Shown here: one piece after another, positions 1 to 64,000 of the stretch
How the letters are laid out: every line of letters begins with the position of its first letter
How positions within the stretch are numbered: the first letter of the stretch is position 1
NCBI GenBank assembly: GCA_964481755.1
Contig: CAYZVH010000001.1
Coordinates: forward strand, 2,337-66,336
Length of the DNA: 64,000 bases
Origin: an uncultured Bacteroides sp.
GTDB lineage: Bacteria; Bacteroidota; Bacteroidia; Bacteroidales; Bacteroidaceae
Direction of reading: 5' to 3'
Program-made: the position numbers and the translations under genes
Notes under the pieces: model-generated
What the model was told of the DNA's origin: nothing
The model's input: only the letters and a program-made list of their open reading frames with translations
Database searches by the model: none

Positions 1-8686: not shown

Positions 8687-9892
8687 TTAAATCTCCTCAT
8701 CCTTGTGGTTGGCATAGTAGACACGCAACGGTGTAGAGGTCACCTTGATGAAGCCCTTAGCGTCCTCAGCGGTCCAGCCTTTCTGCATCTCGCCATACTC
8801 GCCAAACTTCGTCTTCACCAGGTCGTCCTTGGAATCCACGCCTACGGTAGAGAACGACAAGGGGCGGAGCTCAAGAATAGCGGTACCGTTGACGTTACGC
8901 TGCGACTCCTGCAACATAGCCTCGATGTCGCGCATCACCGGCTCCAGGTACTGACTCTCGTGGAGGAACATGCCATACCAGTTGGCTACCTGGTCCTTCC
9001 AGTATTGTTGCCACTTGCTCAAGGTATATTTCTCCAGGAAGCGGTGTGCACCGATAATCAACATCGGAGCGGCAGCCTCGAAGCCTACACGTCCCTTGAT
9101 GCCGATGATGGTGTCGCCCACGTGCATGTCACGACCGATGCCATAAGCGGCTCCAATCTCTTCCACTTTCTGGATAGCCTTGATGGGGTCGTCGAACTTC
9201 TCGCCGTTGACAGCTTTCAGCTCACCTTTCTCGAAGGTAAGACTCAACTGCTCTGAGCCTTCTTTGGTGACATGCTTCAGGTAAGCGCTCTCGGGCAGGC
9301 CTTGCTTGGAGTCGAGAATCTCGCCACCGCAGATGGATGTTCCCCACAAGCCCACGTTATAGGAGTATTTCAGTTTAGCGAAGTCTGCCTCGAAGCCATG
9401 GTCGTTGAGATATTTGATCTCCTGCTCGCGCGAGAGAGCCATATCACGAGTGAGGGTGATGATCTCCACACCGGGGGCCATCACCAGGAAGGTCATGTCG
9501 AAACGTATCTGGTCGTTGCCTGCACCTGTTGACCCGTGTGCGATAGCCTGCGCGCCAATCTCGTTGGCATAACGGGCAATGGCAAGTGCCTGGAAGATGC
9601 GCTCCGAGCTGACGGAGATAGGATAGGTTCCGTTGCGCAGCACATTACCGAACACCATATATTTGAGGCTCTTAGCATAATACTCCTGCATCACGTCGAG
9701 GGTCACATACTTGGTAGCGCCCAACTTATAGGCATTCTCCTCGTTCTTGCGCAACTGCTCGGCACTGAATCCGCCGGTGTTGGCACAAGCCGCGTACACT
9801 TCATATCCTTTCTCTTTAGCCAGATACATCACGGTAAACGAGGTATCCAGTCCGCCACTGAAGGCGACAACCACTTTCTTTTTCTCTTCCAT
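8687..9892 (-). CDS. argG: Argininosuccinate synthase
   Basis: 401 aa with the N-terminal AFSGGLDTS ATP-pyrophosphatase motif. Confidence 0.9.
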   Translation of the reverse strand: MEEKKKVVVAFSGGLDTSFTVMYLAKEKGYEVYAACANTGGFSAEQLRKNEENAYKLGATKYVTLDVMQEYYAKSLKYMVFGNVLRNGTYPISVSSERIFQALAIARYANEIGAQAIAHGSTGAGNDQIRFDMTFLVMAPGVEIITLTRDMALSREQEIKYLNDHGFEADFAKLKYSYNVGLWGTSICGGEILDSKQGLPESAYLKHVTKEGSEQLSLTFEKGELKAVNGEKFDDPIKAIQKVEEIGAAYGIGRDMHVGDTIIGIKGRVGFEAAAPMLIIGAHRFLEKYTLSKWQQYWKDQVANWYGMFLHESQYLEPVMRDIEAMLQESQRNVNGTAILELRPLSFSTVGVDSKDDLVKTKFGEYGEMQKGWTAEDAKGFIKVTSTPLRVYYANHKDEEI

Positions 9893-9954
9893 ATTCTTGT
9901 TCTTTTCTTATTTTCTAATTCTGTCTCTTATTGTTTCACTTATTCCTCACAGGT

Positions 9955-10539
9955 CTACATGCTGATGATGTCGTCGAGGTTGGGCTTCGCGTCATCCTTA
10001 TGCTTCTCGGGGTCGTAGAGCATAGCGGTGCAGATGCAGTAGCGTCGCTCGGTACGTTCCAGCACGTCGTGATTGCAACATCCTTCGCAGCCTTTCCAGA
10101 ACGAGTCGTCGTTGGTAAGCTCGGCAAAGGGAACGGGCACATAGCCCAGTTCGGTATTGATCCTCATGACGGCACCACCACTTGTCAAACCAAACAGCTT
10201 GGCGTGAGGCCAGCGCAAGCGCGAAAGGGTGAAGGCCGCCTTCTTGATACGTTTGGCAAGTCCCTGTCCACGGAACTTCTCCACAACTATCAGGCCCGAA
10301 TTGGCCACATATTGTTTGTTGCCCCAACTCTCGATATAACAGAAGCCTGCGAACTCGGTGCCACACAAGGCGATGATGGCCTTTCCCTCCTTCATCTTCT
10401 GTGCCACATATTCATGGGTTCGTTTGGCGATACCCGTGCCACGCACCTTGGCGGCTGCGGTAATTGTTTCCAAAATCGTGTCAACGTATGCCTCGTGCGA
10501 AGCGTCGGCAACCATAACATCTATTTGTTGTTGATCCAT
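9955..10539 (-). CDS. GNAT-family acyltransferase in the arg operon, with a Cys-rich C-terminal tail
   Basis: 194 aa with the acyl-CoA motif RGQGLAKRIKK. The C-terminal cluster is CEGCCNHDV...YCIC (10030-10089). Confidence 0.7.
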   Translation of the reverse strand: MDQQQIDVMVADASHEAYVDTILETITAAAKVRGTGIAKRTHEYVAQKMKEGKAIIALCGTEFAGFCYIESWGNKQYVANSGLIVVEKFRGQGLAKRIKKAAFTLSRLRWPHAKLFGLTSGGAVMRINTELGYVPVPFAELTNDDSFWKGCEGCCNHDVLERTERRYCICTAMLYDPEKHKDDAKPNLDDIISM

Positions 10540-10567
10540 TGTTTAATTGATAATCTATATCTTTATA

Positions 10568-11062
10568 TTATTGTTTATTACTATTTATGTTCGGAATGAT
10601 TTCCGAGAGGGCCTGAATGAGGTTCTGCCGTTCCACGCCTTCGCGCATCACCAACAGGATGGTGTCGTCGCCGGCTATCGTGCCGATAATCTCATAGAAC
10701 TCTTTCGTGTCGATGTCGTAGGCCAGCGAACTTGCATAGCCCGGGCGGGTGCGTATAACCGCTATGTTGCCGGAGAAGTTGATGGAGACGAAGCCACCCA
10801 GCACAACCTGGGCACTCATGGTACGCACCTCTTCGGTATGATGGCGATAGAATGCGTTGTCGGGCAATACGTAAGCATACTGTCCGTTCGCCCCGGAGGT
10901 CTTCACAATCCTCAAGCACTTCAAGTCACGCGACAGCGTGGCCTGAGTGAGCTTGTAACCGTTGATGTCCAACTCGCGCAACAGTTCCTCTTGACTTCCT
11001 ATCTGCTTGTTGGCGACAATCATCTTTATCGCCTGCAACCGTTCATTTCTATTAGGGTTCAT
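10568..11062 (-). CDS. argR: Arginine repressor
   Basis: MNPNRNERLQAIKMIV...QATLSRDLKCL is a winged-helix N-domain, followed by an ArgR C-domain. The start is taken at ATG 11060-11062, because the longer ORF start lies upstream of the -7 box. Confidence 0.85.
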   Translation of the reverse strand: MNPNRNERLQAIKMIVANKQIGSQEELLRELDINGYKLTQATLSRDLKCLRIVKTSGANGQYAYVLPDNAFYRHHTEEVRTMSAQVVLGGFVSINFSGNIAVIRTRPGYASSLAYDIDTKEFYEIIGTIAGDDTILLVMREGVERQNLIQALSEIIPNINSNKQ

Positions 11063-11086
11063 CGAATATTTATTCCAAAACGGCTG

Positions 11087-11094
11087 CAAATTTA
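11087..11094 (-). promoter_or_regulatory. -7 box (TAAATTTG) for the arg operon
   Basis: The reverse complement of caaattta matches TAnnTTTG, 25 nt upstream of the argR ATG. Confidence 0.45.
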
Positions 11095-11270
11095 TGCAAC
11101 CTTTTCCATATACCATGCATAGTATGGCAATTATTTTTGCATACACCCGCATTTTAGCTCATATGCATTGCATATATATGTATATTCATGCACTATAAGG
11201 ACCAGAATAAGGAGCTGAATAGATAATCGTACGATACAAGTTCATCAAGGGTCTGGACGCGCGCGCTAAG

Positions 11271-11358
11271 ACAACCGATTGTATGAGCAAAAACAATCGA
11301 TTGTATAAGCCAAAACAATTAGATTGTTTTGCCCAAAACTAAGCATTGTATTTTCCCC
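11271..11358. repeat. Four 22-bp-phased copies of an ACAATCGATTGT-type palindrome
   Basis: Units start at 11271, 11293, 11315 and 11337. Unit 2 (11293-11304) is a perfect 12-bp palindrome and the others are degenerate. Confidence 0.8.
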
Positions 11359-11579
11359 CGCCAAGGGAGGAGATTATCGGGATAAAGAGAGAGGGTAACG
11401 ACAACTTAGGATGCTTACGTGACATGGGTAAGATAAAGGCTGAGAATAGAAGGCTAAATAGCACGATATGGACGGCTAAAAGGGGCATAAAGTTTAACAA
11501 AATGGGACGCTATCTATAACAAAAATCAAAAAGTCCATATTTTAATCAGAAAAGCCTGCTCGGTTAGCAAATCTTTTCC

Positions 11580-11587
11580 TACCTTTG
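11580..11587 (+). promoter_or_regulatory. -7 box (TACCTTTG) for the rha operon
   Basis: Matches TAnnTTTG, 55 nt upstream of the rhaB ATG at 11642. Confidence 0.5.
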
Positions 11588-11641
11588 ACCAATCTAAAGG
11601 TTGAAGAACCTGAATACTCACATAAACGTATATTGAATATC

Positions 11642-13120
11642 ATGAAAGACATGCAATTTTTTGCCGTAGACCTAGGAGCTACCAGTGGCAGAACGATTAT
11701 CGGCACACTGTCAGAAGGCAAACTTGACTTATGGGAACTGACCCGTTTTTCCAATCCTATCATCGAGACAGGCGGACATTTCTACTGGGACATCTATGCG
11801 CTGTACCTCGAAATCATCAAGGGATTGAAGAAGGTGGCACAGGAAAATATACCTATCCAATCCATCGGTATCGACACATGGGGCGTCGACTTCGTGTTCG
11901 TCGGCAAGGACGGAGCCCTGCTCCGCAACCCCTATTGCTACCGCGACCCGCATACAGTAGGCGCTCCGGAGGAGTACTTCACACATATCCCCCGCGAGAA
12001 GGTGTATGACATCACGGGCATACAAATCATGAACTTCAACTCGCTGTTCCAACTCTACACACTGCACCGCGACAAATGTTCCGCACTGGAGGCAGCCGAC
12101 AAGATTCTGTTCATGCCGGACGCACTCTCGTATATGCTGACGGGCAACATGGTGACGGAATATACCATCGCCTCCACCTCACAGATACTGAACCCGCGCA
12201 CCAAGCGCTTCGAGAAAGAGTTGCTGGATGTGGTCGGCGTGAAAGAGGAACAGTTCGGTAAGTTCGTCTTCCCGGGTGAGCAGGTGGGTGTACTCAGCAA
12301 AGAGGTGCAGCAACTGACCGGACTGGGAGAGATACCCGTGATAGCCGTTGCGGGACACGACACAGCCTCAGCCGTAGCAGCAGTGCCTGCCCAGAACGAG
12401 CGATTCGCTTACCTCAGCTCAGGCACCTGGTCGCTGATGGGTATCGAGGTGAAGGATGCCATCATCAACAAAGAGAGTTTCGAGCGCAACTTCACCAACG
12501 AAGGCGGCATAGAGGGAACGACACGCTTCCTGAAGAACATCTGCGGCATGTGGCTACTCGAGCGTTGCCGCAAGGAATGGGAGGTGACCAACAACTATTC
12601 CTACTCCGAACTGATTGACGCGGCACTGGCCGTGAAGGCATTCCGCAGTGTCATCAACCCCGATGCACCCTGCTTCGCCAACCCGACATCGATGATAGAC
12701 GCCATCCGCCACTACTGCAGCGAGACGGGACAACCCGTGCCGGAGACGTATGGCGAGATTACCCGTTGCATCTTCGACAGCCTCGCCCTGCGTTATCGTC
12801 AAGTGTTCGGCTACATGCAGGACATGGCTCCGTTCAAGATAGAGCGTCTGCACGTCATCGGCGGCGGCTCGCGCAACAACCTGCTCAACCAGTTTACCAG
12901 CAACGCCGTGGGTGTGCCGGTGACAGCCGGACCGTCCGAAGGAACGGCCATCGGCAACATCATGTTGCAAGCTAAGGCTGCGGGACTGGTGAAGGACATC
13001 AACGAGATGCGCCAGCTCATCGGCTCGTCCATCGAGTTGACGAACTTTGTGCCCGAGCATGCCGAGGAGTGGGACGAAGCCTACAAGCGTTACCTCTGCT
13101 ACTATCGCGAGGACATCTGA
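11642..13120 (+). CDS. rhaB: Rhamnulokinase (FGGY family)
   Basis: Contains FAVDLGATSGR and an FGGY C-domain, and sits in a rha operon context. The start is set at ATG 11642, downstream of the -7 box. Confidence 0.85.
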   Translation: MKDMQFFAVDLGATSGRTIIGTLSEGKLDLWELTRFSNPIIETGGHFYWDIYALYLEIIKGLKKVAQENIPIQSIGIDTWGVDFVFVGKDGALLRNPYCYRDPHTVGAPEEYFTHIPREKVYDITGIQIMNFNSLFQLYTLHRDKCSALEAADKILFMPDALSYMLTGNMVTEYTIASTSQILNPRTKRFEKELLDVVGVKEEQFGKFVFPGEQVGVLSKEVQQLTGLGEIPVIAVAGHDTASAVAAVPAQNERFAYLSSGTWSLMGIEVKDAIINKESFERNFTNEGGIEGTTRFLKNICGMWLLERCRKEWEVTNNYSYSELIDAALAVKAFRSVINPDAPCFANPTSMIDAIRHYCSETGQPVPETYGEITRCIFDSLALRYRQVFGYMQDMAPFKIERLHVIGGGSRNNLLNQFTSNAVGVPVTAGPSEGTAIGNIMLQAKAAGLVKDINEMRQLIGSSIELTNFVPEHAEEWDEAYKRYLCYYREDI

Positions 13121-13195
13121 GACTGAAACCTATACATATATATAATAAGGTAGAACAAAATAATATACCAAATACTAACTTCTAAATTTATAATC

Positions 13196-14446
13196 ATGAA
13201 AGAGGAATTGATCAAAAAAGCGTATGATATCGCAGTAGAGCGTTACGCCGCCATGGGTATCGACACAAACAAAGTGCTGGACCAACTGCAGAAGGTTTCC
13301 ATCTCCCTCCATTGCTGGCAGGCAGATGACGTAGCAGGCTTCGAGTCAACCGGCTCACTGACCGGTGGCATCCAGGCTACAGGTAACTATCCTGGCAAGG
13401 CACGTAACATGGAAGAGTTGCGGGCAGACATTCTGAAGGCAGCTTCTTACATTCCGGGCAAGCACCGCTTGAACCTGCATGAGATATATGGTGACTTCGA
13501 CGGCAAGTTCGTTGACCGCGACCAAGTGGAGCCGAAGCATTTCGAGAGCTGGATGCAGTGGAGCGCCGAGACAGGCATGAAGCTCGACTTCAACTCTACC
13601 TCCTTCTCACATCCTAAGTCAGGCGACCTCTCTCTGGCAAATCCCGACAAGAGCATCCGCGACTTCTGGATTGAGCACACAAAACGTTGCCGCGCCATTG
13701 CCGAGGAGATGGGTAAACGCCAGGGCGACCCGTGTATCATGAACCTGTGGGTACACGATGGTAGCAAGGACATCACAGTGAACCGCATGAAATACCGCGC
13801 GCTGCTGAAGGATTCATTGGACCAGATCTTCGAGAAAGAATACAAGAACATGCGCGACTGCATCGAGTCGAAGGTGTTCGGCATCGGACTGGAGAGCTAC
13901 ACCGTAGGTTCCAACGACTTCTACATCGGCTATGGCGTACAGCACCAGAAACTGATCACACTGGATACGGGCCACTTCCATCCGACAGAGAGCGTAGCCG
14001 ACAAGGTGTCGTCGCTGTTGCTCTTCGTGCCTGAGTTGATGTTGCACGTGAGCCGTCCGGTACGTTGGGATTCCGACCACGTGACCATCATGGACGACCC
14101 GACAGTGGAGCTGTTCCAGGAGATCGTTCGTTGCGACGCTCTGGACCGCGTACACATCGGCCTCGACTACTTCGACGCTTCCATCAACCGTATCGGTGCT
14201 TACGTTATCGGTGCACGTGCCGCACAGAAGTGCATGCTGCGCGCCCTGTTGGAGCCGCTGACAAAGCTGCGTGAGTACGAGGCAAACGGACAAGGTTTCC
14301 AGCGTCTGGCTCTGCTCGAAGAGGAGAAGGCTATGCCTTGGAACGCTGTATGGGATATGTTCTGCTTGAAGAACAACGTGCCCGTAGGCGACGAGTTCAT
14401 CGGCGAGATTGAGAAATACGAAGCTGACGTGACATCTAAGAGATAA
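13196..14446 (+). CDS. rhaA: L-rhamnose isomerase
   Basis: 416 aa with HCWQADDV and a typical RhaA length and context. Confidence 0.9.
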   Translation: MKEELIKKAYDIAVERYAAMGIDTNKVLDQLQKVSISLHCWQADDVAGFESTGSLTGGIQATGNYPGKARNMEELRADILKAASYIPGKHRLNLHEIYGDFDGKFVDRDQVEPKHFESWMQWSAETGMKLDFNSTSFSHPKSGDLSLANPDKSIRDFWIEHTKRCRAIAEEMGKRQGDPCIMNLWVHDGSKDITVNRMKYRALLKDSLDQIFEKEYKNMRDCIESKVFGIGLESYTVGSNDFYIGYGVQHQKLITLDTGHFHPTESVADKVSSLLLFVPELMLHVSRPVRWDSDHVTIMDDPTVELFQEIVRCDALDRVHIGLDYFDASINRIGAYVIGARAAQKCMLRALLEPLTKLREYEANGQGFQRLALLEEEKAMPWNAVWDMFCLKNNVPVGDEFIGEIEKYEADVTSKR

Positions 14447-14474
14447 GAATCTTTTATACCAAATACTAGATAAG

Positions 14475-14519
14475 GGGCTGCGCCAAGGGCTAAATCGTCT
14501 TTGCCCTTGTGCGCAGCCC
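14475..14519 (+). terminator. Strong intercistronic stem-loop between rhaA and rhaT
   Basis: 16 pairs with one bulge (gggctgcgccaagggc / gcccttgtgcgcagccc), then TTT. It may act as an attenuator or mRNA-stabilising element rather than a full terminator. Confidence 0.5.
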
Positions 14520-14538
14520 TTTCAATAAAAGATAAAGT

Positions 14539-15549
14539 ATGGAAATTGTTTTAGGATTACTGATTATAGCCATCGGCGCCTTCTGTCAGTCGAGTAGCTA
14601 CGTGCCCATCAACCGCATCAAACAGTGGAGCTGGGAGTCGTTTTGGATAGTACAGGGTGTGTTCGCCTGGCTGATATTCCCTTTCTTGGGTGCTCTGTTG
14701 GCCGTGCCTGCCGGCAGTTCTCTGTTTGAGGTGTATGCCGCACATCCTACGGATACGTTGTGGACCATCTTCTTCGGTATACTGTGGGGCGTAGGCGGAC
14801 TCACCTTCGGCCTCTCCATGCGCTACCTGGGCGTAGCGTTGGGACAGTCCATCGCACTGGGTACCTGCGCCGGACTGGGAACAATATTGACTCCTATCTT
14901 CACCGGTAAGACGGGCGACCTGACAACCCCGGTCATCGTGGGTGTGGTAGTTACCCTGATTGGTATCGGCATCATCGGCTTAGCCGGCAACATGAAGTCT
15001 GCCGCCTTGAGCAAGGAAGAGAAAGAGAAGGCTGTGAAAGACTTCAACTTCACCAAAGGTATCATCGTTGCCCTGTTGGCCGGATTCATGAGCGCCTGCT
15101 TCAGCATCGGTCTGGGATTCGGTGAGAGCCTCTGCTTCGCCGAGAGCGCGGACATCTACCGCACACTGCCGGCTACCTTCATGGTGACCTTCGGAGGATT
15201 CCTCACCAACGCGGTGTATTGCTTCTACCAGAACTCGAAGAACAAGACCTGGGGCGACTATGGGAAGACATCGCTCTATGCCAACAACATCCTCTTCTGC
15301 GCATTGGCAGGTGTGCTGTGGTATAGCCAGTTCTTCGGACTGAGCTTGGGCAAGGGATTCCTCACCTCGTCGCCTGTACTGCTCACCTTCTCGTGGTGCA
15401 TCCTCATGTCGCTCAACGTGACATTCTCCAACGTATGGGGCATCATCCTGAAGGAGTGGAAAGGTTGCTCACAGAAGACCATCGTGGTGCTCATCATCGG
15501 CTTGGTGGTACTGATTGTATCGTCTTTCCTGCCGCAACTGCTTAAATAA
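14539..15549 (+). CDS. rhaT: L-rhamnose/H+ symporter
   Basis: 336 aa, about 10 TM segments, sitting between rhaA and rhaD. Confidence 0.8.
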   Translation: MEIVLGLLIIAIGAFCQSSSYVPINRIKQWSWESFWIVQGVFAWLIFPFLGALLAVPAGSSLFEVYAAHPTDTLWTIFFGILWGVGGLTFGLSMRYLGVALGQSIALGTCAGLGTILTPIFTGKTGDLTTPVIVGVVVTLIGIGIIGLAGNMKSAALSKEEKEKAVKDFNFTKGIIVALLAGFMSACFSIGLGFGESLCFAESADIYRTLPATFMVTFGGFLTNAVYCFYQNSKNKTWGDYGKTSLYANNILFCALAGVLWYSQFFGLSLGKGFLTSSPVLLTFSWCILMSLNVTFSNVWGIILKEWKGCSQKTIVVLIIGLVVLIVSSFLPQLLK

Positions 15550-15584
15550 TGAACGTAAAGAACAACAACTAAGATACAATAACA

Positions 15585-16394
15585 ATGAAATCGATTTTGG
15601 AAAACCGTCCCGAGTTGGCTCGGGAAGTAAACAAAGTGGCCGAAGTGGCCGGATACTTGTGGCAGAAAGGCTGGGCTGAGCGCAACGGCGGCAACATCAC
15701 TGTCAACATCACCGAGTATGTGGACGATGAGATTCGCCAAATGCCAGCCATCAGCGAACCCAAAGAGATTGGCGCTACACTGCCTAACCTAAAGGGTTGC
15801 TACTTCTACTGCAAAGGTACAAACATGCGTATGCGCGACTTGGCACGCTGGCCGATGGACAACGGCAGCATCATCCGCATCCTGGACGACTGCGCCCACT
15901 ACGTGATTATCGCCGACAAACCTGTGCGCCCGACCTCTGAGTTGCCGTCGCACTTGAGCGTACACAACTACCTCATCGGCAAAGGCTCACCCTACAAAGC
16001 ATCGGTTCACACCCACCCTATCGAACTGGTAGCACTAACACACTGCAAGAAGTATCTGGAGAAAGACGTGGCTACACGCATGCTGTGGAGCATGATTCCG
16101 GAGACGAAGGCATTCTGTCCGCGCGGCTTGGGCATCATCCCCTACAAGTTGCCTAGCTCGGTAGAATTGGCCGAGGCTACCATCAAGGAGTTGGCCGACT
16201 ACGACGTAGTGATGTGGGAGAAGCACGGCGTGTTCGCTGTAGACTGCGACGTGATGCAGGCCTTCGACCAGATTGACGTGCTCAACAAGTCTGCCCTCAT
16301 CTATATCGCCGCCAAGAACATGGGATTCGAGCCCGAGGGAATGAGCGACGAGCAGATGAAAGAGATGAGCGTAGCCTTCAACTTGCCCAAATAA
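15585..16394 (+). CDS. rhaD: Rhamnulose-1-phosphate aldolase (class II aldolase)
   Basis: 269 aa with GGNITVN and a SVHTHP metal-binding context. Confidence 0.85.
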   Translation: MKSILENRPELAREVNKVAEVAGYLWQKGWAERNGGNITVNITEYVDDEIRQMPAISEPKEIGATLPNLKGCYFYCKGTNMRMRDLARWPMDNGSIIRILDDCAHYVIIADKPVRPTSELPSHLSVHNYLIGKGSPYKASVHTHPIELVALTHCKKYLEKDVATRMLWSMIPETKAFCPRGLGIIPYKLPSSVELAEATIKELADYDVVMWEKHGVFAVDCDVMQAFDQIDVLNKSALIYIAAKNMGFEPEGMSDEQMKEMSVAFNLPK

Positions 16395-16441
16395 GCACAA
16401 GGCGAAACGATAGACGCAACGCTCCCATCGAGCGTATATAG

Positions 16442-16478
16442 TATAGGCGGGAAGATGTCATTCATCTTTCCGCCTATA
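16442..16478. terminator. Bidirectional stem-loop between the convergent rhaD and the protease paralog
   Basis: A 16-bp stem (tataggcgggaagatg / catctttccgcctata, one wobble) with a 5-nt loop. Confidence 0.6.
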
Positions 16479-16519
16479 CCTTATTATATATAGGTACTCC
16501 ATTAAGGGAGTGCCCCAGT

Positions 16520-19045
16520 TTACTCCTTCGTCACACGGTCTATAGCCTTTATCGTGTAATCAGCCTGATACTTATCCATCTGCGAAGAGAGCATCGACTT
16601 TGTCTTCACCAGCAGCGAACGCACTTTCTGCAGCTTCTCCAACAAGATGGGGGTAAGGTCGGTCGTCGGGTAATAGTCGATAGACGTCACAGGGCCCATG
16701 ACCTTACTCTCCGCCTCATCCTGCTCATCCGCTACAGAGGCAATCTGTGCCTCGCCGTGTTCCAGTTTGGACTTGTTAATGCTGGAAAGCATTTCGCTTT
16801 GGGTGATGAGATAGGTGACCAGCGTATGTGCGCACTGTAAATCCTCAGTGGTAGGTTTGCGACCGGCTTTCACCGTACGGAAGCAACAGTCGATGATGTC
16901 GTCCAGCAAGTCACTCTGCGTATAAGGTTTGTCCGCATGATGGATGCTCATATCCATATAGGGCAACTTATAGCCCATCGTCAACTGTAGAGGGAACTGC
17001 TTACGTCTCACCCACCCTGCCACATCGGAGCTAGGGCTGGCGGAGTAGAAGAACTCCGGATTGCTGTTGAGCCACGAGGCATCGTTCAGCTCGGTGAAGA
17101 CAGCCTTCACGGCCTCCCGTTGTTTATCACGGGGAACAGCACGCGTCAGGGGTGTCTGTTGCACATCCTGTCCCATATACTCGTCGAAATAGACGCCACC
17201 GATGAAGGCAGTCACCGTCTGCAACAGACTGAAGTAATCGTTGATGACAAACTCGGGGAACAGTTCGCGATAGCTGTCGGGCAGTTCACTGTAAACAGTC
17301 CACTCGGGCGCATGCTTCGCCAAGTAACGATAGTGTTGCATCATGTTGCGTGCTGCCTGCAGCGGGTCGCTACTCATATCGAAATTCTGGCAACGTGGGT
17401 CAGAGGCGTAGCGGAAAGCCCTTCTACCATAGAAGTAACGTTCATCGCCTACGTGGCTCTTCACCCATTGTCGCAAGGTGTCTTCCGGCACATTTGGGGT
17501 GTAGAGGTACTTCACCACAAAGTCGTCGTACACGCCGGGATGGTTGTAGGTGAGCACTACCCCTTTCTCCTTGTCGCCGGGCATAGCCACATAGTTGTAA
17601 ATCTGTCCGTCCATCACGGAGGCGGAGATGCCGTACTTTTGGGTAAACTCAGGCGAGCGGAGTTGCTCGGGAGTGTAGGCAGCCGAACCAGCGAGGTTCG
17701 TAGTGAGTCCCAACGCATGACCGAAGGCCGTGAGCATGCGTGCTTGCAGAATCTCGGCCAAGAGGTCGTCGGGCAGGTCGTAGCAACGGTAGCGTTCATC
17801 GGTCTCGGCCATCTTGCAGATACCGTAGCGGCGCACATCCTCGGCCAAGTTACGGGGCACGTAGATGTGTGTGCTCAGTATCTCACCCGTCCGCGGGTCC
17901 ACGGGGGAGGAGAAGGTCACCGTCTGGCTATTGCTGTTGGCGAAGTGGATGATATTCTCCAACGGGTCCGCCGCACTGAAGGTGGAGTCGTTGGGGAAGG
18001 GAAGCAACCGGATGGGTCGTCCGAGTCCGGCCTTGTCGAAGGAGTCGTTCCATCCCTCGGCAACACGCCGTATCGCTTCGGTCCACGAAGCTGAGAGCAG
18101 GCTGTCCACATAGAAGGTAATGGTATCGCCCGGAGTGAAGTTCCGTCGGTCGGCATAGTAGCCCTCCTTCACCTGCTCCAGGTTGCGGTAGTCATTGTAC
18201 TTCACCATGTGGGTGCCCACCGCAGCATTGGCTTCACGGGGAGTCATGCACTGGTCGTCAGCGGGCAACAGGGTCAGCAGGGTCTGCAACGTACCTTGGA
18301 AAGCCGGTTTGTCTGAGAGCTCACCCATGAAAGAGCCATTGATGGACAGCTCACCTGTAACCGATTGCTCCAGACAGACGCAACGGCGAAAAGCCTTCAC
18401 ACCCGTGAGGAATGAGAGTGATCTCTTCAAGGAGCACGATTTCACTTTCGCGCCCACATCATAGGGAATACCTTCGGGGTCGAACACCTCTTTATTAGAG
18501 GCATTCAGGAAATCCGACACTTCCACCAACACAGCGGTGGAGTCGTTGTTCCAAGCTTCGATAGACGCTGTGCGGAAGACGGCGCTGGCTCCGGAGAGCG
18601 CAAAAGCCTTCGGTGTGGTCTGGTCGCCTTCGGATACACGGTAATTGACCTTAGGTTGACAGAATGTGAGCAGCGTGTCGGCCCGGTTGACAGAGAATAC
18701 CAGCTGTTCGTTTACATTGCGGCCTACCATCAGCGGAAGGTTGGCCTCCACGATGCTCGACGACATGAGGTATACACGTCCTAGGTTACGCACGGGAAAC
18801 TCCGCATAGACTTTGCCATCGTAGAGGAAGAGCGAGAGGTCTTGCTGCTGTGCCAGTGTCAACTTATCCTTCTTCTTGAAGATTTTCGAATAAGGCCGTG
18901 AGGCATCCGCCGAGTCTTTAGCCACATCGGTCGTCTTTGCCTTGGCCGACTTCTTCTGTCGGCGTGCCTCGGCAGGCTGAGCGAACATGAACGCCAACCC
19001 GACGACCACCGCAAGGCAAGTAAATATCGTTTTGTTCTGTTTCAT
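16520..19045 (-). CDS. Metzincin-family paralog with a degenerate active site (predicted pseudoprotease)
   Basis: Aligns without gaps to the upstream paralog, but HEVGHCLGLMHN is replaced by TAFGHALGLTTN (17696-17731). The signal peptide starts at ATG 19043-19045. Confidence 0.8.
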   Translation of the reverse strand: MKQNKTIFTCLAVVVGLAFMFAQPAEARRQKKSAKAKTTDVAKDSADASRPYSKIFKKKDKLTLAQQQDLSLFLYDGKVYAEFPVRNLGRVYLMSSSIVEANLPLMVGRNVNEQLVFSVNRADTLLTFCQPKVNYRVSEGDQTTPKAFALSGASAVFRTASIEAWNNDSTAVLVEVSDFLNASNKEVFDPEGIPYDVGAKVKSCSLKRSLSFLTGVKAFRRCVCLEQSVTGELSINGSFMGELSDKPAFQGTLQTLLTLLPADDQCMTPREANAAVGTHMVKYNDYRNLEQVKEGYYADRRNFTPGDTITFYVDSLLSASWTEAIRRVAEGWNDSFDKAGLGRPIRLLPFPNDSTFSAADPLENIIHFANSNSQTVTFSSPVDPRTGEILSTHIYVPRNLAEDVRRYGICKMAETDERYRCYDLPDDLLAEILQARMLTAFGHALGLTTNLAGSAAYTPEQLRSPEFTQKYGISASVMDGQIYNYVAMPGDKEKGVVLTYNHPGVYDDFVVKYLYTPNVPEDTLRQWVKSHVGDERYFYGRRAFRYASDPRCQNFDMSSDPLQAARNMMQHYRYLAKHAPEWTVYSELPDSYRELFPEFVINDYFSLLQTVTAFIGGVYFDEYMGQDVQQTPLTRAVPRDKQREAVKAVFTELNDASWLNSNPEFFYSASPSSDVAGWVRRKQFPLQLTMGYKLPYMDMSIHHADKPYTQSDLLDDIIDCCFRTVKAGRKPTTEDLQCAHTLVTYLITQSEMLSSINKSKLEHGEAQIASVADEQDEAESKVMGPVTSIDYYPTTDLTPILLEKLQKVRSLLVKTKSMLSSQMDKYQADYTIKAIDRVTKE

Positions 19046-19055
19046 ATCCGTCTCC

Positions 19056-21656
19056 TTATTTAATACTACTCTCAATGATGCGCAACAGGTAGGTGTAGTG
19101 GGCACGGTCCTGTGCCGTTCCACTCTGTTGCTTACTCTTCACCAGCTGATGTACTTTCTGCAGGTAGGCATACATATCGGCCACTGTCAGTGAGGGAGTG
19201 TTGGAGAATATCTCACGCGGAGATTGCTCGAAGCCACCGACCGGTTTCACAGCATCGGTCCCTGCCAGGGTCGGCAGTTCCAAGTGCGTAGGTTGCTGGC
19301 ACGAACAGAGTGAGTGAAAATGGATGTCACAATCCGCGAGCGACAGGCTGTTCACTCCCTTGGGCAACTTGAATCCACTGTTCTGTATCAAGTGCGTCAG
19401 GTAGTCCTTCTGCAACCTCTTCTCGCTATCGGTAAGCGTACGTCCCTGCACCGTGGGTTTCCATACGAAGTCGTAGACCATCTTCAGCGCCTCATCGGGC
19501 TGCAGACTATTCTCGCCAATCTTGTTGTAGCAGGAGACTACGAGCGGTGCGGAGAAGATATACTGCGACACATACTTCTGCAACGACTGCTTGGGCGAAC
19601 CAGAAAGGGAAATCTTGCTGAGCACCTCTTTGTTGTCTATCCAATCGAGGTCGGAATAGAGGGTAAAGAGATACTCGAGTGCCTCTTTCTGACGCTTCTT
19701 GTCCAGTCCACGCAAGCGGGTCTGTCCGTCGCCGTCCTTCACTTCGTTGAGGTAATAGCCACTCACGTTGCTGGCTACGTGGACGGTGTAAAGGGCATAT
19801 TGGTTGACCATATTGTCCAGAATGGTCGCGCGGCAGGTCATGTCTTCATCCTTACCTTCGAGCCACTGGTTGAGGTTGGCCATAATGTACTTGAGGTTCT
19901 TCACTCCATACTTGGTAGCCTCCACGGCATTGTCGCCCAGGTCCTCGTTCATATTGCGCGGATCGGCAAACGGGTTGGTAAACTGTTGCTTGCCATAGCG
20001 ATAGACTGGACTCTTCTGGATGGAGTCGGTAATCCACTGGGTCATGTACTTCTCCTCTTCCTGCAACGTCATGTCGAGGCAAGGGGTATAGCCCCACTTG
20101 ATGGCGTACCGGTCGTACACGCCGAAGCGGGGAGGTGTCAGTTTCACGCCTCGTTCCTTGTCGCCCGGCTGTGCCACATAGTTGAAACGGGCATAGTCCA
20201 TGATGCTGTAGGTGGTGCCGTACTTCTGTGTGAACTCCGGCGAGCGCAGCTCCTCCACCTTCACGTTGTTGGAGGCACCCATGTTGTGCATCAGTCCGAG
20301 GCAGTGACCCACTTCGTGGCCTATGACGTAGCGGATAGCATCGCCTAGGATGGCTTCGGGCAGCTGATAGCCACGCACGTCCTTATCGGCGGCAGCTGTC
20401 TGCACGAAGAGCCAGTTGTTGATGAGCTTCACGAAGTCGTGGTAGACATAGACCGAAGCCATCAGTATCTCGCCACTGCGGGGGTCAACCCACGAGGGTC
20501 CCATAGCGTTCTTGATGCTGATAGGTGCGTAACGGATGCAGCTGTACTTGATGTTGTCGGGATCGAACGAGGGGTCGTCGGTGGGGAAGTCCTTCGCCAC
20601 CACGGCACCGCGCAGGCGGCATTCCTCCTCGAACACCTGCGACCACATGTTCACGGCTTCCATAATGTAAGGTCTCCACTTGGCAGGGAAGGTATTATCC
20701 ACATAGAAGACCACGGGTTTCACCACGTCCACCACCTCGCCACGCTTCCATGCGGCGGAGTCTTTCGGTTGCAGGTCCCAGCGGTTGGTATAGTACACCG
20801 GCTTGGACGCATGCGGAGCGGGGTTGTATTGCTCACGTTCCGTCACGAAGTAACCGATGCGGTAGTCCGCCATGCGGGGGCGGTAAGGCTCCGGCTTCAG
20901 GAGCATGATGCTGCGTGTCATCTCTGCCGTGAAGGGCTTGTCCTTCAGCACCTGCGCGCCGCTGCGGTCCGACAGCGAGAAGGTGTAGTTGAGCGAGCTC
21001 TTCACCGACACGTTGTCGTCGAAGGCTTTCACGTCCACCAAGTAAGAGTTCTCCGCTTTATAGTTCTCGGTACGGGTGTAGCTCGAGGCATAATTGGAGT
21101 TCGAGTCGAAGGGAGTCATACGTTGGTTGTCGCTCACGAAGAACGAGGTCATGTCGAACACCACAGCCGTGGAGTCCTTGTTCCATGCCGCAATCTTCTG
21201 GTTGGTGAGTATCACGTCCACGTGACTCTTCTGCAGCGCCACGTCAATGGCGGCATCGGAGGTGACATAGTCAGTGTTCACCTCACGCAGCTGCACCTTA
21301 TCCTTGGTGCGCGTGAACTTCACCAGCAACGGTTCGGTCGGTTTGGAGCCGACTATGCCATTGCCGTTGTCGGACACGTTGGACACCGTGGAGCCGATGA
21401 GCATCTCCTTGCCGAAGAGCGACAACGGCAGTTCGAAATAAACTTTTCCATCAATCTGGTGGAGTGTGATGAAGCCATTCTCCACCTTGTGCTTCTTGTC
21501 GAAGAGCTTTTCATAATCTGTTTTCTTGGCCACAGTGTCGGTGGTCTCTGTCTTCTTTTTCTTCTTAGAGAAGATGCGGAGAGGACGCCCTGCCTCAGCC
21601 ACCGAGCTGAGGCAAAGCGCCATCGCAGACATTAAAATTAGGAATCGAGTTTTCAT
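19056..21656 (-). CDS. Secreted zinc-dependent metalloprotease, metzincin type (DUF5117/DUF4953-like, from memory)
   Basis: 866 aa with a signal peptide. The intact HExxHxxGxxH motif GHEVGHCLGLMHN lies at 20283-20321. Confidence 0.8.
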   Translation of the reverse strand: MKTRFLILMSAMALCLSSVAEAGRPLRIFSKKKKKTETTDTVAKKTDYEKLFDKKHKVENGFITLHQIDGKVYFELPLSLFGKEMLIGSTVSNVSDNGNGIVGSKPTEPLLVKFTRTKDKVQLREVNTDYVTSDAAIDVALQKSHVDVILTNQKIAAWNKDSTAVVFDMTSFFVSDNQRMTPFDSNSNYASSYTRTENYKAENSYLVDVKAFDDNVSVKSSLNYTFSLSDRSGAQVLKDKPFTAEMTRSIMLLKPEPYRPRMADYRIGYFVTEREQYNPAPHASKPVYYTNRWDLQPKDSAAWKRGEVVDVVKPVVFYVDNTFPAKWRPYIMEAVNMWSQVFEEECRLRGAVVAKDFPTDDPSFDPDNIKYSCIRYAPISIKNAMGPSWVDPRSGEILMASVYVYHDFVKLINNWLFVQTAAADKDVRGYQLPEAILGDAIRYVIGHEVGHCLGLMHNMGASNNVKVEELRSPEFTQKYGTTYSIMDYARFNYVAQPGDKERGVKLTPPRFGVYDRYAIKWGYTPCLDMTLQEEEKYMTQWITDSIQKSPVYRYGKQQFTNPFADPRNMNEDLGDNAVEATKYGVKNLKYIMANLNQWLEGKDEDMTCRATILDNMVNQYALYTVHVASNVSGYYLNEVKDGDGQTRLRGLDKKRQKEALEYLFTLYSDLDWIDNKEVLSKISLSGSPKQSLQKYVSQYIFSAPLVVSCYNKIGENSLQPDEALKMVYDFVWKPTVQGRTLTDSEKRLQKDYLTHLIQNSGFKLPKGVNSLSLADCDIHFHSLCSCQQPTHLELPTLAGTDAVKPVGGFEQSPREIFSNTPSLTVADMYAYLQKVHQLVKSKQQSGTAQDRAHYTYLLRIIESSIK

Positions 21657-21695
21657 GTAAGGTTCAGAGTTTGTATTAGTAAGCTGCCGTGCGGA

Positions 21696-23372
21696 TTAGT
21701 AACCCGTCGTACAGAAGTCGAGTATCTTTCCAAATCCGGTATAGGTGAGTGCCTTGGTGGCATCCAGTTTGCCGGTACCTATCTGTGTCATGGGAACAAC
21801 TGAAACTGATCCTTCGTAGGTTCCTTTCTGTTCGGCTACCATCACGGCCCTCTTGTTCAGCTCCAGTTCCTCCACGGCAGCGCCTTCGTCCAGTTTGCCT
21901 ACAGCACTGTAGTCGGTCATGTAGGTTCCCTGACAGTAGAGTTTCGCCTTGGAGATAGAGGCTCCTGTGCTGACGGTATAGACAGGCGTTGTGTTTACAA
22001 TAGCCGTGGAGCCTGCGAAGTTGATGGCATAGATAGCCTTGGCCGTTGCCACATAGAGGATAGACTGGTCTACAGCGAAGAAGACGCTCACAGCCTCATC
22101 CAGCAGAGATTTTCCTTCCGCAGGAATCTCGTAGCGCATGCGGGCACTAGCGGGCACTTCCTCCTTGATGGTGGTGATGCTGGTAACATTCCAGTCATCG
22201 TCATATTCGTACTCGTACTCACCCTCCTCGTAACGGACGAAGGTGTAGATGGAATAGTCGCCCGTCGTCTTGTCCTTCATCACGAAGGCAGGGGTGTTTC
22301 CGTCCGTCGTCTGTCCGGCAGCGATGGCTGTCAGTCCAGGCACGTTGGCAGGGTCGAAGAAGGTGTTCGCTGCCAAGTCGGTACCATACGAGGTCAGTGT
22401 ACTACCGCTTTCATAGACAAAAGCGCCTTTGTCGGCATCGTACCACATCACTATTTGGTCGTACACATCGAATGAAGTGGCTGCCATCACCACACCATTG
22501 TCGATGGTGTACTGGCTGGCCGAGGCGTCGTACCATCCGAAGTTGCTATAGTTGATGCCGTTCACCGAATAGATGTACTGATTGGTATTCATGTAGAGCA
22601 GCTGATTGGCAGAGAAGATGTTCACCACCTTCAGTCCTTCGGGAAGATAGGTAACGAGGCCACCCGTGGTGAGTCGGGCCGTTTGCGAATACTTCTCGGT
22701 ATTGAACACTGCCGCATCGCCTTCGGAAGTCACGGCAAAGAGGTTGTTGACGTGTGTCAACACGACGTTGCCCTGTGACTTATAGGAGAGGCTTGTCATC
22801 AGTTGGTCGAAGGGTTCGCCGTTGGCTTTGCTGAGGATGCCGTACGAAACCTTGTCGGCCTTGTCGCCATAGTTCACCGTCAGGTTCTTGCTCATGATGA
22901 GGTTGAGGTCGGAGGTCTTGTCGTCCTTCGTGTCGGACACCACGATACCGTCGAGGAAGGCGCTCTGCACAACCACCTTCCACAGTTTGGTGTATTGCAG
23001 GTCGCTGTTCTTCGTGTCGGTGACCGTCAGACGCAGGTAGTAGGGCTGCGTGGAGATGTCGTTGGTGATGGTCGCGTGGAGGTCGCGCTCCTCGCCCAAG
23101 GTAATCCACTCGGGATCGTTGTCTTTGGGCTCTTCGGTTATCTCCCACAGGTAAGAGAGTCCATCCTCGTTGTCGCCATCGCTGCGTGTCACCGAGGGAG
23201 TGATGTCCAAGTCTTCGAGGTAGCCCACATAGAAGGTGGTCGCCTCATCCGCTGTGGAGATGGCGACATCGGGCAATGTGCGTGTGGCAAGCGTGCTCTC
23301 GTCGTCGTAGCATGAGGTCAGCGACAAGAGGGAAGCCACCATAAATAATGAAAGTATGCTATTCTTTTTCAT
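21696..23372 (-). CDS. PUL-associated surface lipoprotein (PKD-like family lipoprotein, from memory)
   Basis: 558 aa with lipobox LLSLTSC followed by YDDE. It sits after the SusC/SusD/DUF4843-like genes. Confidence 0.55.
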   Translation of the reverse strand: MKKNSILSLFMVASLLSLTSCYDDESTLATRTLPDVAISTADEATTFYVGYLEDLDITPSVTRSDGDNEDGLSYLWEITEEPKDNDPEWITLGEERDLHATITNDISTQPYYLRLTVTDTKNSDLQYTKLWKVVVQSAFLDGIVVSDTKDDKTSDLNLIMSKNLTVNYGDKADKVSYGILSKANGEPFDQLMTSLSYKSQGNVVLTHVNNLFAVTSEGDAAVFNTEKYSQTARLTTGGLVTYLPEGLKVVNIFSANQLLYMNTNQYIYSVNGINYSNFGWYDASASQYTIDNGVVMAATSFDVYDQIVMWYDADKGAFVYESGSTLTSYGTDLAANTFFDPANVPGLTAIAAGQTTDGNTPAFVMKDKTTGDYSIYTFVRYEEGEYEYEYDDDWNVTSITTIKEEVPASARMRYEIPAEGKSLLDEAVSVFFAVDQSILYVATAKAIYAINFAGSTAIVNTTPVYTVSTGASISKAKLYCQGTYMTDYSAVGKLDEGAAVEELELNKRAVMVAEQKGTYEGSVSVVPMTQIGTGKLDATKALTYTGFGKILDFCTTGY

Positions 23373-23391
23373 TGTTCTCAGTTTTTATGAA

Positions 23392-24273
23392 TTAGTACTC
23401 ACGGGCCTCCACAGGCTGACCTTTCAGGTTTCCAGCATCGTGGAGCAGGGGCGTGCCGTGCTCCTCCTCATACTGCTTCAGCCAATCCTTCAGCATGGCC
23501 GCATAGGCTTTGTAGGAGTTGTCGCTATAAATCATATTGTAACGCGGCAGGTACTTGTAGCTCTTGTACGAGGCTGAATTGTACTTGTAGCCGTGTACAC
23601 TGTAGTCGTCCCAGTCGTTCCACCCCGTAGCGGCCACGATGGCGCGCAAGGCATTGGGGCTGTAGCAAGCAAGACTCGTGGATATAAAGCTGGACATACC
23701 CTTGACGAGCATGTTGTACGTACGTTTAATGTTGTTGTGTGGCGGTTCGGGAATCTGGCTGTTCCACGAGAGGTGCGCCCAGACGTATTCGTCCGGTCCC
23801 TCGGCCAACTGGTCGTTACCCTTCAGCGAGATCCAGAGCTCGTAGGTCTCTGTACTCAGTTCCTCCGTGTTCTTGAGGTTCACCTTGATGTATCCGTACT
23901 TCTCGCCGGCGGGAATCACGGCCTCGGTAACCTCGTAGCTGCCTTCGGGGGCGGTGGAGGTCTCCTCTATCACGTAGCTCACCTGGCGGTCGTAGTCCAC
24001 CGTCTTGCCTATCAAGGCCAAGGGGATGGAGTATTCGTATGAGCTTGCGAAGGAGTTTTCGATGAACGAGTAGCTCTCGAACACCGCCTCGTCGGAAGCC
24101 GAGTAGGTGTTGCCGCCCATCGCGTTCTCGCTCTGGCTGAGCGAAGAGGCGAGGAAGCGCACGGCAGCCTTGTCCTCAGCGTATGTGTCGATGTCGTCCT
24201 TGTCGCACGCGGTGAGAGCAAAGAGGGCACCCAATGCAAATATGCCTATTATCTTTTTCATAATCAACTTCAT
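23392..24273 (-). CDS. PUL-associated lipoprotein (DUF4843-like, from memory)
   Basis: 293 aa with lipobox FALTAC followed by DKDD, immediately downstream of SusD. Confidence 0.55.
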   Translation of the reverse strand: MKLIMKKIIGIFALGALFALTACDKDDIDTYAEDKAAVRFLASSLSQSENAMGGNTYSASDEAVFESYSFIENSFASSYEYSIPLALIGKTVDYDRQVSYVIEETSTAPEGSYEVTEAVIPAGEKYGYIKVNLKNTEELSTETYELWISLKGNDQLAEGPDEYVWAHLSWNSQIPEPPHNNIKRTYNMLVKGMSSFISTSLACYSPNALRAIVAATGWNDWDDYSVHGYKYNSASYKSYKYLPRYNMIYSDNSYKAYAAMLKDWLKQYEEEHGTPLLHDAGNLKGQPVEAREY

Positions 24274-24293
24274 TTTAATGGTTTGTCTACTGT

Positions 24294-25844
24294 TTAGTCC
24301 ACTGGGAATTGACGACGTCCAGCCGCTGTCTCATCGTCGGGATAAGGCAATATGTAGCCGAATTCGTTCATGCTGTCGTAGTTGGGGATAGAGGTGGCTC
24401 CCGTACGTTTATAGTAGTAGAAGATCTCTCCCTCGCCCAGGAACTCCTTGCGGTACTCTTTGCCAATCTCAGTAATCACCTCGTCGGCCGTGAGGTTCGT
24501 CAGCGGGGTATAGAGAGCGCGGTTCTCGCGGATGGTGTTGACCAGACTCATGGCCTTCTCGGCATTGCCCTGCTTAGCGTAGCACTCGGCAGCCATGTAG
24601 TAAATCTCTGGCAGACGGATGACGGGCACCCGGTTGGCATAGAAGGTGCTTGTGAGGTTACGCTGATAGAGCTTCAAGGGCACATAGCCTTGCTCGGATG
24701 CACTGAGGTTCTGCGAGAGCAGCACGGTAACGCGCACGTCGGTGGTCGACTCGTCCTCGTCCGGCGTGGCCTCATCGTCATAGATATCCTTCATCTGCGA
24801 CTCGGTCAGGTAGATGGCGTTGTAGTCGGTGTCGGCATACGAGGGGTTGATGTAGCCCTGCATCTTGGTGTCGAGGTCGTTCACACTGATGGCGAAGAGG
24901 GCCTCGTTGATCAGGCTAGCGTTGGCGCGGTTGAGCGTAGCCGGTGTGGAGAAGTTCACGATGAAGGTGTTGCTGTTGTCGAAGCGGATGCTCACACCAT
25001 CGCCCAAGGCACCGATGATATCGTTGCAGAGGGTGAGGGCCGAGGAGAGGCTCGACGAGCTGCCTTCCCACATGTAGACTTGTGCCAACAGAGCCTCCAC
25101 AGCATAGTAGTTGAGGCGGTTGTTGCGGGTGGCGTAGAAGCCATCGTCGTTCACATTCTCGTAATAGGCCACGTCGTGCTTGCCGCAGACAGGGTCATAG
25201 TCCTTGAGCAACTCCAGCGAAGCGTTCAGGTCTTTCACCAAGTCGTTGAAGAACTCCGGATAAGTCACCTGCGGGGCGATGTTCTTGTCGACCGTAGTCA
25301 CATAGGGAATGGTAGGATACGTTTCCAACGCTGTGGACAGGCGTGTCAAGTCACCGAAGCCGTAGAGGCGCAGCAGTTGGAAGTGCATGAAGGCACGCAC
25401 GGCCAGCAGTTCGCCCTTTATCACGTGGTAGTTGATGTCGTCCAGCTCGGCCTTCTTCTCGTCGATGACGGCCAAGGCCTCGTTGGCGTTGACGATGACG
25501 TTGTAGCCTGAGGCCCAGATGTTCTCCACCACGGTCTGACTACGGGTGGTGTTGTAGTTGTGGGACTGGAAGTCGCTTGCCAGCGCGCTGCTCGACGAGC
25601 CGCTGTAGAGACGTGTCTGGTTGGCTATCAGGTCGGGCACGAACCACGAGAGGTTCATGCCATAGAGATTCTCTTCACTCATGGTCAGGTAGCATCCCGT
25701 CAGGGTCTGCTTGAAACCCGAGTCCTTGCTGTAGTGGTCCTTCTCGCGAATCTCGTTGCTGGAGGTCACGTCGAACCAGTCGCTGCAACTGGAGAGGAGC
25801 AGGGTGCCTGCCAGCGCTATGGATAATGCTTTATATAATTTCAT
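24294..25844 (-). CDS. SusD/RagB family outer-membrane lipoprotein
   Basis: 516 aa with lipobox LLLSSC and TPR-like helical content, directly after SusC. Confidence 0.85.
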   Translation of the reverse strand: MKLYKALSIALAGTLLLSSCSDWFDVTSSNEIREKDHYSKDSGFKQTLTGCYLTMSEENLYGMNLSWFVPDLIANQTRLYSGSSSSALASDFQSHNYNTTRSQTVVENIWASGYNVIVNANEALAVIDEKKAELDDINYHVIKGELLAVRAFMHFQLLRLYGFGDLTRLSTALETYPTIPYVTTVDKNIAPQVTYPEFFNDLVKDLNASLELLKDYDPVCGKHDVAYYENVNDDGFYATRNNRLNYYAVEALLAQVYMWEGSSSSLSSALTLCNDIIGALGDGVSIRFDNSNTFIVNFSTPATLNRANASLINEALFAISVNDLDTKMQGYINPSYADTDYNAIYLTESQMKDIYDDEATPDEDESTTDVRVTVLLSQNLSASEQGYVPLKLYQRNLTSTFYANRVPVIRLPEIYYMAAECYAKQGNAEKAMSLVNTIRENRALYTPLTNLTADEVITEIGKEYRKEFLGEGEIFYYYKRTGATSIPNYDSMNEFGYILPYPDDETAAGRRQFPVD

Positions 25845-25866
25845 AAGTTTCTTTCTTGTTTAAGCG

Positions 25867-28800
25867 TTAGAATGTTGCGGATAATGCGAACGAGAGCGTG
25901 CGGGCAAACGGATAGCTGGTACCGCGCTCCACCTTGATGGAGGAGAAGGTAGCCACGTCGTTGAGGTAGACCGACAAACGCAGGCGTTGCATATAGAGTT
26001 TCGCATAGATGGACTCGGGGAACTCGTAGTAAGCGCTGATGGACGAGATGGAGAGCTCGTTGCGGTCCTGCACGAAGCGGGTGGTTGCCCGTGTGGTGGT
26101 CTTGGCGCTGTAGCCCTTGTACTGGGTCACGTCGCCCGGAGTCTTCCAACGGCCTGTGAGCACGCGGCGGTCTACGTTGTAGGTCATGTCGGCATCCTCC
26201 ACACGGTCCACGAGGGTGGAGTTGTACATCTGTCCGCCTGCCAAGTAGGTGCAGGTGGCGGTCAGTCCGAAGCCTTTGTACTCGGCACTGAAACCGATAT
26301 TGCCACGGTACTTCGGTGTAGCGTCGCCAGCGGCCACCATGTCGGACGAGTCGTAGGTATAGGTGTAGGTACCATCCTTCTTGATGTAGATTTCCTCACC
26401 GGTCTGCGGGTCGATGCCTGCGGAGGGCACGGCCCAGATGGTGTTCATGGAGAGTCCGTCCTGGTACATCAGCACGGGAGAGGTTTGGTCCTCGTCCTCA
26501 GCCAGGGCCAACATGCGGTCGTTGTACTCGCGCATACTCTGCGAGAGGCTGATGATGCGGTTCTTCGTGTAAACGAACGATCCGTAGATGGAGACGAAGC
26601 CGTCGCGGCTCTGCCACGGGGTGTAGTTGGCCTTGATTTCCACACCGGAGTTGCGCACCAGTCCGAGGTTGTCCTTCACGGTGCTGAATCCGGTAGAGGT
26701 GGGGATACTCACGTTGGTGAGCATGTTCTTGGTGTCGGCCTTGTAGAGGTCGAACGAGAGGGAGAGACCGAAGGCACGGAAGTCGAAGCCGACGTTGTAG
26801 TCCTTCTTCTGTTCCCACATCAAGCCGGAGTTCGGCATGCGGCTCAGGTAAGCGCCCGTCAGACCTTCGTAGGTGGCACCTGTATAGTAACTATAGGTAG
26901 CGATAGCCTCGTTGGTGCTGAAGTTCTGGTTACCGGTGAGACCTATGCTGCCACGGATCTTAAAGAGTTTCAGCCACTCGGCGTTCTTCAACCAAGGTTC
27001 GTTGTGCACGTTCCATCCCAGACCAGCGGACCAGCTGTCGGCCCAACGTTTGTCGGAGCCGTAGAGCGACGAGGCGCTCTCGCGTCCGGTGAGGTCAACA
27101 AGGAAGCGGTTGTCGTAGTCGTACGAAGCGGCCAACAGGAAGCTCATCTCGCGGTTCACCGAAGCGTAGCCTGTCGGTGTGGTACCCTCGGCATACTGGT
27201 GGGCGAAGGTGATGTCCGCTGCCGTCTCGTTGCTGAAGCCTTCAGCCTGATGTTGGTAGGCTTGGTATTTGGTCTCGGACACGAAGTATCCGGCGTTGCC
27301 GAACACATGGTGTTTGCCGAAGGCGTGGTTGTAGTTCACGTTCAAGTCGCCACTGAGCTGGGTCTGCTTACCGTTCTCCATGATGTAGAGTCCGCGGCGG
27401 TCCCAGGCGGAAGTGCCCTTGGTGTAGGAGGCGAAGCGGGAGTGGTTTGCCGGATAGTATTGATCCACATCGTTGCGTTTCTGCTCAGCGCCCAAACGGA
27501 TGGTGGCCTTCAGGTCGGGGTTGATGGTCCACTCAGCATAGAAATTATTCGTGAACTCGGTGTAAGACGACTCGAGGCTGGTGCCGATGGTAGCGTCGTA
27601 GAGCGGGTTGGCTACGGCATTGCCTCCATAGGAGAGGTTGCTGTTGCTCACCTCCGCCCAGCGGAGCACATTGCCGTTGGCATCTTCTGCCTGCCAGTAA
27701 GGGTTCATCTTCACATAGTCCGAGAAGGTTCCGTAGGGAGAGTCGGTACTCTTGTTGGAGATGACGCTCAGGATATTCTTGAACAGAAGGTTCTTGCGGC
27801 GATACGAGAGGCTCACGTCACCGGAGATGTTGCGACGGTCGGAGCCTTTCATCACACCTGCCACATCGTTGTAGGTAAAGTTGAGCACTCCGCGCAGGTT
27901 GCGTGCGTCGCCCAGTTCGATGTTGATGTTGTGCTTCTGTCCCACGCCGGTGCGCAGAGGTTTCGCCATCCAGTCGGTGTCGAGACCCTCGAGCGCCAGT
28001 TTGTAGCGTTGGTTATAGAGCTCGGTCAACGTCTGTTGTTGGGTAGCGGAGCCACCGTTGTAGTAGGCTGAGTTGATGTCGTAGATTCCCTCGTTGCGCT
28101 CCACCTGCAGCTTCTCCAGGGCATTGGTCATGTCGTAGCTAGTGAGGTCGGGCATCTCCAGGTCGAGGCTACCATTGTAGGAGATGCGTGCCTCGGTGCC
28201 TGCCAGGCGCTTGGTCTCGATGACAATGACACCATTAGCAGCCTTGCTACCGTAGAGGGCCTTTGCCGAAGCATCCTTCAGAATGGTGACGCTCTCCACG
28301 CGGTTCATGTCGAGGTCCTTCACACGCTCGGCCGAGGTCTCGAATCCGTCGAGGATGAAGAGTGGCTCGTTGGGTTGGTTTTGGTAGCTGCTCTTCAGCG
28401 AGGAGGTCTCTGCCGGGAAACTGGAGGTACCGCGCATCGAGATGGTCGGTGTGGAGTTCGGGTCGGAACCCATCGTCAGGTTATCGGCGATGTAGACCGT
28501 GGGGTCGAGGTTCTTCAGGCTCTGGAGCAGGTTCTGGTTGCTCACGCGACGCAGGTCCTTGCCCGATACGGTGGTAGCCGAACCGGTGAAGCTCTCCGCC
28601 TTGCGGGTGTAGACACCGTTGACAATCACTTCGGAGAGTTGGTTGTCGTCCTCCAGGACGACTTGGATATTCGTGTGGTCAGTCTGGCCATTGAAGCTGA
28701 GCGTGACCGTCTTCATACCTACGTAGGAAAACTGCAGCGTCGTGCGATCGCTCTTGGGCAACGAGAGGCTGAAGCGTCCGTCCGCGTCGGTAGACACGCC

Positions 28801-29091
28801 CTTGCCACTGCCGGGCAACACCACGGTACCACCTATCACGGCATCGCCGTTGGCATCCACTACTCGGCCACTATAGACCACTTCGCCACGTTTGCGTTGA
28901 GGCGTGTTGTCATCTTGTGCCGCTGACAACTGTCCTTTGACGGTTCCGCCCACGACGCGTTTCCCTGCGGCTGCCCCAACGTCCTGAGGCAACGACAGAA
29001 GCAACATCATCAAGCAGAAACCTACCTGCATAATCTTACTCTTCATACTTAATAACACTTGTTTCAATGTTAGTTTTTTACTCTTGTTCAT
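25867..29091 (-). CDS. SusC/RagA family TonB-dependent transporter
   Basis: 1074 aa with a carboxypeptidase-regulatory-like domain (GRVVDANGDAVIGGTVV), a plug domain, a barrel, and a C-terminal Phe. An alternative ATG at 29046 gives a cleaner signal peptide. Confidence 0.9.
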   Translation of the reverse strand: MNKSKKLTLKQVLLSMKSKIMQVGFCLMMLLLSLPQDVGAAAGKRVVGGTVKGQLSAAQDDNTPQRKRGEVVYSGRVVDANGDAVIGGTVVLPGSGKGVSTDADGRFSLSLPKSDRTTLQFSYVGMKTVTLSFNGQTDHTNIQVVLEDDNQLSEVIVNGVYTRKAESFTGSATTVSGKDLRRVSNQNLLQSLKNLDPTVYIADNLTMGSDPNSTPTISMRGTSSFPAETSSLKSSYQNQPNEPLFILDGFETSAERVKDLDMNRVESVTILKDASAKALYGSKAANGVIVIETKRLAGTEARISYNGSLDLEMPDLTSYDMTNALEKLQVERNEGIYDINSAYYNGGSATQQQTLTELYNQRYKLALEGLDTDWMAKPLRTGVGQKHNINIELGDARNLRGVLNFTYNDVAGVMKGSDRRNISGDVSLSYRRKNLLFKNILSVISNKSTDSPYGTFSDYVKMNPYWQAEDANGNVLRWAEVSNSNLSYGGNAVANPLYDATIGTSLESSYTEFTNNFYAEWTINPDLKATIRLGAEQKRNDVDQYYPANHSRFASYTKGTSAWDRRGLYIMENGKQTQLSGDLNVNYNHAFGKHHVFGNAGYFVSETKYQAYQHQAEGFSNETAADITFAHQYAEGTTPTGYASVNREMSFLLAASYDYDNRFLVDLTGRESASSLYGSDKRWADSWSAGLGWNVHNEPWLKNAEWLKLFKIRGSIGLTGNQNFSTNEAIATYSYYTGATYEGLTGAYLSRMPNSGLMWEQKKDYNVGFDFRAFGLSLSFDLYKADTKNMLTNVSIPTSTGFSTVKDNLGLVRNSGVEIKANYTPWQSRDGFVSIYGSFVYTKNRIISLSQSMREYNDRMLALAEDEDQTSPVLMYQDGLSMNTIWAVPSAGIDPQTGEEIYIKKDGTYTYTYDSSDMVAAGDATPKYRGNIGFSAEYKGFGLTATCTYLAGGQMYNSTLVDRVEDADMTYNVDRRVLTGRWKTPGDVTQYKGYSAKTTTRATTRFVQDRNELSISSISAYYEFPESIYAKLYMQRLRLSVYLNDVATFSSIKVERGTSYPFARTLSFALSATF

Positions 29092-29126
29092 TCTCTCTAT
29101 TCAATCATGTTATTTGATCTCATTTA

Positions 29127-29188
29127 TTTTCCTAACCAGAGAAATCTTTTTTCCTAACTAGGAAAATATATTTTCCTAACTAGGGAGA
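29127..29188. promoter_or_regulatory. Three 22-bp-phased TTTTCCTA-AC-TAGGAAAA palindromes in the susC leader
   Basis: Units lie at 29127-29144, 29149-29166 (perfect 8+8 arms) and 29171-29188. They sit between the -7 box at 29240 and the susC ATG. Confidence 0.6.
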
Positions 29189-29239
29189 AAAAATGGCTCA
29201 GTGGCAAGTGCCCCGAGCCTTCCCTCGGATAGAATGGAG

Positions 29240-29247
29240 CAAAGTTA
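29240..29247 (-). promoter_or_regulatory. -7 box (TAACTTTG) for the susC unit
   Basis: The reverse complement of caaagtta matches TAnnTTTG and implies a ~140-nt leader. Confidence 0.45.
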
Positions 29248-29421
29248 AGGATTTATTATAGCATGCAAGTATTTTTTACGTTAAATCCACAAATAATGTA
29301 GAGATTTCGTTCATTTGCCATCACCCGCGAATGACCTATATACTCGTTTACAGGAGACCTATTATCGACAAAGCCATGCGCATGGGGACTTGCGCAGGAC
29401 TTGCATACATAATAAGAAGCC

Positions 29422-29460
29422 GAGCGGCAGACGCAACCTCGTTGGTCGCTTCTGCCGCTC
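29422..29460 (-). terminator. Stem-loop after GH28
   Basis: A perfect 10-bp stem (gagcggcaga / tctgccgctc), 38 nt past the GH28 stop, followed by T-rich sequence on the minus strand. Confidence 0.55.
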
Positions 29461-29497
29461 GTATGCAGAGCCCCTCAGCAAGGGACTGTCGGTTCTT

Positions 29498-30907
29498 TTA
29501 CTTAACCTTCTTCCCGTTTATCTTCAGGTTGTCGTAGTGCACGTCCTTGGCTCCTACTACGGACACACCAGGGTCTTTCTCCACATTGTTGAAGATGCAG
29601 TTGCTCACGTGGATGTTCTCCACATTGTAGCGGTCGTCGTAGCCGGTTATCAGCACACCGTAGCGACTCTTCTGGCTGGTGACGTTGTCGAGGAACACGT
29701 TGCGCACGAAGGGCGGGAAACTGCGGTCGCACTGTTCGCGGCTCTCGTACACGAGGTTTATCTTGAGCACCGCCTCGCGGCACTCCCCTACCTCGACGTT
29801 GCGCACGTAGATGTTCTCTATCACACCGCCTCGGCAGTTGTTGGTCTTGATGCGGATGACACGCTCCAGGTTGGGGCTGTCCATCCGGCAATTCTCCACG
29901 AAGAGGTTGCGGAAGCCACCGGCTATCTCGCTGCCTATCACCACACCACCGTGTCCGTCCTTCATCGTGCAGTTGCGCACGACGATGTTCTCGCTGGGGA
30001 TGTTCCACTTGCGTCCGTCGGCGTTGCGTCCGCTCTTGATGGCTATGCAGTCGTCGCCGGTTTCAAATAAACAGTTTTCAATAAGCACGTTCTTGCACGA
30101 CTCGGGGTCGCAGCCGTCGCCGTTCGGTCCGTGGTTGATGACCTTCACGTCGCGCACCGTCAGGTTCTCACAGAAAAGGGGATGGATGCACCAGAATGGA
30201 GAGTTGCGCAAGGTGACCCCTTCGAGCAGCACCTCGTTACAACGGACGAAGTTCACCATCTGTGGGCGGAGTCCGTCGTCGATGGTCATCTGGCGTTTGT
30301 CTATCGGGGCGAAGGTCTCGGCGTAAGCCAACAGTTTGGCACGGCCGCCATTGCGCTGGGAGGTCATACCCTCCTTCCAGCCGTAGCGTTTGCTGTCGCC
30401 GCACATGGGCCACCAGGTCTCGTTGCTGCCTTGGGCATCGATGGTGCCTTCGCCCGTGATGGCGAAGTTACTCTCGCCATAGGCATAGATGAGCGGATGG
30501 AGGTTGTAGCAGTCCACGCCTTCCCAACGGGTGAGTACGGTGGGTGTATAGAGATGGAGGTCGAAGACGAACTTCAGCTCAGCATCCTTTTCAAGGTGGA
30601 GGTTCACGTTGCTCTTCATCGTGATAGGGCCGCAGTAGTAGACGCCAGCAGGCACCGTCACCGTGCCGCCGCCGTGCGTACTGCAGGTGGTGATGGCCAG
30701 GTTGATGGCATCGTGGCAGAGCTGTTCCTCGCCTTGCCACCCGGCTTTGGCTCCGAAGTCGAGGATGTTGTATACTTTGTCGCAGAAGGAAGGAGTCTCG
30801 ATGTTCTCCACTATCGCTTCACACTGTTTCCATGCGTCGGCGTTGTTTTGTGCCGCGACGGAGAGCATCGCGCAGAAAGCGCCAATGAGGCAGATTGTTT
30901 TTTTCAT
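29498..30907 (-). CDS. Glycoside hydrolase family 28 (polygalacturonase-like)
   Basis: Contains the GH28 beta-helix motifs NGDGCDPESC, TGDDCIAIKSG, GHGGVVIGSE and RIKT. The signal peptide starts at ATG 30905-30907. Confidence 0.85.
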   Translation of the reverse strand: MKKTICLIGAFCAMLSVAAQNNADAWKQCEAIVENIETPSFCDKVYNILDFGAKAGWQGEEQLCHDAINLAITTCSTHGGGTVTVPAGVYYCGPITMKSNVNLHLEKDAELKFVFDLHLYTPTVLTRWEGVDCYNLHPLIYAYGESNFAITGEGTIDAQGSNETWWPMCGDSKRYGWKEGMTSQRNGGRAKLLAYAETFAPIDKRQMTIDDGLRPQMVNFVRCNEVLLEGVTLRNSPFWCIHPLFCENLTVRDVKVINHGPNGDGCDPESCKNVLIENCLFETGDDCIAIKSGRNADGRKWNIPSENIVVRNCTMKDGHGGVVIGSEIAGGFRNLFVENCRMDSPNLERVIRIKTNNCRGGVIENIYVRNVEVGECREAVLKINLVYESREQCDRSFPPFVRNVFLDNVTSQKSRYGVLITGYDDRYNVENIHVSNCIFNNVEKDPGVSVVGAKDVHYDNLKINGKKVK

Positions 30908-30945
30908 GATAGCTATCGGTTTGAAGTGTTTAAAAGTTGTGGCAG

Positions 30946-30953
30946 CAAAAGTA
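30946..30953 (-). promoter_or_regulatory. -7 box (TACTTTTG) for GH28
   Basis: The reverse complement of caaaagta, 39 nt upstream of the GH28 ATG. Confidence 0.5.
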
Positions 30954-30957
30954 ATAC

Positions 30958-31007
30958 AAAAAAGCATATCTCCCTAACCGGACAGGTTCCAATTGGGAAG
31001 ATATGCT
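30958..31007 (-). terminator. Rho-independent terminator after the outer-membrane barrel gene
   Basis: A 12-bp stem with one bulge (gggaagatatgct / agcatatctccc), followed by a U6 tract on the minus strand. Confidence 0.7.
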
Positions 31008-31043
31008 CTATTATTTATGGATAGGTAGTGGCAGACTGATTGC

Positions 31044-32567
31044 TTAGAGGGAGACACCCACGCTTACCCACAGCTGGCGGTTGTCCTCGTCCATGCCGTC
31101 GTAGAATCCCTGTTGCCAACCAACCTCGGCGGTGAAGCCTAGGGTAGGTTTCAGCGTATGCATCCAGCGCACGGAGAGTCCATAGAGGGAGCAGCCTGCG
31201 CTCTGCATACGGTAGTTCTGCAGCAAAATCTGACGGGCATAGTTCACCGCTATGGTTCCAGCCTGCAGGTCTGCGTCCAGTTTCATCTGGCGAGCACCCC
31301 ACACGTGGCCTTCCACCACATCTTGATTGATGCGAAGGGAGGAGTTAAGTGCCAAGTTGACATCCACGTGGCTGTTTTCCATGATTTTGTCCAGCGAGGC
31401 ATAAGTGTCCTTACGATGGCGATAGTCCACAGCGGGCACTACGCTCCAGCGCCAGCAGTCGGTCTGCTGTTGTTCGTAGAAGAAGGAGAGACCCGCTTGC
31501 TGACGGTTGCTCTCGAAGGCATCCACCGAGGATATCAGCGGATAGAGGTTGCTGGCCGCATCACCGAAGAAGTTCTCCGTGCCGGTGCGGTCCTTGCAGG
31601 CCGCCTCCAGTTTGATGCCGTAAGCGTTTTGCGCACCAGCATGTTTCCAAGCCAGCTCGGCACCATACTCTGCGGTACTGCTCTCGTTGAGCTTGATGTT
31701 TCCTGGGTCGGGCAGTTTCTTCGTCAGCGAGGAGGAACGGAAGTAGGCTGCGCCCGAAATGCCGTTGCCGCTCAGAGGCAGCAGCGAGAGGGTCACGCCA
31801 TAGGTCATTCCTTCGTAGCTATAACTGTTGCGAGCACCGTCGAAACGGGTGTAGCTGGTACCCAAGCCGGTTAGTTGGAACGTTTTGCTCACTCCCAACT
31901 CATCAAAATAGGTAATGTTTCCGTTCTGTTTGTAGCGGTGCACCTCACCAGAGAGGCCCAAAGCGTAGTTTCGCAACGCATAGGTTCCACCCACACGGAA
32001 GTCCAAATCGGCGGTAATGTTACGTGGACGCGGATCGACATCGCGATACTCCAGCAACGCCTTGTAGCCGAAACTCAAGCCATAGGTCCAGCGGCCTGTG
32101 TGCTGGGCATAACCACCGTGGAAGTAGTAAGTCTCCGACTTCATGTCGCCACACAGACTGTCGGCCACCACGTAGGGATAGACTTGCTCGTAGTCGGAGG
32201 TCTCGTTCCATTTCACGTGGGTGCGGGTGCCGTTGCGGTAGTAGGCTTCGCCCCACACCCGCGAGTTGTCCGTCAACCGCACGTAGGAGTCTGCTGACAC
32301 ACGAAATCCTCGCCATCCGTCACCCTCCTCGACTACTAGAGGAGTGCTCTCCTTCTGGTTATCTATCGATACAGAGAGGTTGGAGAGTGACACTTGGTGG
32401 TGATAGAACTTCATGGCTGGGTTCTCAAAGGGAAGGGCCACGAAAGTCTCAGCCAGCGAGGAGTGCACCAGCGTGCGTGTAGACAGAGAGGTTGTGTCTG
32501 CCCCCTGTGCGAGGGAAGACACAACCATCAGTAGTAGTACTTGAATTGTTATCAGTCGTTGTTTCAT
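31044..32567 (-). CDS. Predicted outer-membrane beta-barrel protein (DUF6850-like, from memory)
   Basis: 507 aa with a signal peptide ending in AQG. Alternating aromatic/Gly-rich strands run throughout. It is the last gene of the TonB-receptor unit. Confidence 0.55.
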   Translation of the reverse strand: MKQRLITIQVLLLMVVSSLAQGADTTSLSTRTLVHSSLAETFVALPFENPAMKFYHHQVSLSNLSVSIDNQKESTPLVVEEGDGWRGFRVSADSYVRLTDNSRVWGEAYYRNGTRTHVKWNETSDYEQVYPYVVADSLCGDMKSETYYFHGGYAQHTGRWTYGLSFGYKALLEYRDVDPRPRNITADLDFRVGGTYALRNYALGLSGEVHRYKQNGNITYFDELGVSKTFQLTGLGTSYTRFDGARNSYSYEGMTYGVTLSLLPLSGNGISGAAYFRSSSLTKKLPDPGNIKLNESSTAEYGAELAWKHAGAQNAYGIKLEAACKDRTGTENFFGDAASNLYPLISSVDAFESNRQQAGLSFFYEQQQTDCWRWSVVPAVDYRHRKDTYASLDKIMENSHVDVNLALNSSLRINQDVVEGHVWGARQMKLDADLQAGTIAVNYARQILLQNYRMQSAGCSLYGLSVRWMHTLKPTLGFTAEVGWQQGFYDGMDEDNRQLWVSVGVSL

Positions 32568-32602
32568 GCGTTACTGTCGCAAAGTCGACCTATCGGTCTT
32601 AT

Positions 32603-33919
32603 TTATTCATGGAATTTGTAATACGGATCAGCCTCCACAGCCTCGAAGTCGAGCGAAGAGTCGTTGCTGTCCTGCAACTTCTTGCCAGCGGCTACACGAC
32701 GGCGAACAGCCTTGCCGTAACGATTAGCGTCTGCTGCTGTTTCTGTCACGTGGGTATAACCTTTATCCAAAGCAGGGCTTGTTACCAGCCATTCATATTC
32801 TGACAACGGGCAGAGGTTCACAGCATCGATAACCCAACTGTTAGGAATGGTCCAACATTTACTTTTCAGATCATAAGTTTTACCATTATAGGTATTGGTA
32901 AACTTATAGGCATAATTGTAATAGTTGGTAGAGTCAGCCATGAAAGCGTCGCCAGAAGCGTACTTGGTGTCGTCCAAACGAACCAGCGCATAAGCGCGGT
33001 TACCCTGTGTAGTCAGAGCAGTAATGGAAAGTGAGTAGGTGTAGATTCTCTCCAAGTTGGGTACGTCCGTATTATCCATATCGAGGAAGTTCGGGTTGCT
33101 CGACTCATCGTACCACTCGAAGTCAGCCTTAGTCAGGTCATAAGAGCTCGCATTATTATTACGATGGTCTACTGCGCAGTCAGCCAACAGGATGGACTCA
33201 CCCGGAGCCACGTAGAGGTTCGTTCCCATAGGGATGCGATACATAAAGTGGAACGAGAAGCGCTCGTTGATGAAGTTCGGGTTCATCTCGTCTCTCTTGG
33301 AGTTTGTCAACAGGTCGGACTCGGTGATAGCCAGTCCATCGGCAAGCAACGTATCATTGGAGTTGTTGTATACCCTGATGTAGGTATCGTAGTGATACTG
33401 TTTGCCTTCCGGAGTCTGTGTTCCAGCGAAGAAGATCTCTGCGATCACGAAGTCACCGCTGGCACCTTCGCTCTCTGCCTCGGGTGAATAGACGAAAGAG
33501 TTCTCAGCCTTCACGGGAATGTTGGCGGTCTCCTCGGTCATGGTGACAGCCTCTTGGTAAGAGCGGAGTCCTGTAGAAGTGCGGTCGCCATTATTGTCAT
33601 CGTAAGAGATGGTACCGTTCATGGTAATGTTGTAGAAGCCCTCGGGAACGGTAATCTCTACGGTCACAGACTGCTGATTTTCGCGAATCGCATCGGCTTT
33701 GGTATCCTTGGTTGTATAAGCCACGGACTCGACACCTGTGTTCACGTTCTTCACAATCACCTCGTTCAGAGTTACATCCGGATTCTTGCTCATCAAATAC
33801 TCCGGAGCCTGAAGTGTTACCTGTGTGGTTACCTTCTTAACGTCGTTGTCATCACAAGCGACAAAACTAATACCTGCCATCAAAAGGCAGCATGCAGAGA
33901 ATAATGTTCTTAATTTCAT
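32603..33919 (-). CDS. Lipoprotein with a lamin-tail-domain-like segment (DUF4876-like, from memory)
   Basis: 438 aa with lipobox ISFVAC followed by DDND. The LTD-like pattern FVIAEIFFAG...YIRVYNNSNDTLLADGLAI lies at 33314-33457. Confidence 0.55.
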   Translation of the reverse strand: MKLRTLFSACCLLMAGISFVACDDNDVKKVTTQVTLQAPEYLMSKNPDVTLNEVIVKNVNTGVESVAYTTKDTKADAIRENQQSVTVEITVPEGFYNITMNGTISYDDNNGDRTSTGLRSYQEAVTMTEETANIPVKAENSFVYSPEAESEGASGDFVIAEIFFAGTQTPEGKQYHYDTYIRVYNNSNDTLLADGLAITESDLLTNSKRDEMNPNFINERFSFHFMYRIPMGTNLYVAPGESILLADCAVDHRNNNASSYDLTKADFEWYDESSNPNFLDMDNTDVPNLERIYTYSLSITALTTQGNRAYALVRLDDTKYASGDAFMADSTNYYNYAYKFTNTYNGKTYDLKSKCWTIPNSWVIDAVNLCPLSEYEWLVTSPALDKGYTHVTETAADANRYGKAVRRRVAAGKKLQDSNDSSLDFEAVEADPYYKFHE

Positions 33920-33938
33920 ACGATGTTATTGTTATATG

Positions 33939-36719
33939 TTATAGTTTTATATTCATTTCCATACCGAAATAGGGACTTGCCGCCGTGCGGCGCACCTCTA
34001 CCCCATTGCGTGTGTAGTCGGGCACATAGTCCACCAACCGGTCGATGAAGAGCGACATACCGATGTTCTTGGTAAACTCCTTCGTCACCTTGAAGTTGAG
34101 GTAGGCATAGAATGGAGTACGGAGTTTATCGCCACTTACGCGCGTTTCTCTGACAAGATACCGTTTATAGATATCACTCTTGTCTGCTTCGGTGTAATGG
34201 TGTTGTTCACCGGTCGTGTCGATGTAGGCGATAGGTGTACCATCAGTGTCTTTGTTTTGCGACATGGAGTACCACTGGCACTCTGCCGTGACGCTAAACT
34301 TCAGTCCCAACTTGGGCAAGGCGGTATCAATGATAAAATTGGTATTGAAATACTCGCGCAAGTAGTCGTCCACCTGGTTGTAGATGCCGACGTACAAGTC
34401 GCTCACATAGACGTTGCCAATGACATTGGATACACTATAGTACTGCGGCACGCTGTTCTGGTAGAGGGTGCGGAACCAAGCGCCGTTCACCGTGAAGCGT
34501 GTGTTGATGCCCTTGAAACGTTCGGTAGCAAGTTGGAACTCGATGCCTTGCTTCAGTGTGCGGCTACCATTACCGGTCTGGCTGTATCCGTCCAAACGGG
34601 TCTTCACCTCGTACGGAGTAGTCTCCAACGAAGGAGGTCCCGTGAGGGTGGTCGCGTCGATGGTGCTCTCATCATAGTCCTTGTACGTATAAGGCAGGTA
34701 CTGGGCTATCGAGCGGAATCCGTTCTTCATATCCTCGCGGAAGTAGGTAATGGATAAGGTATTCTTGTGGTAATCGAAACCCAAGCGCACCTCCCACTTC
34801 AGGTTCTTCGCAGGTTTAATGTCGTAGTTCGTAGAATCTACGATATACGAGACGAGATTCACCCGGCGGTAGTCCTTATTGGTGTGGTAGTAACTCATCT
34901 GTGCGATGTCGTGATAGAGCGTCTCGGGATAGAGCATGTCCAGCGTAGGCATCTTCGTAAGGTAACCGATACCTGCGGTGAGGTCGATGTTCAGTTTGTC
35001 CTTACCCAAGTTAATAGCAGGCAGTTTCCACTGTGCGTTGGCACGCGGGTCGAGGTAGTACTTGCCGTTCATAGCAAAGCGACTGTCGAGGTTGAGCAAC
35101 GAATTGGCACTCACACCCAACTGTAGCTCGAACTGATGTTTGCCCCACGAGGTCTGCATGCGGTCCTCTACGAAGAAAGAGACCTTCTCCGACGCGGGGA
35201 TGTCGCAGTACCGACGCGGACGAGTACTGTGATACGTAGGGTCGAGCGGACGGGTGATGTCGTACACCTGACCCTCGCCATAGTTCTTGGCATAGTTCCA
35301 CTTGCCGCCTACCAACCACTTGTGACGGATGAATCCGGTCTGCTGCTCGAAGTGTGCGTTGAGCGAAGCGTAGAGACTCAACGGTTTGCCGTCCACCGTT
35401 AGGTAGGCCATATATTTATAAGGTAATATCTCGGCATCGTATTCCTCACCGCTGTATTGGGTGATGTGCGTGGGAGCCACGCGGTCGCGGTCGAGCACGG
35501 TCAGACGCGAACGTTTAATCTTGTCCCACGACATGTTGGCGGAGAAGTTCATCTCGATGCTATGCAAGAAACGCTCCTTCACCGGAGTCACCGTGAAGAG
35601 GTTGGTCAATGCCAACGAGTTGTAGCTCGACTTGTAGTTGTCCTCGGGAGTCTTCTCTATATCGGGGTCTGTCTTTGCACCGTCGATATTGACATTATAG
35701 GAAGCCGTCGCATTCCAGCGAAGCACATATTTCGAAGGGTACCACCGTTTGGAGGTACGGACAGATGCGTTGATGCGTTTGTAGTTCTCGTGGCGGTCGC
35801 GCGGATCGGCTTTGGAGTCCATATAGCTGAGGTCACCACTGAGCACGAAGTTCTGTCTCTCCCACTCCACACCTTTTCCGGCAGAGAAGAGTTTGCCATA
35901 TTGGTCCGCCTTGAAGCGTGCCTCCAAGGGGGAGGCGGAAAGTTTGCGCTTAATCAGCACCAAGCCGCTGGTCAGGTCGCTATATTGTACGGAAGGGATA
36001 CCGCGGATAATCTCCACGCTCTCGATGTTGTCGGTGGAAATCTGTCGCATGTCCACACCGGCGTTCACGGAACTGCGGTCGCTGAAATCCGTGATGTCCG
36101 ACGTGACAGACTGCAGGTTAGCATCAACATTGATGGGGGTACCGTCAATGACGAACTGTGTACCGAGGGAGCCGGTGTTGTAATTGGAACTGGAAATGTC
36201 CGCCTCTCGGAGCGTGATGGTGTTGGCCTTGTTCATCACCGGATTGCTGGTGGAACCACCGGGGAGCAGTGCCAACAGGTCGGTGAAGCTGGTGGGCTGC
36301 AGGTGTTCCATCGCCGTGCGGTCGATACGCGAAGCGCTGGTGATGTCCCTCGACTCGGAAGCCGTCACCACCACCTCGTGCAGATTCTCTTCCAAAGGTT
36401 TCAGGTAGAGCGTAAGGAAGAGGTTCTTCTTGAGGGATACCGGACGGGAGAGCGACTGGTAGCCCACGTAGCTGACGGTGAGCGTAGCCTCATCCTTACC
36501 AAGGGAGACATTCAGCAGGTTGAATTTACCTTTCTCGTCAGAAGCTGTGCCTACGACTTTGCCTTCGGCTGTCTTCACCTGTATGGTAGCGAAAGGCAAC
36601 GGCTGGCGGGTCTGTTCGTCACTTATTATACCAGAGACGCTGACTGGAAGGGATTGAGCTGTGGCGTACGTCGCGAACATCAGCAGCCCAGTAAAATAAT
36701 TCAATATTCTTCGTATCAT
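33939..36719 (-). CDS. TonB-dependent receptor with an N-terminal carboxypeptidase-regulatory-like domain
   Basis: About 926 aa with GIISDEQTRQPLPFATIQV, a plug domain and a barrel. The track ORF start is a GTG at 36746 that overlaps a -7 box, so ATG 36717-36719 is preferred. Confidence 0.85.
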   Translation of the reverse strand: MIRRILNYFTGLLMFATYATAQSLPVSVSGIISDEQTRQPLPFATIQVKTAEGKVVGTASDEKGKFNLLNVSLGKDEATLTVSYVGYQSLSRPVSLKKNLFLTLYLKPLEENLHEVVVTASESRDITSASRIDRTAMEHLQPTSFTDLLALLPGGSTSNPVMNKANTITLREADISSSNYNTGSLGTQFVIDGTPINVDANLQSVTSDITDFSDRSSVNAGVDMRQISTDNIESVEIIRGIPSVQYSDLTSGLVLIKRKLSASPLEARFKADQYGKLFSAGKGVEWERQNFVLSGDLSYMDSKADPRDRHENYKRINASVRTSKRWYPSKYVLRWNATASYNVNIDGAKTDPDIEKTPEDNYKSSYNSLALTNLFTVTPVKERFLHSIEMNFSANMSWDKIKRSRLTVLDRDRVAPTHITQYSGEEYDAEILPYKYMAYLTVDGKPLSLYASLNAHFEQQTGFIRHKWLVGGKWNYAKNYGEGQVYDITRPLDPTYHSTRPRRYCDIPASEKVSFFVEDRMQTSWGKHQFELQLGVSANSLLNLDSRFAMNGKYYLDPRANAQWKLPAINLGKDKLNIDLTAGIGYLTKMPTLDMLYPETLYHDIAQMSYYHTNKDYRRVNLVSYIVDSTNYDIKPAKNLKWEVRLGFDYHKNTLSITYFREDMKNGFRSIAQYLPYTYKDYDESTIDATTLTGPPSLETTPYEVKTRLDGYSQTGNGSRTLKQGIEFQLATERFKGINTRFTVNGAWFRTLYQNSVPQYYSVSNVIGNVYVSDLYVGIYNQVDDYLREYFNTNFIIDTALPKLGLKFSVTAECQWYSMSQNKDTDGTPIAYIDTTGEQHHYTEADKSDIYKRYLVRETRVSGDKLRTPFYAYLNFKVTKEFTKNIGMSLFIDRLVDYVPDYTRNGVEVRRTAASPYFGMEMNIKL

Positions 36720-36745
36720 ATACTGACTGTTCAGTTTTCCGAGCA

Positions 36746-36753
36746 CAAAAGTA
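36746..36753 (-). promoter_or_regulatory. -7 box (TACTTTTG) for the TonB-receptor unit
   Basis: The reverse complement of caaaagta, 27 nt upstream of ATG 36719. Confidence 0.5.
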
Positions 36754-36860
36754 TTTTGTCCCGGAAAAACCTACAATCATTATATGTTGGTATTTCGGTA
36801 GGTACACTTACCTACGAATATGTATTCTACAACATAAAATTGGTCTCAAAGTGGCCTCTA

Positions 36861-37298
36861 TCAGAAGCCGGTGCTAGGCACAACGATGCCTATGCCATCG
36901 TCCTCCGCCCAAAGCCAAGCGTACTGACTGTCCTTCTTGAGCAGGTAAACATTGGTGACACTGTTCAAGTCGGTCGTCATAGAGCTGCTGACGCGTCCGT
37001 TCACCTTTTCCTCCTCGGTAGGCCAGCCGTCCATCTGCAGAGTAAACTGCTTGCCGGTGGAGAGGTCGGTGACACTCAGCACGGCATTGTCGGGCAAGCA
37101 GTAGAACTGACAGTTGAGCTTGTCGAAGGCTACGAGGGTGGTTCCATTCTTATAAATGCCCAGCTCAGAGCTGGTGGCGAAGGCCGCCCGTTGCTTCTCG
37201 TATTTGTAGGTATCGTCGGAACACGATGCCATCAGAAGCATCATGCCTATACCTACTATATATATATAATAATGTATGCTCTTCATTTCTCTTTTCAT
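36861..37298 (-). CDS. Small lipoprotein of unknown function
   Basis: 145 aa with lipobox LLMASC followed by SDD. Its ATG directly abuts the stop codon of the M6-like gene (TAAATG). Confidence 0.7.
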   Translation of the reverse strand: MKREMKSIHYYIYIVGIGMMLLMASCSDDTYKYEKQRAAFATSSELGIYKNGTTLVAFDKLNCQFYCLPDNAVLSVTDLSTGKQFTLQMDGWPTEEEKVNGRVSSSMTTDLNSVTNVYLLKKDSQYAWLWAEDDGIGIVVPSTGF

Positions 37299-39467
37299 TT
37301 ATTGTACGTTGAAATAGCGGGTGTAGTAGGCCTTGTAGCCGCTTTGGGTCTCCACCTCGGCACGCACCTCGTGGTCACCGGCGGACAACTTACAGAAGTT
37401 GAACGACTGCTCGCCATCGATGGTCCAGGTGATGGACTTCACCGTGCCGACACCGTTGAGGTAAACCAGATAATAGTCCGGCTGTTGCTCGAGGGGCGAA
37501 ACCAACTCCATCTCCGCTTGGTAGGAGTAGGAAGATACGCCCGTGATGAAGCTGAAAGTCTGCTCCACGTCGGCCGACCCGGTGATGGTCACCTCGTAGA
37601 TGGTGTTAGGCGTGAGGCCGCTCAGATGGAGAGTCTTCTCCGTCACCTCCTGGCTGTTATTATAGCTCCTATCGCGCTGGGCCTTCCAAGCGACGGTCCA
37701 TTTGTCGGACATGTCGTCGCTCCACGAGAAGACCACATCGTTTTGGTAGACGCTCAGCTCTTCGATGCAGATGCCGCCCACCGTGAAGGTGACGGTTCCA
37801 TCCGCCAGAGCGATGTTGTGCAATTCGTAGTTAGGCGTATCACCCTGCCACGAAGCATAGTATTTGTTGGTGGACTTCTGTAGCTTGGTCACTTCGAAGC
37901 CTCCTGGGAAGAAGGCATTGGCCGGATAGTTGACCACCATGTCCGCCACGGGATAAGAGCAGATTACCTTCATACACTCCATCCCCGATATGGCATTGAG
38001 CGTGTTGTTGTACCAGTAATTGGAGTTGGAGTAGTCGATATGGTAAACCAGCAATCCTTGGTAAGCCGTGGCTCCAGAGCCGTAGCTGGCACTGTAGCGT
38101 GTCAGGTACTCAGCCTTGTCCCACACCTGGTCGCCCTTGCCACGGTACTCCAGCAGGAAGTAGTCGTTGGTGCTGGGGGTACCTATCAAAAAACCTTTGT
38201 CATGCGTCACAGGGTACAGGGTGTAGCTGCCCGAGGCGGTAATCTCTTCGGGTTCAGCCCAACCCACCATCCAGCGTTCGAGGATGCTCAGCGCAGGAGG
38301 GGTATGCGATTCGTTGTTGTAGTCGCCGGAGTCCATCAGCGAGTAGAGGGACGGTCCGTAGTTTTGTCCGTTCTTCTCGTAGTTGGTATCGTAGAAATCG
38401 GGCCAGCCCAACACATGACCAAACTCGTGGCAGAAAGCGCCGATACCGGTGAGGCAAATCGTGCCATCGTTGGTTTTCATGAGCTCAGCAGAACAAGCAT
38501 AGCCCGACAAACTCACCCCGTCGAGTGTCAAACCACTAGCGACGGTGCTGCGGTGGGGCCAAATGCCGTCAGGGTCAGCTCCATCGGCCTCGCCACCTCC
38601 CGAGTAGAAGATGAAGACATCCTTGGCCGTTCCATCCACAGCATACTGACTGAAGTCCACATCGCCCGCGTCGTGGGCCAGCGTGCAAACCTCGGCTGCC
38701 ATCTCGCGGGCCTTGGCATCTTCGTTGGCGGTGTAGTAGCTCCGCTCGTTGGAGAGTTTGTAGGGACCTAGCACCACATACTCGGGGTCGAACCGTCCGT
38801 TGGAGTTGTCGTAGTAGTATTGCCAAGCGCTTCCCGTGGCACCGTTATAGGAGTAGTTGTGTCCGTTGAGCATCTCGTTGAAGTTTTGTCGCGTACCTTC
38901 GGTGAATGGGAGGTCGGGAAACTCAGCCAACAACACCACATACTTCTGCTTGCCGGTGGTGGGGAAACTTTGGTTGCGGATGCGATCCGGCACCTTATAC
39001 TGGGTGGAGACAGCCGCCTTGGTAGACTTAGCCGCTGCAGTTGTCTGGTTCGGCGTGGCCCACGACTCCATCATCTCCTTGGCACGTTCGCTCATCGCCT
39101 GCGGACGCACGCCCTTCTCGATAGCGGTAGTGGAACCGGCCCGGGTACTCAACGGGTTATTACCAGGAAACTTATTCTGTGCTTTCACCTCGGTTGGGGC
39201 CAACAGTCCGGCAGGGTCGAGCGTGGCATAGTAGTAGTTGCCATCGTCACCACGCACCAGTGTGTAGCCATCCTCGGAGAGGGCATAGTGGCTGAACTCG
39301 TCGCCATGGAGCGTGACGCGCAGCACGGTTCCGTCCTTTTGCTTCACCGTGACGACACCGCTACGGGCAGGTATCGCCAGGGTTTGTGGTATACAAATAC
39401 CATATATGGCCAGCCCAATGAGCCAGCCACATACATTACTAACATATTTATTCATCGAATAAGACAT
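37299..39467 (-). CDS. M6 (immune inhibitor A)-like secreted metalloprotease with C-terminal Ig/FN3-like domains
   Basis: 722 aa with a signal peptide. CHEFGHVLGWPDFYD and DGIWPHRS resemble M6 signature motifs. Confidence 0.7.
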   Translation of the reverse strand: MSYSMNKYVSNVCGWLIGLAIYGICIPQTLAIPARSGVVTVKQKDGTVLRVTLHGDEFSHYALSEDGYTLVRGDDGNYYYATLDPAGLLAPTEVKAQNKFPGNNPLSTRAGSTTAIEKGVRPQAMSERAKEMMESWATPNQTTAAAKSTKAAVSTQYKVPDRIRNQSFPTTGKQKYVVLLAEFPDLPFTEGTRQNFNEMLNGHNYSYNGATGSAWQYYYDNSNGRFDPEYVVLGPYKLSNERSYYTANEDAKAREMAAEVCTLAHDAGDVDFSQYAVDGTAKDVFIFYSGGGEADGADPDGIWPHRSTVASGLTLDGVSLSGYACSAELMKTNDGTICLTGIGAFCHEFGHVLGWPDFYDTNYEKNGQNYGPSLYSLMDSGDYNNESHTPPALSILERWMVGWAEPEEITASGSYTLYPVTHDKGFLIGTPSTNDYFLLEYRGKGDQVWDKAEYLTRYSASYGSGATAYQGLLVYHIDYSNSNYWYNNTLNAISGMECMKVICSYPVADMVVNYPANAFFPGGFEVTKLQKSTNKYYASWQGDTPNYELHNIALADGTVTFTVGGICIEELSVYQNDVVFSWSDDMSDKWTVAWKAQRDRSYNNSQEVTEKTLHLSGLTPNTIYEVTITGSADVEQTFSFITGVSSYSYQAEMELVSPLEQQPDYYLVYLNGVGTVKSITWTIDGEQSFNFCKLSAGDHEVRAEVETQSGYKAYYTRYFNVQ

Positions 39468-39473
39468 TCCGAG

Positions 39474-40511
39474 TTAGAAAAAACGGGGTTTCACATACTT
39501 GTCCTTGTAAGAGGTGAAGGAGAGTATGGAGAACGAAGACTCGTCGTCCTCAATCACCTTCTTGCGTATCAACGAGAAGTCGTCGGCGGAGAGGGCGTAG
39601 TAGCACATCTCCGTGTCTGTGGTCACACGCACAGTCCAATCGAACATGTTGCCGAATATCAGCAGTCCGTCCTTCTCGGGGTCATAGGATTCCACACCGG
39701 TCATTATCACCTCGTAGCTCTTGTTGAGCAACACGTAGAAGTGGTTGTCCACGTCGGTGAGATAGCCCAGTGTCTGACGGTTGGTGAACTCTGTTACGAA
39801 CAGATGTTTCAGTTTCAGTCCCTCGGGCAGGTCGATGGCACGCACATAGGGGCGACCTTTCGTCATCTTCACATGGAAGAGTTTACCCTCGTTGTCCAGT
39901 ATCAAGTAACCCTCGTCGTACTCCTTGCGGGCGCTGGGGTTGCCGGCTATCTCGGTAGCGGGAAATACGAAACCTTTCTTCTTCAGCATCAAGGTGAAGA
40001 GCTCGCTCTTCTGCTCGTCAATGGAGTTGGTCTCCATCTTCACGAACTCCATACCCTTGGAGTTGATGCGGAACACATCGTCGGGCATGGTCAATTCCAC
40101 GCGCTTGGACATGCTCTCCATCAAGGGGTAGAGGCCAACCTTGGGAGCGTTGAAGTCCTGGGCGGAGGCACGGAAGTTGAAGTTATTCACCTGCACCTCA
40201 CGCGGCGTGATGCCCACGCCATTGATGGTGTCGGGGAAGCGCTCGTCGGCCATCAGCTGACGGACGTAGAAGAAGGGCAACAGACTGTCGGCCTGTTCCT
40301 GAGTATATTCGTTACCGGACTCGTCCACACGAATCAGTTTGCCTTTCTCGTCATCGAAGCCCATCGTAACGAACTCGCCCTTCAAAGTACTGTAGATGCA
40401 GAAGGTCGACTTCGAGGGAGAAGCAGTGAAGAAGGAGTAGCACCAAGGCAGTTGCCACATCAAAATGAGGGCGACTGTGATGCCTAAAAATATCTTGCTA
40501 AAGCGTATCAT
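39474..40511 (-). CDS. Membrane-anchored accessory protein (DUF4857-like, from memory)
   Basis: 345 aa with a single N-terminal TM segment (IFLGITVALILMWQLPW). It follows the ABC permease by 30 nt. Confidence 0.5.
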   Translation of the reverse strand: MIRFSKIFLGITVALILMWQLPWCYSFFTASPSKSTFCIYSTLKGEFVTMGFDDEKGKLIRVDESGNEYTQEQADSLLPFFYVRQLMADERFPDTINGVGITPREVQVNNFNFRASAQDFNAPKVGLYPLMESMSKRVELTMPDDVFRINSKGMEFVKMETNSIDEQKSELFTLMLKKKGFVFPATEIAGNPSARKEYDEGYLILDNEGKLFHVKMTKGRPYVRAIDLPEGLKLKHLFVTEFTNRQTLGYLTDVDNHFYVLLNKSYEVIMTGVESYDPEKDGLLIFGNMFDWTVRVTTDTEMCYYALSADDFSLIRKKVIEDDESSFSILSFTSYKDKYVKPRFF

Positions 40512-40541
40512 TGTTCTGTGTTTAATAGTTTGTGTATCCGT

Positions 40542-41210
40542 TTAATCCTGTTTGCCCATCTTGAAGCGGTTGATGGAGAGCCACGAGAAACTGATGCTCA
40601 GCAGAGTGAAGAGCACCATCCAAGGCAAGAATCCAGTGTAGGCCTCGGGCAAGGTGGAGAGGAAGAACACCCGCAGGACGAGCAGCGTCACTATGAAGTT
40701 AAGCACGCGACATTTCCATGTCGGCTCCAGACAAATCCAAGCCACCAACAGGTAAGACTCCACACCGGCCAGATACCATGGTATGGCCGTGAGCAACACC
40801 CGGTTGTAGAGTTCTGGTGCGAGGATGCCCTGCAGATAAGCGAACATCAGGATGAAGTTGGTAGCGAAGCAGACACAGAGGGCCACGATGCCGTAGAGCA
40901 ACATGAAGTTGACCATCTTCAGCTGCGGGTAAGGCAGGTGGAGCGTCAGCTTCAGACACTTACGGTACATCTCGGGCACGAACTGCACCACAGCGAAGAG
41001 GATGCCCACCAACAGGGGCACATACTGAATTAACTCGATGAAAGTGGTATCCTTCATCAACATAATCTCCCACACGTGGGCCACACCCTTCAGGTTGACC
41101 ACCTTATTGATGCGCAGCATAGCGTATCCGGCAAATCCTAGGGTCACTACCAAGGCCAAGAGCGAATACCAGCGCGTCTTTATCCATTCCTTATAAAATA
41201 TAGCGTTCAT
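40542..41210 (-). CDS. ABC-2-type permease-like membrane protein (6 TM)
   Basis: About 222 aa with six hydrophobic segments. The track start at 41234 is a TTG, so ATG 41208-41210 is preferred. Confidence 0.65.
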   Translation of the reverse strand: MNAIFYKEWIKTRWYSLLALVVTLGFAGYAMLRINKVVNLKGVAHVWEIMLMKDTTFIELIQYVPLLVGILFAVVQFVPEMYRKCLKLTLHLPYPQLKMVNFMLLYGIVALCVCFATNFILMFAYLQGILAPELYNRVLLTAIPWYLAGVESYLLVAWICLEPTWKCRVLNFIVTLLVLRVFFLSTLPEAYTGFLPWMVLFTLLSISFSWLSINRFKMGKQD

Positions 41211-41230
41211 CTTTCTTTCGTATTTACCAA

Positions 41231-42118
41231 TCAATATTTTCCGGTCAAGCCGATGAAGGCATCTTCCAGGTTCACACTCTCACACTTCAGGTCCTCGTAG
41301 GGAACGTTGAGTGAGCGGAGGCTATTCTCCACCTCGTCCTTGGTGAGGAACGAGAACGTTTCCAGTTCAGTGCGGATAACCGAGGGGTGGTAGAAGCGCT
41401 TGTCCTCGGGCATCACGTAGCCTTCTGGCACCTTGCAGGTGAAGCGGTGCAGGGTGGAGAGCAACTCACCCACAGGTTGTTGCACCAGGATGCTACCGTA
41501 GTCCATGATGATGCAGTCGTCAATCAGGCGCTCCATATCCTGGATGATGTGTGAGGTGAGGAAGACGGTCTTGTTCTCGGAACGGGCATAGTCGCGCAGG
41601 TAGTCGACGAAGAGTCGGCGGTAACCAGGGTCGAGTCCCAAGGAGAAGTCGTCGAGGATAAGCAGTTCGGGGTTCTGTGCGAGGATGATGCCCAGGGCCA
41701 CCTGCGAGCGCTGACCGCATGACATGCGTGAGATGAGTTGTCCGGGAGCCACCTTAAGTTTCTCCATCAAGCCATAGTAGGCATCCTTGCGCCACTGGCC
41801 GGGGTAGAAAGCCGAGTAGAATTTCTCTATCTCACGGATGGTCATGAACTGATACTGCACATGGCCTTCGATAAGCAAACCGATGTTCTTACGCAGTGAA
41901 GGTTGCATGTGGCTAATCTCTTCGCCAAAGATGCGGCACTCGCCGGAGCGCGGTTGCAGATATCCGCTCAAGATGTTGATAGTGGTCGTTTTTCCCGTTC
42001 CGTTCTTTCCCAAGAGACCCAGTATGCGTCCTTTGGGAACATTGAAACTCAGATTCTCGTAAATCATCCGCTTACCGTAGTAGTGCGTCAGATTCTTGCA
42101 TTCAATGATATTCTCCAT
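41231..42118 (-). CDS. ABC transporter ATP-binding protein
   Basis: Walker A GKNGTGKTT, signature MSCGQRSQ and Walker B LLILDD are present. The track start is a TTG at 42142, so ATG 42116-42118 is preferred. Confidence 0.9.
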   Translation of the reverse strand: MENIIECKNLTHYYGKRMIYENLSFNVPKGRILGLLGKNGTGKTTTINILSGYLQPRSGECRIFGEEISHMQPSLRKNIGLLIEGHVQYQFMTIREIEKFYSAFYPGQWRKDAYYGLMEKLKVAPGQLISRMSCGQRSQVALGIILAQNPELLILDDFSLGLDPGYRRLFVDYLRDYARSENKTVFLTSHIIQDMERLIDDCIIMDYGSILVQQPVGELLSTLHRFTCKVPEGYVMPEDKRFYHPSVIRTELETFSFLTKDEVENSLRSLNVPYEDLKCESVNLEDAFIGLTGKY

Positions 42119-42183
42119 ATCCGTTATATGTCTATTTACCAAATTCGTGTGTGTAAGTCTTTGTACCAGAATGTTTCAGCCCG

Positions 42184-42191
42184 CAAAGTTA
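42184..42191 (-). promoter_or_regulatory. -7 box (TAACTTTG) for the ABC/M6 unit
   Basis: The reverse complement of caaagtta, ~66 nt upstream of ATG 42118. Confidence 0.45.
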
Positions 42192-42293
42192 GAGTTTAAA
42201 GAGTTTCGTGCAAATACCCATAAGTAGGTATTTATGTTATTTAAAATAGTATCACAGTTACCTTGTGACTATCAGACGCCCGCAGTTATACAC

Positions 42294-42325
42294 AAAAAAA
42301 GAGAGCTACATCGCTGTAACTCTCT
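42294..42325 (-). terminator. Rho-independent terminator after tRNA-Phe
   Basis: A 10-bp stem (agagagttac / gtagctctct on the minus strand, one wobble), followed by T7. Confidence 0.8.
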
Positions 42326-42334
42326 CTGCTCTTG

Positions 42335-42407
42335 TGGTGCCAACGGGAATCGAACCAGTGACACAAGGATTTTCAGTCCTTTGCTCTACCAACTGAGCTA
42401 TGGCACC
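42335..42407 (-). tRNA. tRNA-Phe (GAA)
   Basis: A 73-nt cloverleaf: acceptor GGTGCCA/TGGCACC, anticodon loop CTGAAAA, T-loop TTCGATT. There is one U-C mismatch in the T-stem. CCA is not encoded. Confidence 0.85.
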
Positions 42408-42421
42408 ATCGTTTACGGCTG

Positions 42422-42429
42422 CAAAGGTA
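42422..42429 (-). promoter_or_regulatory. -7 box (TACCTTTG) for tRNA-Phe
   Basis: The reverse complement of caaaggta, 15 nt upstream of the tRNA 5' end. Confidence 0.55.
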
Positions 42430-42504
42430 AGCACTTTTTCTGAACCTCCAAATATTATATGCAAAAAAGTTCATTTTTTCTTAGGTCGTTTCAAAAATAA
42501 CCTC

Positions 42505-42512
42505 TATCTTTG
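42505..42512 (+). promoter_or_regulatory. -7 box (TATCTTTG) for tRNA-Pro
   Basis: Matches TAnnTTTG, 13 nt upstream of the tRNA 5' end. Confidence 0.55.
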
Positions 42513-42524
42513 CAACCGCAAAAT

Positions 42525-42597
42525 CGGAAAGTAGCGCAGTTGGTAGCGCACTACGTTCGGGACGTAGGGGTCGGGCGTTCGAGTCGCCTCTTTCCGA
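42525..42597 (+). tRNA. tRNA-Pro (CGG)
   Basis: A 73-nt cloverleaf: acceptor CGGAAAG/CTTTCCG, anticodon stem CTACG/CGTAG, loop TTCGGGA, T-loop TTCGAGT. Confidence 0.9.
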
Positions 42598-42602
42598 CGA
42601 TC

Positions 42603-42638
42603 AAGGGAATGATACCGCTTAGGTACGTTCCCTTTTTT
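42603..42638 (+). terminator. Rho-independent terminator after tRNA-Pro
   Basis: aagggaa ... ttccctt stem followed by a T-run. Confidence 0.7.
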
Positions 42639-42788
42639 GTTACCCTTTTGAAGGCCCTTGAGCATAGGGCCTTCGAAAAAAATAGGTATAAAGCCAACCC
42701 GGGACGAGTATCACCAACGAATGTATGATGGAATCGTTAAACAACCTATAGAATACTCCGCCGCACAACATGAGCCGAATATTTTCAT

Positions 42789-42796
42789 TACCTTTG
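42789..42796 (+). promoter_or_regulatory. -7 box (TACCTTTG) for alkaline phosphatase
   Basis: 38 nt upstream of ATG 42834. Confidence 0.5.
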
Positions 42797-42833
42797 CCTT
42801 GTCAAAATCTAAACTTTCTTACAACGGCTTATT

Positions 42834-44240
42834 ATGAAAAGGTATTCTATTGTTTTCATTATGATGTGCCTGCTGGCAGTGGCAGGCTTTGCCCAACAGG
42901 CAAAATATGTATTCTACTTCATCGGCGACGGCATGGGTGTGAACCACGTCAACGCAACCGAGGTGTTTCAAGGTGAAATGGAAGGGCGACGCAACCCTAC
43001 GCTCTTGCTTATGAGCACATTCCCCTACACAACAGTGGCCACCACCTACTCAATGAGCAACCGTGTGACAGACTCGTCAGCATCGGGCACAGCCTTGGCC
43101 ACAGGACACAAGACGAACAATGGTGTTCTGGGTATGCTACCCGACAAACAGACTGCCGTAAGCAGCATCGGTGTGTGGGCAAAGAAGCAAGGGGCACGGG
43201 TAGGTGTCAGCACATCCGTGAGCATCGACCACGCCACCCCGGGTGCCTTCTATGCACACCAACCCAACCGGAACAGTTATTATGAGATAGGCAAACAGCT
43301 CGCCTCGTCGGGCTTCGACTTCTTCGCCGGGTCGGACTTCCTACAACCTACAGGCAAGAAGCATGACCAGCCGAGTCTCTACAAAATCGTGGAGGAAGCG
43401 GGCTACACCATCTACCGCGGATACGATGCCTACAAGAAGGGCGGGCAGAAAGAGAAGGTTCTGCTGTTGCAGCCCGAAGGCAAACTGGCCAAGTCGCTCC
43501 CCTACGCCATTGACCGACAGGCGGACGATATGAGTCTGCAGCAGATTGTGAAGGCAGGCATCGATTTCTTCTCGCGCGACCTATCGAAAGGTTTCTTCTT
43601 CATGATAGAGGGTGGACAGATTGACTGGGCCAACCACAGCCACGATGCCGGCACGATGGTGCAGGAGGTTAAAGACCTCGACCAAGCGGTAAAAGAGGCT
43701 TACCAGTTCTACCTGCAGCACCCCGACGAGACGCTGATTGTGATAACCGCCGACCACGAGACCGGTGGTCTGGGATTGGGAATCAACAACATCTATGACT
43801 TGAATACCAAGGTGCTCGCCGAGCAGAAAATGAGCGAGCGGGTGTTCACCACCTACCTGAACTCGTTGCGCAAGGAGACGAAGAACAAGGTGACTTGGGA
43901 GATGGTGGAGAAGGCGCTGAAGGAGAACTTCGGCTTTTGGAACCAGATAAAGCTGACCAGCAAGCAGGAGGAGAGTCTAAAGCAGATTTATAAGGAATCG
44001 TTCAGCGACAAGGAGGTAGCACTGAAAGAGAGTGAGTACCAGAAGGACGAACCCCTGTCGGCAGCAGCAATAAAGATTATGAGCGAGCAGGCACTGCTGG
44101 GCTGGACCAGTGGAGGCCACACAGCCGAATGGGTGCCGGTGTTCGCTATCGGTGCCGGTGCCAACTTGTTCTGCAAGCGGACAGACAATGCGGAGATTCC
44201 TCGTCTCATCGCCAAAGCGGCTGGATACATTCCCGAATAA
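42834..44240 (+). CDS. Alkaline phosphatase (PhoA family)
   Basis: 468 aa with a signal peptide, FIGDGMG, and the active-site context VTDSSASGTALATGHKT. Confidence 0.9.
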   Translation: MKRYSIVFIMMCLLAVAGFAQQAKYVFYFIGDGMGVNHVNATEVFQGEMEGRRNPTLLLMSTFPYTTVATTYSMSNRVTDSSASGTALATGHKTNNGVLGMLPDKQTAVSSIGVWAKKQGARVGVSTSVSIDHATPGAFYAHQPNRNSYYEIGKQLASSGFDFFAGSDFLQPTGKKHDQPSLYKIVEEAGYTIYRGYDAYKKGGQKEKVLLLQPEGKLAKSLPYAIDRQADDMSLQQIVKAGIDFFSRDLSKGFFFMIEGGQIDWANHSHDAGTMVQEVKDLDQAVKEAYQFYLQHPDETLIVITADHETGGLGLGINNIYDLNTKVLAEQKMSERVFTTYLNSLRKETKNKVTWEMVEKALKENFGFWNQIKLTSKQEESLKQIYKESFSDKEVALKESEYQKDEPLSAAAIKIMSEQALLGWTSGGHTAEWVPVFAIGAGANLFCKRTDNAEIPRLIAKAAGYIPE

Positions 44241-44255
44241 ACACACAGTGCGTCA

Positions 44256-45194
44256 TCACTCGAAGGTGACGTAATGCGATAAACGCTTCAAGTCTTTCTC
44301 AGTGAACTCCTCGTAGGTGGAGAGTTGGGAAAGACTTTTTAGTTTCCCATACTTGCGCCGATGCTCCACGATGGCCTTGGCTTGATAGAAGTTGAGGTAG
44401 GGATGACTGCGCAGACGCTCCACATCCATCCGGTTGATGGACAGAATTTGCTTAGGCTGCGACGACACACTGAACCAGCGGTGGACAGAGTCGGGCAAGG
44501 AGTTGATCTCCCGCAGCTGCTCCACGGAGTAGAATCCACCCAACCGAGCACGGTAGGCAACTATCTGTCGGGCATAGCCACTGCCAATGCCGGGCACACG
44601 CTTAAGCTCCGTAGTGTCGGCCTGGTTGAGGTCGACGATGGTCCCCTCGGGATATTTCTCTGCCCGTTCCCATCGGGGAACCGGAGGAACAGACTCAGTC
44701 GCCGGGGTCGGCAAGGTATCCGTAACACGGACCTTCTGCTGTGCGAGGTACTCCTCCCCTATCACAATGTAAGGCTTCAGCTGCACATACTGATCCGTGG
44801 AGAGTCCATAGATTTTGGCAAACGACTCCACGGTGCGAAACGCACCACCCTTGTCCCGATAACGGAGGATGTTGCGGACCACATATCTAGGGAGCCCCAG
44901 CCGGGAGAGTTGCAGAGAATCGGCCTCATTGGGGTCGAACCGGGACAACACCGATGGCTCTTGAGAGGCAGATGGGGTACGCTGATAGGTTCTCCTACTC
45001 CTCTTCTTATCACCCAGACAGGCCAACATAGAGTCCAGGCGCACACTGTCGGCAGCGGCCAACGGCCGCTTGGGAGTACCGATGATGCCCAGCCGGCAGC
45101 AACACAAGATGGCAGCCAGGATCATCACCAACACAGAGAGCACAATGACACCTCGGCGCTCCGACTTCGAGAGATAGAAAAACCAGTCCCTCAT
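44256..45194 (-). CDS. Helix-hairpin-helix (ComEA-like) membrane-anchored DNA-binding protein
   Basis: An N-terminal TM segment plus repeated HhH motifs (LNQADTTELKRVPGIGSGYARQIVAYR). ATG is at 45192-45194, and the track start codon is a TTG. Confidence 0.7.
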   Translation of the reverse strand: MRDWFFYLSKSERRGVIVLSVLVMILAAILCCCRLGIIGTPKRPLAAADSVRLDSMLACLGDKKRSRRTYQRTPSASQEPSVLSRFDPNEADSLQLSRLGLPRYVVRNILRYRDKGGAFRTVESFAKIYGLSTDQYVQLKPYIVIGEEYLAQQKVRVTDTLPTPATESVPPVPRWERAEKYPEGTIVDLNQADTTELKRVPGIGSGYARQIVAYRARLGGFYSVEQLREINSLPDSVHRWFSVSSQPKQILSINRMDVERLRSHPYLNFYQAKAIVEHRRKYGKLKSLSQLSTYEEFTEKDLKRLSHYVTFE

Positions 45195-45197
45195 CAA

Positions 45198-46559
45198 TTA
45201 AAAGATACCCAGTTCCTTGAGGAAGATGACGGCGATAGCCACTGGGGCGATGAATTTCAAAATGAAGACATAGACCCGGAAGAATGGAACACGCAGGGTG
45301 CCTCCGTTGCTCACCTCATCGTACAACACCTTGCGATCGAGCACCCATCCGGTGAAGATGGAGATAAACATGCCGCCGATAGGCAACAGAATCTTGGCCG
45401 TGACATAATCGAACAGGTCAAAGAATCCCATATTGAAAACGGTGCAATGCTGGAGCACACCCAGTGAGAGAGAGCTCAACACACCCAGGAAGAGGCAGAA
45501 GGCTGATACCCAACGGGCACCGACCTTACGCGACATGCCGAACTCCTCGTGGGCAAAGGCGGTCACCACCTCGTGGATAGATATGGTGGAGGTAAGGGCT
45601 GCCAAGGCCAACAGCACGTAGAACATCACGGCGAATAGCCATGCCAACACCGGCATACCGGCAAAGGCCTGCTGGAACACATTGGGCAACGTGATGAAGA
45701 TGAGCGAAGGACCGGCATCGGGACTGATACCTACAGAGAAGGCTGCGGGGAAGATAATCAGTCCGGCCAGAATGGCTACCAAGGTATCGATGGTGCCCAC
45801 ACCCAGCGCGGTGCGCGACAAGTTGGTCTCCTTACTGAAATAGGAGGCGTATGTGCAGAGGCATCCCATACCCAGGCTCAATGAGAAGAATGCCTGGCCC
45901 ATGGCCCCGAAGAATACGCCACTGTTGATTTTCGAGAAGTCGGGCTTCAGCAAGAACTCCAGGCCCTTGGAGGCGTTGGGCAGCGAGATGGAGCAACAAG
46001 CCAAGATGATGACCAGGACGAAAAGCATGGGCATCAGCACCTTGGCGGATCGCTCAATACCCTTCTCCACACCTTTCACTACCACAAAATGGGTTACGAA
46101 CATGAAGACGCAGAGCCAAAGTAACGGACGCCACGGGTCTTGCGAGAACGAGGAGAAAGCCTGCGTGAAATCGTCGGGGGTCTTCCCGGCAAAGCCTCCA
46201 CAGCCTGCCTCCAGAATGTACTCCAAGGTCCAGCCAGCAACCACTGAGTAGTAACCAAGTATCAAGAAGCCAGTCAAGACTCCCATATAACCAATCCAAC
46301 GCAGGGAAGATTTGGGGGCCAATATGCGGTAAGCACGGGCCGTGTTGGCACGCGAACGGCGACCGATGGCAAATTCGGATATCATTACCGGCATGCCTAA
46401 CAAGAGGACGCAGGCGATGTAGACCAAGATGAAGGCCGCCCCGCCATGCTGACCCGTTTCGTAGGGGAAACGCCAGATATTACCTAAACCCACAGCGGAA
46501 CCCGCTGCCGCCAATATGGCAGCCAACTTGCTACCAAAGTTCGCCCTCTCAGTGCTCAT
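45198..46559 (-). CDS. Sodium-dependent transporter (NSS/SNF family)
   Basis: 453 aa with the AAAGSAVGLGNIWRFPY signature and about 12 TM segments. Confidence 0.9.
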   Translation of the reverse strand: MSTERANFGSKLAAILAAAGSAVGLGNIWRFPYETGQHGGAAFILVYIACVLLLGMPVMISEFAIGRRSRANTARAYRILAPKSSLRWIGYMGVLTGFLILGYYSVVAGWTLEYILEAGCGGFAGKTPDDFTQAFSSFSQDPWRPLLWLCVFMFVTHFVVVKGVEKGIERSAKVLMPMLFVLVIILACCSISLPNASKGLEFLLKPDFSKINSGVFFGAMGQAFFSLSLGMGCLCTYASYFSKETNLSRTALGVGTIDTLVAILAGLIIFPAAFSVGISPDAGPSLIFITLPNVFQQAFAGMPVLAWLFAVMFYVLLALAALTSTISIHEVVTAFAHEEFGMSRKVGARWVSAFCLFLGVLSSLSLGVLQHCTVFNMGFFDLFDYVTAKILLPIGGMFISIFTGWVLDRKVLYDEVSNGGTLRVPFFRVYVFILKFIAPVAIAVIFLKELGIF

Positions 46560-46686
46560 AATTACTCTATATTATTCGTTTTCTCTTTCGTACCTGTCAA
46601 CTCACGTCCCGTCGTGGAATGACTTCATCCATCCCGTTTGCTGTACACAGATTGAAAGAATTGATGCTTATATTTTAATAATTGTG

Positions 46687-46694
46687 CAAAAGTA
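46687..46694 (-). promoter_or_regulatory. -7 box (TACTTTTG) for the NSS transporter
   Basis: The reverse complement of caaaagta. It implies a ~125-nt leader. Confidence 0.4.
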
Positions 46695-46791
46695 GCAAAA
46701 GAAAAGTTTGATGCTGCACATCTGAGGTGTAAATATTGTAAAGGGAACGTGAATCCATCGATGCGGCAACGCATTATCGATGGGAAATCCT

Positions 46792-46799
46792 TACTTTTG
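46792..46799 (+). promoter_or_regulatory. -7 box (TACTTTTG) for the VanZ-like gene
   Basis: 36 nt upstream of ATG 46835. Confidence 0.5.
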
Positions 46800-46834
46800 C
46801 AGTCTATAATACCTATTATAAATAGCTCAACAGA

Positions 46835-47236
46835 ATGAAGACCTTTATCAAGCACTATCCACTGACGCTGCTGGTCGTATGCGCCATCTGCGTGTTGTCG
46901 CTCTGCAAAATGCCGGAGACGGAGCTGGACGATGTCCCATTCATCGACAAATGGACGCATCTGATTATGTACGGCGGGCTGTGCAGCGTCATCTGGCTAG
47001 AATATGCCAAGCATCACCGCCCCGTGGTACTCTGCCGTCACCTTTGGTGGACGATAGTGTTCCCGCTAGCCTTGAGCGGTCTGATGGAGATTCTGCAAGC
47101 GTACTGCACCGAGACCCGCAACGGCGACTGGATGGATATGGCCGCCAACAGCCTAGGCGTAGCGCTAGGCACAGCCCTCGGCTACCTAGTCATCACCCCA
47201 GTCGTACATCGGATACTAAAGAATTACCAAAAATAA
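46835..47236 (+). CDS. VanZ-like family membrane protein
   Basis: 133 aa with 4 TM segments and the DKWTHLIMYGGL motif. Confidence 0.6.
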   Translation: MKTFIKHYPLTLLVVCAICVLSLCKMPETELDDVPFIDKWTHLIMYGGLCSVIWLEYAKHHRPVVLCRHLWWTIVFPLALSGLMEILQAYCTETRNGDWMDMAANSLGVALGTALGYLVITPVVHRILKNYQK

Positions 47237-47250
47237 ATTATTTTTGGTAA
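47224..47250. terminator. AT-rich perfect 12-bp palindrome overlapping the VanZ stop codon
   Basis: ttaccaaaaata / tatttttggtaa with a 3-nt loop, followed by TTTT. It lies between convergent transcription units. Confidence 0.55.
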
Positions 47251-47391
47251 TTTTACAAAGCTGTGAGCTATAACCAGTTAGACAGGCTCCCAGAAAAGCG
47301 GACTTGCGTTTGCCTTATACGAGGCAGACACAAATCCGCTAACTTATCGGTAACGAAGCGAGGGAGGGAGCTTGTCCCCGCCCTGATGTTA

Positions 47392-47529
47392 TCACATAAC
47401 GGAGAAAACAACAATGCCGATGACGGCCAACACAATCAGTCCGATGAAGATACCATTGACTACCTTCTCGGCTTGTTTCTCCTGACGTTTCTCGCGGGCT
47501 TCGCTTCTTTTAGATTTATTGTTACTCAT
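47392..47529 (-). CDS. Small (45-aa) single-TM protein, absent from the ORF track
   Basis: My own translation of the minus strand gives MSNNKSKRSEAREKRQEKQAEKVVNGIFIGLIVLAVIGIVVFSVM. It has a basic N-terminus and a hydrophobic C-terminus, and starts 21 nt after the prfB stop. Confidence 0.45.
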   Translation of the reverse strand: MSNNKSKRSEAREKRQEKQAEKVVNGIFIGLIVLAVIGIVVFSVM

Positions 47530-47550
47530 ATAGCATTTATATTTAAGTTG

Positions 47551-48666
47551 TTAACTTTCTGAATCAGAGAACTCCATCAGATAGGCTTTGATGAACTCAT
47601 CTATCTTGCCGTCCATCACTCCGCTCACGTCGGAGGTCTGGTAGTTGGTACGGTGGTCCTTCACCCGGCGGTCGTCGAAGACGTAGCTGCGTATCTGCGA
47701 GCCCCACTCTATCTTCTTCTTACCCGCCTCTATCTTGGCCTGCTCGGCCATGCGGTGCTGCAGTTCCTTGTTGTAGAGAATGGAGCGCAACTGACGCATG
47801 GCATTCTCCTTGTTCTTGGGTTGGTCACGCGTCTCGGTGTTCTCGATGAGGATTTCCTCTTCCTCACCGGTATAGGGGTCCTTGTACTGATAGCGCAGAC
47901 GCACACCTGACTCCACCTTGTTGACGTTCTGTCCACCGGCGCCACCGGAGCGGAAGGTATCCCACGACACACAGGCGGGACTGATGTTCACCTCGATGGA
48001 GTCGTCCACCAACGGGGTGACAAAAACTGACGAGAAGGAGGTCATGCGCTTGCCTTGGGCATTGTAGGGAGAGACACGCACAAGGCGGTGCACACCATTC
48101 TCACCTTTGAGGTAACCGAAGGCGGAATCGCCCTTAATCTCCATCGTCACCGACTTGATGCCGGCCTCATCACCTTCCTGCAGGTTGGCAATGGTGACCG
48201 TGTAACCATGGGTCTCACCCCAGCGCATGTACATACGCATCAGCATGGAGGCCCAGTCCTGACTCTCAGTACCGCCGGCACCGGAGTTGATCTTCAGCAC
48301 GCAATCCATCTGGTCGGCTTCCTGGCGCAGCATATTCTTCAGTTCCAACGCCTCCACTGCCTTGATGGCTTTCTGATAGGCATCGTCCACCTCGCCTTCG
48401 CTCACCAGCTCGTCTTTATAGAAGTCGAAGGCCAATGCCAACTCGTCGGCCAGCACCTTCACTTCGTTGTAACCTTCTATCCACGCCTGCAGCGACTTTA
48501 CTTTCTTCATCTGTGCCTCGGCGGCTTTGGCATCGTCCCAGAAGCCGGGGGCTTGGGTACGTAGCTGCTCCTCCTCCACCTGTATCAGCTTGGAGTCGAT
48601 GTCGAGGTAACGTTTCAGCGCCTCAGTGCGCTCTTTTATATTTTTGAGTTGCTCTATTGTAATCAT
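47551..48666 (-). CDS. prfB: Peptide chain release factor 2
   Basis: 371 aa with GGQ (SGGAGGQNVNK) and an SPY/SPF-type recognition loop (RVSPYNAQGKRMTSF). It is one uninterrupted frame. Confidence 0.9.
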   Translation of the reverse strand: MITIEQLKNIKERTEALKRYLDIDSKLIQVEEEQLRTQAPGFWDDAKAAEAQMKKVKSLQAWIEGYNEVKVLADELALAFDFYKDELVSEGEVDDAYQKAIKAVEALELKNMLRQEADQMDCVLKINSGAGGTESQDWASMLMRMYMRWGETHGYTVTIANLQEGDEAGIKSVTMEIKGDSAFGYLKGENGVHRLVRVSPYNAQGKRMTSFSSVFVTPLVDDSIEVNISPACVSWDTFRSGGAGGQNVNKVESGVRLRYQYKDPYTGEEEEILIENTETRDQPKNKENAMRQLRSILYNKELQHRMAEQAKIEAGKKKIEWGSQIRSYVFDDRRVKDHRTNYQTSDVSGVMDGKIDEFIKAYLMEFSDSES

Positions 48667-48671
48667 ATTTG

Positions 48672-48679
48672 CAAAGGTA
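48672..48679 (-). promoter_or_regulatory. -7 box (TACCTTTG) for prfB
   Basis: The reverse complement of caaaggta, only 5 nt upstream of the ATG. This implies a very short or absent leader. Confidence 0.4.
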
Positions 48680-48689
48680 ACGGAAAATA

Positions 48690-50546
48690 TTAAAAGGGAA
48701 AGAGCAATGGCAGTACAAAAATCATGATGACACCCAAGATAACCTGCAAGGGCAGGCCGACCTTGATGTAATCCATGAAGGTGTACTTACCGGGGTTCAT
48801 CACCAACGCGTTGGGCGGGGTGGAGAACGGAGAGGCGAAACACATGCTCGCTCCCAAGGTAACGGCGAAGAGGAACGGATAGGGACTGACACCCAACTGC
48901 ACGGCCGAATGGAGGGCGATGGGGGCCAGCAGCACAGCCGTGGCCGTGTTGCTGATGAACATGGTCATCAGCGAGGTGGTGAAATAGATGCCTGCCAGCA
49001 GGGCGGTCGGTCCGTATTCACCCAGTCCGTTGACCAGCGTAGTGGATATGTAGTTGGAAGTGCCAGTCTTCTCCAATGCCAACGACATGGGCAACATGCC
49101 GGCAATCAGTACGATGCTCTCCCAGTTTATAGTCTTGTAGGCAGCTTCCATATTGCGGATGCACCCAGTGAGAATCATCAGGATGCCGGCTATCATCACG
49201 GCCGTCACGGGGGCGATGGGGATAAAGTCGAACACCATCATGCAAACCATCAACAACATGATGGCTCCTGCCAAGGGAGCTTTATAGTCGAGGGTCACCT
49301 TAGTGGCCTCCTCCAACGGCTGACCGAGGACCACCCAATCGGCATCCTCTTTGCTAAGTCGGGCAATGTCATTCCAGGCACCTTGCACCAACAGCACGTC
49401 GCCGCTGTGCATCTTCTCGTCCTTCAGGTCGCGTAGCAGATACTCGCGCTTACGGCGGATACCCAAAACGTTGACGTTGAACTTCGACCGGAGGCCGGAG
49501 TCTTTCACCATCTGGTTGATGAGTCGGGACGAGGGCATGAGCAGTATCTCGGCAATGCCGATATCATAGAAGTCAACCGTGGCCTGCTTCTTATCCTCGG
49601 TTGTGTGGAAGTCCACCACATCGAGTCCATAGGTCTCGGCTAGTTGGTTCACTTGCGCGAACTCACCCATAATGTAGATAATGTCGTTCACCTGGAACTG
49701 CAAGGTGGGGTCGGCCAGGTTTTGGCTGATGGAGTTGAGTAGCTTGGCCTTGGGGTTCGTCTCGCGGCGTATCTCCAGAATATTTAGTCCGTAGCGGTTG
49801 CGTACATCGAGCTCTTTCACGGTCTTGCCTACGACCGACGAGGACGACTTCACCTTCAGGCGGAAGAGGTTATCGGCCAACTGATACTCGGAGACCAACT
49901 CGTTGAGCGACTTGCCACGGGTAGTGGTCTCGTCGTCCTTACCGCTCTTCTTCGAGAGGAACCATTTAGTGAGAGGCAACAACACCACGATACCCACCAC
50001 CACACAGATGATGCCCACGGGGAGGAACGAGAAGAAGGACAACGGCTCGTAACCTGCGCCGGTGAGTGTGTCCTGTATCACCAAGTTTGGAGGGGTACCA
50101 ATGAGGGTCATCATACCACCCATGCTGCTGGCGAAGGCCAGTGGCATCAGCAGACGCGACTGGTTCATACCGGCCCCTACGGCCAGGCTCACTACGATGG
50201 GCAGCATCAAGGCCACCGTGCCGGTGTTGCTGATGAATGCGCCAATGGCGGAGGTCACCACCACGACCAGAATGAAAAGTCGTAGTTCGCTGGTGCCTGC
50301 CAGCTTCAGTATCTTACCACTAATCATCTTGGCCAGTCCGGTCTGGAAGATGGCGCCACCCACCACAAACAGTCCAATCATCATGATGACGACGTTGCTG
50401 GAGAACCCCGACAATGCCTCCTCGGGAGTGAGAATGTTGAAGATGAGTAGCAGGACCAACGAACAAAGAGCCACCAGGTCGGAGCGTACCTTACCACTGA
50501 CGAAGAAGACGGCCGAGAGGGCCAGGATAACCAATGTTGTAATCAT
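48690..50546 (-). CDS. SLC13/DASS family permease with central TrkA-C (RCK_C) domains
   Basis: 618 aa. Hydrophobic halves flank two soluble repeats (VGKTVKELDVRNRYGLNILEIRR). Confidence 0.8.
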   Translation of the reverse strand: MITTLVILALSAVFFVSGKVRSDLVALCSLVLLLIFNILTPEEALSGFSSNVVIMMIGLFVVGGAIFQTGLAKMISGKILKLAGTSELRLFILVVVVTSAIGAFISNTGTVALMLPIVVSLAVGAGMNQSRLLMPLAFASSMGGMMTLIGTPPNLVIQDTLTGAGYEPLSFFSFLPVGIICVVVGIVVLLPLTKWFLSKKSGKDDETTTRGKSLNELVSEYQLADNLFRLKVKSSSSVVGKTVKELDVRNRYGLNILEIRRETNPKAKLLNSISQNLADPTLQFQVNDIIYIMGEFAQVNQLAETYGLDVVDFHTTEDKKQATVDFYDIGIAEILLMPSSRLINQMVKDSGLRSKFNVNVLGIRRKREYLLRDLKDEKMHSGDVLLVQGAWNDIARLSKEDADWVVLGQPLEEATKVTLDYKAPLAGAIMLLMVCMMVFDFIPIAPVTAVMIAGILMILTGCIRNMEAAYKTINWESIVLIAGMLPMSLALEKTGTSNYISTTLVNGLGEYGPTALLAGIYFTTSLMTMFISNTATAVLLAPIALHSAVQLGVSPYPFLFAVTLGASMCFASPFSTPPNALVMNPGKYTFMDYIKVGLPLQVILGVIMIFVLPLLFPF

Positions 50547-50613
50547 GGGCTGAAAAAGAGTTTTACGGGTTATACATTATATATATAATAGGTAATACAT
50601 CAGACAAGAGGCA

Positions 50614-52428
50614 TCAGTCCGCATACATCTTGTCTATTTCTTTCGCGTAGTTTTGGTAGAGCACCGGGCGACGTATCTTCAGGGTGTTGGTCAGCTCGCC
50701 GCGCTTCATGCTGAAGGGCTCGGGCAACAGGACAAACCGTTTCACCTGTTCATAGTGGGCCAACTGCTGCTGCAGGGTGTCGATGCGGTCCCTGAAGAGT
50801 TCTATCACCGCCTCCTGCTGGAGCAGGTCGGAGAGGTCGCGGTAGGCGATATGTCTGCTAGCGGCATATTCCTCCACCAGTTTATAGTTGGGGATGATCA
50901 GTGCCGAGACGAACTTACGCCGGTCGGCAATGACGGCTATCTGGTCGATGTAGCGGTCCACCACCAGCTTACTTTCGATGGCCTGCGGAGCGATGTACTT
51001 GCCATTGGAGGTCTTGAAGAGGTCCTTCAACCGATCGGTCAGGAAGAGCGTGTCGCCATCCAGATAGCCCACATCGCCCGTATGGAACCACCCATCGGCA
51101 TCGATAGCCTGACGAGTGACGGCCTCCTTTTTGTAGTAGCCTTTCGTGATGGTCTTTCCGCGCAGCAGAATCTCACCGTTGTCGCCTATCTTCACCTCCA
51201 CGCTAGGCATCACCCGGCCCACCGAGCCAATGACGTACTGCGGCAGGTCGTCGCACGACACCGTAGCGGTGGACTCCGTGAGTCCGTAACCAGCCACCAT
51301 GTTGATACCTACGGAGTGGACGAACTCCTCCACGGCCTGCGGTATGGCGGCACCGGCTGTGGGGAAGAAATTGCCGTTCTCGATACCTATCGTGGTCTTC
51401 AGCAGTTGATAGGCAGTCTTCTCATAGAACTTATATTTCATAGTGAGCCACATGGGCGGCTCCTTGCCGATGCGTTTATAATCGAGGTTGTAGGCACGGC
51501 CCACCTTCACGGCATCCTCGAACAACCAGCGTTTCATGCCGTTGGCGGCGTGAATCTGCTCCAGCACACCGGCGTAGACCTTCTCCCAGAACCGGGGGAC
51601 GGCGCACATGCAAGTAGGATGCACCTCCTTGATGGTCTTCTGGATGTCCACGGGCCGAAGATTCACACAGATTTCGCAGCCTACCACAAGGCAATAGTAG
51701 ATCCATGCCTTCTCAAAGATGTGCGTCAAGGGGAGGAAGTTCATGATGACATCCTTATCGGTGAGGTTGGTGAGACGAATCTTGTGGATGCGGAACGCCT
51801 CGTTGTAACAAGAGTGATGGAGCATCACTCCCTTGGACTCGCCTGTGGTGCCGGAGGTATAGAGGATGTTGGCCAAATCGTCCGTGGTAGCGCCAGCTGC
51901 CCGCTGTTCCACCTCGGGCAGTCGTTTGCACTGCTCGTCCAACTTCAGGAAGTCGGAGAAGTAGACGGAGACGCAATCCTCAGGGTTGCGCTGCACACCC
52001 GGGTCGAAGATGATGACCTTCTGCAGCGAAGGGCAGAGGCTGTGTATGCGGTAGGCCACGTCGTACTGATACTGTTCGCCCACAAAGAGGAAGCGGATGG
52101 AGGCATCGTTGACGATATACTGAGCCTGTGCCTCGGAACTGGTGGCATAGAGCGGTATAGTGACCGCCCGGTTGGCGAAGGCCGCGAAGTCCATGTAGAG
52201 ACATTCGGGCATGTTCTGCGAAAAGATGCCGATGTTCTCCTGCACCTCCACTCCCAGGGAATAGAGGGCACAAGCGGCCTCGTCGATGATATTGGAGAAC
52301 TGACGCCATGTGACAGAAATCCATTGTGCGGTTTGATAATCGCGGTGGCGGAGAGCCACACGGTCTTCATACTTGTCGGCCTGCCGACGGATAAGCGCAG
52401 TTAGTTGAGGAGTTTCACCCATTGTCAT
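50614..52428 (-). CDS. Long-chain fatty acid-CoA ligase (AMP-binding family)
   Basis: 604 aa with the AMP-binding motif ILYTSGTTGESKGVML and GWFHTGDVG. Confidence 0.85.
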   Translation of the reverse strand: MTMGETPQLTALIRRQADKYEDRVALRHRDYQTAQWISVTWRQFSNIIDEAACALYSLGVEVQENIGIFSQNMPECLYMDFAAFANRAVTIPLYATSSEAQAQYIVNDASIRFLFVGEQYQYDVAYRIHSLCPSLQKVIIFDPGVQRNPEDCVSVYFSDFLKLDEQCKRLPEVEQRAAGATTDDLANILYTSGTTGESKGVMLHHSCYNEAFRIHKIRLTNLTDKDVIMNFLPLTHIFEKAWIYYCLVVGCEICVNLRPVDIQKTIKEVHPTCMCAVPRFWEKVYAGVLEQIHAANGMKRWLFEDAVKVGRAYNLDYKRIGKEPPMWLTMKYKFYEKTAYQLLKTTIGIENGNFFPTAGAAIPQAVEEFVHSVGINMVAGYGLTESTATVSCDDLPQYVIGSVGRVMPSVEVKIGDNGEILLRGKTITKGYYKKEAVTRQAIDADGWFHTGDVGYLDGDTLFLTDRLKDLFKTSNGKYIAPQAIESKLVVDRYIDQIAVIADRRKFVSALIIPNYKLVEEYAASRHIAYRDLSDLLQQEAVIELFRDRIDTLQQQLAHYEQVKRFVLLPEPFSMKRGELTNTLKIRRPVLYQNYAKEIDKMYAD

Positions 52429-52444
52429 AGTTTTTATTTCGCTA

Positions 52445-52452
52445 CAAAGGTA
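52445..52452 (-). promoter_or_regulatory. -7 box (TACCTTTG) for the acyl-CoA ligase
   Basis: The reverse complement of caaaggta, 17 nt upstream of the ATG. Confidence 0.5.
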
Positions 52453-52528
52453 ATGATTTTAGGCAGCAGAATCGCAAACCCTACTCAATATTTTGACTAG
52501 ACAGCATTTATCTTTCCCCTTTTCTGCG

Positions 52529-52536
52529 TACATTTG
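52529..52536 (+). promoter_or_regulatory. -7 box (TACATTTG) for the M20 hydrolase
   Basis: 23 nt upstream of ATG 52559. Confidence 0.5.
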
Positions 52537-52558
52537 CCGTAAATTAAGCATTGAAAGA

Positions 52559-53626
52559 ATGATGACAGATATAGAAGAGCTGACCAGCGAAGCGGTGCGC
52601 TTGCTGAAAGCGTTGATTAAGACCCCCTCGGTAAGCCGCGAGGAGGAGGAGGCTGCCAATGTGTTGCAGGAGTTTATCGAGGAGAGTGGTGTGCTGGCCA
52701 ACCGCAAGGGTAACAACGTGTGGTGCGTCAGTCCGATGTTCGACCTCCACCGTCCTACCATCCTGCTCAACTCGCATATCGACACCGTGAAGCCGGTGGC
52801 CGGATGGATGAAGCGCCCATTCGAGCCGACCGAGATCAACGGGAAGCTGTATGGACTGGGCAGCAACGACGCAGGGGCCAGCGTTGTGTCGCTCTTCCAA
52901 GTGTTCAAGGAGCTTTGCAAGAAACAACAGGCCTACAACCTCATCTACCTAGCCTCGTGCGAAGAGGAGGTGTCGGGCAAGAACGGCATCGAGAGTGTGT
53001 TGCCCATCCTGCCACACATCACCATGGCCGTCGTGGGAGAACCCACAGAGATGCAACCGGCCATTGCCGAGAAGGGACTGATGGTGCTGGACGTGACAGC
53101 CTACGGGAAGTCGGGCCATGCGGCACGTGAGGAGGGTGACAATGCCATCTACAAGACGTTGGCAGACATCGAGTGGTTCCGCGACTACCGGTTCGAGAAG
53201 GTGTCGGACCTGCTGGGACCCGTGAAGATGAGCGTCACACAGATCAATGCCGGTACCCAACACAATGTGGTGCCCGACCGCTGTACCTTCGTGGTGGACA
53301 TCCGCAGCAACGAGCTCTACTCTAACGAGGAGCTGTTCGGCCTCATCCAGCAGCACATCCAATGTGAGGCTAAGGCGCGGTCGTTCCGGCTCAACTCCTC
53401 ACGCATCGACGTGTCGCATCCGTTTGTGCAGCGGGCCGTGGCACTGGGGCGTGTACCCTTCGGTTCCCCCACCCTGTCCGACCAAGCGCTGATGTCGTTC
53501 CCCTCCGTCAAGATGGGTCCGGGACGTTCGTCACGCTCGCATACCGCGGACGAGTACATCGTCATCCGTGAAATAAGCGAGGCCATCGAACTCTATCTGA
53601 AGATATTGGACGGCCTAAGGATTTAA
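52559..53626 (+). CDS. M20 family metallohydrolase (ArgE/DapE-type deacylase)
   Basis: 356 aa with LLNSHIDTV and SCEEEVSG metal-site contexts. The start is set at ATG 52559, downstream of the -7 box. Confidence 0.8.
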   Translation: MMTDIEELTSEAVRLLKALIKTPSVSREEEEAANVLQEFIEESGVLANRKGNNVWCVSPMFDLHRPTILLNSHIDTVKPVAGWMKRPFEPTEINGKLYGLGSNDAGASVVSLFQVFKELCKKQQAYNLIYLASCEEEVSGKNGIESVLPILPHITMAVVGEPTEMQPAIAEKGLMVLDVTAYGKSGHAAREEGDNAIYKTLADIEWFRDYRFEKVSDLLGPVKMSVTQINAGTQHNVVPDRCTFVVDIRSNELYSNEELFGLIQQHIQCEAKARSFRLNSSRIDVSHPFVQRAVALGRVPFGSPTLSDQALMSFPSVKMGPGRSSRSHTADEYIVIREISEAIELYLKILDGLRI

Positions 53627-53645
53627 GAAGAAGTGAGTGTGGATG

Positions 53646-54044
53646 TTAGTCCAGTTTGGAGAGATGGTCCTTCCAGTACCATTTCTTCCAAGCGAAGGAC
53701 TTACGCATAACCGGGTAGGCAGCGTCGTCGTGGTTGAGGGCAGCCTCGTAGTCGAAGGCGGAGTGGCCTTTTGCCTTGTACTCAATCCAATAGAGGATAT
53801 GGTACATGAGGAACGGCAGCACAACGAAGAAGAGTGAGCCAAACACACAGAGGATGGCGGTAGGTATGACGGAGGCCCAGAAGCATTCGGAATATTGCTG
53901 ACGATGTATCTTCATCTCCAAAGAGATGTCCATAGGCAGGAAGCCGGACTCTGTCGTATATGTGATTCCGAACAAAGTAATGAAACACTTATTTCGTTTC
54001 CCCTTAAGAAAATACTTCGCCAAACGACTGTTGTATACTATCAT
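53646..54044 (-). CDS. Hypothetical membrane protein
   Basis: 132-aa ORF with one clear TM segment (VIPTAILCVFGSLFFVVLPFLMY). No family was recognised. Confidence 0.5.
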   Translation of the reverse strand: MIVYNSRLAKYFLKGKRNKCFITLFGITYTTESGFLPMDISLEMKIHRQQYSECFWASVIPTAILCVFGSLFFVVLPFLMYHILYWIEYKAKGHSAFDYEAALNHDDAAYPVMRKSFAWKKWYWKDHLSKLD

Positions 54045-54126
54045 ACACTATATTTATCTTGATATTATTCAACTATTCCGCACTAATAACTGAGCCACAA
54101 TTACCTAGCACTTATTAAAACACATG

Positions 54127-54134
54127 CAAAGGTA
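54127..54134 (-). promoter_or_regulatory. -7 box (TACCTTTG) upstream of the hypothetical gene
   Basis: The reverse complement of caaaggta, 83 nt upstream of ATG 54044. Confidence 0.4.
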
Positions 54135-54435
54135 CGCCAATAGATTATCTCCACAATAACTTTCGCTACGGATTTTGTACCCTGTTTTACTTATTTAACC
54201 ATGCCGCCCGCCTCGTTTTACCCCCCCCAATGCCCAAAAAAGCGGTAATTTATCTTGTCGGGCATGCTATCTGGATAGGATAAGTCAGCAAGCGAGGGTG
54301 TCAACTATATGTTTACGACCTACGGTCAAAGAGGCAGTTGAGTATACGGACAAAGGCACCAGACTGCAGGTAATTAGTTATGACAAATTACGACAATTAT
54401 CTTTAGAGGCCGTTCTGGGTACTTCACCCCCTTGC

Positions 54436-55719
54436 TTAGTTGTCCAACCAGACTTCGGGATTGAGCTTGGTGGTCTCCTTACGGAGTTGGAAATGGAGGA
54501 CTGTGTTGCCTGTGGCGTCGGTGCTGACCGTACCGATGCTCTGCTTGGTATCCACATGTTGTCCACGCGAGACGGAGGTGGAGGCCAAGTTGCAATAGAC
54601 GGAGATGTACTGACCGTGGCGAATCAACACGTTGGCCGTGCCGTTGTATTGGAATACGGCAGACACCTCGCCGGCAAAGATGGCACGTGCCTTCGCACCC
54701 CTCTGGCCTTTGATGTCTATACCTTTATTATCTAGCTTCACATATTTGAGTCCCGTCACCTCGTGGGTGCCATAGTGGCTCACGATAAGGTAGGGCCCGG
54801 TGATAGGCGGCGGCAACTTACCCCGGTTTTTCTCGAAGGACCCTGAGAGTTTACGATCGCTCTTATTGGCCTCGTAGACCTCCATCTTACCCGGCTTGGT
54901 CTTGGTGGTAGTGCCCTTCTTGTTTCCTTTCTTCGCTTCGGACTTCGACTCCGTGCGGGCCGTGGCTTTCTGCTGGTCACGCTTTTTGGCGGCGGCCAGT
55001 TCCTGCTCTATCAAGCGATCTATCTGGTTGTTGAGTTGTTGTGCTTGTCTGCGCTTACGCGCCAGCTCGTTCTGCAACCCCTTCTGTTTCTTCTGCAGGT
55101 TGTTGACCAGTGTACGCTGTTGCTTCTCCTGTTGCTGCAGCTTGCCCTGCTCCGCCTCCTTAAGGGAGAGCAGGCTGGTCTTCTCCTTGCGTGCCTGCTC
55201 CAGTTCTTTCTTCTTGGCGGTCAGCTGCTCTTGTTTTCTCATCACCTCCTCGCCCTGTATGCGCTGGTAGGTGGCATACTCTCGCACATAGCGTAGGCGG
55301 CGCAGGGTTTGGCTCAGCGTCTGGGCGGAGAAGATGAACATCAGCTTCTCCTGAATGGTACGGTTCTTATAGATATACTTCACCGATGCCTCATAGTTGT
55401 CCTGGTTCTGCTTCAGCTCCTTCTTCAATTTATTGAGTTGTTTCTGCAACAGATAAATCTCGTTGTTCATGGTCTTCACGTCCTTCTCTATCTGTCCGAT
55501 GAGTTTCTTACGGGCAGCTATCTGGCCGGAGATGAGCGACAGGTCGCTGAGCTGACTCTTCACATCCTTCTTGGTGGAGAGCAGCAACGATTCCGATCGG
55601 GATATGTCCTCCTGCAACTCGCCCCGTTTGTTCTGTAGTTCCTTGATGGTCTTATTGGTCTGGGCAGGGAGCGAGCTGAGCGACAGCAAAGCAACAATCA
55701 GCAACAGTATCCGTTTCAT
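54436..55719 (-). CDS. EnvC-like murein hydrolase activator (coiled coil plus degenerate M23/LytM domain)
   Basis: A long Q/K/E-rich coiled coil is followed by a C-terminal LytM fold. In that fold the HxxxD and HxH metal ligands read NKGID and YCNL. Confidence 0.75.
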   Translation of the reverse strand: MKRILLLIVALLSLSSLPAQTNKTIKELQNKRGELQEDISRSESLLLSTKKDVKSQLSDLSLISGQIAARKKLIGQIEKDVKTMNNEIYLLQKQLNKLKKELKQNQDNYEASVKYIYKNRTIQEKLMFIFSAQTLSQTLRRLRYVREYATYQRIQGEEVMRKQEQLTAKKKELEQARKEKTSLLSLKEAEQGKLQQQEKQQRTLVNNLQKKQKGLQNELARKRRQAQQLNNQIDRLIEQELAAAKKRDQQKATARTESKSEAKKGNKKGTTTKTKPGKMEVYEANKSDRKLSGSFEKNRGKLPPPITGPYLIVSHYGTHEVTGLKYVKLDNKGIDIKGQRGAKARAIFAGEVSAVFQYNGTANVLIRHGQYISVYCNLASTSVSRGQHVDTKQSIGTVSTDATGNTVLHFQLRKETTKLNPEVWLDN

Positions 55720-55721
55720 GA

Positions 55722-56549
55722 CTAAAGTTTTAATAACAGTTTAAGGATGTCCTCGGTAGTCATCGGCTTGTATTTGGCGGAGACCTTGGTGCGGGTTTCC
55801 CAGTCGTCATCGGCACGCACATTGCTCAGCCGCAGGGTGATGGTGGCGGGGTGCTTCAGTCCCTCGAGGTCTATCTGCATCTTTCCAGGGAACTGTTTGG
55901 TCTCCACGGGTGAGAACTCGTCGTAGTTCCAGTTGAGCTGGTAAGAGGGTGTAGCACTGATCTCGGTCTTCTGCAGCAGTCCATCGGCCAGCGATGTATA
56001 GAAGCGGGTAGAAAGCAGACGGGTGGACTTGCCGGTCAGCACTGCCTGCTGGGCTTCCTTGGTGACGCTGAACGACTTGCTGTCGCCTGTGGTCACTTGA
56101 GAGCCACCGGGCAGGAAGAGCTCGTTCCAGAATAGGGCCTGCAGGGTGTAGAAGTTGATGCCGGCCTCGTTGAGAAAGTCGAGGTTGCCATACGAGGCCC
56201 TGACGTACTGCTTGTTGATGCGGTCCACCACCAGCACCTCGTCGGCGGTAAACTCGATGCGGGCCGCCTCCACCAGTCCGAAAGCGACCAGCGAGAGTTG
56301 TATCACGTCGTTGCGTTTCATGCGGAGGTTACCGCCCAGAGAGACTTGCTTGCCATTGATGTCCAGGGAAAACTTCATCTTCCCCGTGACAGCCTCGCAC
56401 GTAAGGGCATTGTCTATCACACCGGAGACGTAGAGGGCACCCTCGGCGCTACTCAAGTTGCCGGAGGCGAGACCGCTCTTCGTGGTCTTACACGAGGCCA
56501 GCAGCACGGCGCACAACAGCACCCAACCATATTTCATGAATGACTTCAT
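55722..56549 (-). CDS. DUF4292-like (LolB-fold) lipoprotein
   Basis: 275 aa with lipobox LLASC. It sits in the dut-TPR-DUF4292-EnvC neighbourhood that I recall as conserved in Bacteroidales. Confidence 0.6.
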   Translation of the reverse strand: MKSFMKYGWVLLCAVLLASCKTTKSGLASGNLSSAEGALYVSGVIDNALTCEAVTGKMKFSLDINGKQVSLGGNLRMKRNDVIQLSLVAFGLVEAARIEFTADEVLVVDRINKQYVRASYGNLDFLNEAGINFYTLQALFWNELFLPGGSQVTTGDSKSFSVTKEAQQAVLTGKSTRLLSTRFYTSLADGLLQKTEISATPSYQLNWNYDEFSPVETKQFPGKMQIDLEGLKHPATITLRLSNVRADDDWETRTKVSAKYKPMTTEDILKLLLKL

Positions 56550-58315
56550 TCGGCAATGTATCTTTTTTGTTTAATCTTCTTATCCAATGTCTTCGAGTCG
56601 TGTTCCAAGGCAGCGGCACGCTTCCAGTAGTCGAGCGCCGCATTCTTCTCGCCACACATATAATAGATGTCACCACAATGCTCGAGCACGGTGGAACTAT
56701 CGTCGCCGGCCCCGTTCTTCATGGCCTCGTCGATGTAGATGCGCGCCTCGGAGTAGCGTTCTTTCTCGAAGAGTATCCAGGCATAGGTGTCGAGGTAGGT
56801 GCCGTTGTTGGGCTCGGCCTTCACGGTGCGGTAGCTCATCTCCTCGGCCTTGTCGAGCTGTTCCTTGCTCAGCGAGAGGTAGTAGGCGTAGTTGTTGAGG
56901 GCACTGATATTGGCTGAGTTGTAGACCAGGCAGGAGTCGTATGACTCAAAGGCTTTCTCTTTCTGCTGCTTCTGATAATAGATGTCACCGGATATCTCGT
57001 AGAAGGTGGAGACGAGGTTCTTGTCGCTCTCGGCGGTCACCTGCTTCAGTCCACGTTGGAAGGTCAACAGGGCCTCATCCTTCTGGTCGGTCTGGTAATA
57101 GGATACGCCCAAGTAGTAGTAGAACTCCAGTATCTCGGGGTTGTAGTCCGTTGCCGGGCGACAGATGGTGATGGCTTCGTTGTAGTCGTCCTTCTTCACC
57201 GCATAGCGGAGCAGCTCCAAGCGGGCGGCGGTATTGTCGGGCTCGATGGAGAGGATGTGGTTGAGCACCGGCTTCAGCACCTCTTCGCCCATCTGTTTGC
57301 TGGCAAGATACTGCGCACAGAGCATACTGAGGTCGGCATTGTCGGTCTCCTGCGCCATCAGCTGACGGAAGAGGGACATCACCTTCACGGTATCCTGTTT
57401 GGCCTGCTCGGCACGGATAATCACTTGGCGCATCATATCCAATTTGGTAGAGGTGTCGAGTTTGGGGTTGAGCAGTACCGTGTCCATCTGGGTGCGGTAG
57501 AGCGAGTCTTGTCCGCACTTCTCGTAGTAGGATGCCAACAAGAGTTGGGCCATGGTGTTGTCCGGCTCTTCACGAAGCATGGACTGCACCACGTCATAGG
57601 CCTCCTCCACCCGTTCGTTGTTGAGATAGGTATCGCCCAACAAGGCTTGGTAGTGCAAGTCGTTGGGATACTCCTTGGCCAAGCTCTCTATCTCGTTGAA
57701 TGCCTTCTCCTTGTCGTCGAGGTTCTGATACATGCGGAACTTCTCCATGCTGATCTGTTCGGACTTACCCTCCTTCACCTCCAAACGGTCGAGGGCGTTC
57801 ACCACATCGGCGTAGCGCTTCTCGCGACCGTAGAGGTCCACCAGCACCACCAGCGCGTCGCTGCGCTTGGGGAACTGACTGGCTATCTGTTCATAGGCAT
57901 CAATGGCCTTGGCGGTGAGTCCGCGCTGTTGATAAAAGGCCGCCAGGCTCTGTCGATACCAGAGGTTGTCGGGCGACAGTTGCACAGCCTTTTCCAAGAG
58001 GCCTTGTGCCCAGTCGGGCTGGTTCAGATAGAGATGAAAATGAGCCAGCTCATAGAGCACTACGGCCGAGTTGGGCTGCAACTCCAAGCAACGGTTATAG
58101 AGTTCATAGGCGGTGTCGAACTCGCCCTTCTCCTTCACGCGGGTGGCTTCGAGGAAGAGGTAGTCGAACTTGCGCTGCTCCTCATCCGACAGGGAGAGAG
58201 CATGCAGCTGTGCGTCGGCACTGCCCTTCCGCACAGATTTGGAAGAACCGCAAGCCACGCACACCAGCGCGAGGGCCACCAGACAACCGCCCCACCAACT
58301 GTATCTTCGTTTCAT
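56546..58315 (-). CDS. Tetratricopeptide-repeat lipoprotein
   Basis: TPR repeats run throughout. The lipobox LVCVAC follows ATG 58313-58315. The track start at 58354 is a GTG that overlaps dut. Confidence 0.8.
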   Translation of the reverse strand: MKRRYSWWGGCLVALALVCVACGSSKSVRKGSADAQLHALSLSDEEQRKFDYLFLEATRVKEKGEFDTAYELYNRCLELQPNSAVVLYELAHFHLYLNQPDWAQGLLEKAVQLSPDNLWYRQSLAAFYQQRGLTAKAIDAYEQIASQFPKRSDALVVLVDLYGREKRYADVVNALDRLEVKEGKSEQISMEKFRMYQNLDDKEKAFNEIESLAKEYPNDLHYQALLGDTYLNNERVEEAYDVVQSMLREEPDNTMAQLLLASYYEKCGQDSLYRTQMDTVLLNPKLDTSTKLDMMRQVIIRAEQAKQDTVKVMSLFRQLMAQETDNADLSMLCAQYLASKQMGEEVLKPVLNHILSIEPDNTAARLELLRYAVKKDDYNEAITICRPATDYNPEILEFYYYLGVSYYQTDQKDEALLTFQRGLKQVTAESDKNLVSTFYEISGDIYYQKQQKEKAFESYDSCLVYNSANISALNNYAYYLSLSKEQLDKAEEMSYRTVKAEPNNGTYLDTYAWILFEKERYSEARIYIDEAMKNGAGDDSSTVLEHCGDIYYMCGEKNAALDYWKRAAALEHDSKTLDKKIKQKRYIAE

Positions 58316-58319
58316 GCGT

Positions 58320-58754
58320 TTATTGTTTACCGGTGTGGCCAAAGCCACCTTCACCGCGTTCTGTCTCCTCGAGGAGTTCCACCTCGCTCCACTCCGCCTG
58401 CTCGTGGCGGGCTATCACCATCTGGGCAATGCGCTCGCCGTCCTCTATCACGAAATCCTCGTTGGAGAGGTTTATCAGGATTACGCCCACCTCGCCGCGA
58501 TAGTCGGCATCGATGGTGCCGGGGGCATTGAGCACGGTGATGCCTTTCTTCAGTGCCAGTCCGCTGCGGGGGCGCACCTGGGCCTCGTAGCCTGCGGGCA
58601 GGGCCATGAACAGGCCTGTGGGTACCAGGCAACGTTGCAGGGGTTTCAGCACGATGGGTTCACTCAGATTGGCTCGCAAATCCATGCCTGCCGACTGCGT
58701 CGTAGCGTACTGTGGCAGGGGGTGTTTCGACTTATTGATTACTTTTATTTCCAT
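58320..58754 (-). CDS. dut: dUTP diphosphatase
   Basis: 144 aa from ATG 58752-58754, with [18 protein letters not shown] and [10 protein letters not shown] motifs. Confidence 0.9.
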
Positions 58755-58949
58755 ATACTTACGCATAGATGATGCGAAAGTAAGCATTTTCGTAAAGATA
58801 TGCCGTAAGAATTAGGCTATTTTAATGCCTAAGGACAGAATACCGCATGTGGCTTCCACCGCATGCCGAGTTATTTCCGCCAGATGCCTAGTTATCGTCG
58901 GTCAGATGCCTTCTAAATAGAATGAGATGCCTTGCGGCGAAAGCCGCAA

Positions 58950-58983
58950 AAGAATCCCCTGACCCGAACGACCGAGCCAGGGG
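58950..58983 (-). terminator. Stem-loop plus T-tract after GH16
   Basis: CCCCTG ... CAGGGG stem followed by ATTCTTTT on the minus strand. A second GNRA-type hairpin ttgcggc-gaaa-gccgcaa lies at 58932-58949. Confidence 0.5.
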
Positions 58984-59008
58984 AAGAAACCAAAAAACCA
59001 AATACCTA

Positions 59009-60508
59009 TTACTTCTGATAGATACGTACGTAATCGAAATAGCACTTCAGCGGGAACTGGGAGTCGTCGGGGGTACCGCCGTTGCTGCCGATAGCCAGAT
59101 TCAGATAGATCTGCTGACCGAAGTTCTCACCATCGTTACCGGCATCCTTGAAAGGATTGCGCCATGAGCCTCGCCACCAATCGCTCAAGCCATTGGTGCC
59201 ATTACTGGTCTTGCTCAAGTCAATCTCGTTCATCAGTTTGTCGTCGAGATAGAGACGGATATAGTCGTCGTCCCAGTCCATACGCCAGATGTGGTACTTG
59301 TCGGCCCACGTGGGGTCGTCAGCCGTGAAGTCGGTGAGCGGACAGTTGTACGAATCCCATGTGGCGCTCCAACGGGTATCGGAAGCCCAGCATGCATTGG
59401 CATGCAGACTCTGTACGCCGTTTACCAGATAGTACTCAAGCAGGTCTATCTCACCGCCCATAGGCCATTCCCAGCACCATGAGTCGCTGCTGCATCCGGT
59501 GGTCCAGATGGCAGGCCATGCACCCATGGCGGTAGGAATCTTGGCACGCACCACCATGGTTCCCTTACGGAAGCGGTAGCTGGAGACGATGCACGACGAG
59601 GTGTACTCGGCATATTCGCGCGTCTTCTTCCAAGCGTTGCCTCCGGTAGCGCTGGCATCGTAGTTGGTGTTCTTCACCTGTTCCTTGCGGCCGGTGATGA
59701 CCAATGCTCCGTCTTCGCATACGCCATTCTGGTCGGAGTACCATTGCAGCTCCTCGTTACGTTGGAAGCCTTCCTCGAATCGCCATACGGTGGGGTCGGG
59801 GATGCCCGTGCCGTTGAACTCGTCGTGCCATACCAGTTTCAGTTCGGTGTCGCCGTAAGCGTCACCAATGGCAGGCTCTTCTTCCTCGGGCAGGCTGGCC
59901 GGGTCGATGGTTTCCTGCACGTAGGTCACGTAGAAGAAGAACATCATGGCATTTACTTTCGGGTTGATAGTGTAGGATGAGGAGTTCTCCACCTTCAGGG
60001 GCAACACGAAGCAGGCATCCTTGCCTTCCTTCTGTACCTGCGAGATGAGTTCGTTGGAGAATACCGTGAGACTGATGTCCTCCGACAGTGTAGAGCCTTG
60101 CGTCAGCGTCAGCTTCTTGCCGGAGAGTTGATAGTATTCCTCGGGCAACAGACGGGCACCTGCATACTTGGCATACACGCCATCCTGGGCGTTCATGGCT
60201 ATCAGGCGGTTCAGACTGTCGGTGGCTACAGAAAGGTCCACCGCGGCATCTTTCTGTGCCGTGCGTTGTTGATACAACGAGAGGTTGAGGTTGTAGGTGA
60301 AGTTCTTCGCCTTGGTGTCCTCCTTCATCAGATAGGTGGTCACGTTGCACTCGGTTCCGTTCCACACGTCGAGGGCCTGGGTCAGAGCCAGCAAATTGAG
60401 GTCGAGGCTACCATTGTACGAGGCATCCTGGTTATCCTTGCAGGACGCAAGGGTAACAAAGCAGGCTGACATGCCGATAGCCATCCATTTCTTGTATATT
60501 CTGTTCAT
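59009..60508 (-). CDS. Glycoside hydrolase family 16 (beta-glucanase/laminarinase-like) lipoprotein with an N-terminal Ig-like domain
   Basis: Lipobox TLASC. The catalytic motif is ExDxxE (GGEIDLLEY). WHDEFNG and GAWPAIWTTG are also present. Confidence 0.85.
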   Translation of the reverse strand: MNRIYKKWMAIGMSACFVTLASCKDNQDASYNGSLDLNLLALTQALDVWNGTECNVTTYLMKEDTKAKNFTYNLNLSLYQQRTAQKDAAVDLSVATDSLNRLIAMNAQDGVYAKYAGARLLPEEYYQLSGKKLTLTQGSTLSEDISLTVFSNELISQVQKEGKDACFVLPLKVENSSSYTINPKVNAMMFFFYVTYVQETIDPASLPEEEEPAIGDAYGDTELKLVWHDEFNGTGIPDPTVWRFEEGFQRNEELQWYSDQNGVCEDGALVITGRKEQVKNTNYDASATGGNAWKKTREYAEYTSSCIVSSYRFRKGTMVVRAKIPTAMGAWPAIWTTGCSSDSWCWEWPMGGEIDLLEYYLVNGVQSLHANACWASDTRWSATWDSYNCPLTDFTADDPTWADKYHIWRMDWDDDYIRLYLDDKLMNEIDLSKTSNGTNGLSDWWRGSWRNPFKDAGNDGENFGQQIYLNLAIGSNGGTPDDSQFPLKCYFDYVRIYQK

Positions 60509-60535
60509 AGTCTTTCTATTCTATTTTATAGATGA

Positions 60536-61411
60536 TTATTCCAAAGGTGCCGTCTCGGGGTCGTACACGTTCACGTCGTAGAATTCAAACTCCGCCATGT
60601 GGAAATACTTGCCTGACGAAGTGGCGGTGACGAGGAACCGGAGGTACTTGAAGCTCTTGCCCGGATAGATAATGTCGGAGGTGTAGCTGGCTCCGGATGC
60701 CGTGGGCAGTCCGCTCAAGGTCTGCGCGGTCTCCCAGTTAGTGCCGTCATCGCTGATTTGCAGTTGGGCTTCGGTGACGCGTCCGTCCTTGTTGTTCGAC
60801 TTGCGGTTGTAGTACTTTATCATGAAATCCGTGTGGGTCTCCTTGAAGTCTATCTGGAAGTATTGCGGCAGGTCCTTCTGCGGACTGCTCCAACGGGTAT
60901 GGAAGAAGTCGTCGTAACTGCCGTTCACCAGGTTCTTCACGGGACCTTCCGAGGGTTCTTGGTTGTCGGTACTCAACTGATCGGCCGCGATGGTCACTTT
61001 GGAGTAGGACAACGAGACAGGTGCCGCGCCGGAGCGGGCCTTCACGGTAGTCACCGCCCCGCCCTCGTCCTGGCTGTTGAAGGTCTGGAACGTGAAGGTG
61101 TAGTCGCCAAAGCGAGCCCGCGTGTCGTCAATCACCAGTTCGCTGGTGTAGCGCGAGGCGATGAGACAGACATCCTTCTGCTGAAGGAAGTCGTAGTACT
61201 TTATCTTCACATAGTCATACGCCGCATCGGTGGGAGCATCCCAGGTCAGTTTGATCTGACCGGGGAGTGCTTCGTAGTGGATAGCCGACTCGGCAAAGGC
61301 GGCAGGGGTGCTGGCGCTCCCTGTCGTGAATGCTTCCAGGTTATCGTCGCAACTGCCGAAGCCAAAGGCCAGACAAGCGGCAACCAAGGTATATCTGAAA
61401 TCTATTTTCAT
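60536..61411 (-). CDS. Surface lipoprotein with an F5/8 type C (discoidin) domain, likely a glycan-binding protein
   Basis: Lipobox FGFGSC followed by DDN. FFHTRWSSP and YLRFLVT...MAEFEFY are discoidin hallmarks. It sits between SusD and GH16. Confidence 0.7.
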   Translation of the reverse strand: MKIDFRYTLVAACLAFGFGSCDDNLEAFTTGSASTPAAFAESAIHYEALPGQIKLTWDAPTDAAYDYVKIKYYDFLQQKDVCLIASRYTSELVIDDTRARFGDYTFTFQTFNSQDEGGAVTTVKARSGAAPVSLSYSKVTIAADQLSTDNQEPSEGPVKNLVNGSYDDFFHTRWSSPQKDLPQYFQIDFKETHTDFMIKYYNRKSNNKDGRVTEAQLQISDDGTNWETAQTLSGLPTASGASYTSDIIYPGKSFKYLRFLVTATSSGKYFHMAEFEFYDVNVYDPETAPLE

Positions 61412-61441
61412 GAGTCCATAAATTAGGGGGTTAAACATCCG

Positions 61442-63109
61442 TTACCATCCTGTGTTCTGCTTCAGGTTGGTGTTCTTGCGCATCTCCGTCTCGGGGATAG
61501 GATAGAGATACATCTTATCGTCCCAGGTGAGTTGCTTCACCGACGTACTGTAAGAGAAGGTGCCGTCGCTGTTCTTGGTGATGTTCATCCGCTTGATGCT
61601 GGTGAAACCACCCTCTTTCCAACGACGCACATCCCAAAAGCGGTGACCCTCGAAGGCCAGCTCCACCATGCGCTCGTTCTTATAGCGCCGCCAGAAGTCG
61701 GCTGTGCTCATGCCGGTGGGAAAGGCGGGCATACCTACGTCGGCACGTGCGCGCACCTTGTTCACAGCCTCGCGGGCGGTCAGTGTGAGTTCACCGTCCT
61801 TGGTGTCGGCACCACCGAAATAGCGGAAGGCAGCCTCGGCATAGTTGAGGTAGAACTCGCCCAAGCGGAACACCACCCAGCTGTGACGCTTGCCACCGGA
61901 ACTGGTACTGGCGCTGATGTCGGTGGAGGCGTCGAGGTACTTCTTCAGATAGTATCCCGTAGGTGTGGCGTAGGGGACGGGCTGTCCGTCGCGGCCACCG
62001 TAGTAGGTCTCCAGCGGATGAGAGTTAGTGTTGGGCCACTTCTCGCCGTTCACGGCTATGGTCATGCCTAGGCGAGGGTCGCGTCCGTCGTAGGGATTGG
62101 CGGGGTCCACCTCGCTACCGTCCTTCATCTCGTAAGCGTCAACCAAGGTCTGTGTGGGACAGTTGCCTGCCTGGGCATTCTCCATGCTGATGGGGAAGTT
62201 CACCGTCTCCGGTTCGCTAGTGTCGCCTACCCTACGCACAAAGATCATCTCCGATGCCTTGTAGTTGTCGGTACCCCAGATGTCGGTGTACTTGCCCAGG
62301 CTGATACCGTTCTGTCCGCAGTACTTGATGACCTCGAGATTAGCCTCGGCGGCTTTCTTCCAAAGGGAGGCATCCTCCGTCGGGTTGAAGAGTTTGCTGG
62401 CCCGATAGAGTGAGGCACGGGCTTTCAGTGCCAAGGCGGTGCCACGGGTCACACGTCCGGTCTCGGGGTTGCTGGCCGATCCGGCGGCGTCATCCTCCAG
62501 TCCACTATAGGAGACGGGTAGCTCCGGAGCGACGGCATCGCACTCGCTCACGATGAAGTCGAACACCTCCGAGGCGGGGGTGCGGCTCAGGGAATTGGCC
62601 TCGGACTCGGTGAGCACCTGGGTGGTGAAGGGCACGTCGCCATAAGCGCGCACCAACTCGAAGTAGAAGTAAGCGCGCAGCAGACGTACCTCATACTGAT
62701 AGCGGTTGTAGCGGTTCATCTCGGAGGTGTACTCCTTGGCATACTTCAGGTCGCTGAAGGTCAGCCCGCGTCCGTACTTCAGAAAGTAGTTAGCCTCGCG
62801 GATGCCCGTGTAGAGGCTCCATTGCGATTTGGGGTTCAGCGCGCTCCACCTACCATTGGTGAAGTCGAGCACAGAAGAGTAGCTGAGGGCCATCTCCGCC
62901 TCGTCGCACGCCGAAGCATAGGAGTTGGTGCCCATCAAGTCATAACTCAAGTAAGAGTAGATGTTGTTCACGAATCCTGCCGTGCGGTTGAAATCGGCGA
63001 ACACATAATCAGCGTCGTAGGTGGTGTATTCGTGATAGTCCATCTCTTCGGAACATCCCGCCAACACTCCTGCGAAAGCTATGCCCAAGTATATATTTCT
63101 AAATTTCAT
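61442..63109 (-). CDS. SusD/RagB family outer-membrane lipoprotein
   Basis: 555 aa with lipobox VLAGC. The C-terminal RFWDVRRW motif is typical of SusD homologs. Confidence 0.9.
   Translation of the reverse strand: MKFRNIYLGIAFAGVLAGCSEEMDYHEYTTYDADYVFADFNRTAGFVNNIYSYLSYDLMGTNSYASACDEAEMALSYSSVLDFTNGRWSALNPKSQWSLYTGIREANYFLKYGRGLTFSDLKYAKEYTSEMNRYNRYQYEVRLLRAYFYFELVRAYGDVPFTTQVLTESEANSLSRTPASEVFDFIVSECDAVAPELPVSYSGLEDDAAGSASNPETGRVTRGTALALKARASLYRASKLFNPTEDASLWKKAAEANLEVIKYCGQNGISLGKYTDIWGTDNYKASEMIFVRRVGDTSEPETVNFPISMENAQAGNCPTQTLVDAYEMKDGSEVDPANPYDGRDPRLGMTIAVNGEKWPNTNSHPLETYYGGRDGQPVPYATPTGYYLKKYLDASTDISASTSSGGKRHSWVVFRLGEFYLNYAEAAFRYFGGADTKDGELTLTAREAVNKVRARADVGMPAFPTGMSTADFWRRYKNERMVELAFEGHRFWDVRRWKEGGFTSIKRMNITKNSDGTFSYSTSVKQLTWDDKMYLYPIPETEMRKNTNLKQNTGW

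Positions 63110-64000: not shown

Follow-up and report, generated by a model that had tools for sequence, protein, structure and literature searches.

The eight-gene cluster at positions 31,044 to 42,191 of the window (the whole 64-kb stretch of DNA that was analysed, from an uncultured Bacteroides species) is a lineage-specific rearrangement, with a protease added, of an operon that many gut Bacteroidales possess. The best explanation, to which a probability of about one half is attached, is that it constitutes an envelope-spanning acquisition system regulated by iron starvation, working like the protease-associated import systems Fus (FusABCD) and YddAB-PqqL of Proteobacteria (PMC6793856, PMC6071955) but assembled from different families. 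Gene content, conserved linkage, a common operator with its regulon, and folds were all observed in this analysis. Iron induction has been shown for the B. thetaiotaomicron operon, BT3633-BT3625, which is induced 37–128-fold on iron depletion (PMC10434189), and the ligand of the system is probably iron-bearing. The sequence-only reading had called the cluster uncharacterised, a term that has to be qualified, as the orthologous operon is published as induced by iron starvation and one component, DUF4876, has a solved structure and a published prediction of its role.

All eight open reading frames are co-oriented on the minus strand, and for every one of them a family or a homologue was matched; the gene order, the gaps, the two −7 boxes and the terminator that had been read from the letters are all in place. 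The first unit begins with an ABC ATPase of 295 aa (41231..42118), followed after 20 nt by a permease of 222 aa (40542..41210), where the start codons (ATG 42118 and ATG 41210, respectively) are taken from the calls in an independent assembly (L001). A 30 nt gap separates the permease from a DUF4857 protein of 345 aa (39474..40511) and a 6 nt gap leads to an M6-family protease (37299..39467), whose stop codon directly joins the ATG of a lipoprotein of about 140 aa (36861..37298; TAAATG). The second unit comprises a TonB-dependent receptor (TBDR; 33939..36719), a DUF4876 lipoprotein of 438 aa (32603..33919) and a DUF6850 barrel of 507 aa (31044..32567), with gaps of 19 and 35 nt, and ends at an intrinsic terminator on the same strand (30958..31007), a hairpin of −30 kcal/mol (z −3.8) followed by UUUUUUG. 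The identical arrangement is found in L001 and in two MAGs of other samples (L002, L003), and again, minus the M6 pair, in L004, so an assembly artefact is excluded.

A survey of related loci was anchored on the DUF4857 gene, relatives of which number 241 among 185,579 species genomes. Eighty-one loci were examined, 75 of them with enough flanking sequence, and in 75 of these 75 (from about as many species genomes) the TBDR unit lies beside the ABC-permease-DUF4857 genes. The usual order is TBDR, DUF4876, DUF6850, a small Cys-rich lipoprotein, a PepSY_TM-like protein, ABC ATPase, permease and DUF4857, which is the BT3633-BT3625 operon. The ATPase, permease and DUF4857 of the window are orthologous to those of this operon (compared with locus L041, from a B. 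thetaiotaomicron MAG, the identities are 80%, 66% and 56%), and in both the TBDR is accompanied by DUF4876 and DUF6850 (BT3631 being DUF6850 by Pfam). In contrast, the window has its ABC unit ahead of the receptor unit, two promoters instead of one, and an M6/lipoprotein cassette. Missing from it are the small Cys-rich lipoprotein, the PepSY_TM-like protein and fimbrillin-like BT3630. Its TBDR is just 24% identical to that of BT3633-BT3625 and is of the subtype of Phocaeicola and B. cellulosilyticus, with 39–57% identity to orthologues in canonical operons. An independent lineage (L214) has the ABC, permease, DUF4857, TBDR order of the window, with an operator ahead of each unit. The sequence-only reading had linked the two units by adjacency and had proposed conserved co-occurrence as a check; adjacency in every informative locus, together with a common operator in the same register, supports a functional link between them. 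It counts against the best explanation that the window is without the lipoprotein/PepSY_TM-like pair, which nearly every other locus carries, and that BT3632/3633 mutants of B. thetaiotaomicron gave no phenotype in 519 fitness assays.

The two promoters carry Bacteroides-type −7 boxes on the minus strand, TAACTTTG for unit 1 (42184..42191), which fits TAnnTTTG, and TACTTTTG for unit 2 (36746..36753), both read directly from the sequence. The most likely start of the TBDR is ATG 36719, giving 926 aa, since the upstream GTG 36746 falls inside the second box. Each box is preceded, 20 nt upstream and on the same strand, by a putative operator, the palindrome AAATACCTACTTATGGGTATTTGC (Operator 1, 42210..42233) or AAATACCAACATATAATGATTGTA (Operator 2, 36772..36795), which share the pattern ATACC-N8-GGTAT/GATTG. 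With a position weight matrix trained on 20 other species, these are the best and second-best sites of the whole 64-kb window (23.0 and 22.1 bits), against a window mean of −30.6 (sd 9.1) and 12.9 bits for the best site beyond the two promoters, and both are in the same register as 45 anchored promoters. Operons of this type have a promoter-proximal box of the same kind, scoring 16.5–18.4 bits; in L041 the promoter is cut off, and the same operator type is found in closely related operons. In metagenomes, the 64 non-redundant first genes behind the operator-promoter pattern include 4 FeoA-FeoB fusions, 11 TonB-dependent receptors, 7 DUF4856 proteins and 3 hemerythrins. Orthology and the predicted operator motif together suggest that the cluster of the window is iron-regulated.

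The TBDR has a CarboxypepD_reg-like N-terminal domain, a plug and a barrel (PF13715 7e-17, PF07715 4.7e-10) and is not SusC-type, as TIGR04056 gives no match; no PDB chain is found at E ≤ 1e-3. The 438-aa surface lipoprotein, with the lipobox FVAC followed by DDND, had been described as LTD-like, a label that has to be given up, as no LTD domain is found at E ≤ 0.01 and Pfam assigns the protein to DUF4876 (PF16215 4.8e-49). This family has a solved structure (PDB 4q1z, matched at 5e-8), and its members BT3632 and BT1938 are predicted receptor lids (bioRxiv 10.1101/2023.03.17.533168), the role predicted for the window protein as well. DUF6850 (PF21012 8e-94) is modelled by AF2 as an outer-membrane barrel with 18 long strands (pLDDT 83.5, pTM 0.81), for which Foldseek returns only generic barrels (TBDT barrels, FadL; TM 0.3–0.4); it belongs to the receptor unit because loci without an ABC unit (L212, L213, L089) have it together with TBDR-DUF4876. 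As with SusCD and RagAB, this is a Bacteroidota TonB-dependent transporter with a lipoprotein cap, and other genomes have the same M6/lipoprotein cassette on the 5′ side of SusCD pairs, but the window has neither a SusC signature nor SusD, and the SusCD-linked cassettes lack the operator. The earlier statement that the layout is not a standard PUL, siderophore or gliding (GldAFG) one is borne out by the Pfam and NCBIfam profile results, which set it apart from SusCD PULs, GldAFG and Xus.

The M6 protein is a zinc metalloprotease (HEFGH; TIGR03296 5.1e-46, PF05547 4.9e-14; InhA 4yu5 7e-6) with a Sec signal peptide (...TLA/IPARSG, cleaved at the slash) and an fn3-like C-terminal region. Neither a lipobox nor a T9SS C-terminal domain is matched, which is consistent with a periplasmic enzyme. 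Its obligate partner, with the lipobox LMASC followed by SDD, belongs to a small family (51 clusters at 50% identity), whose homologues, 137–144 aa long, come after the M6 gene wherever the two were sampled unfused, and in one case (P0248) are fused onto the M6 C-terminus. The acidic CSDD motif of the partner resembles a surface-export signal and fits poorly with a predicted periplasmic protease, which counts against the best explanation. The pair had been assigned to one unit with an exporter and its accessory protein; it is instead an independent two-gene cassette that travels with TonB-dependent transporters, being found 5′ of DUF4876-type or SusCD-type transporters, sometimes solitary and sometimes fused. 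The protease has its own Sec signal and the pair is missing both from L004, despite an 88% identical DUF4857, and from some 70 other DUF4857 operons, so that the protease is not exporter-linked. Since most species' operons, and L004, are without one, the core system needs no protease, a point against the best explanation. The proposal that the protease serves the receptor nevertheless gains support, as the M6 gene and its partner lie on the 5′ side of a TBDR-DUF4876-DUF6850 triad in three layouts, those of the window lineage, of L015/L031 and of L082/L083 (in L082 under their own operator), and a PqqL/FusC-type M16 protease is present at other triads (L212, L213, L089). In L089 the M16 gene is divergently transcribed across the iron-box intergenic region, and an HMA metal-binding protein follows the triad.

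The M6 cassette, whose SusCD-linked and solitary copies lack the operator, may instead be a general peptide-foraging module, which would go against the best explanation. The cassette would then be a passenger in a system for uptake of a low-molecular-weight iron chelate (a xenosiderophore or similar), with the receptor and its lid importing the ferric chelate and the iron being released or moved by the periplasmic/inner-membrane module. The model here is XusABC of B. thetaiotaomicron, whose TonB-dependent transporter is likewise iron-regulated and not SusC-type and has a lid lipoprotein at the surface, and whose PepSY-type membrane protein, of a class associated with siderophore systems such as XusC, has a counterpart in the canonical form of the operon. 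According to Price's preprint, moreover, lidded non-SusC transporters act on small substrates, and the lack of a protease in most operons also suits this reading. XusABC differs from the window in that its lid is DUF4374 and not DUF4876, in its PepSY protein, which the window lacks, and in having no ABC/DUF4857 unit, second barrel or protease. The chelate reading is possible but doubtful, as the window lineage has lost exactly the PepSY_TM-like pair while gaining a protease, as two unrelated protease families recur beside the triad, the gene of one having an iron box of its own and that of the other lying across a shared iron-box region, and as the predicted lid opening in DUF4876 pairs is large, at about 20 Å (Price's preprint).

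The ABC ATPase (PF00005 5.6e-24) has a DrrA/GldA/NosF/ABCA-like nucleotide-binding domain, with ABCA3/ABCA1 as best PDB matches, shows 69–85% identity in about 75 species that are not of the window lineage, and scores under the cutoffs of all NCBIfam equivalogs. The permease, of an orphan family, has six hydrophobic segments, a mean column identity of 77% across genera and invariant His, Glu and Met residues, and finds no match in Pfam, NCBIfam or PDB, even using a profile. DUF4857 (PF16149 2.7e-111) has a single N-terminal membrane helix and a periplasmic domain that is propeller-like in the AF2 model (pLDDT 85, pTM 0.80), for which Foldseek gives generic WD40/propeller matches only (TM 0.2–0.3). 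Structure prediction, the route proposed in the sequence-only reading, supplied folds for DUF4857 and DUF6850 but no specific relatives. In NosDFY(L) and GldAFG, an ABC-2-type ATPase and permease are joined by an accessory protein in the periplasm. The window shares with them the broad class of its ATPase (GldA model 3.9e-36, NosF 1.5e-21) and a six-helix permease paired with a periplasmic partner, and in the canonical operon the small Cys-rich lipoprotein occupies the place of NosL. It differs in that the ATPase reaches 125 bits against the GldA equivalog cutoff of 402.6, no ABC-2 model matches the permease, and the partner is neither a NosD β-helix nor GldG. Hence the term ABC-2 stands on ATPase subfamily and topology, because the permease has no profile match, and no indication of secretion by the unit was found. 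Known ABC systems with an ATPase of this class act in export or mechanotransduction and not in import, which counts against the best explanation; which way this unit works, and on what cargo, is inferred.

The class of the ATPase, the short six-helix layout of the permease, the plugless second barrel conserved beside the receptor and the co-regulation of export and import parts would all suit the secretion-plus-uptake circuit of the sequence-only reading, in a form in which ABC-permease-DUF4857, perhaps with DUF6850, exports a chelator, a hemophore-like protein or a spent ligand and the receptor retrieves the loaded form. This is unlikely, as no biosynthetic or candidate cargo gene is conserved in the approximately 75 loci, a membrane-fusion/adaptor protein is missing, DUF6850 accompanies TBDR-DUF4876 in the ABC-less loci, and the protease has its own Sec signal. 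Less probable still is a nutritional locus unrelated to metals, with peptides produced by the protease and taken up by the receptor, under a regulator that senses something other than iron. Close M6 homologues do neighbour histidine-utilisation genes, or Peptidase_Mx1/DUF4302 genes within SusCD loci, but the orthologous operon is induced by iron depletion, the operator lies ahead of feoAB in metagenomes and is missing at SusCD-linked M6 copies, and L089 carries the HMA protein.

The acquisition system favoured here can be compared with Fus and YddAB-PqqL, which likewise encode together, and under iron control, a TBDR, an ABC transporter and a zinc metalloprotease that is exported by Sec, and whose M16 type of protease is present even in related Bacteroidales triads. 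Unlike these systems, the window has an M6 protease, a receptor without detectable similarity to FusA or YddB, an additional lid lipoprotein and second barrel, no dedicated TonB (FusB), and an ABC unit of separate ATPase, six-helix permease and anchored propeller. FusD/YddA is a fused half-transporter. The published survey of Fus/YddAB-PqqL covered Proteobacteria only, a different phylum from that of the window (PMC6793856).

In the proposed mechanism, low iron would cause a putative repressor to leave the ATACC-N8-GGTAT/GATTG operators, which would overlap the −33 region of both promoters, and both units would be transcribed. The TBDR, with DUF4876 as its cap and the 18-strand DUF6850 barrel at its side, would then capture and import an iron-bearing ligand. 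In the window lineage, the Sec-exported M6 protease and its lipoprotein may degrade a proteinaceous carrier to release metal or cofactor, a step modelled on FusC and PqqL. The ABC ATPase, six-helix permease and anchored periplasmic propeller would form the inner-membrane/periplasmic leg of the system, which may handle the released metal, the cofactor or the spent carrier.

The cluster consists of eight co-oriented genes (31044-42191), with all of the open reading frames on the minus strand where the sequence-only reading had placed them. The short gaps between them (20, 30, 6, 0, 19 and 35 nt), together with one intergenic region of 114–141 nt located 5' of the receptor gene, were measured with gene starts from an independent gene call on L001, an identical metagenome contig, and the receptor probably begins at ATG 36719. 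Both of the TAnnTTTG -7 boxes can be read in the sequence, and folding returned the strong terminator as a hairpin (31007-30958, -30 kcal/mol, z -3.8) that is followed by a U-run. A sigma-70-type promoter scan was uninformative for Bacteroides and also missed the terminator confirmed by folding. The arrangement is found in three further metagenome-assembled genomes (MAGs), where the genes other than the M6 protease/lipoprotein pair are 85–99% identical at the protein level, and for this reason an assembly artefact can be dismissed.

The link between the ABC unit and the receptor unit is no longer a matter of adjacency in one genome. A scan of 185,579 species genomes, anchored on DUF4857, yielded 241 relatives, and the eight proteins were mapped onto 81 loci, comprising the best 80 of these 241 and L001. 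The ABC-permease-DUF4857 order is invariant in the mapped loci, and no locus with sequence on that side lacks the triplet, whose identities outside the window lineage are 69–85%, 51–73% and 50–67%, respectively. The receptor unit adjoins the triplet in 75 of the 75 loci with enough flanking sequence, the other six being short contigs; in all 75, and in the window, it includes a TonB-dependent receptor (TBDR) and a DUF4876 lipoprotein, usually accompanied by DUF6850. The commonest order is TBDR, DUF4876, DUF6850, a Cys-rich lipoprotein of ~194 aa, a PepSY_TM_like_2 protein of ~190 aa, ABC ATPase, permease and DUF4857. Independent occurrence of the two units, which would have spoken against the link, is seen in one direction only, since DUF4857 units were never found without a receptor unit and triads of TBDR, DUF4876 and DUF6850 without an ABC unit do exist (L212, L213 and L089).

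The cluster therefore counts as a DUF4857-type Bacteroidales operon by its triplet, its receptor unit and its operator, but lacks the lipoprotein/PepSY pair; it is a rearranged, protease-carrying version of a locus type that is already in the literature. The B. thetaiotaomicron MAG locus L041 has the usual gene order and corresponds to BT3633-BT3625, within which BT3631 carries a DUF4876 annotation and is assigned to DUF6850 by Pfam. This operon is reported to be induced 37–128-fold on iron depletion, as measured in B. thetaiotaomicron only (PMC10434189), and the related receptor/DUF4876 locus of P. gingivalis, PG1019-22, is induced 21–214-fold. Mutants in BT3632/3633 gave no phenotype in 519 assays, and literature searches on BT3625-BT3633, DUF4857, DUF4876 and DUF6850 turned up transcriptomic or predictive mentions only. 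In the B. thetaiotaomicron-type operon one more lipoprotein, Mfa_like_1 plus Fib_succ_major, is encoded after DUF6850 and before the Cys-rich lipoprotein (L041:5512-7137, BT3630); published work has employed BT3630 as a secretion carrier (PMC11554821). Four loci (L002, L004, L025 and L053) carry this clearly Bacteroidaceae operon in MAGs titled Anaerovoracaceae, Acutalibacteraceae, Coprobacillus and Desulfovibrionaceae, which points to contamination during binning in this series of MAGs.

In the window lineage (L001-L004) the ABC unit is placed ahead of the receptor unit. No Cys-rich lipoprotein or PepSY_TM_like_2 gene was found by tblastn in the cluster or in the whole 64-kb window, and the pair is absent 5' of the ABC gene in L001-L004 and in L214 as well. 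The latter belongs to a distant lineage (DUF6850 32% identical) and shares the gene order of the window. The upstream boundary of the cluster is formed by tRNA-Phe(GAA) (42334-42407, minus strand) and tRNA-Pro(CGG) (42525-42598, plus strand), immediately 5' of the ABC promoter; this tRNA pair is a possible rearrangement breakpoint, as synteny with other genera breaks there. On the other side, after the cluster terminator, a GH28 galacturonidase-like gene (29498-30967, minus) with its own TACTTTTG box is followed by a SusC-like (25867-29091, minus) and a SusD-like gene (24294-25844, minus), and this separate unit directly downstream (24294-30967, minus) is probably a pectin-type utilisation locus. 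The Cys-rich lipoprotein itself (L049:7215-7799, L015:7228-7806) has conserved CTHxCKHG and GCxSEKK motifs and belongs to no Pfam family. In almost all canonical operons it is encoded 5' of the PepSY_TM_like_2 gene. It may be a periplasmic metal chaperone, and an acidic surface-export signal is absent.

Both units of the cluster are preceded by the same operator. Alignment of 45 promoters of the DUF4857-type operon by their -7 box reveals a palindrome of 18–20 bp, (A/T)ATACC-N8-GGTATTG with GCGATTG or GTGATTG as variants. The palindrome reaches into the -33 region, and its distance from the Bacteroides -7 box downstream is a constant 20 nt. When 127,954 window positions were scored with a weight matrix built from 20 species, the window lineage not among them, the sites before unit 1 (42210-42233, minus, 23.0 bits) and unit 2 (36772-36795, minus, 22.1 bits) ranked first and second, with the next-best score at 12.9 bits. 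Close relatives of the B. thetaiotaomicron operon have promoters at 16.5–18.4 bits. The operator is also seen among loci L005-L081, L082, L089-L208 and L214, with L214 having one site ahead of each unit. An exact ATACC-N8-GGTAT at 33370-33387, within the DUF4876 coding sequence, is kept, with changes, in L001-L003; it was rejected as a third operator and is probably due to chance, given its low score (11.9 bits) and the absence of a -7 box in register.

A metagenome scan for the operator with a -7 box in register returned at least 120 loci. Among the matches listed, the first downstream genes (64 non-redundant) include 11 TonB-dependent receptors, seven DUF4856 genes, four FeoA-FeoB fusions and three hemerythrins, and the DUF4857-type operon accounts for only about four of the 120 loci listed. 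As Feo, TBDR and similar genes lie behind it, mostly in other operons, the operator marks an iron-uptake regulon. The motif does not resemble the classical Fur box, GATAATGATAATCATTATC. A 2025 preprint states that reports of a Fur homologue, and of the iron regulator, are lacking for Bacteroidota. The operator is a candidate binding site for a Bacteroidota iron regulator. The papers on P. gingivalis PG1019 contain regulation data (CdhR) and no operator. Iron regulation of the cluster would follow from its orthology with the B. thetaiotaomicron operon and from the regulon that the operator appears to define.

The description of unit 1 as an ABC-2 exporter stands in part. The ATPase fits, being DrrA/GldA/NosF/ABCA-like and scoring under every NCBIfam equivalog cutoff; the permease, which does have the six hydrophobic segments expected, belongs to a strongly conserved orphan six-helix family with invariant His, Glu and Met residues. 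This family has no match in Pfam, NCBIfam or the PDB, even with a seven-sequence profile at E ≤ 10, so that the ‘ABC-2’ label comes from the class of the ATPase; one member touches ABC2_membrane_2 (E = 0.049). ATPases of this class are expected in exporters or in mechanotransducers such as NosDFY. The single-helix protein that follows is DUF4857 (PF16149, 2.7e-111), whose AF2 model (pLDDT 85) comprises an N-terminal helix and then a beta-propeller-like domain that in Foldseek finds generic propellers only. The top match is BtuK1, a B12-binding surface lipoprotein, but a TM-score of only 0.20 means that this likeness is not read as homology. The ABC/DUF4857 unit could move released metal, extract metal or expel a spent carrier, and its role is the weakest step in the interpretation.

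The receptor has a CarboxypepD_reg-like N-terminal domain and a plug, and lacks the SusC signature. At the sequence level (phmmer) it has no match at E ≤ 1e-3 among all PDB chains, including YddB (6ofr) and presumably FusA. The lipoprotein that had been called LTD-like gives no LTD match in Pfam and is instead DUF4876, matching the solved structure 4q1z; this family is predicted to cap BT3633 and BT1939 (bioRxiv 10.1101/2023.03.17.533168). For DUF6850 the model (pLDDT 83.5) shows about 18 strands arranged as a barrel, and in Foldseek this resembles any large barrel.

The protease is an M6 enzyme (TIGR03296, 157.8 bits against a cutoff of 110.8; InhA 4yu5, 7e-6) with HEFGHVLGWPDFYD present, and it contains both the HEFGH noted earlier and the M6 catalytic pattern HExxH...GxPDxY. 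It has a Sec-type signal, with cleavage before I/V-PAR-P/S-G in all homologues read, and no lipobox; T9SS export was rejected, as the C-terminal-domain models found no match. The 145-aa protein encoded next is a lipoprotein with CSDD after its lipobox, and lipoprotein homologues of 137–144 aa (28–36% identical, with a WLW motif) follow M6 in every unfused context sampled. In P0248, a protein of 839 aa, M6 and the small lipoprotein domain form one fused chain, with the latter at the C-terminus (residues 713–838), a Rosetta-stone arrangement which points to joint action of the two window proteins; the M6 proteins P0238, P0255 and P0256 (842–843 aa) may represent the same fusion. The lipoprotein looks surface-exposed and the protease looks periplasmic, and these placements fit poorly together.

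This two-gene cassette is found 5' of DUF4876-type receptors (in the window lineage, L015/L031 and L082/L083, with an operator of its own in L082), 5' of SusC/SusD pairs accompanied by two other genes (L084-L088 and L211) and alone in two loci (L209 and L210). In L015, which represents B. cellulosilyticus DSM 14838, the operon has the canonical form and includes M6. L004 and about 70 other DUF4857 operons lack the cassette, and the iron box occurs only at copies adjoining DUF4876-type receptors. Given this distribution, the cassette belongs with the transporter and not with the ABC unit. The protease is hence not exporter-linked, as had been proposed, and the core operon works without it in most species; of the suggested secretion-plus-uptake circuit, the linkage of the two units survives and the tie between protease and exporter does not. 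Other triads have a different protease beside them, a PqqL/FusC-type M16 enzyme of 925–950 aa (L212:11627-14404, L213:11519-12922 and L089:3722-6574, all in Bacteroidota contigs), with PqqL (1e-66) and 6b03/6brs (3e-30), which we take to be FusC, as its best characterised PDB relatives. There is no M16 gene in the window. In L089 the M16 gene is transcribed divergently, with 97 nt containing the iron box in between, and the triad is followed by an HMA metal-binding protein. A FUR-family gene lies 3.8 kb downstream in L213.

The closest working analogy for the cluster is with the Fus and YddAB-PqqL systems. These combine a TonB-dependent transporter for a small iron protein with a periplasmic zinc protease that cleaves the imported protein and with a co-encoded ABC transporter, and the whole system is under iron control (PMC6793856). 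A receptor, a protease and an ABC transporter are likewise encoded together in the window, with iron control indicated only by the operator. In contrast, the protease of the window belongs to family M6 and not to M16, sequence similarity of the receptor to FusA/YddB is absent and the ABC unit is of a different architecture, so the logic matches and membership does not: the cluster may work like Fus without being one of its kind. To our knowledge, protease-associated import has been described only in Proteobacteria so far. Nor is the cluster of the XusABC type: the domains of the DUF4374 lid (XusB) and of the PepSY membrane protein (XusC) are absent from the eight proteins and no relative of the operon's own PepSY_TM-like protein was found in the 64-kb window. 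The cluster is also not a standard polysaccharide utilisation locus, since the SusC (TIGR04056) and SusD models have no match among its proteins at E ≤ 0.01 and it is without the SusC-type transporter and SusD-family lipoprotein of a SusCD locus. A GldAFG layout is dismissed, as had been anticipated, since the ATPase reaches only 125 bits against the GldA equivalog TIGR03522 (cutoff 402.6) and GldF and GldG have no match in the cluster proteins.

It is conceivable, with a probability of roughly 0.2, that the cluster represents a protein-piracy route for iron that is peculiar to gut Bacteroidales and is built from families without a characterised member. The lidded TBDR, with the 18-strand barrel as a dedicated partner, would import a small metalloprotein, which would then be dismantled in the periplasm by the M6 (or M16) protease. 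The ABC-2-like ATPase and permease would spend ATP not on transport but on driving the anchored DUF4857 propeller, which would be a periplasmic machine for metal extraction or hand-over in the manner of NosDFY. The iron would finally enter by FeoAB, a member of the same regulon. Were this protein-piracy route correct, the master iron regulator of Bacteroidota would have the ATACC-N8-GGTAT box as its operator.

Iron acquisition by gut Bacteroides in inflammation is partly understood, with Xus and Hmu as the named routes. The DUF4857-type operon is widespread (about 240 species genomes), and few loci of B. thetaiotaomicron are induced as strongly by low iron. With a protease gained and the reductase-like pair lost, the window variant suggests a testable class of ligand, protein-bound iron, and the shared operator offers a way to approach the Bacteroidota iron regulator.
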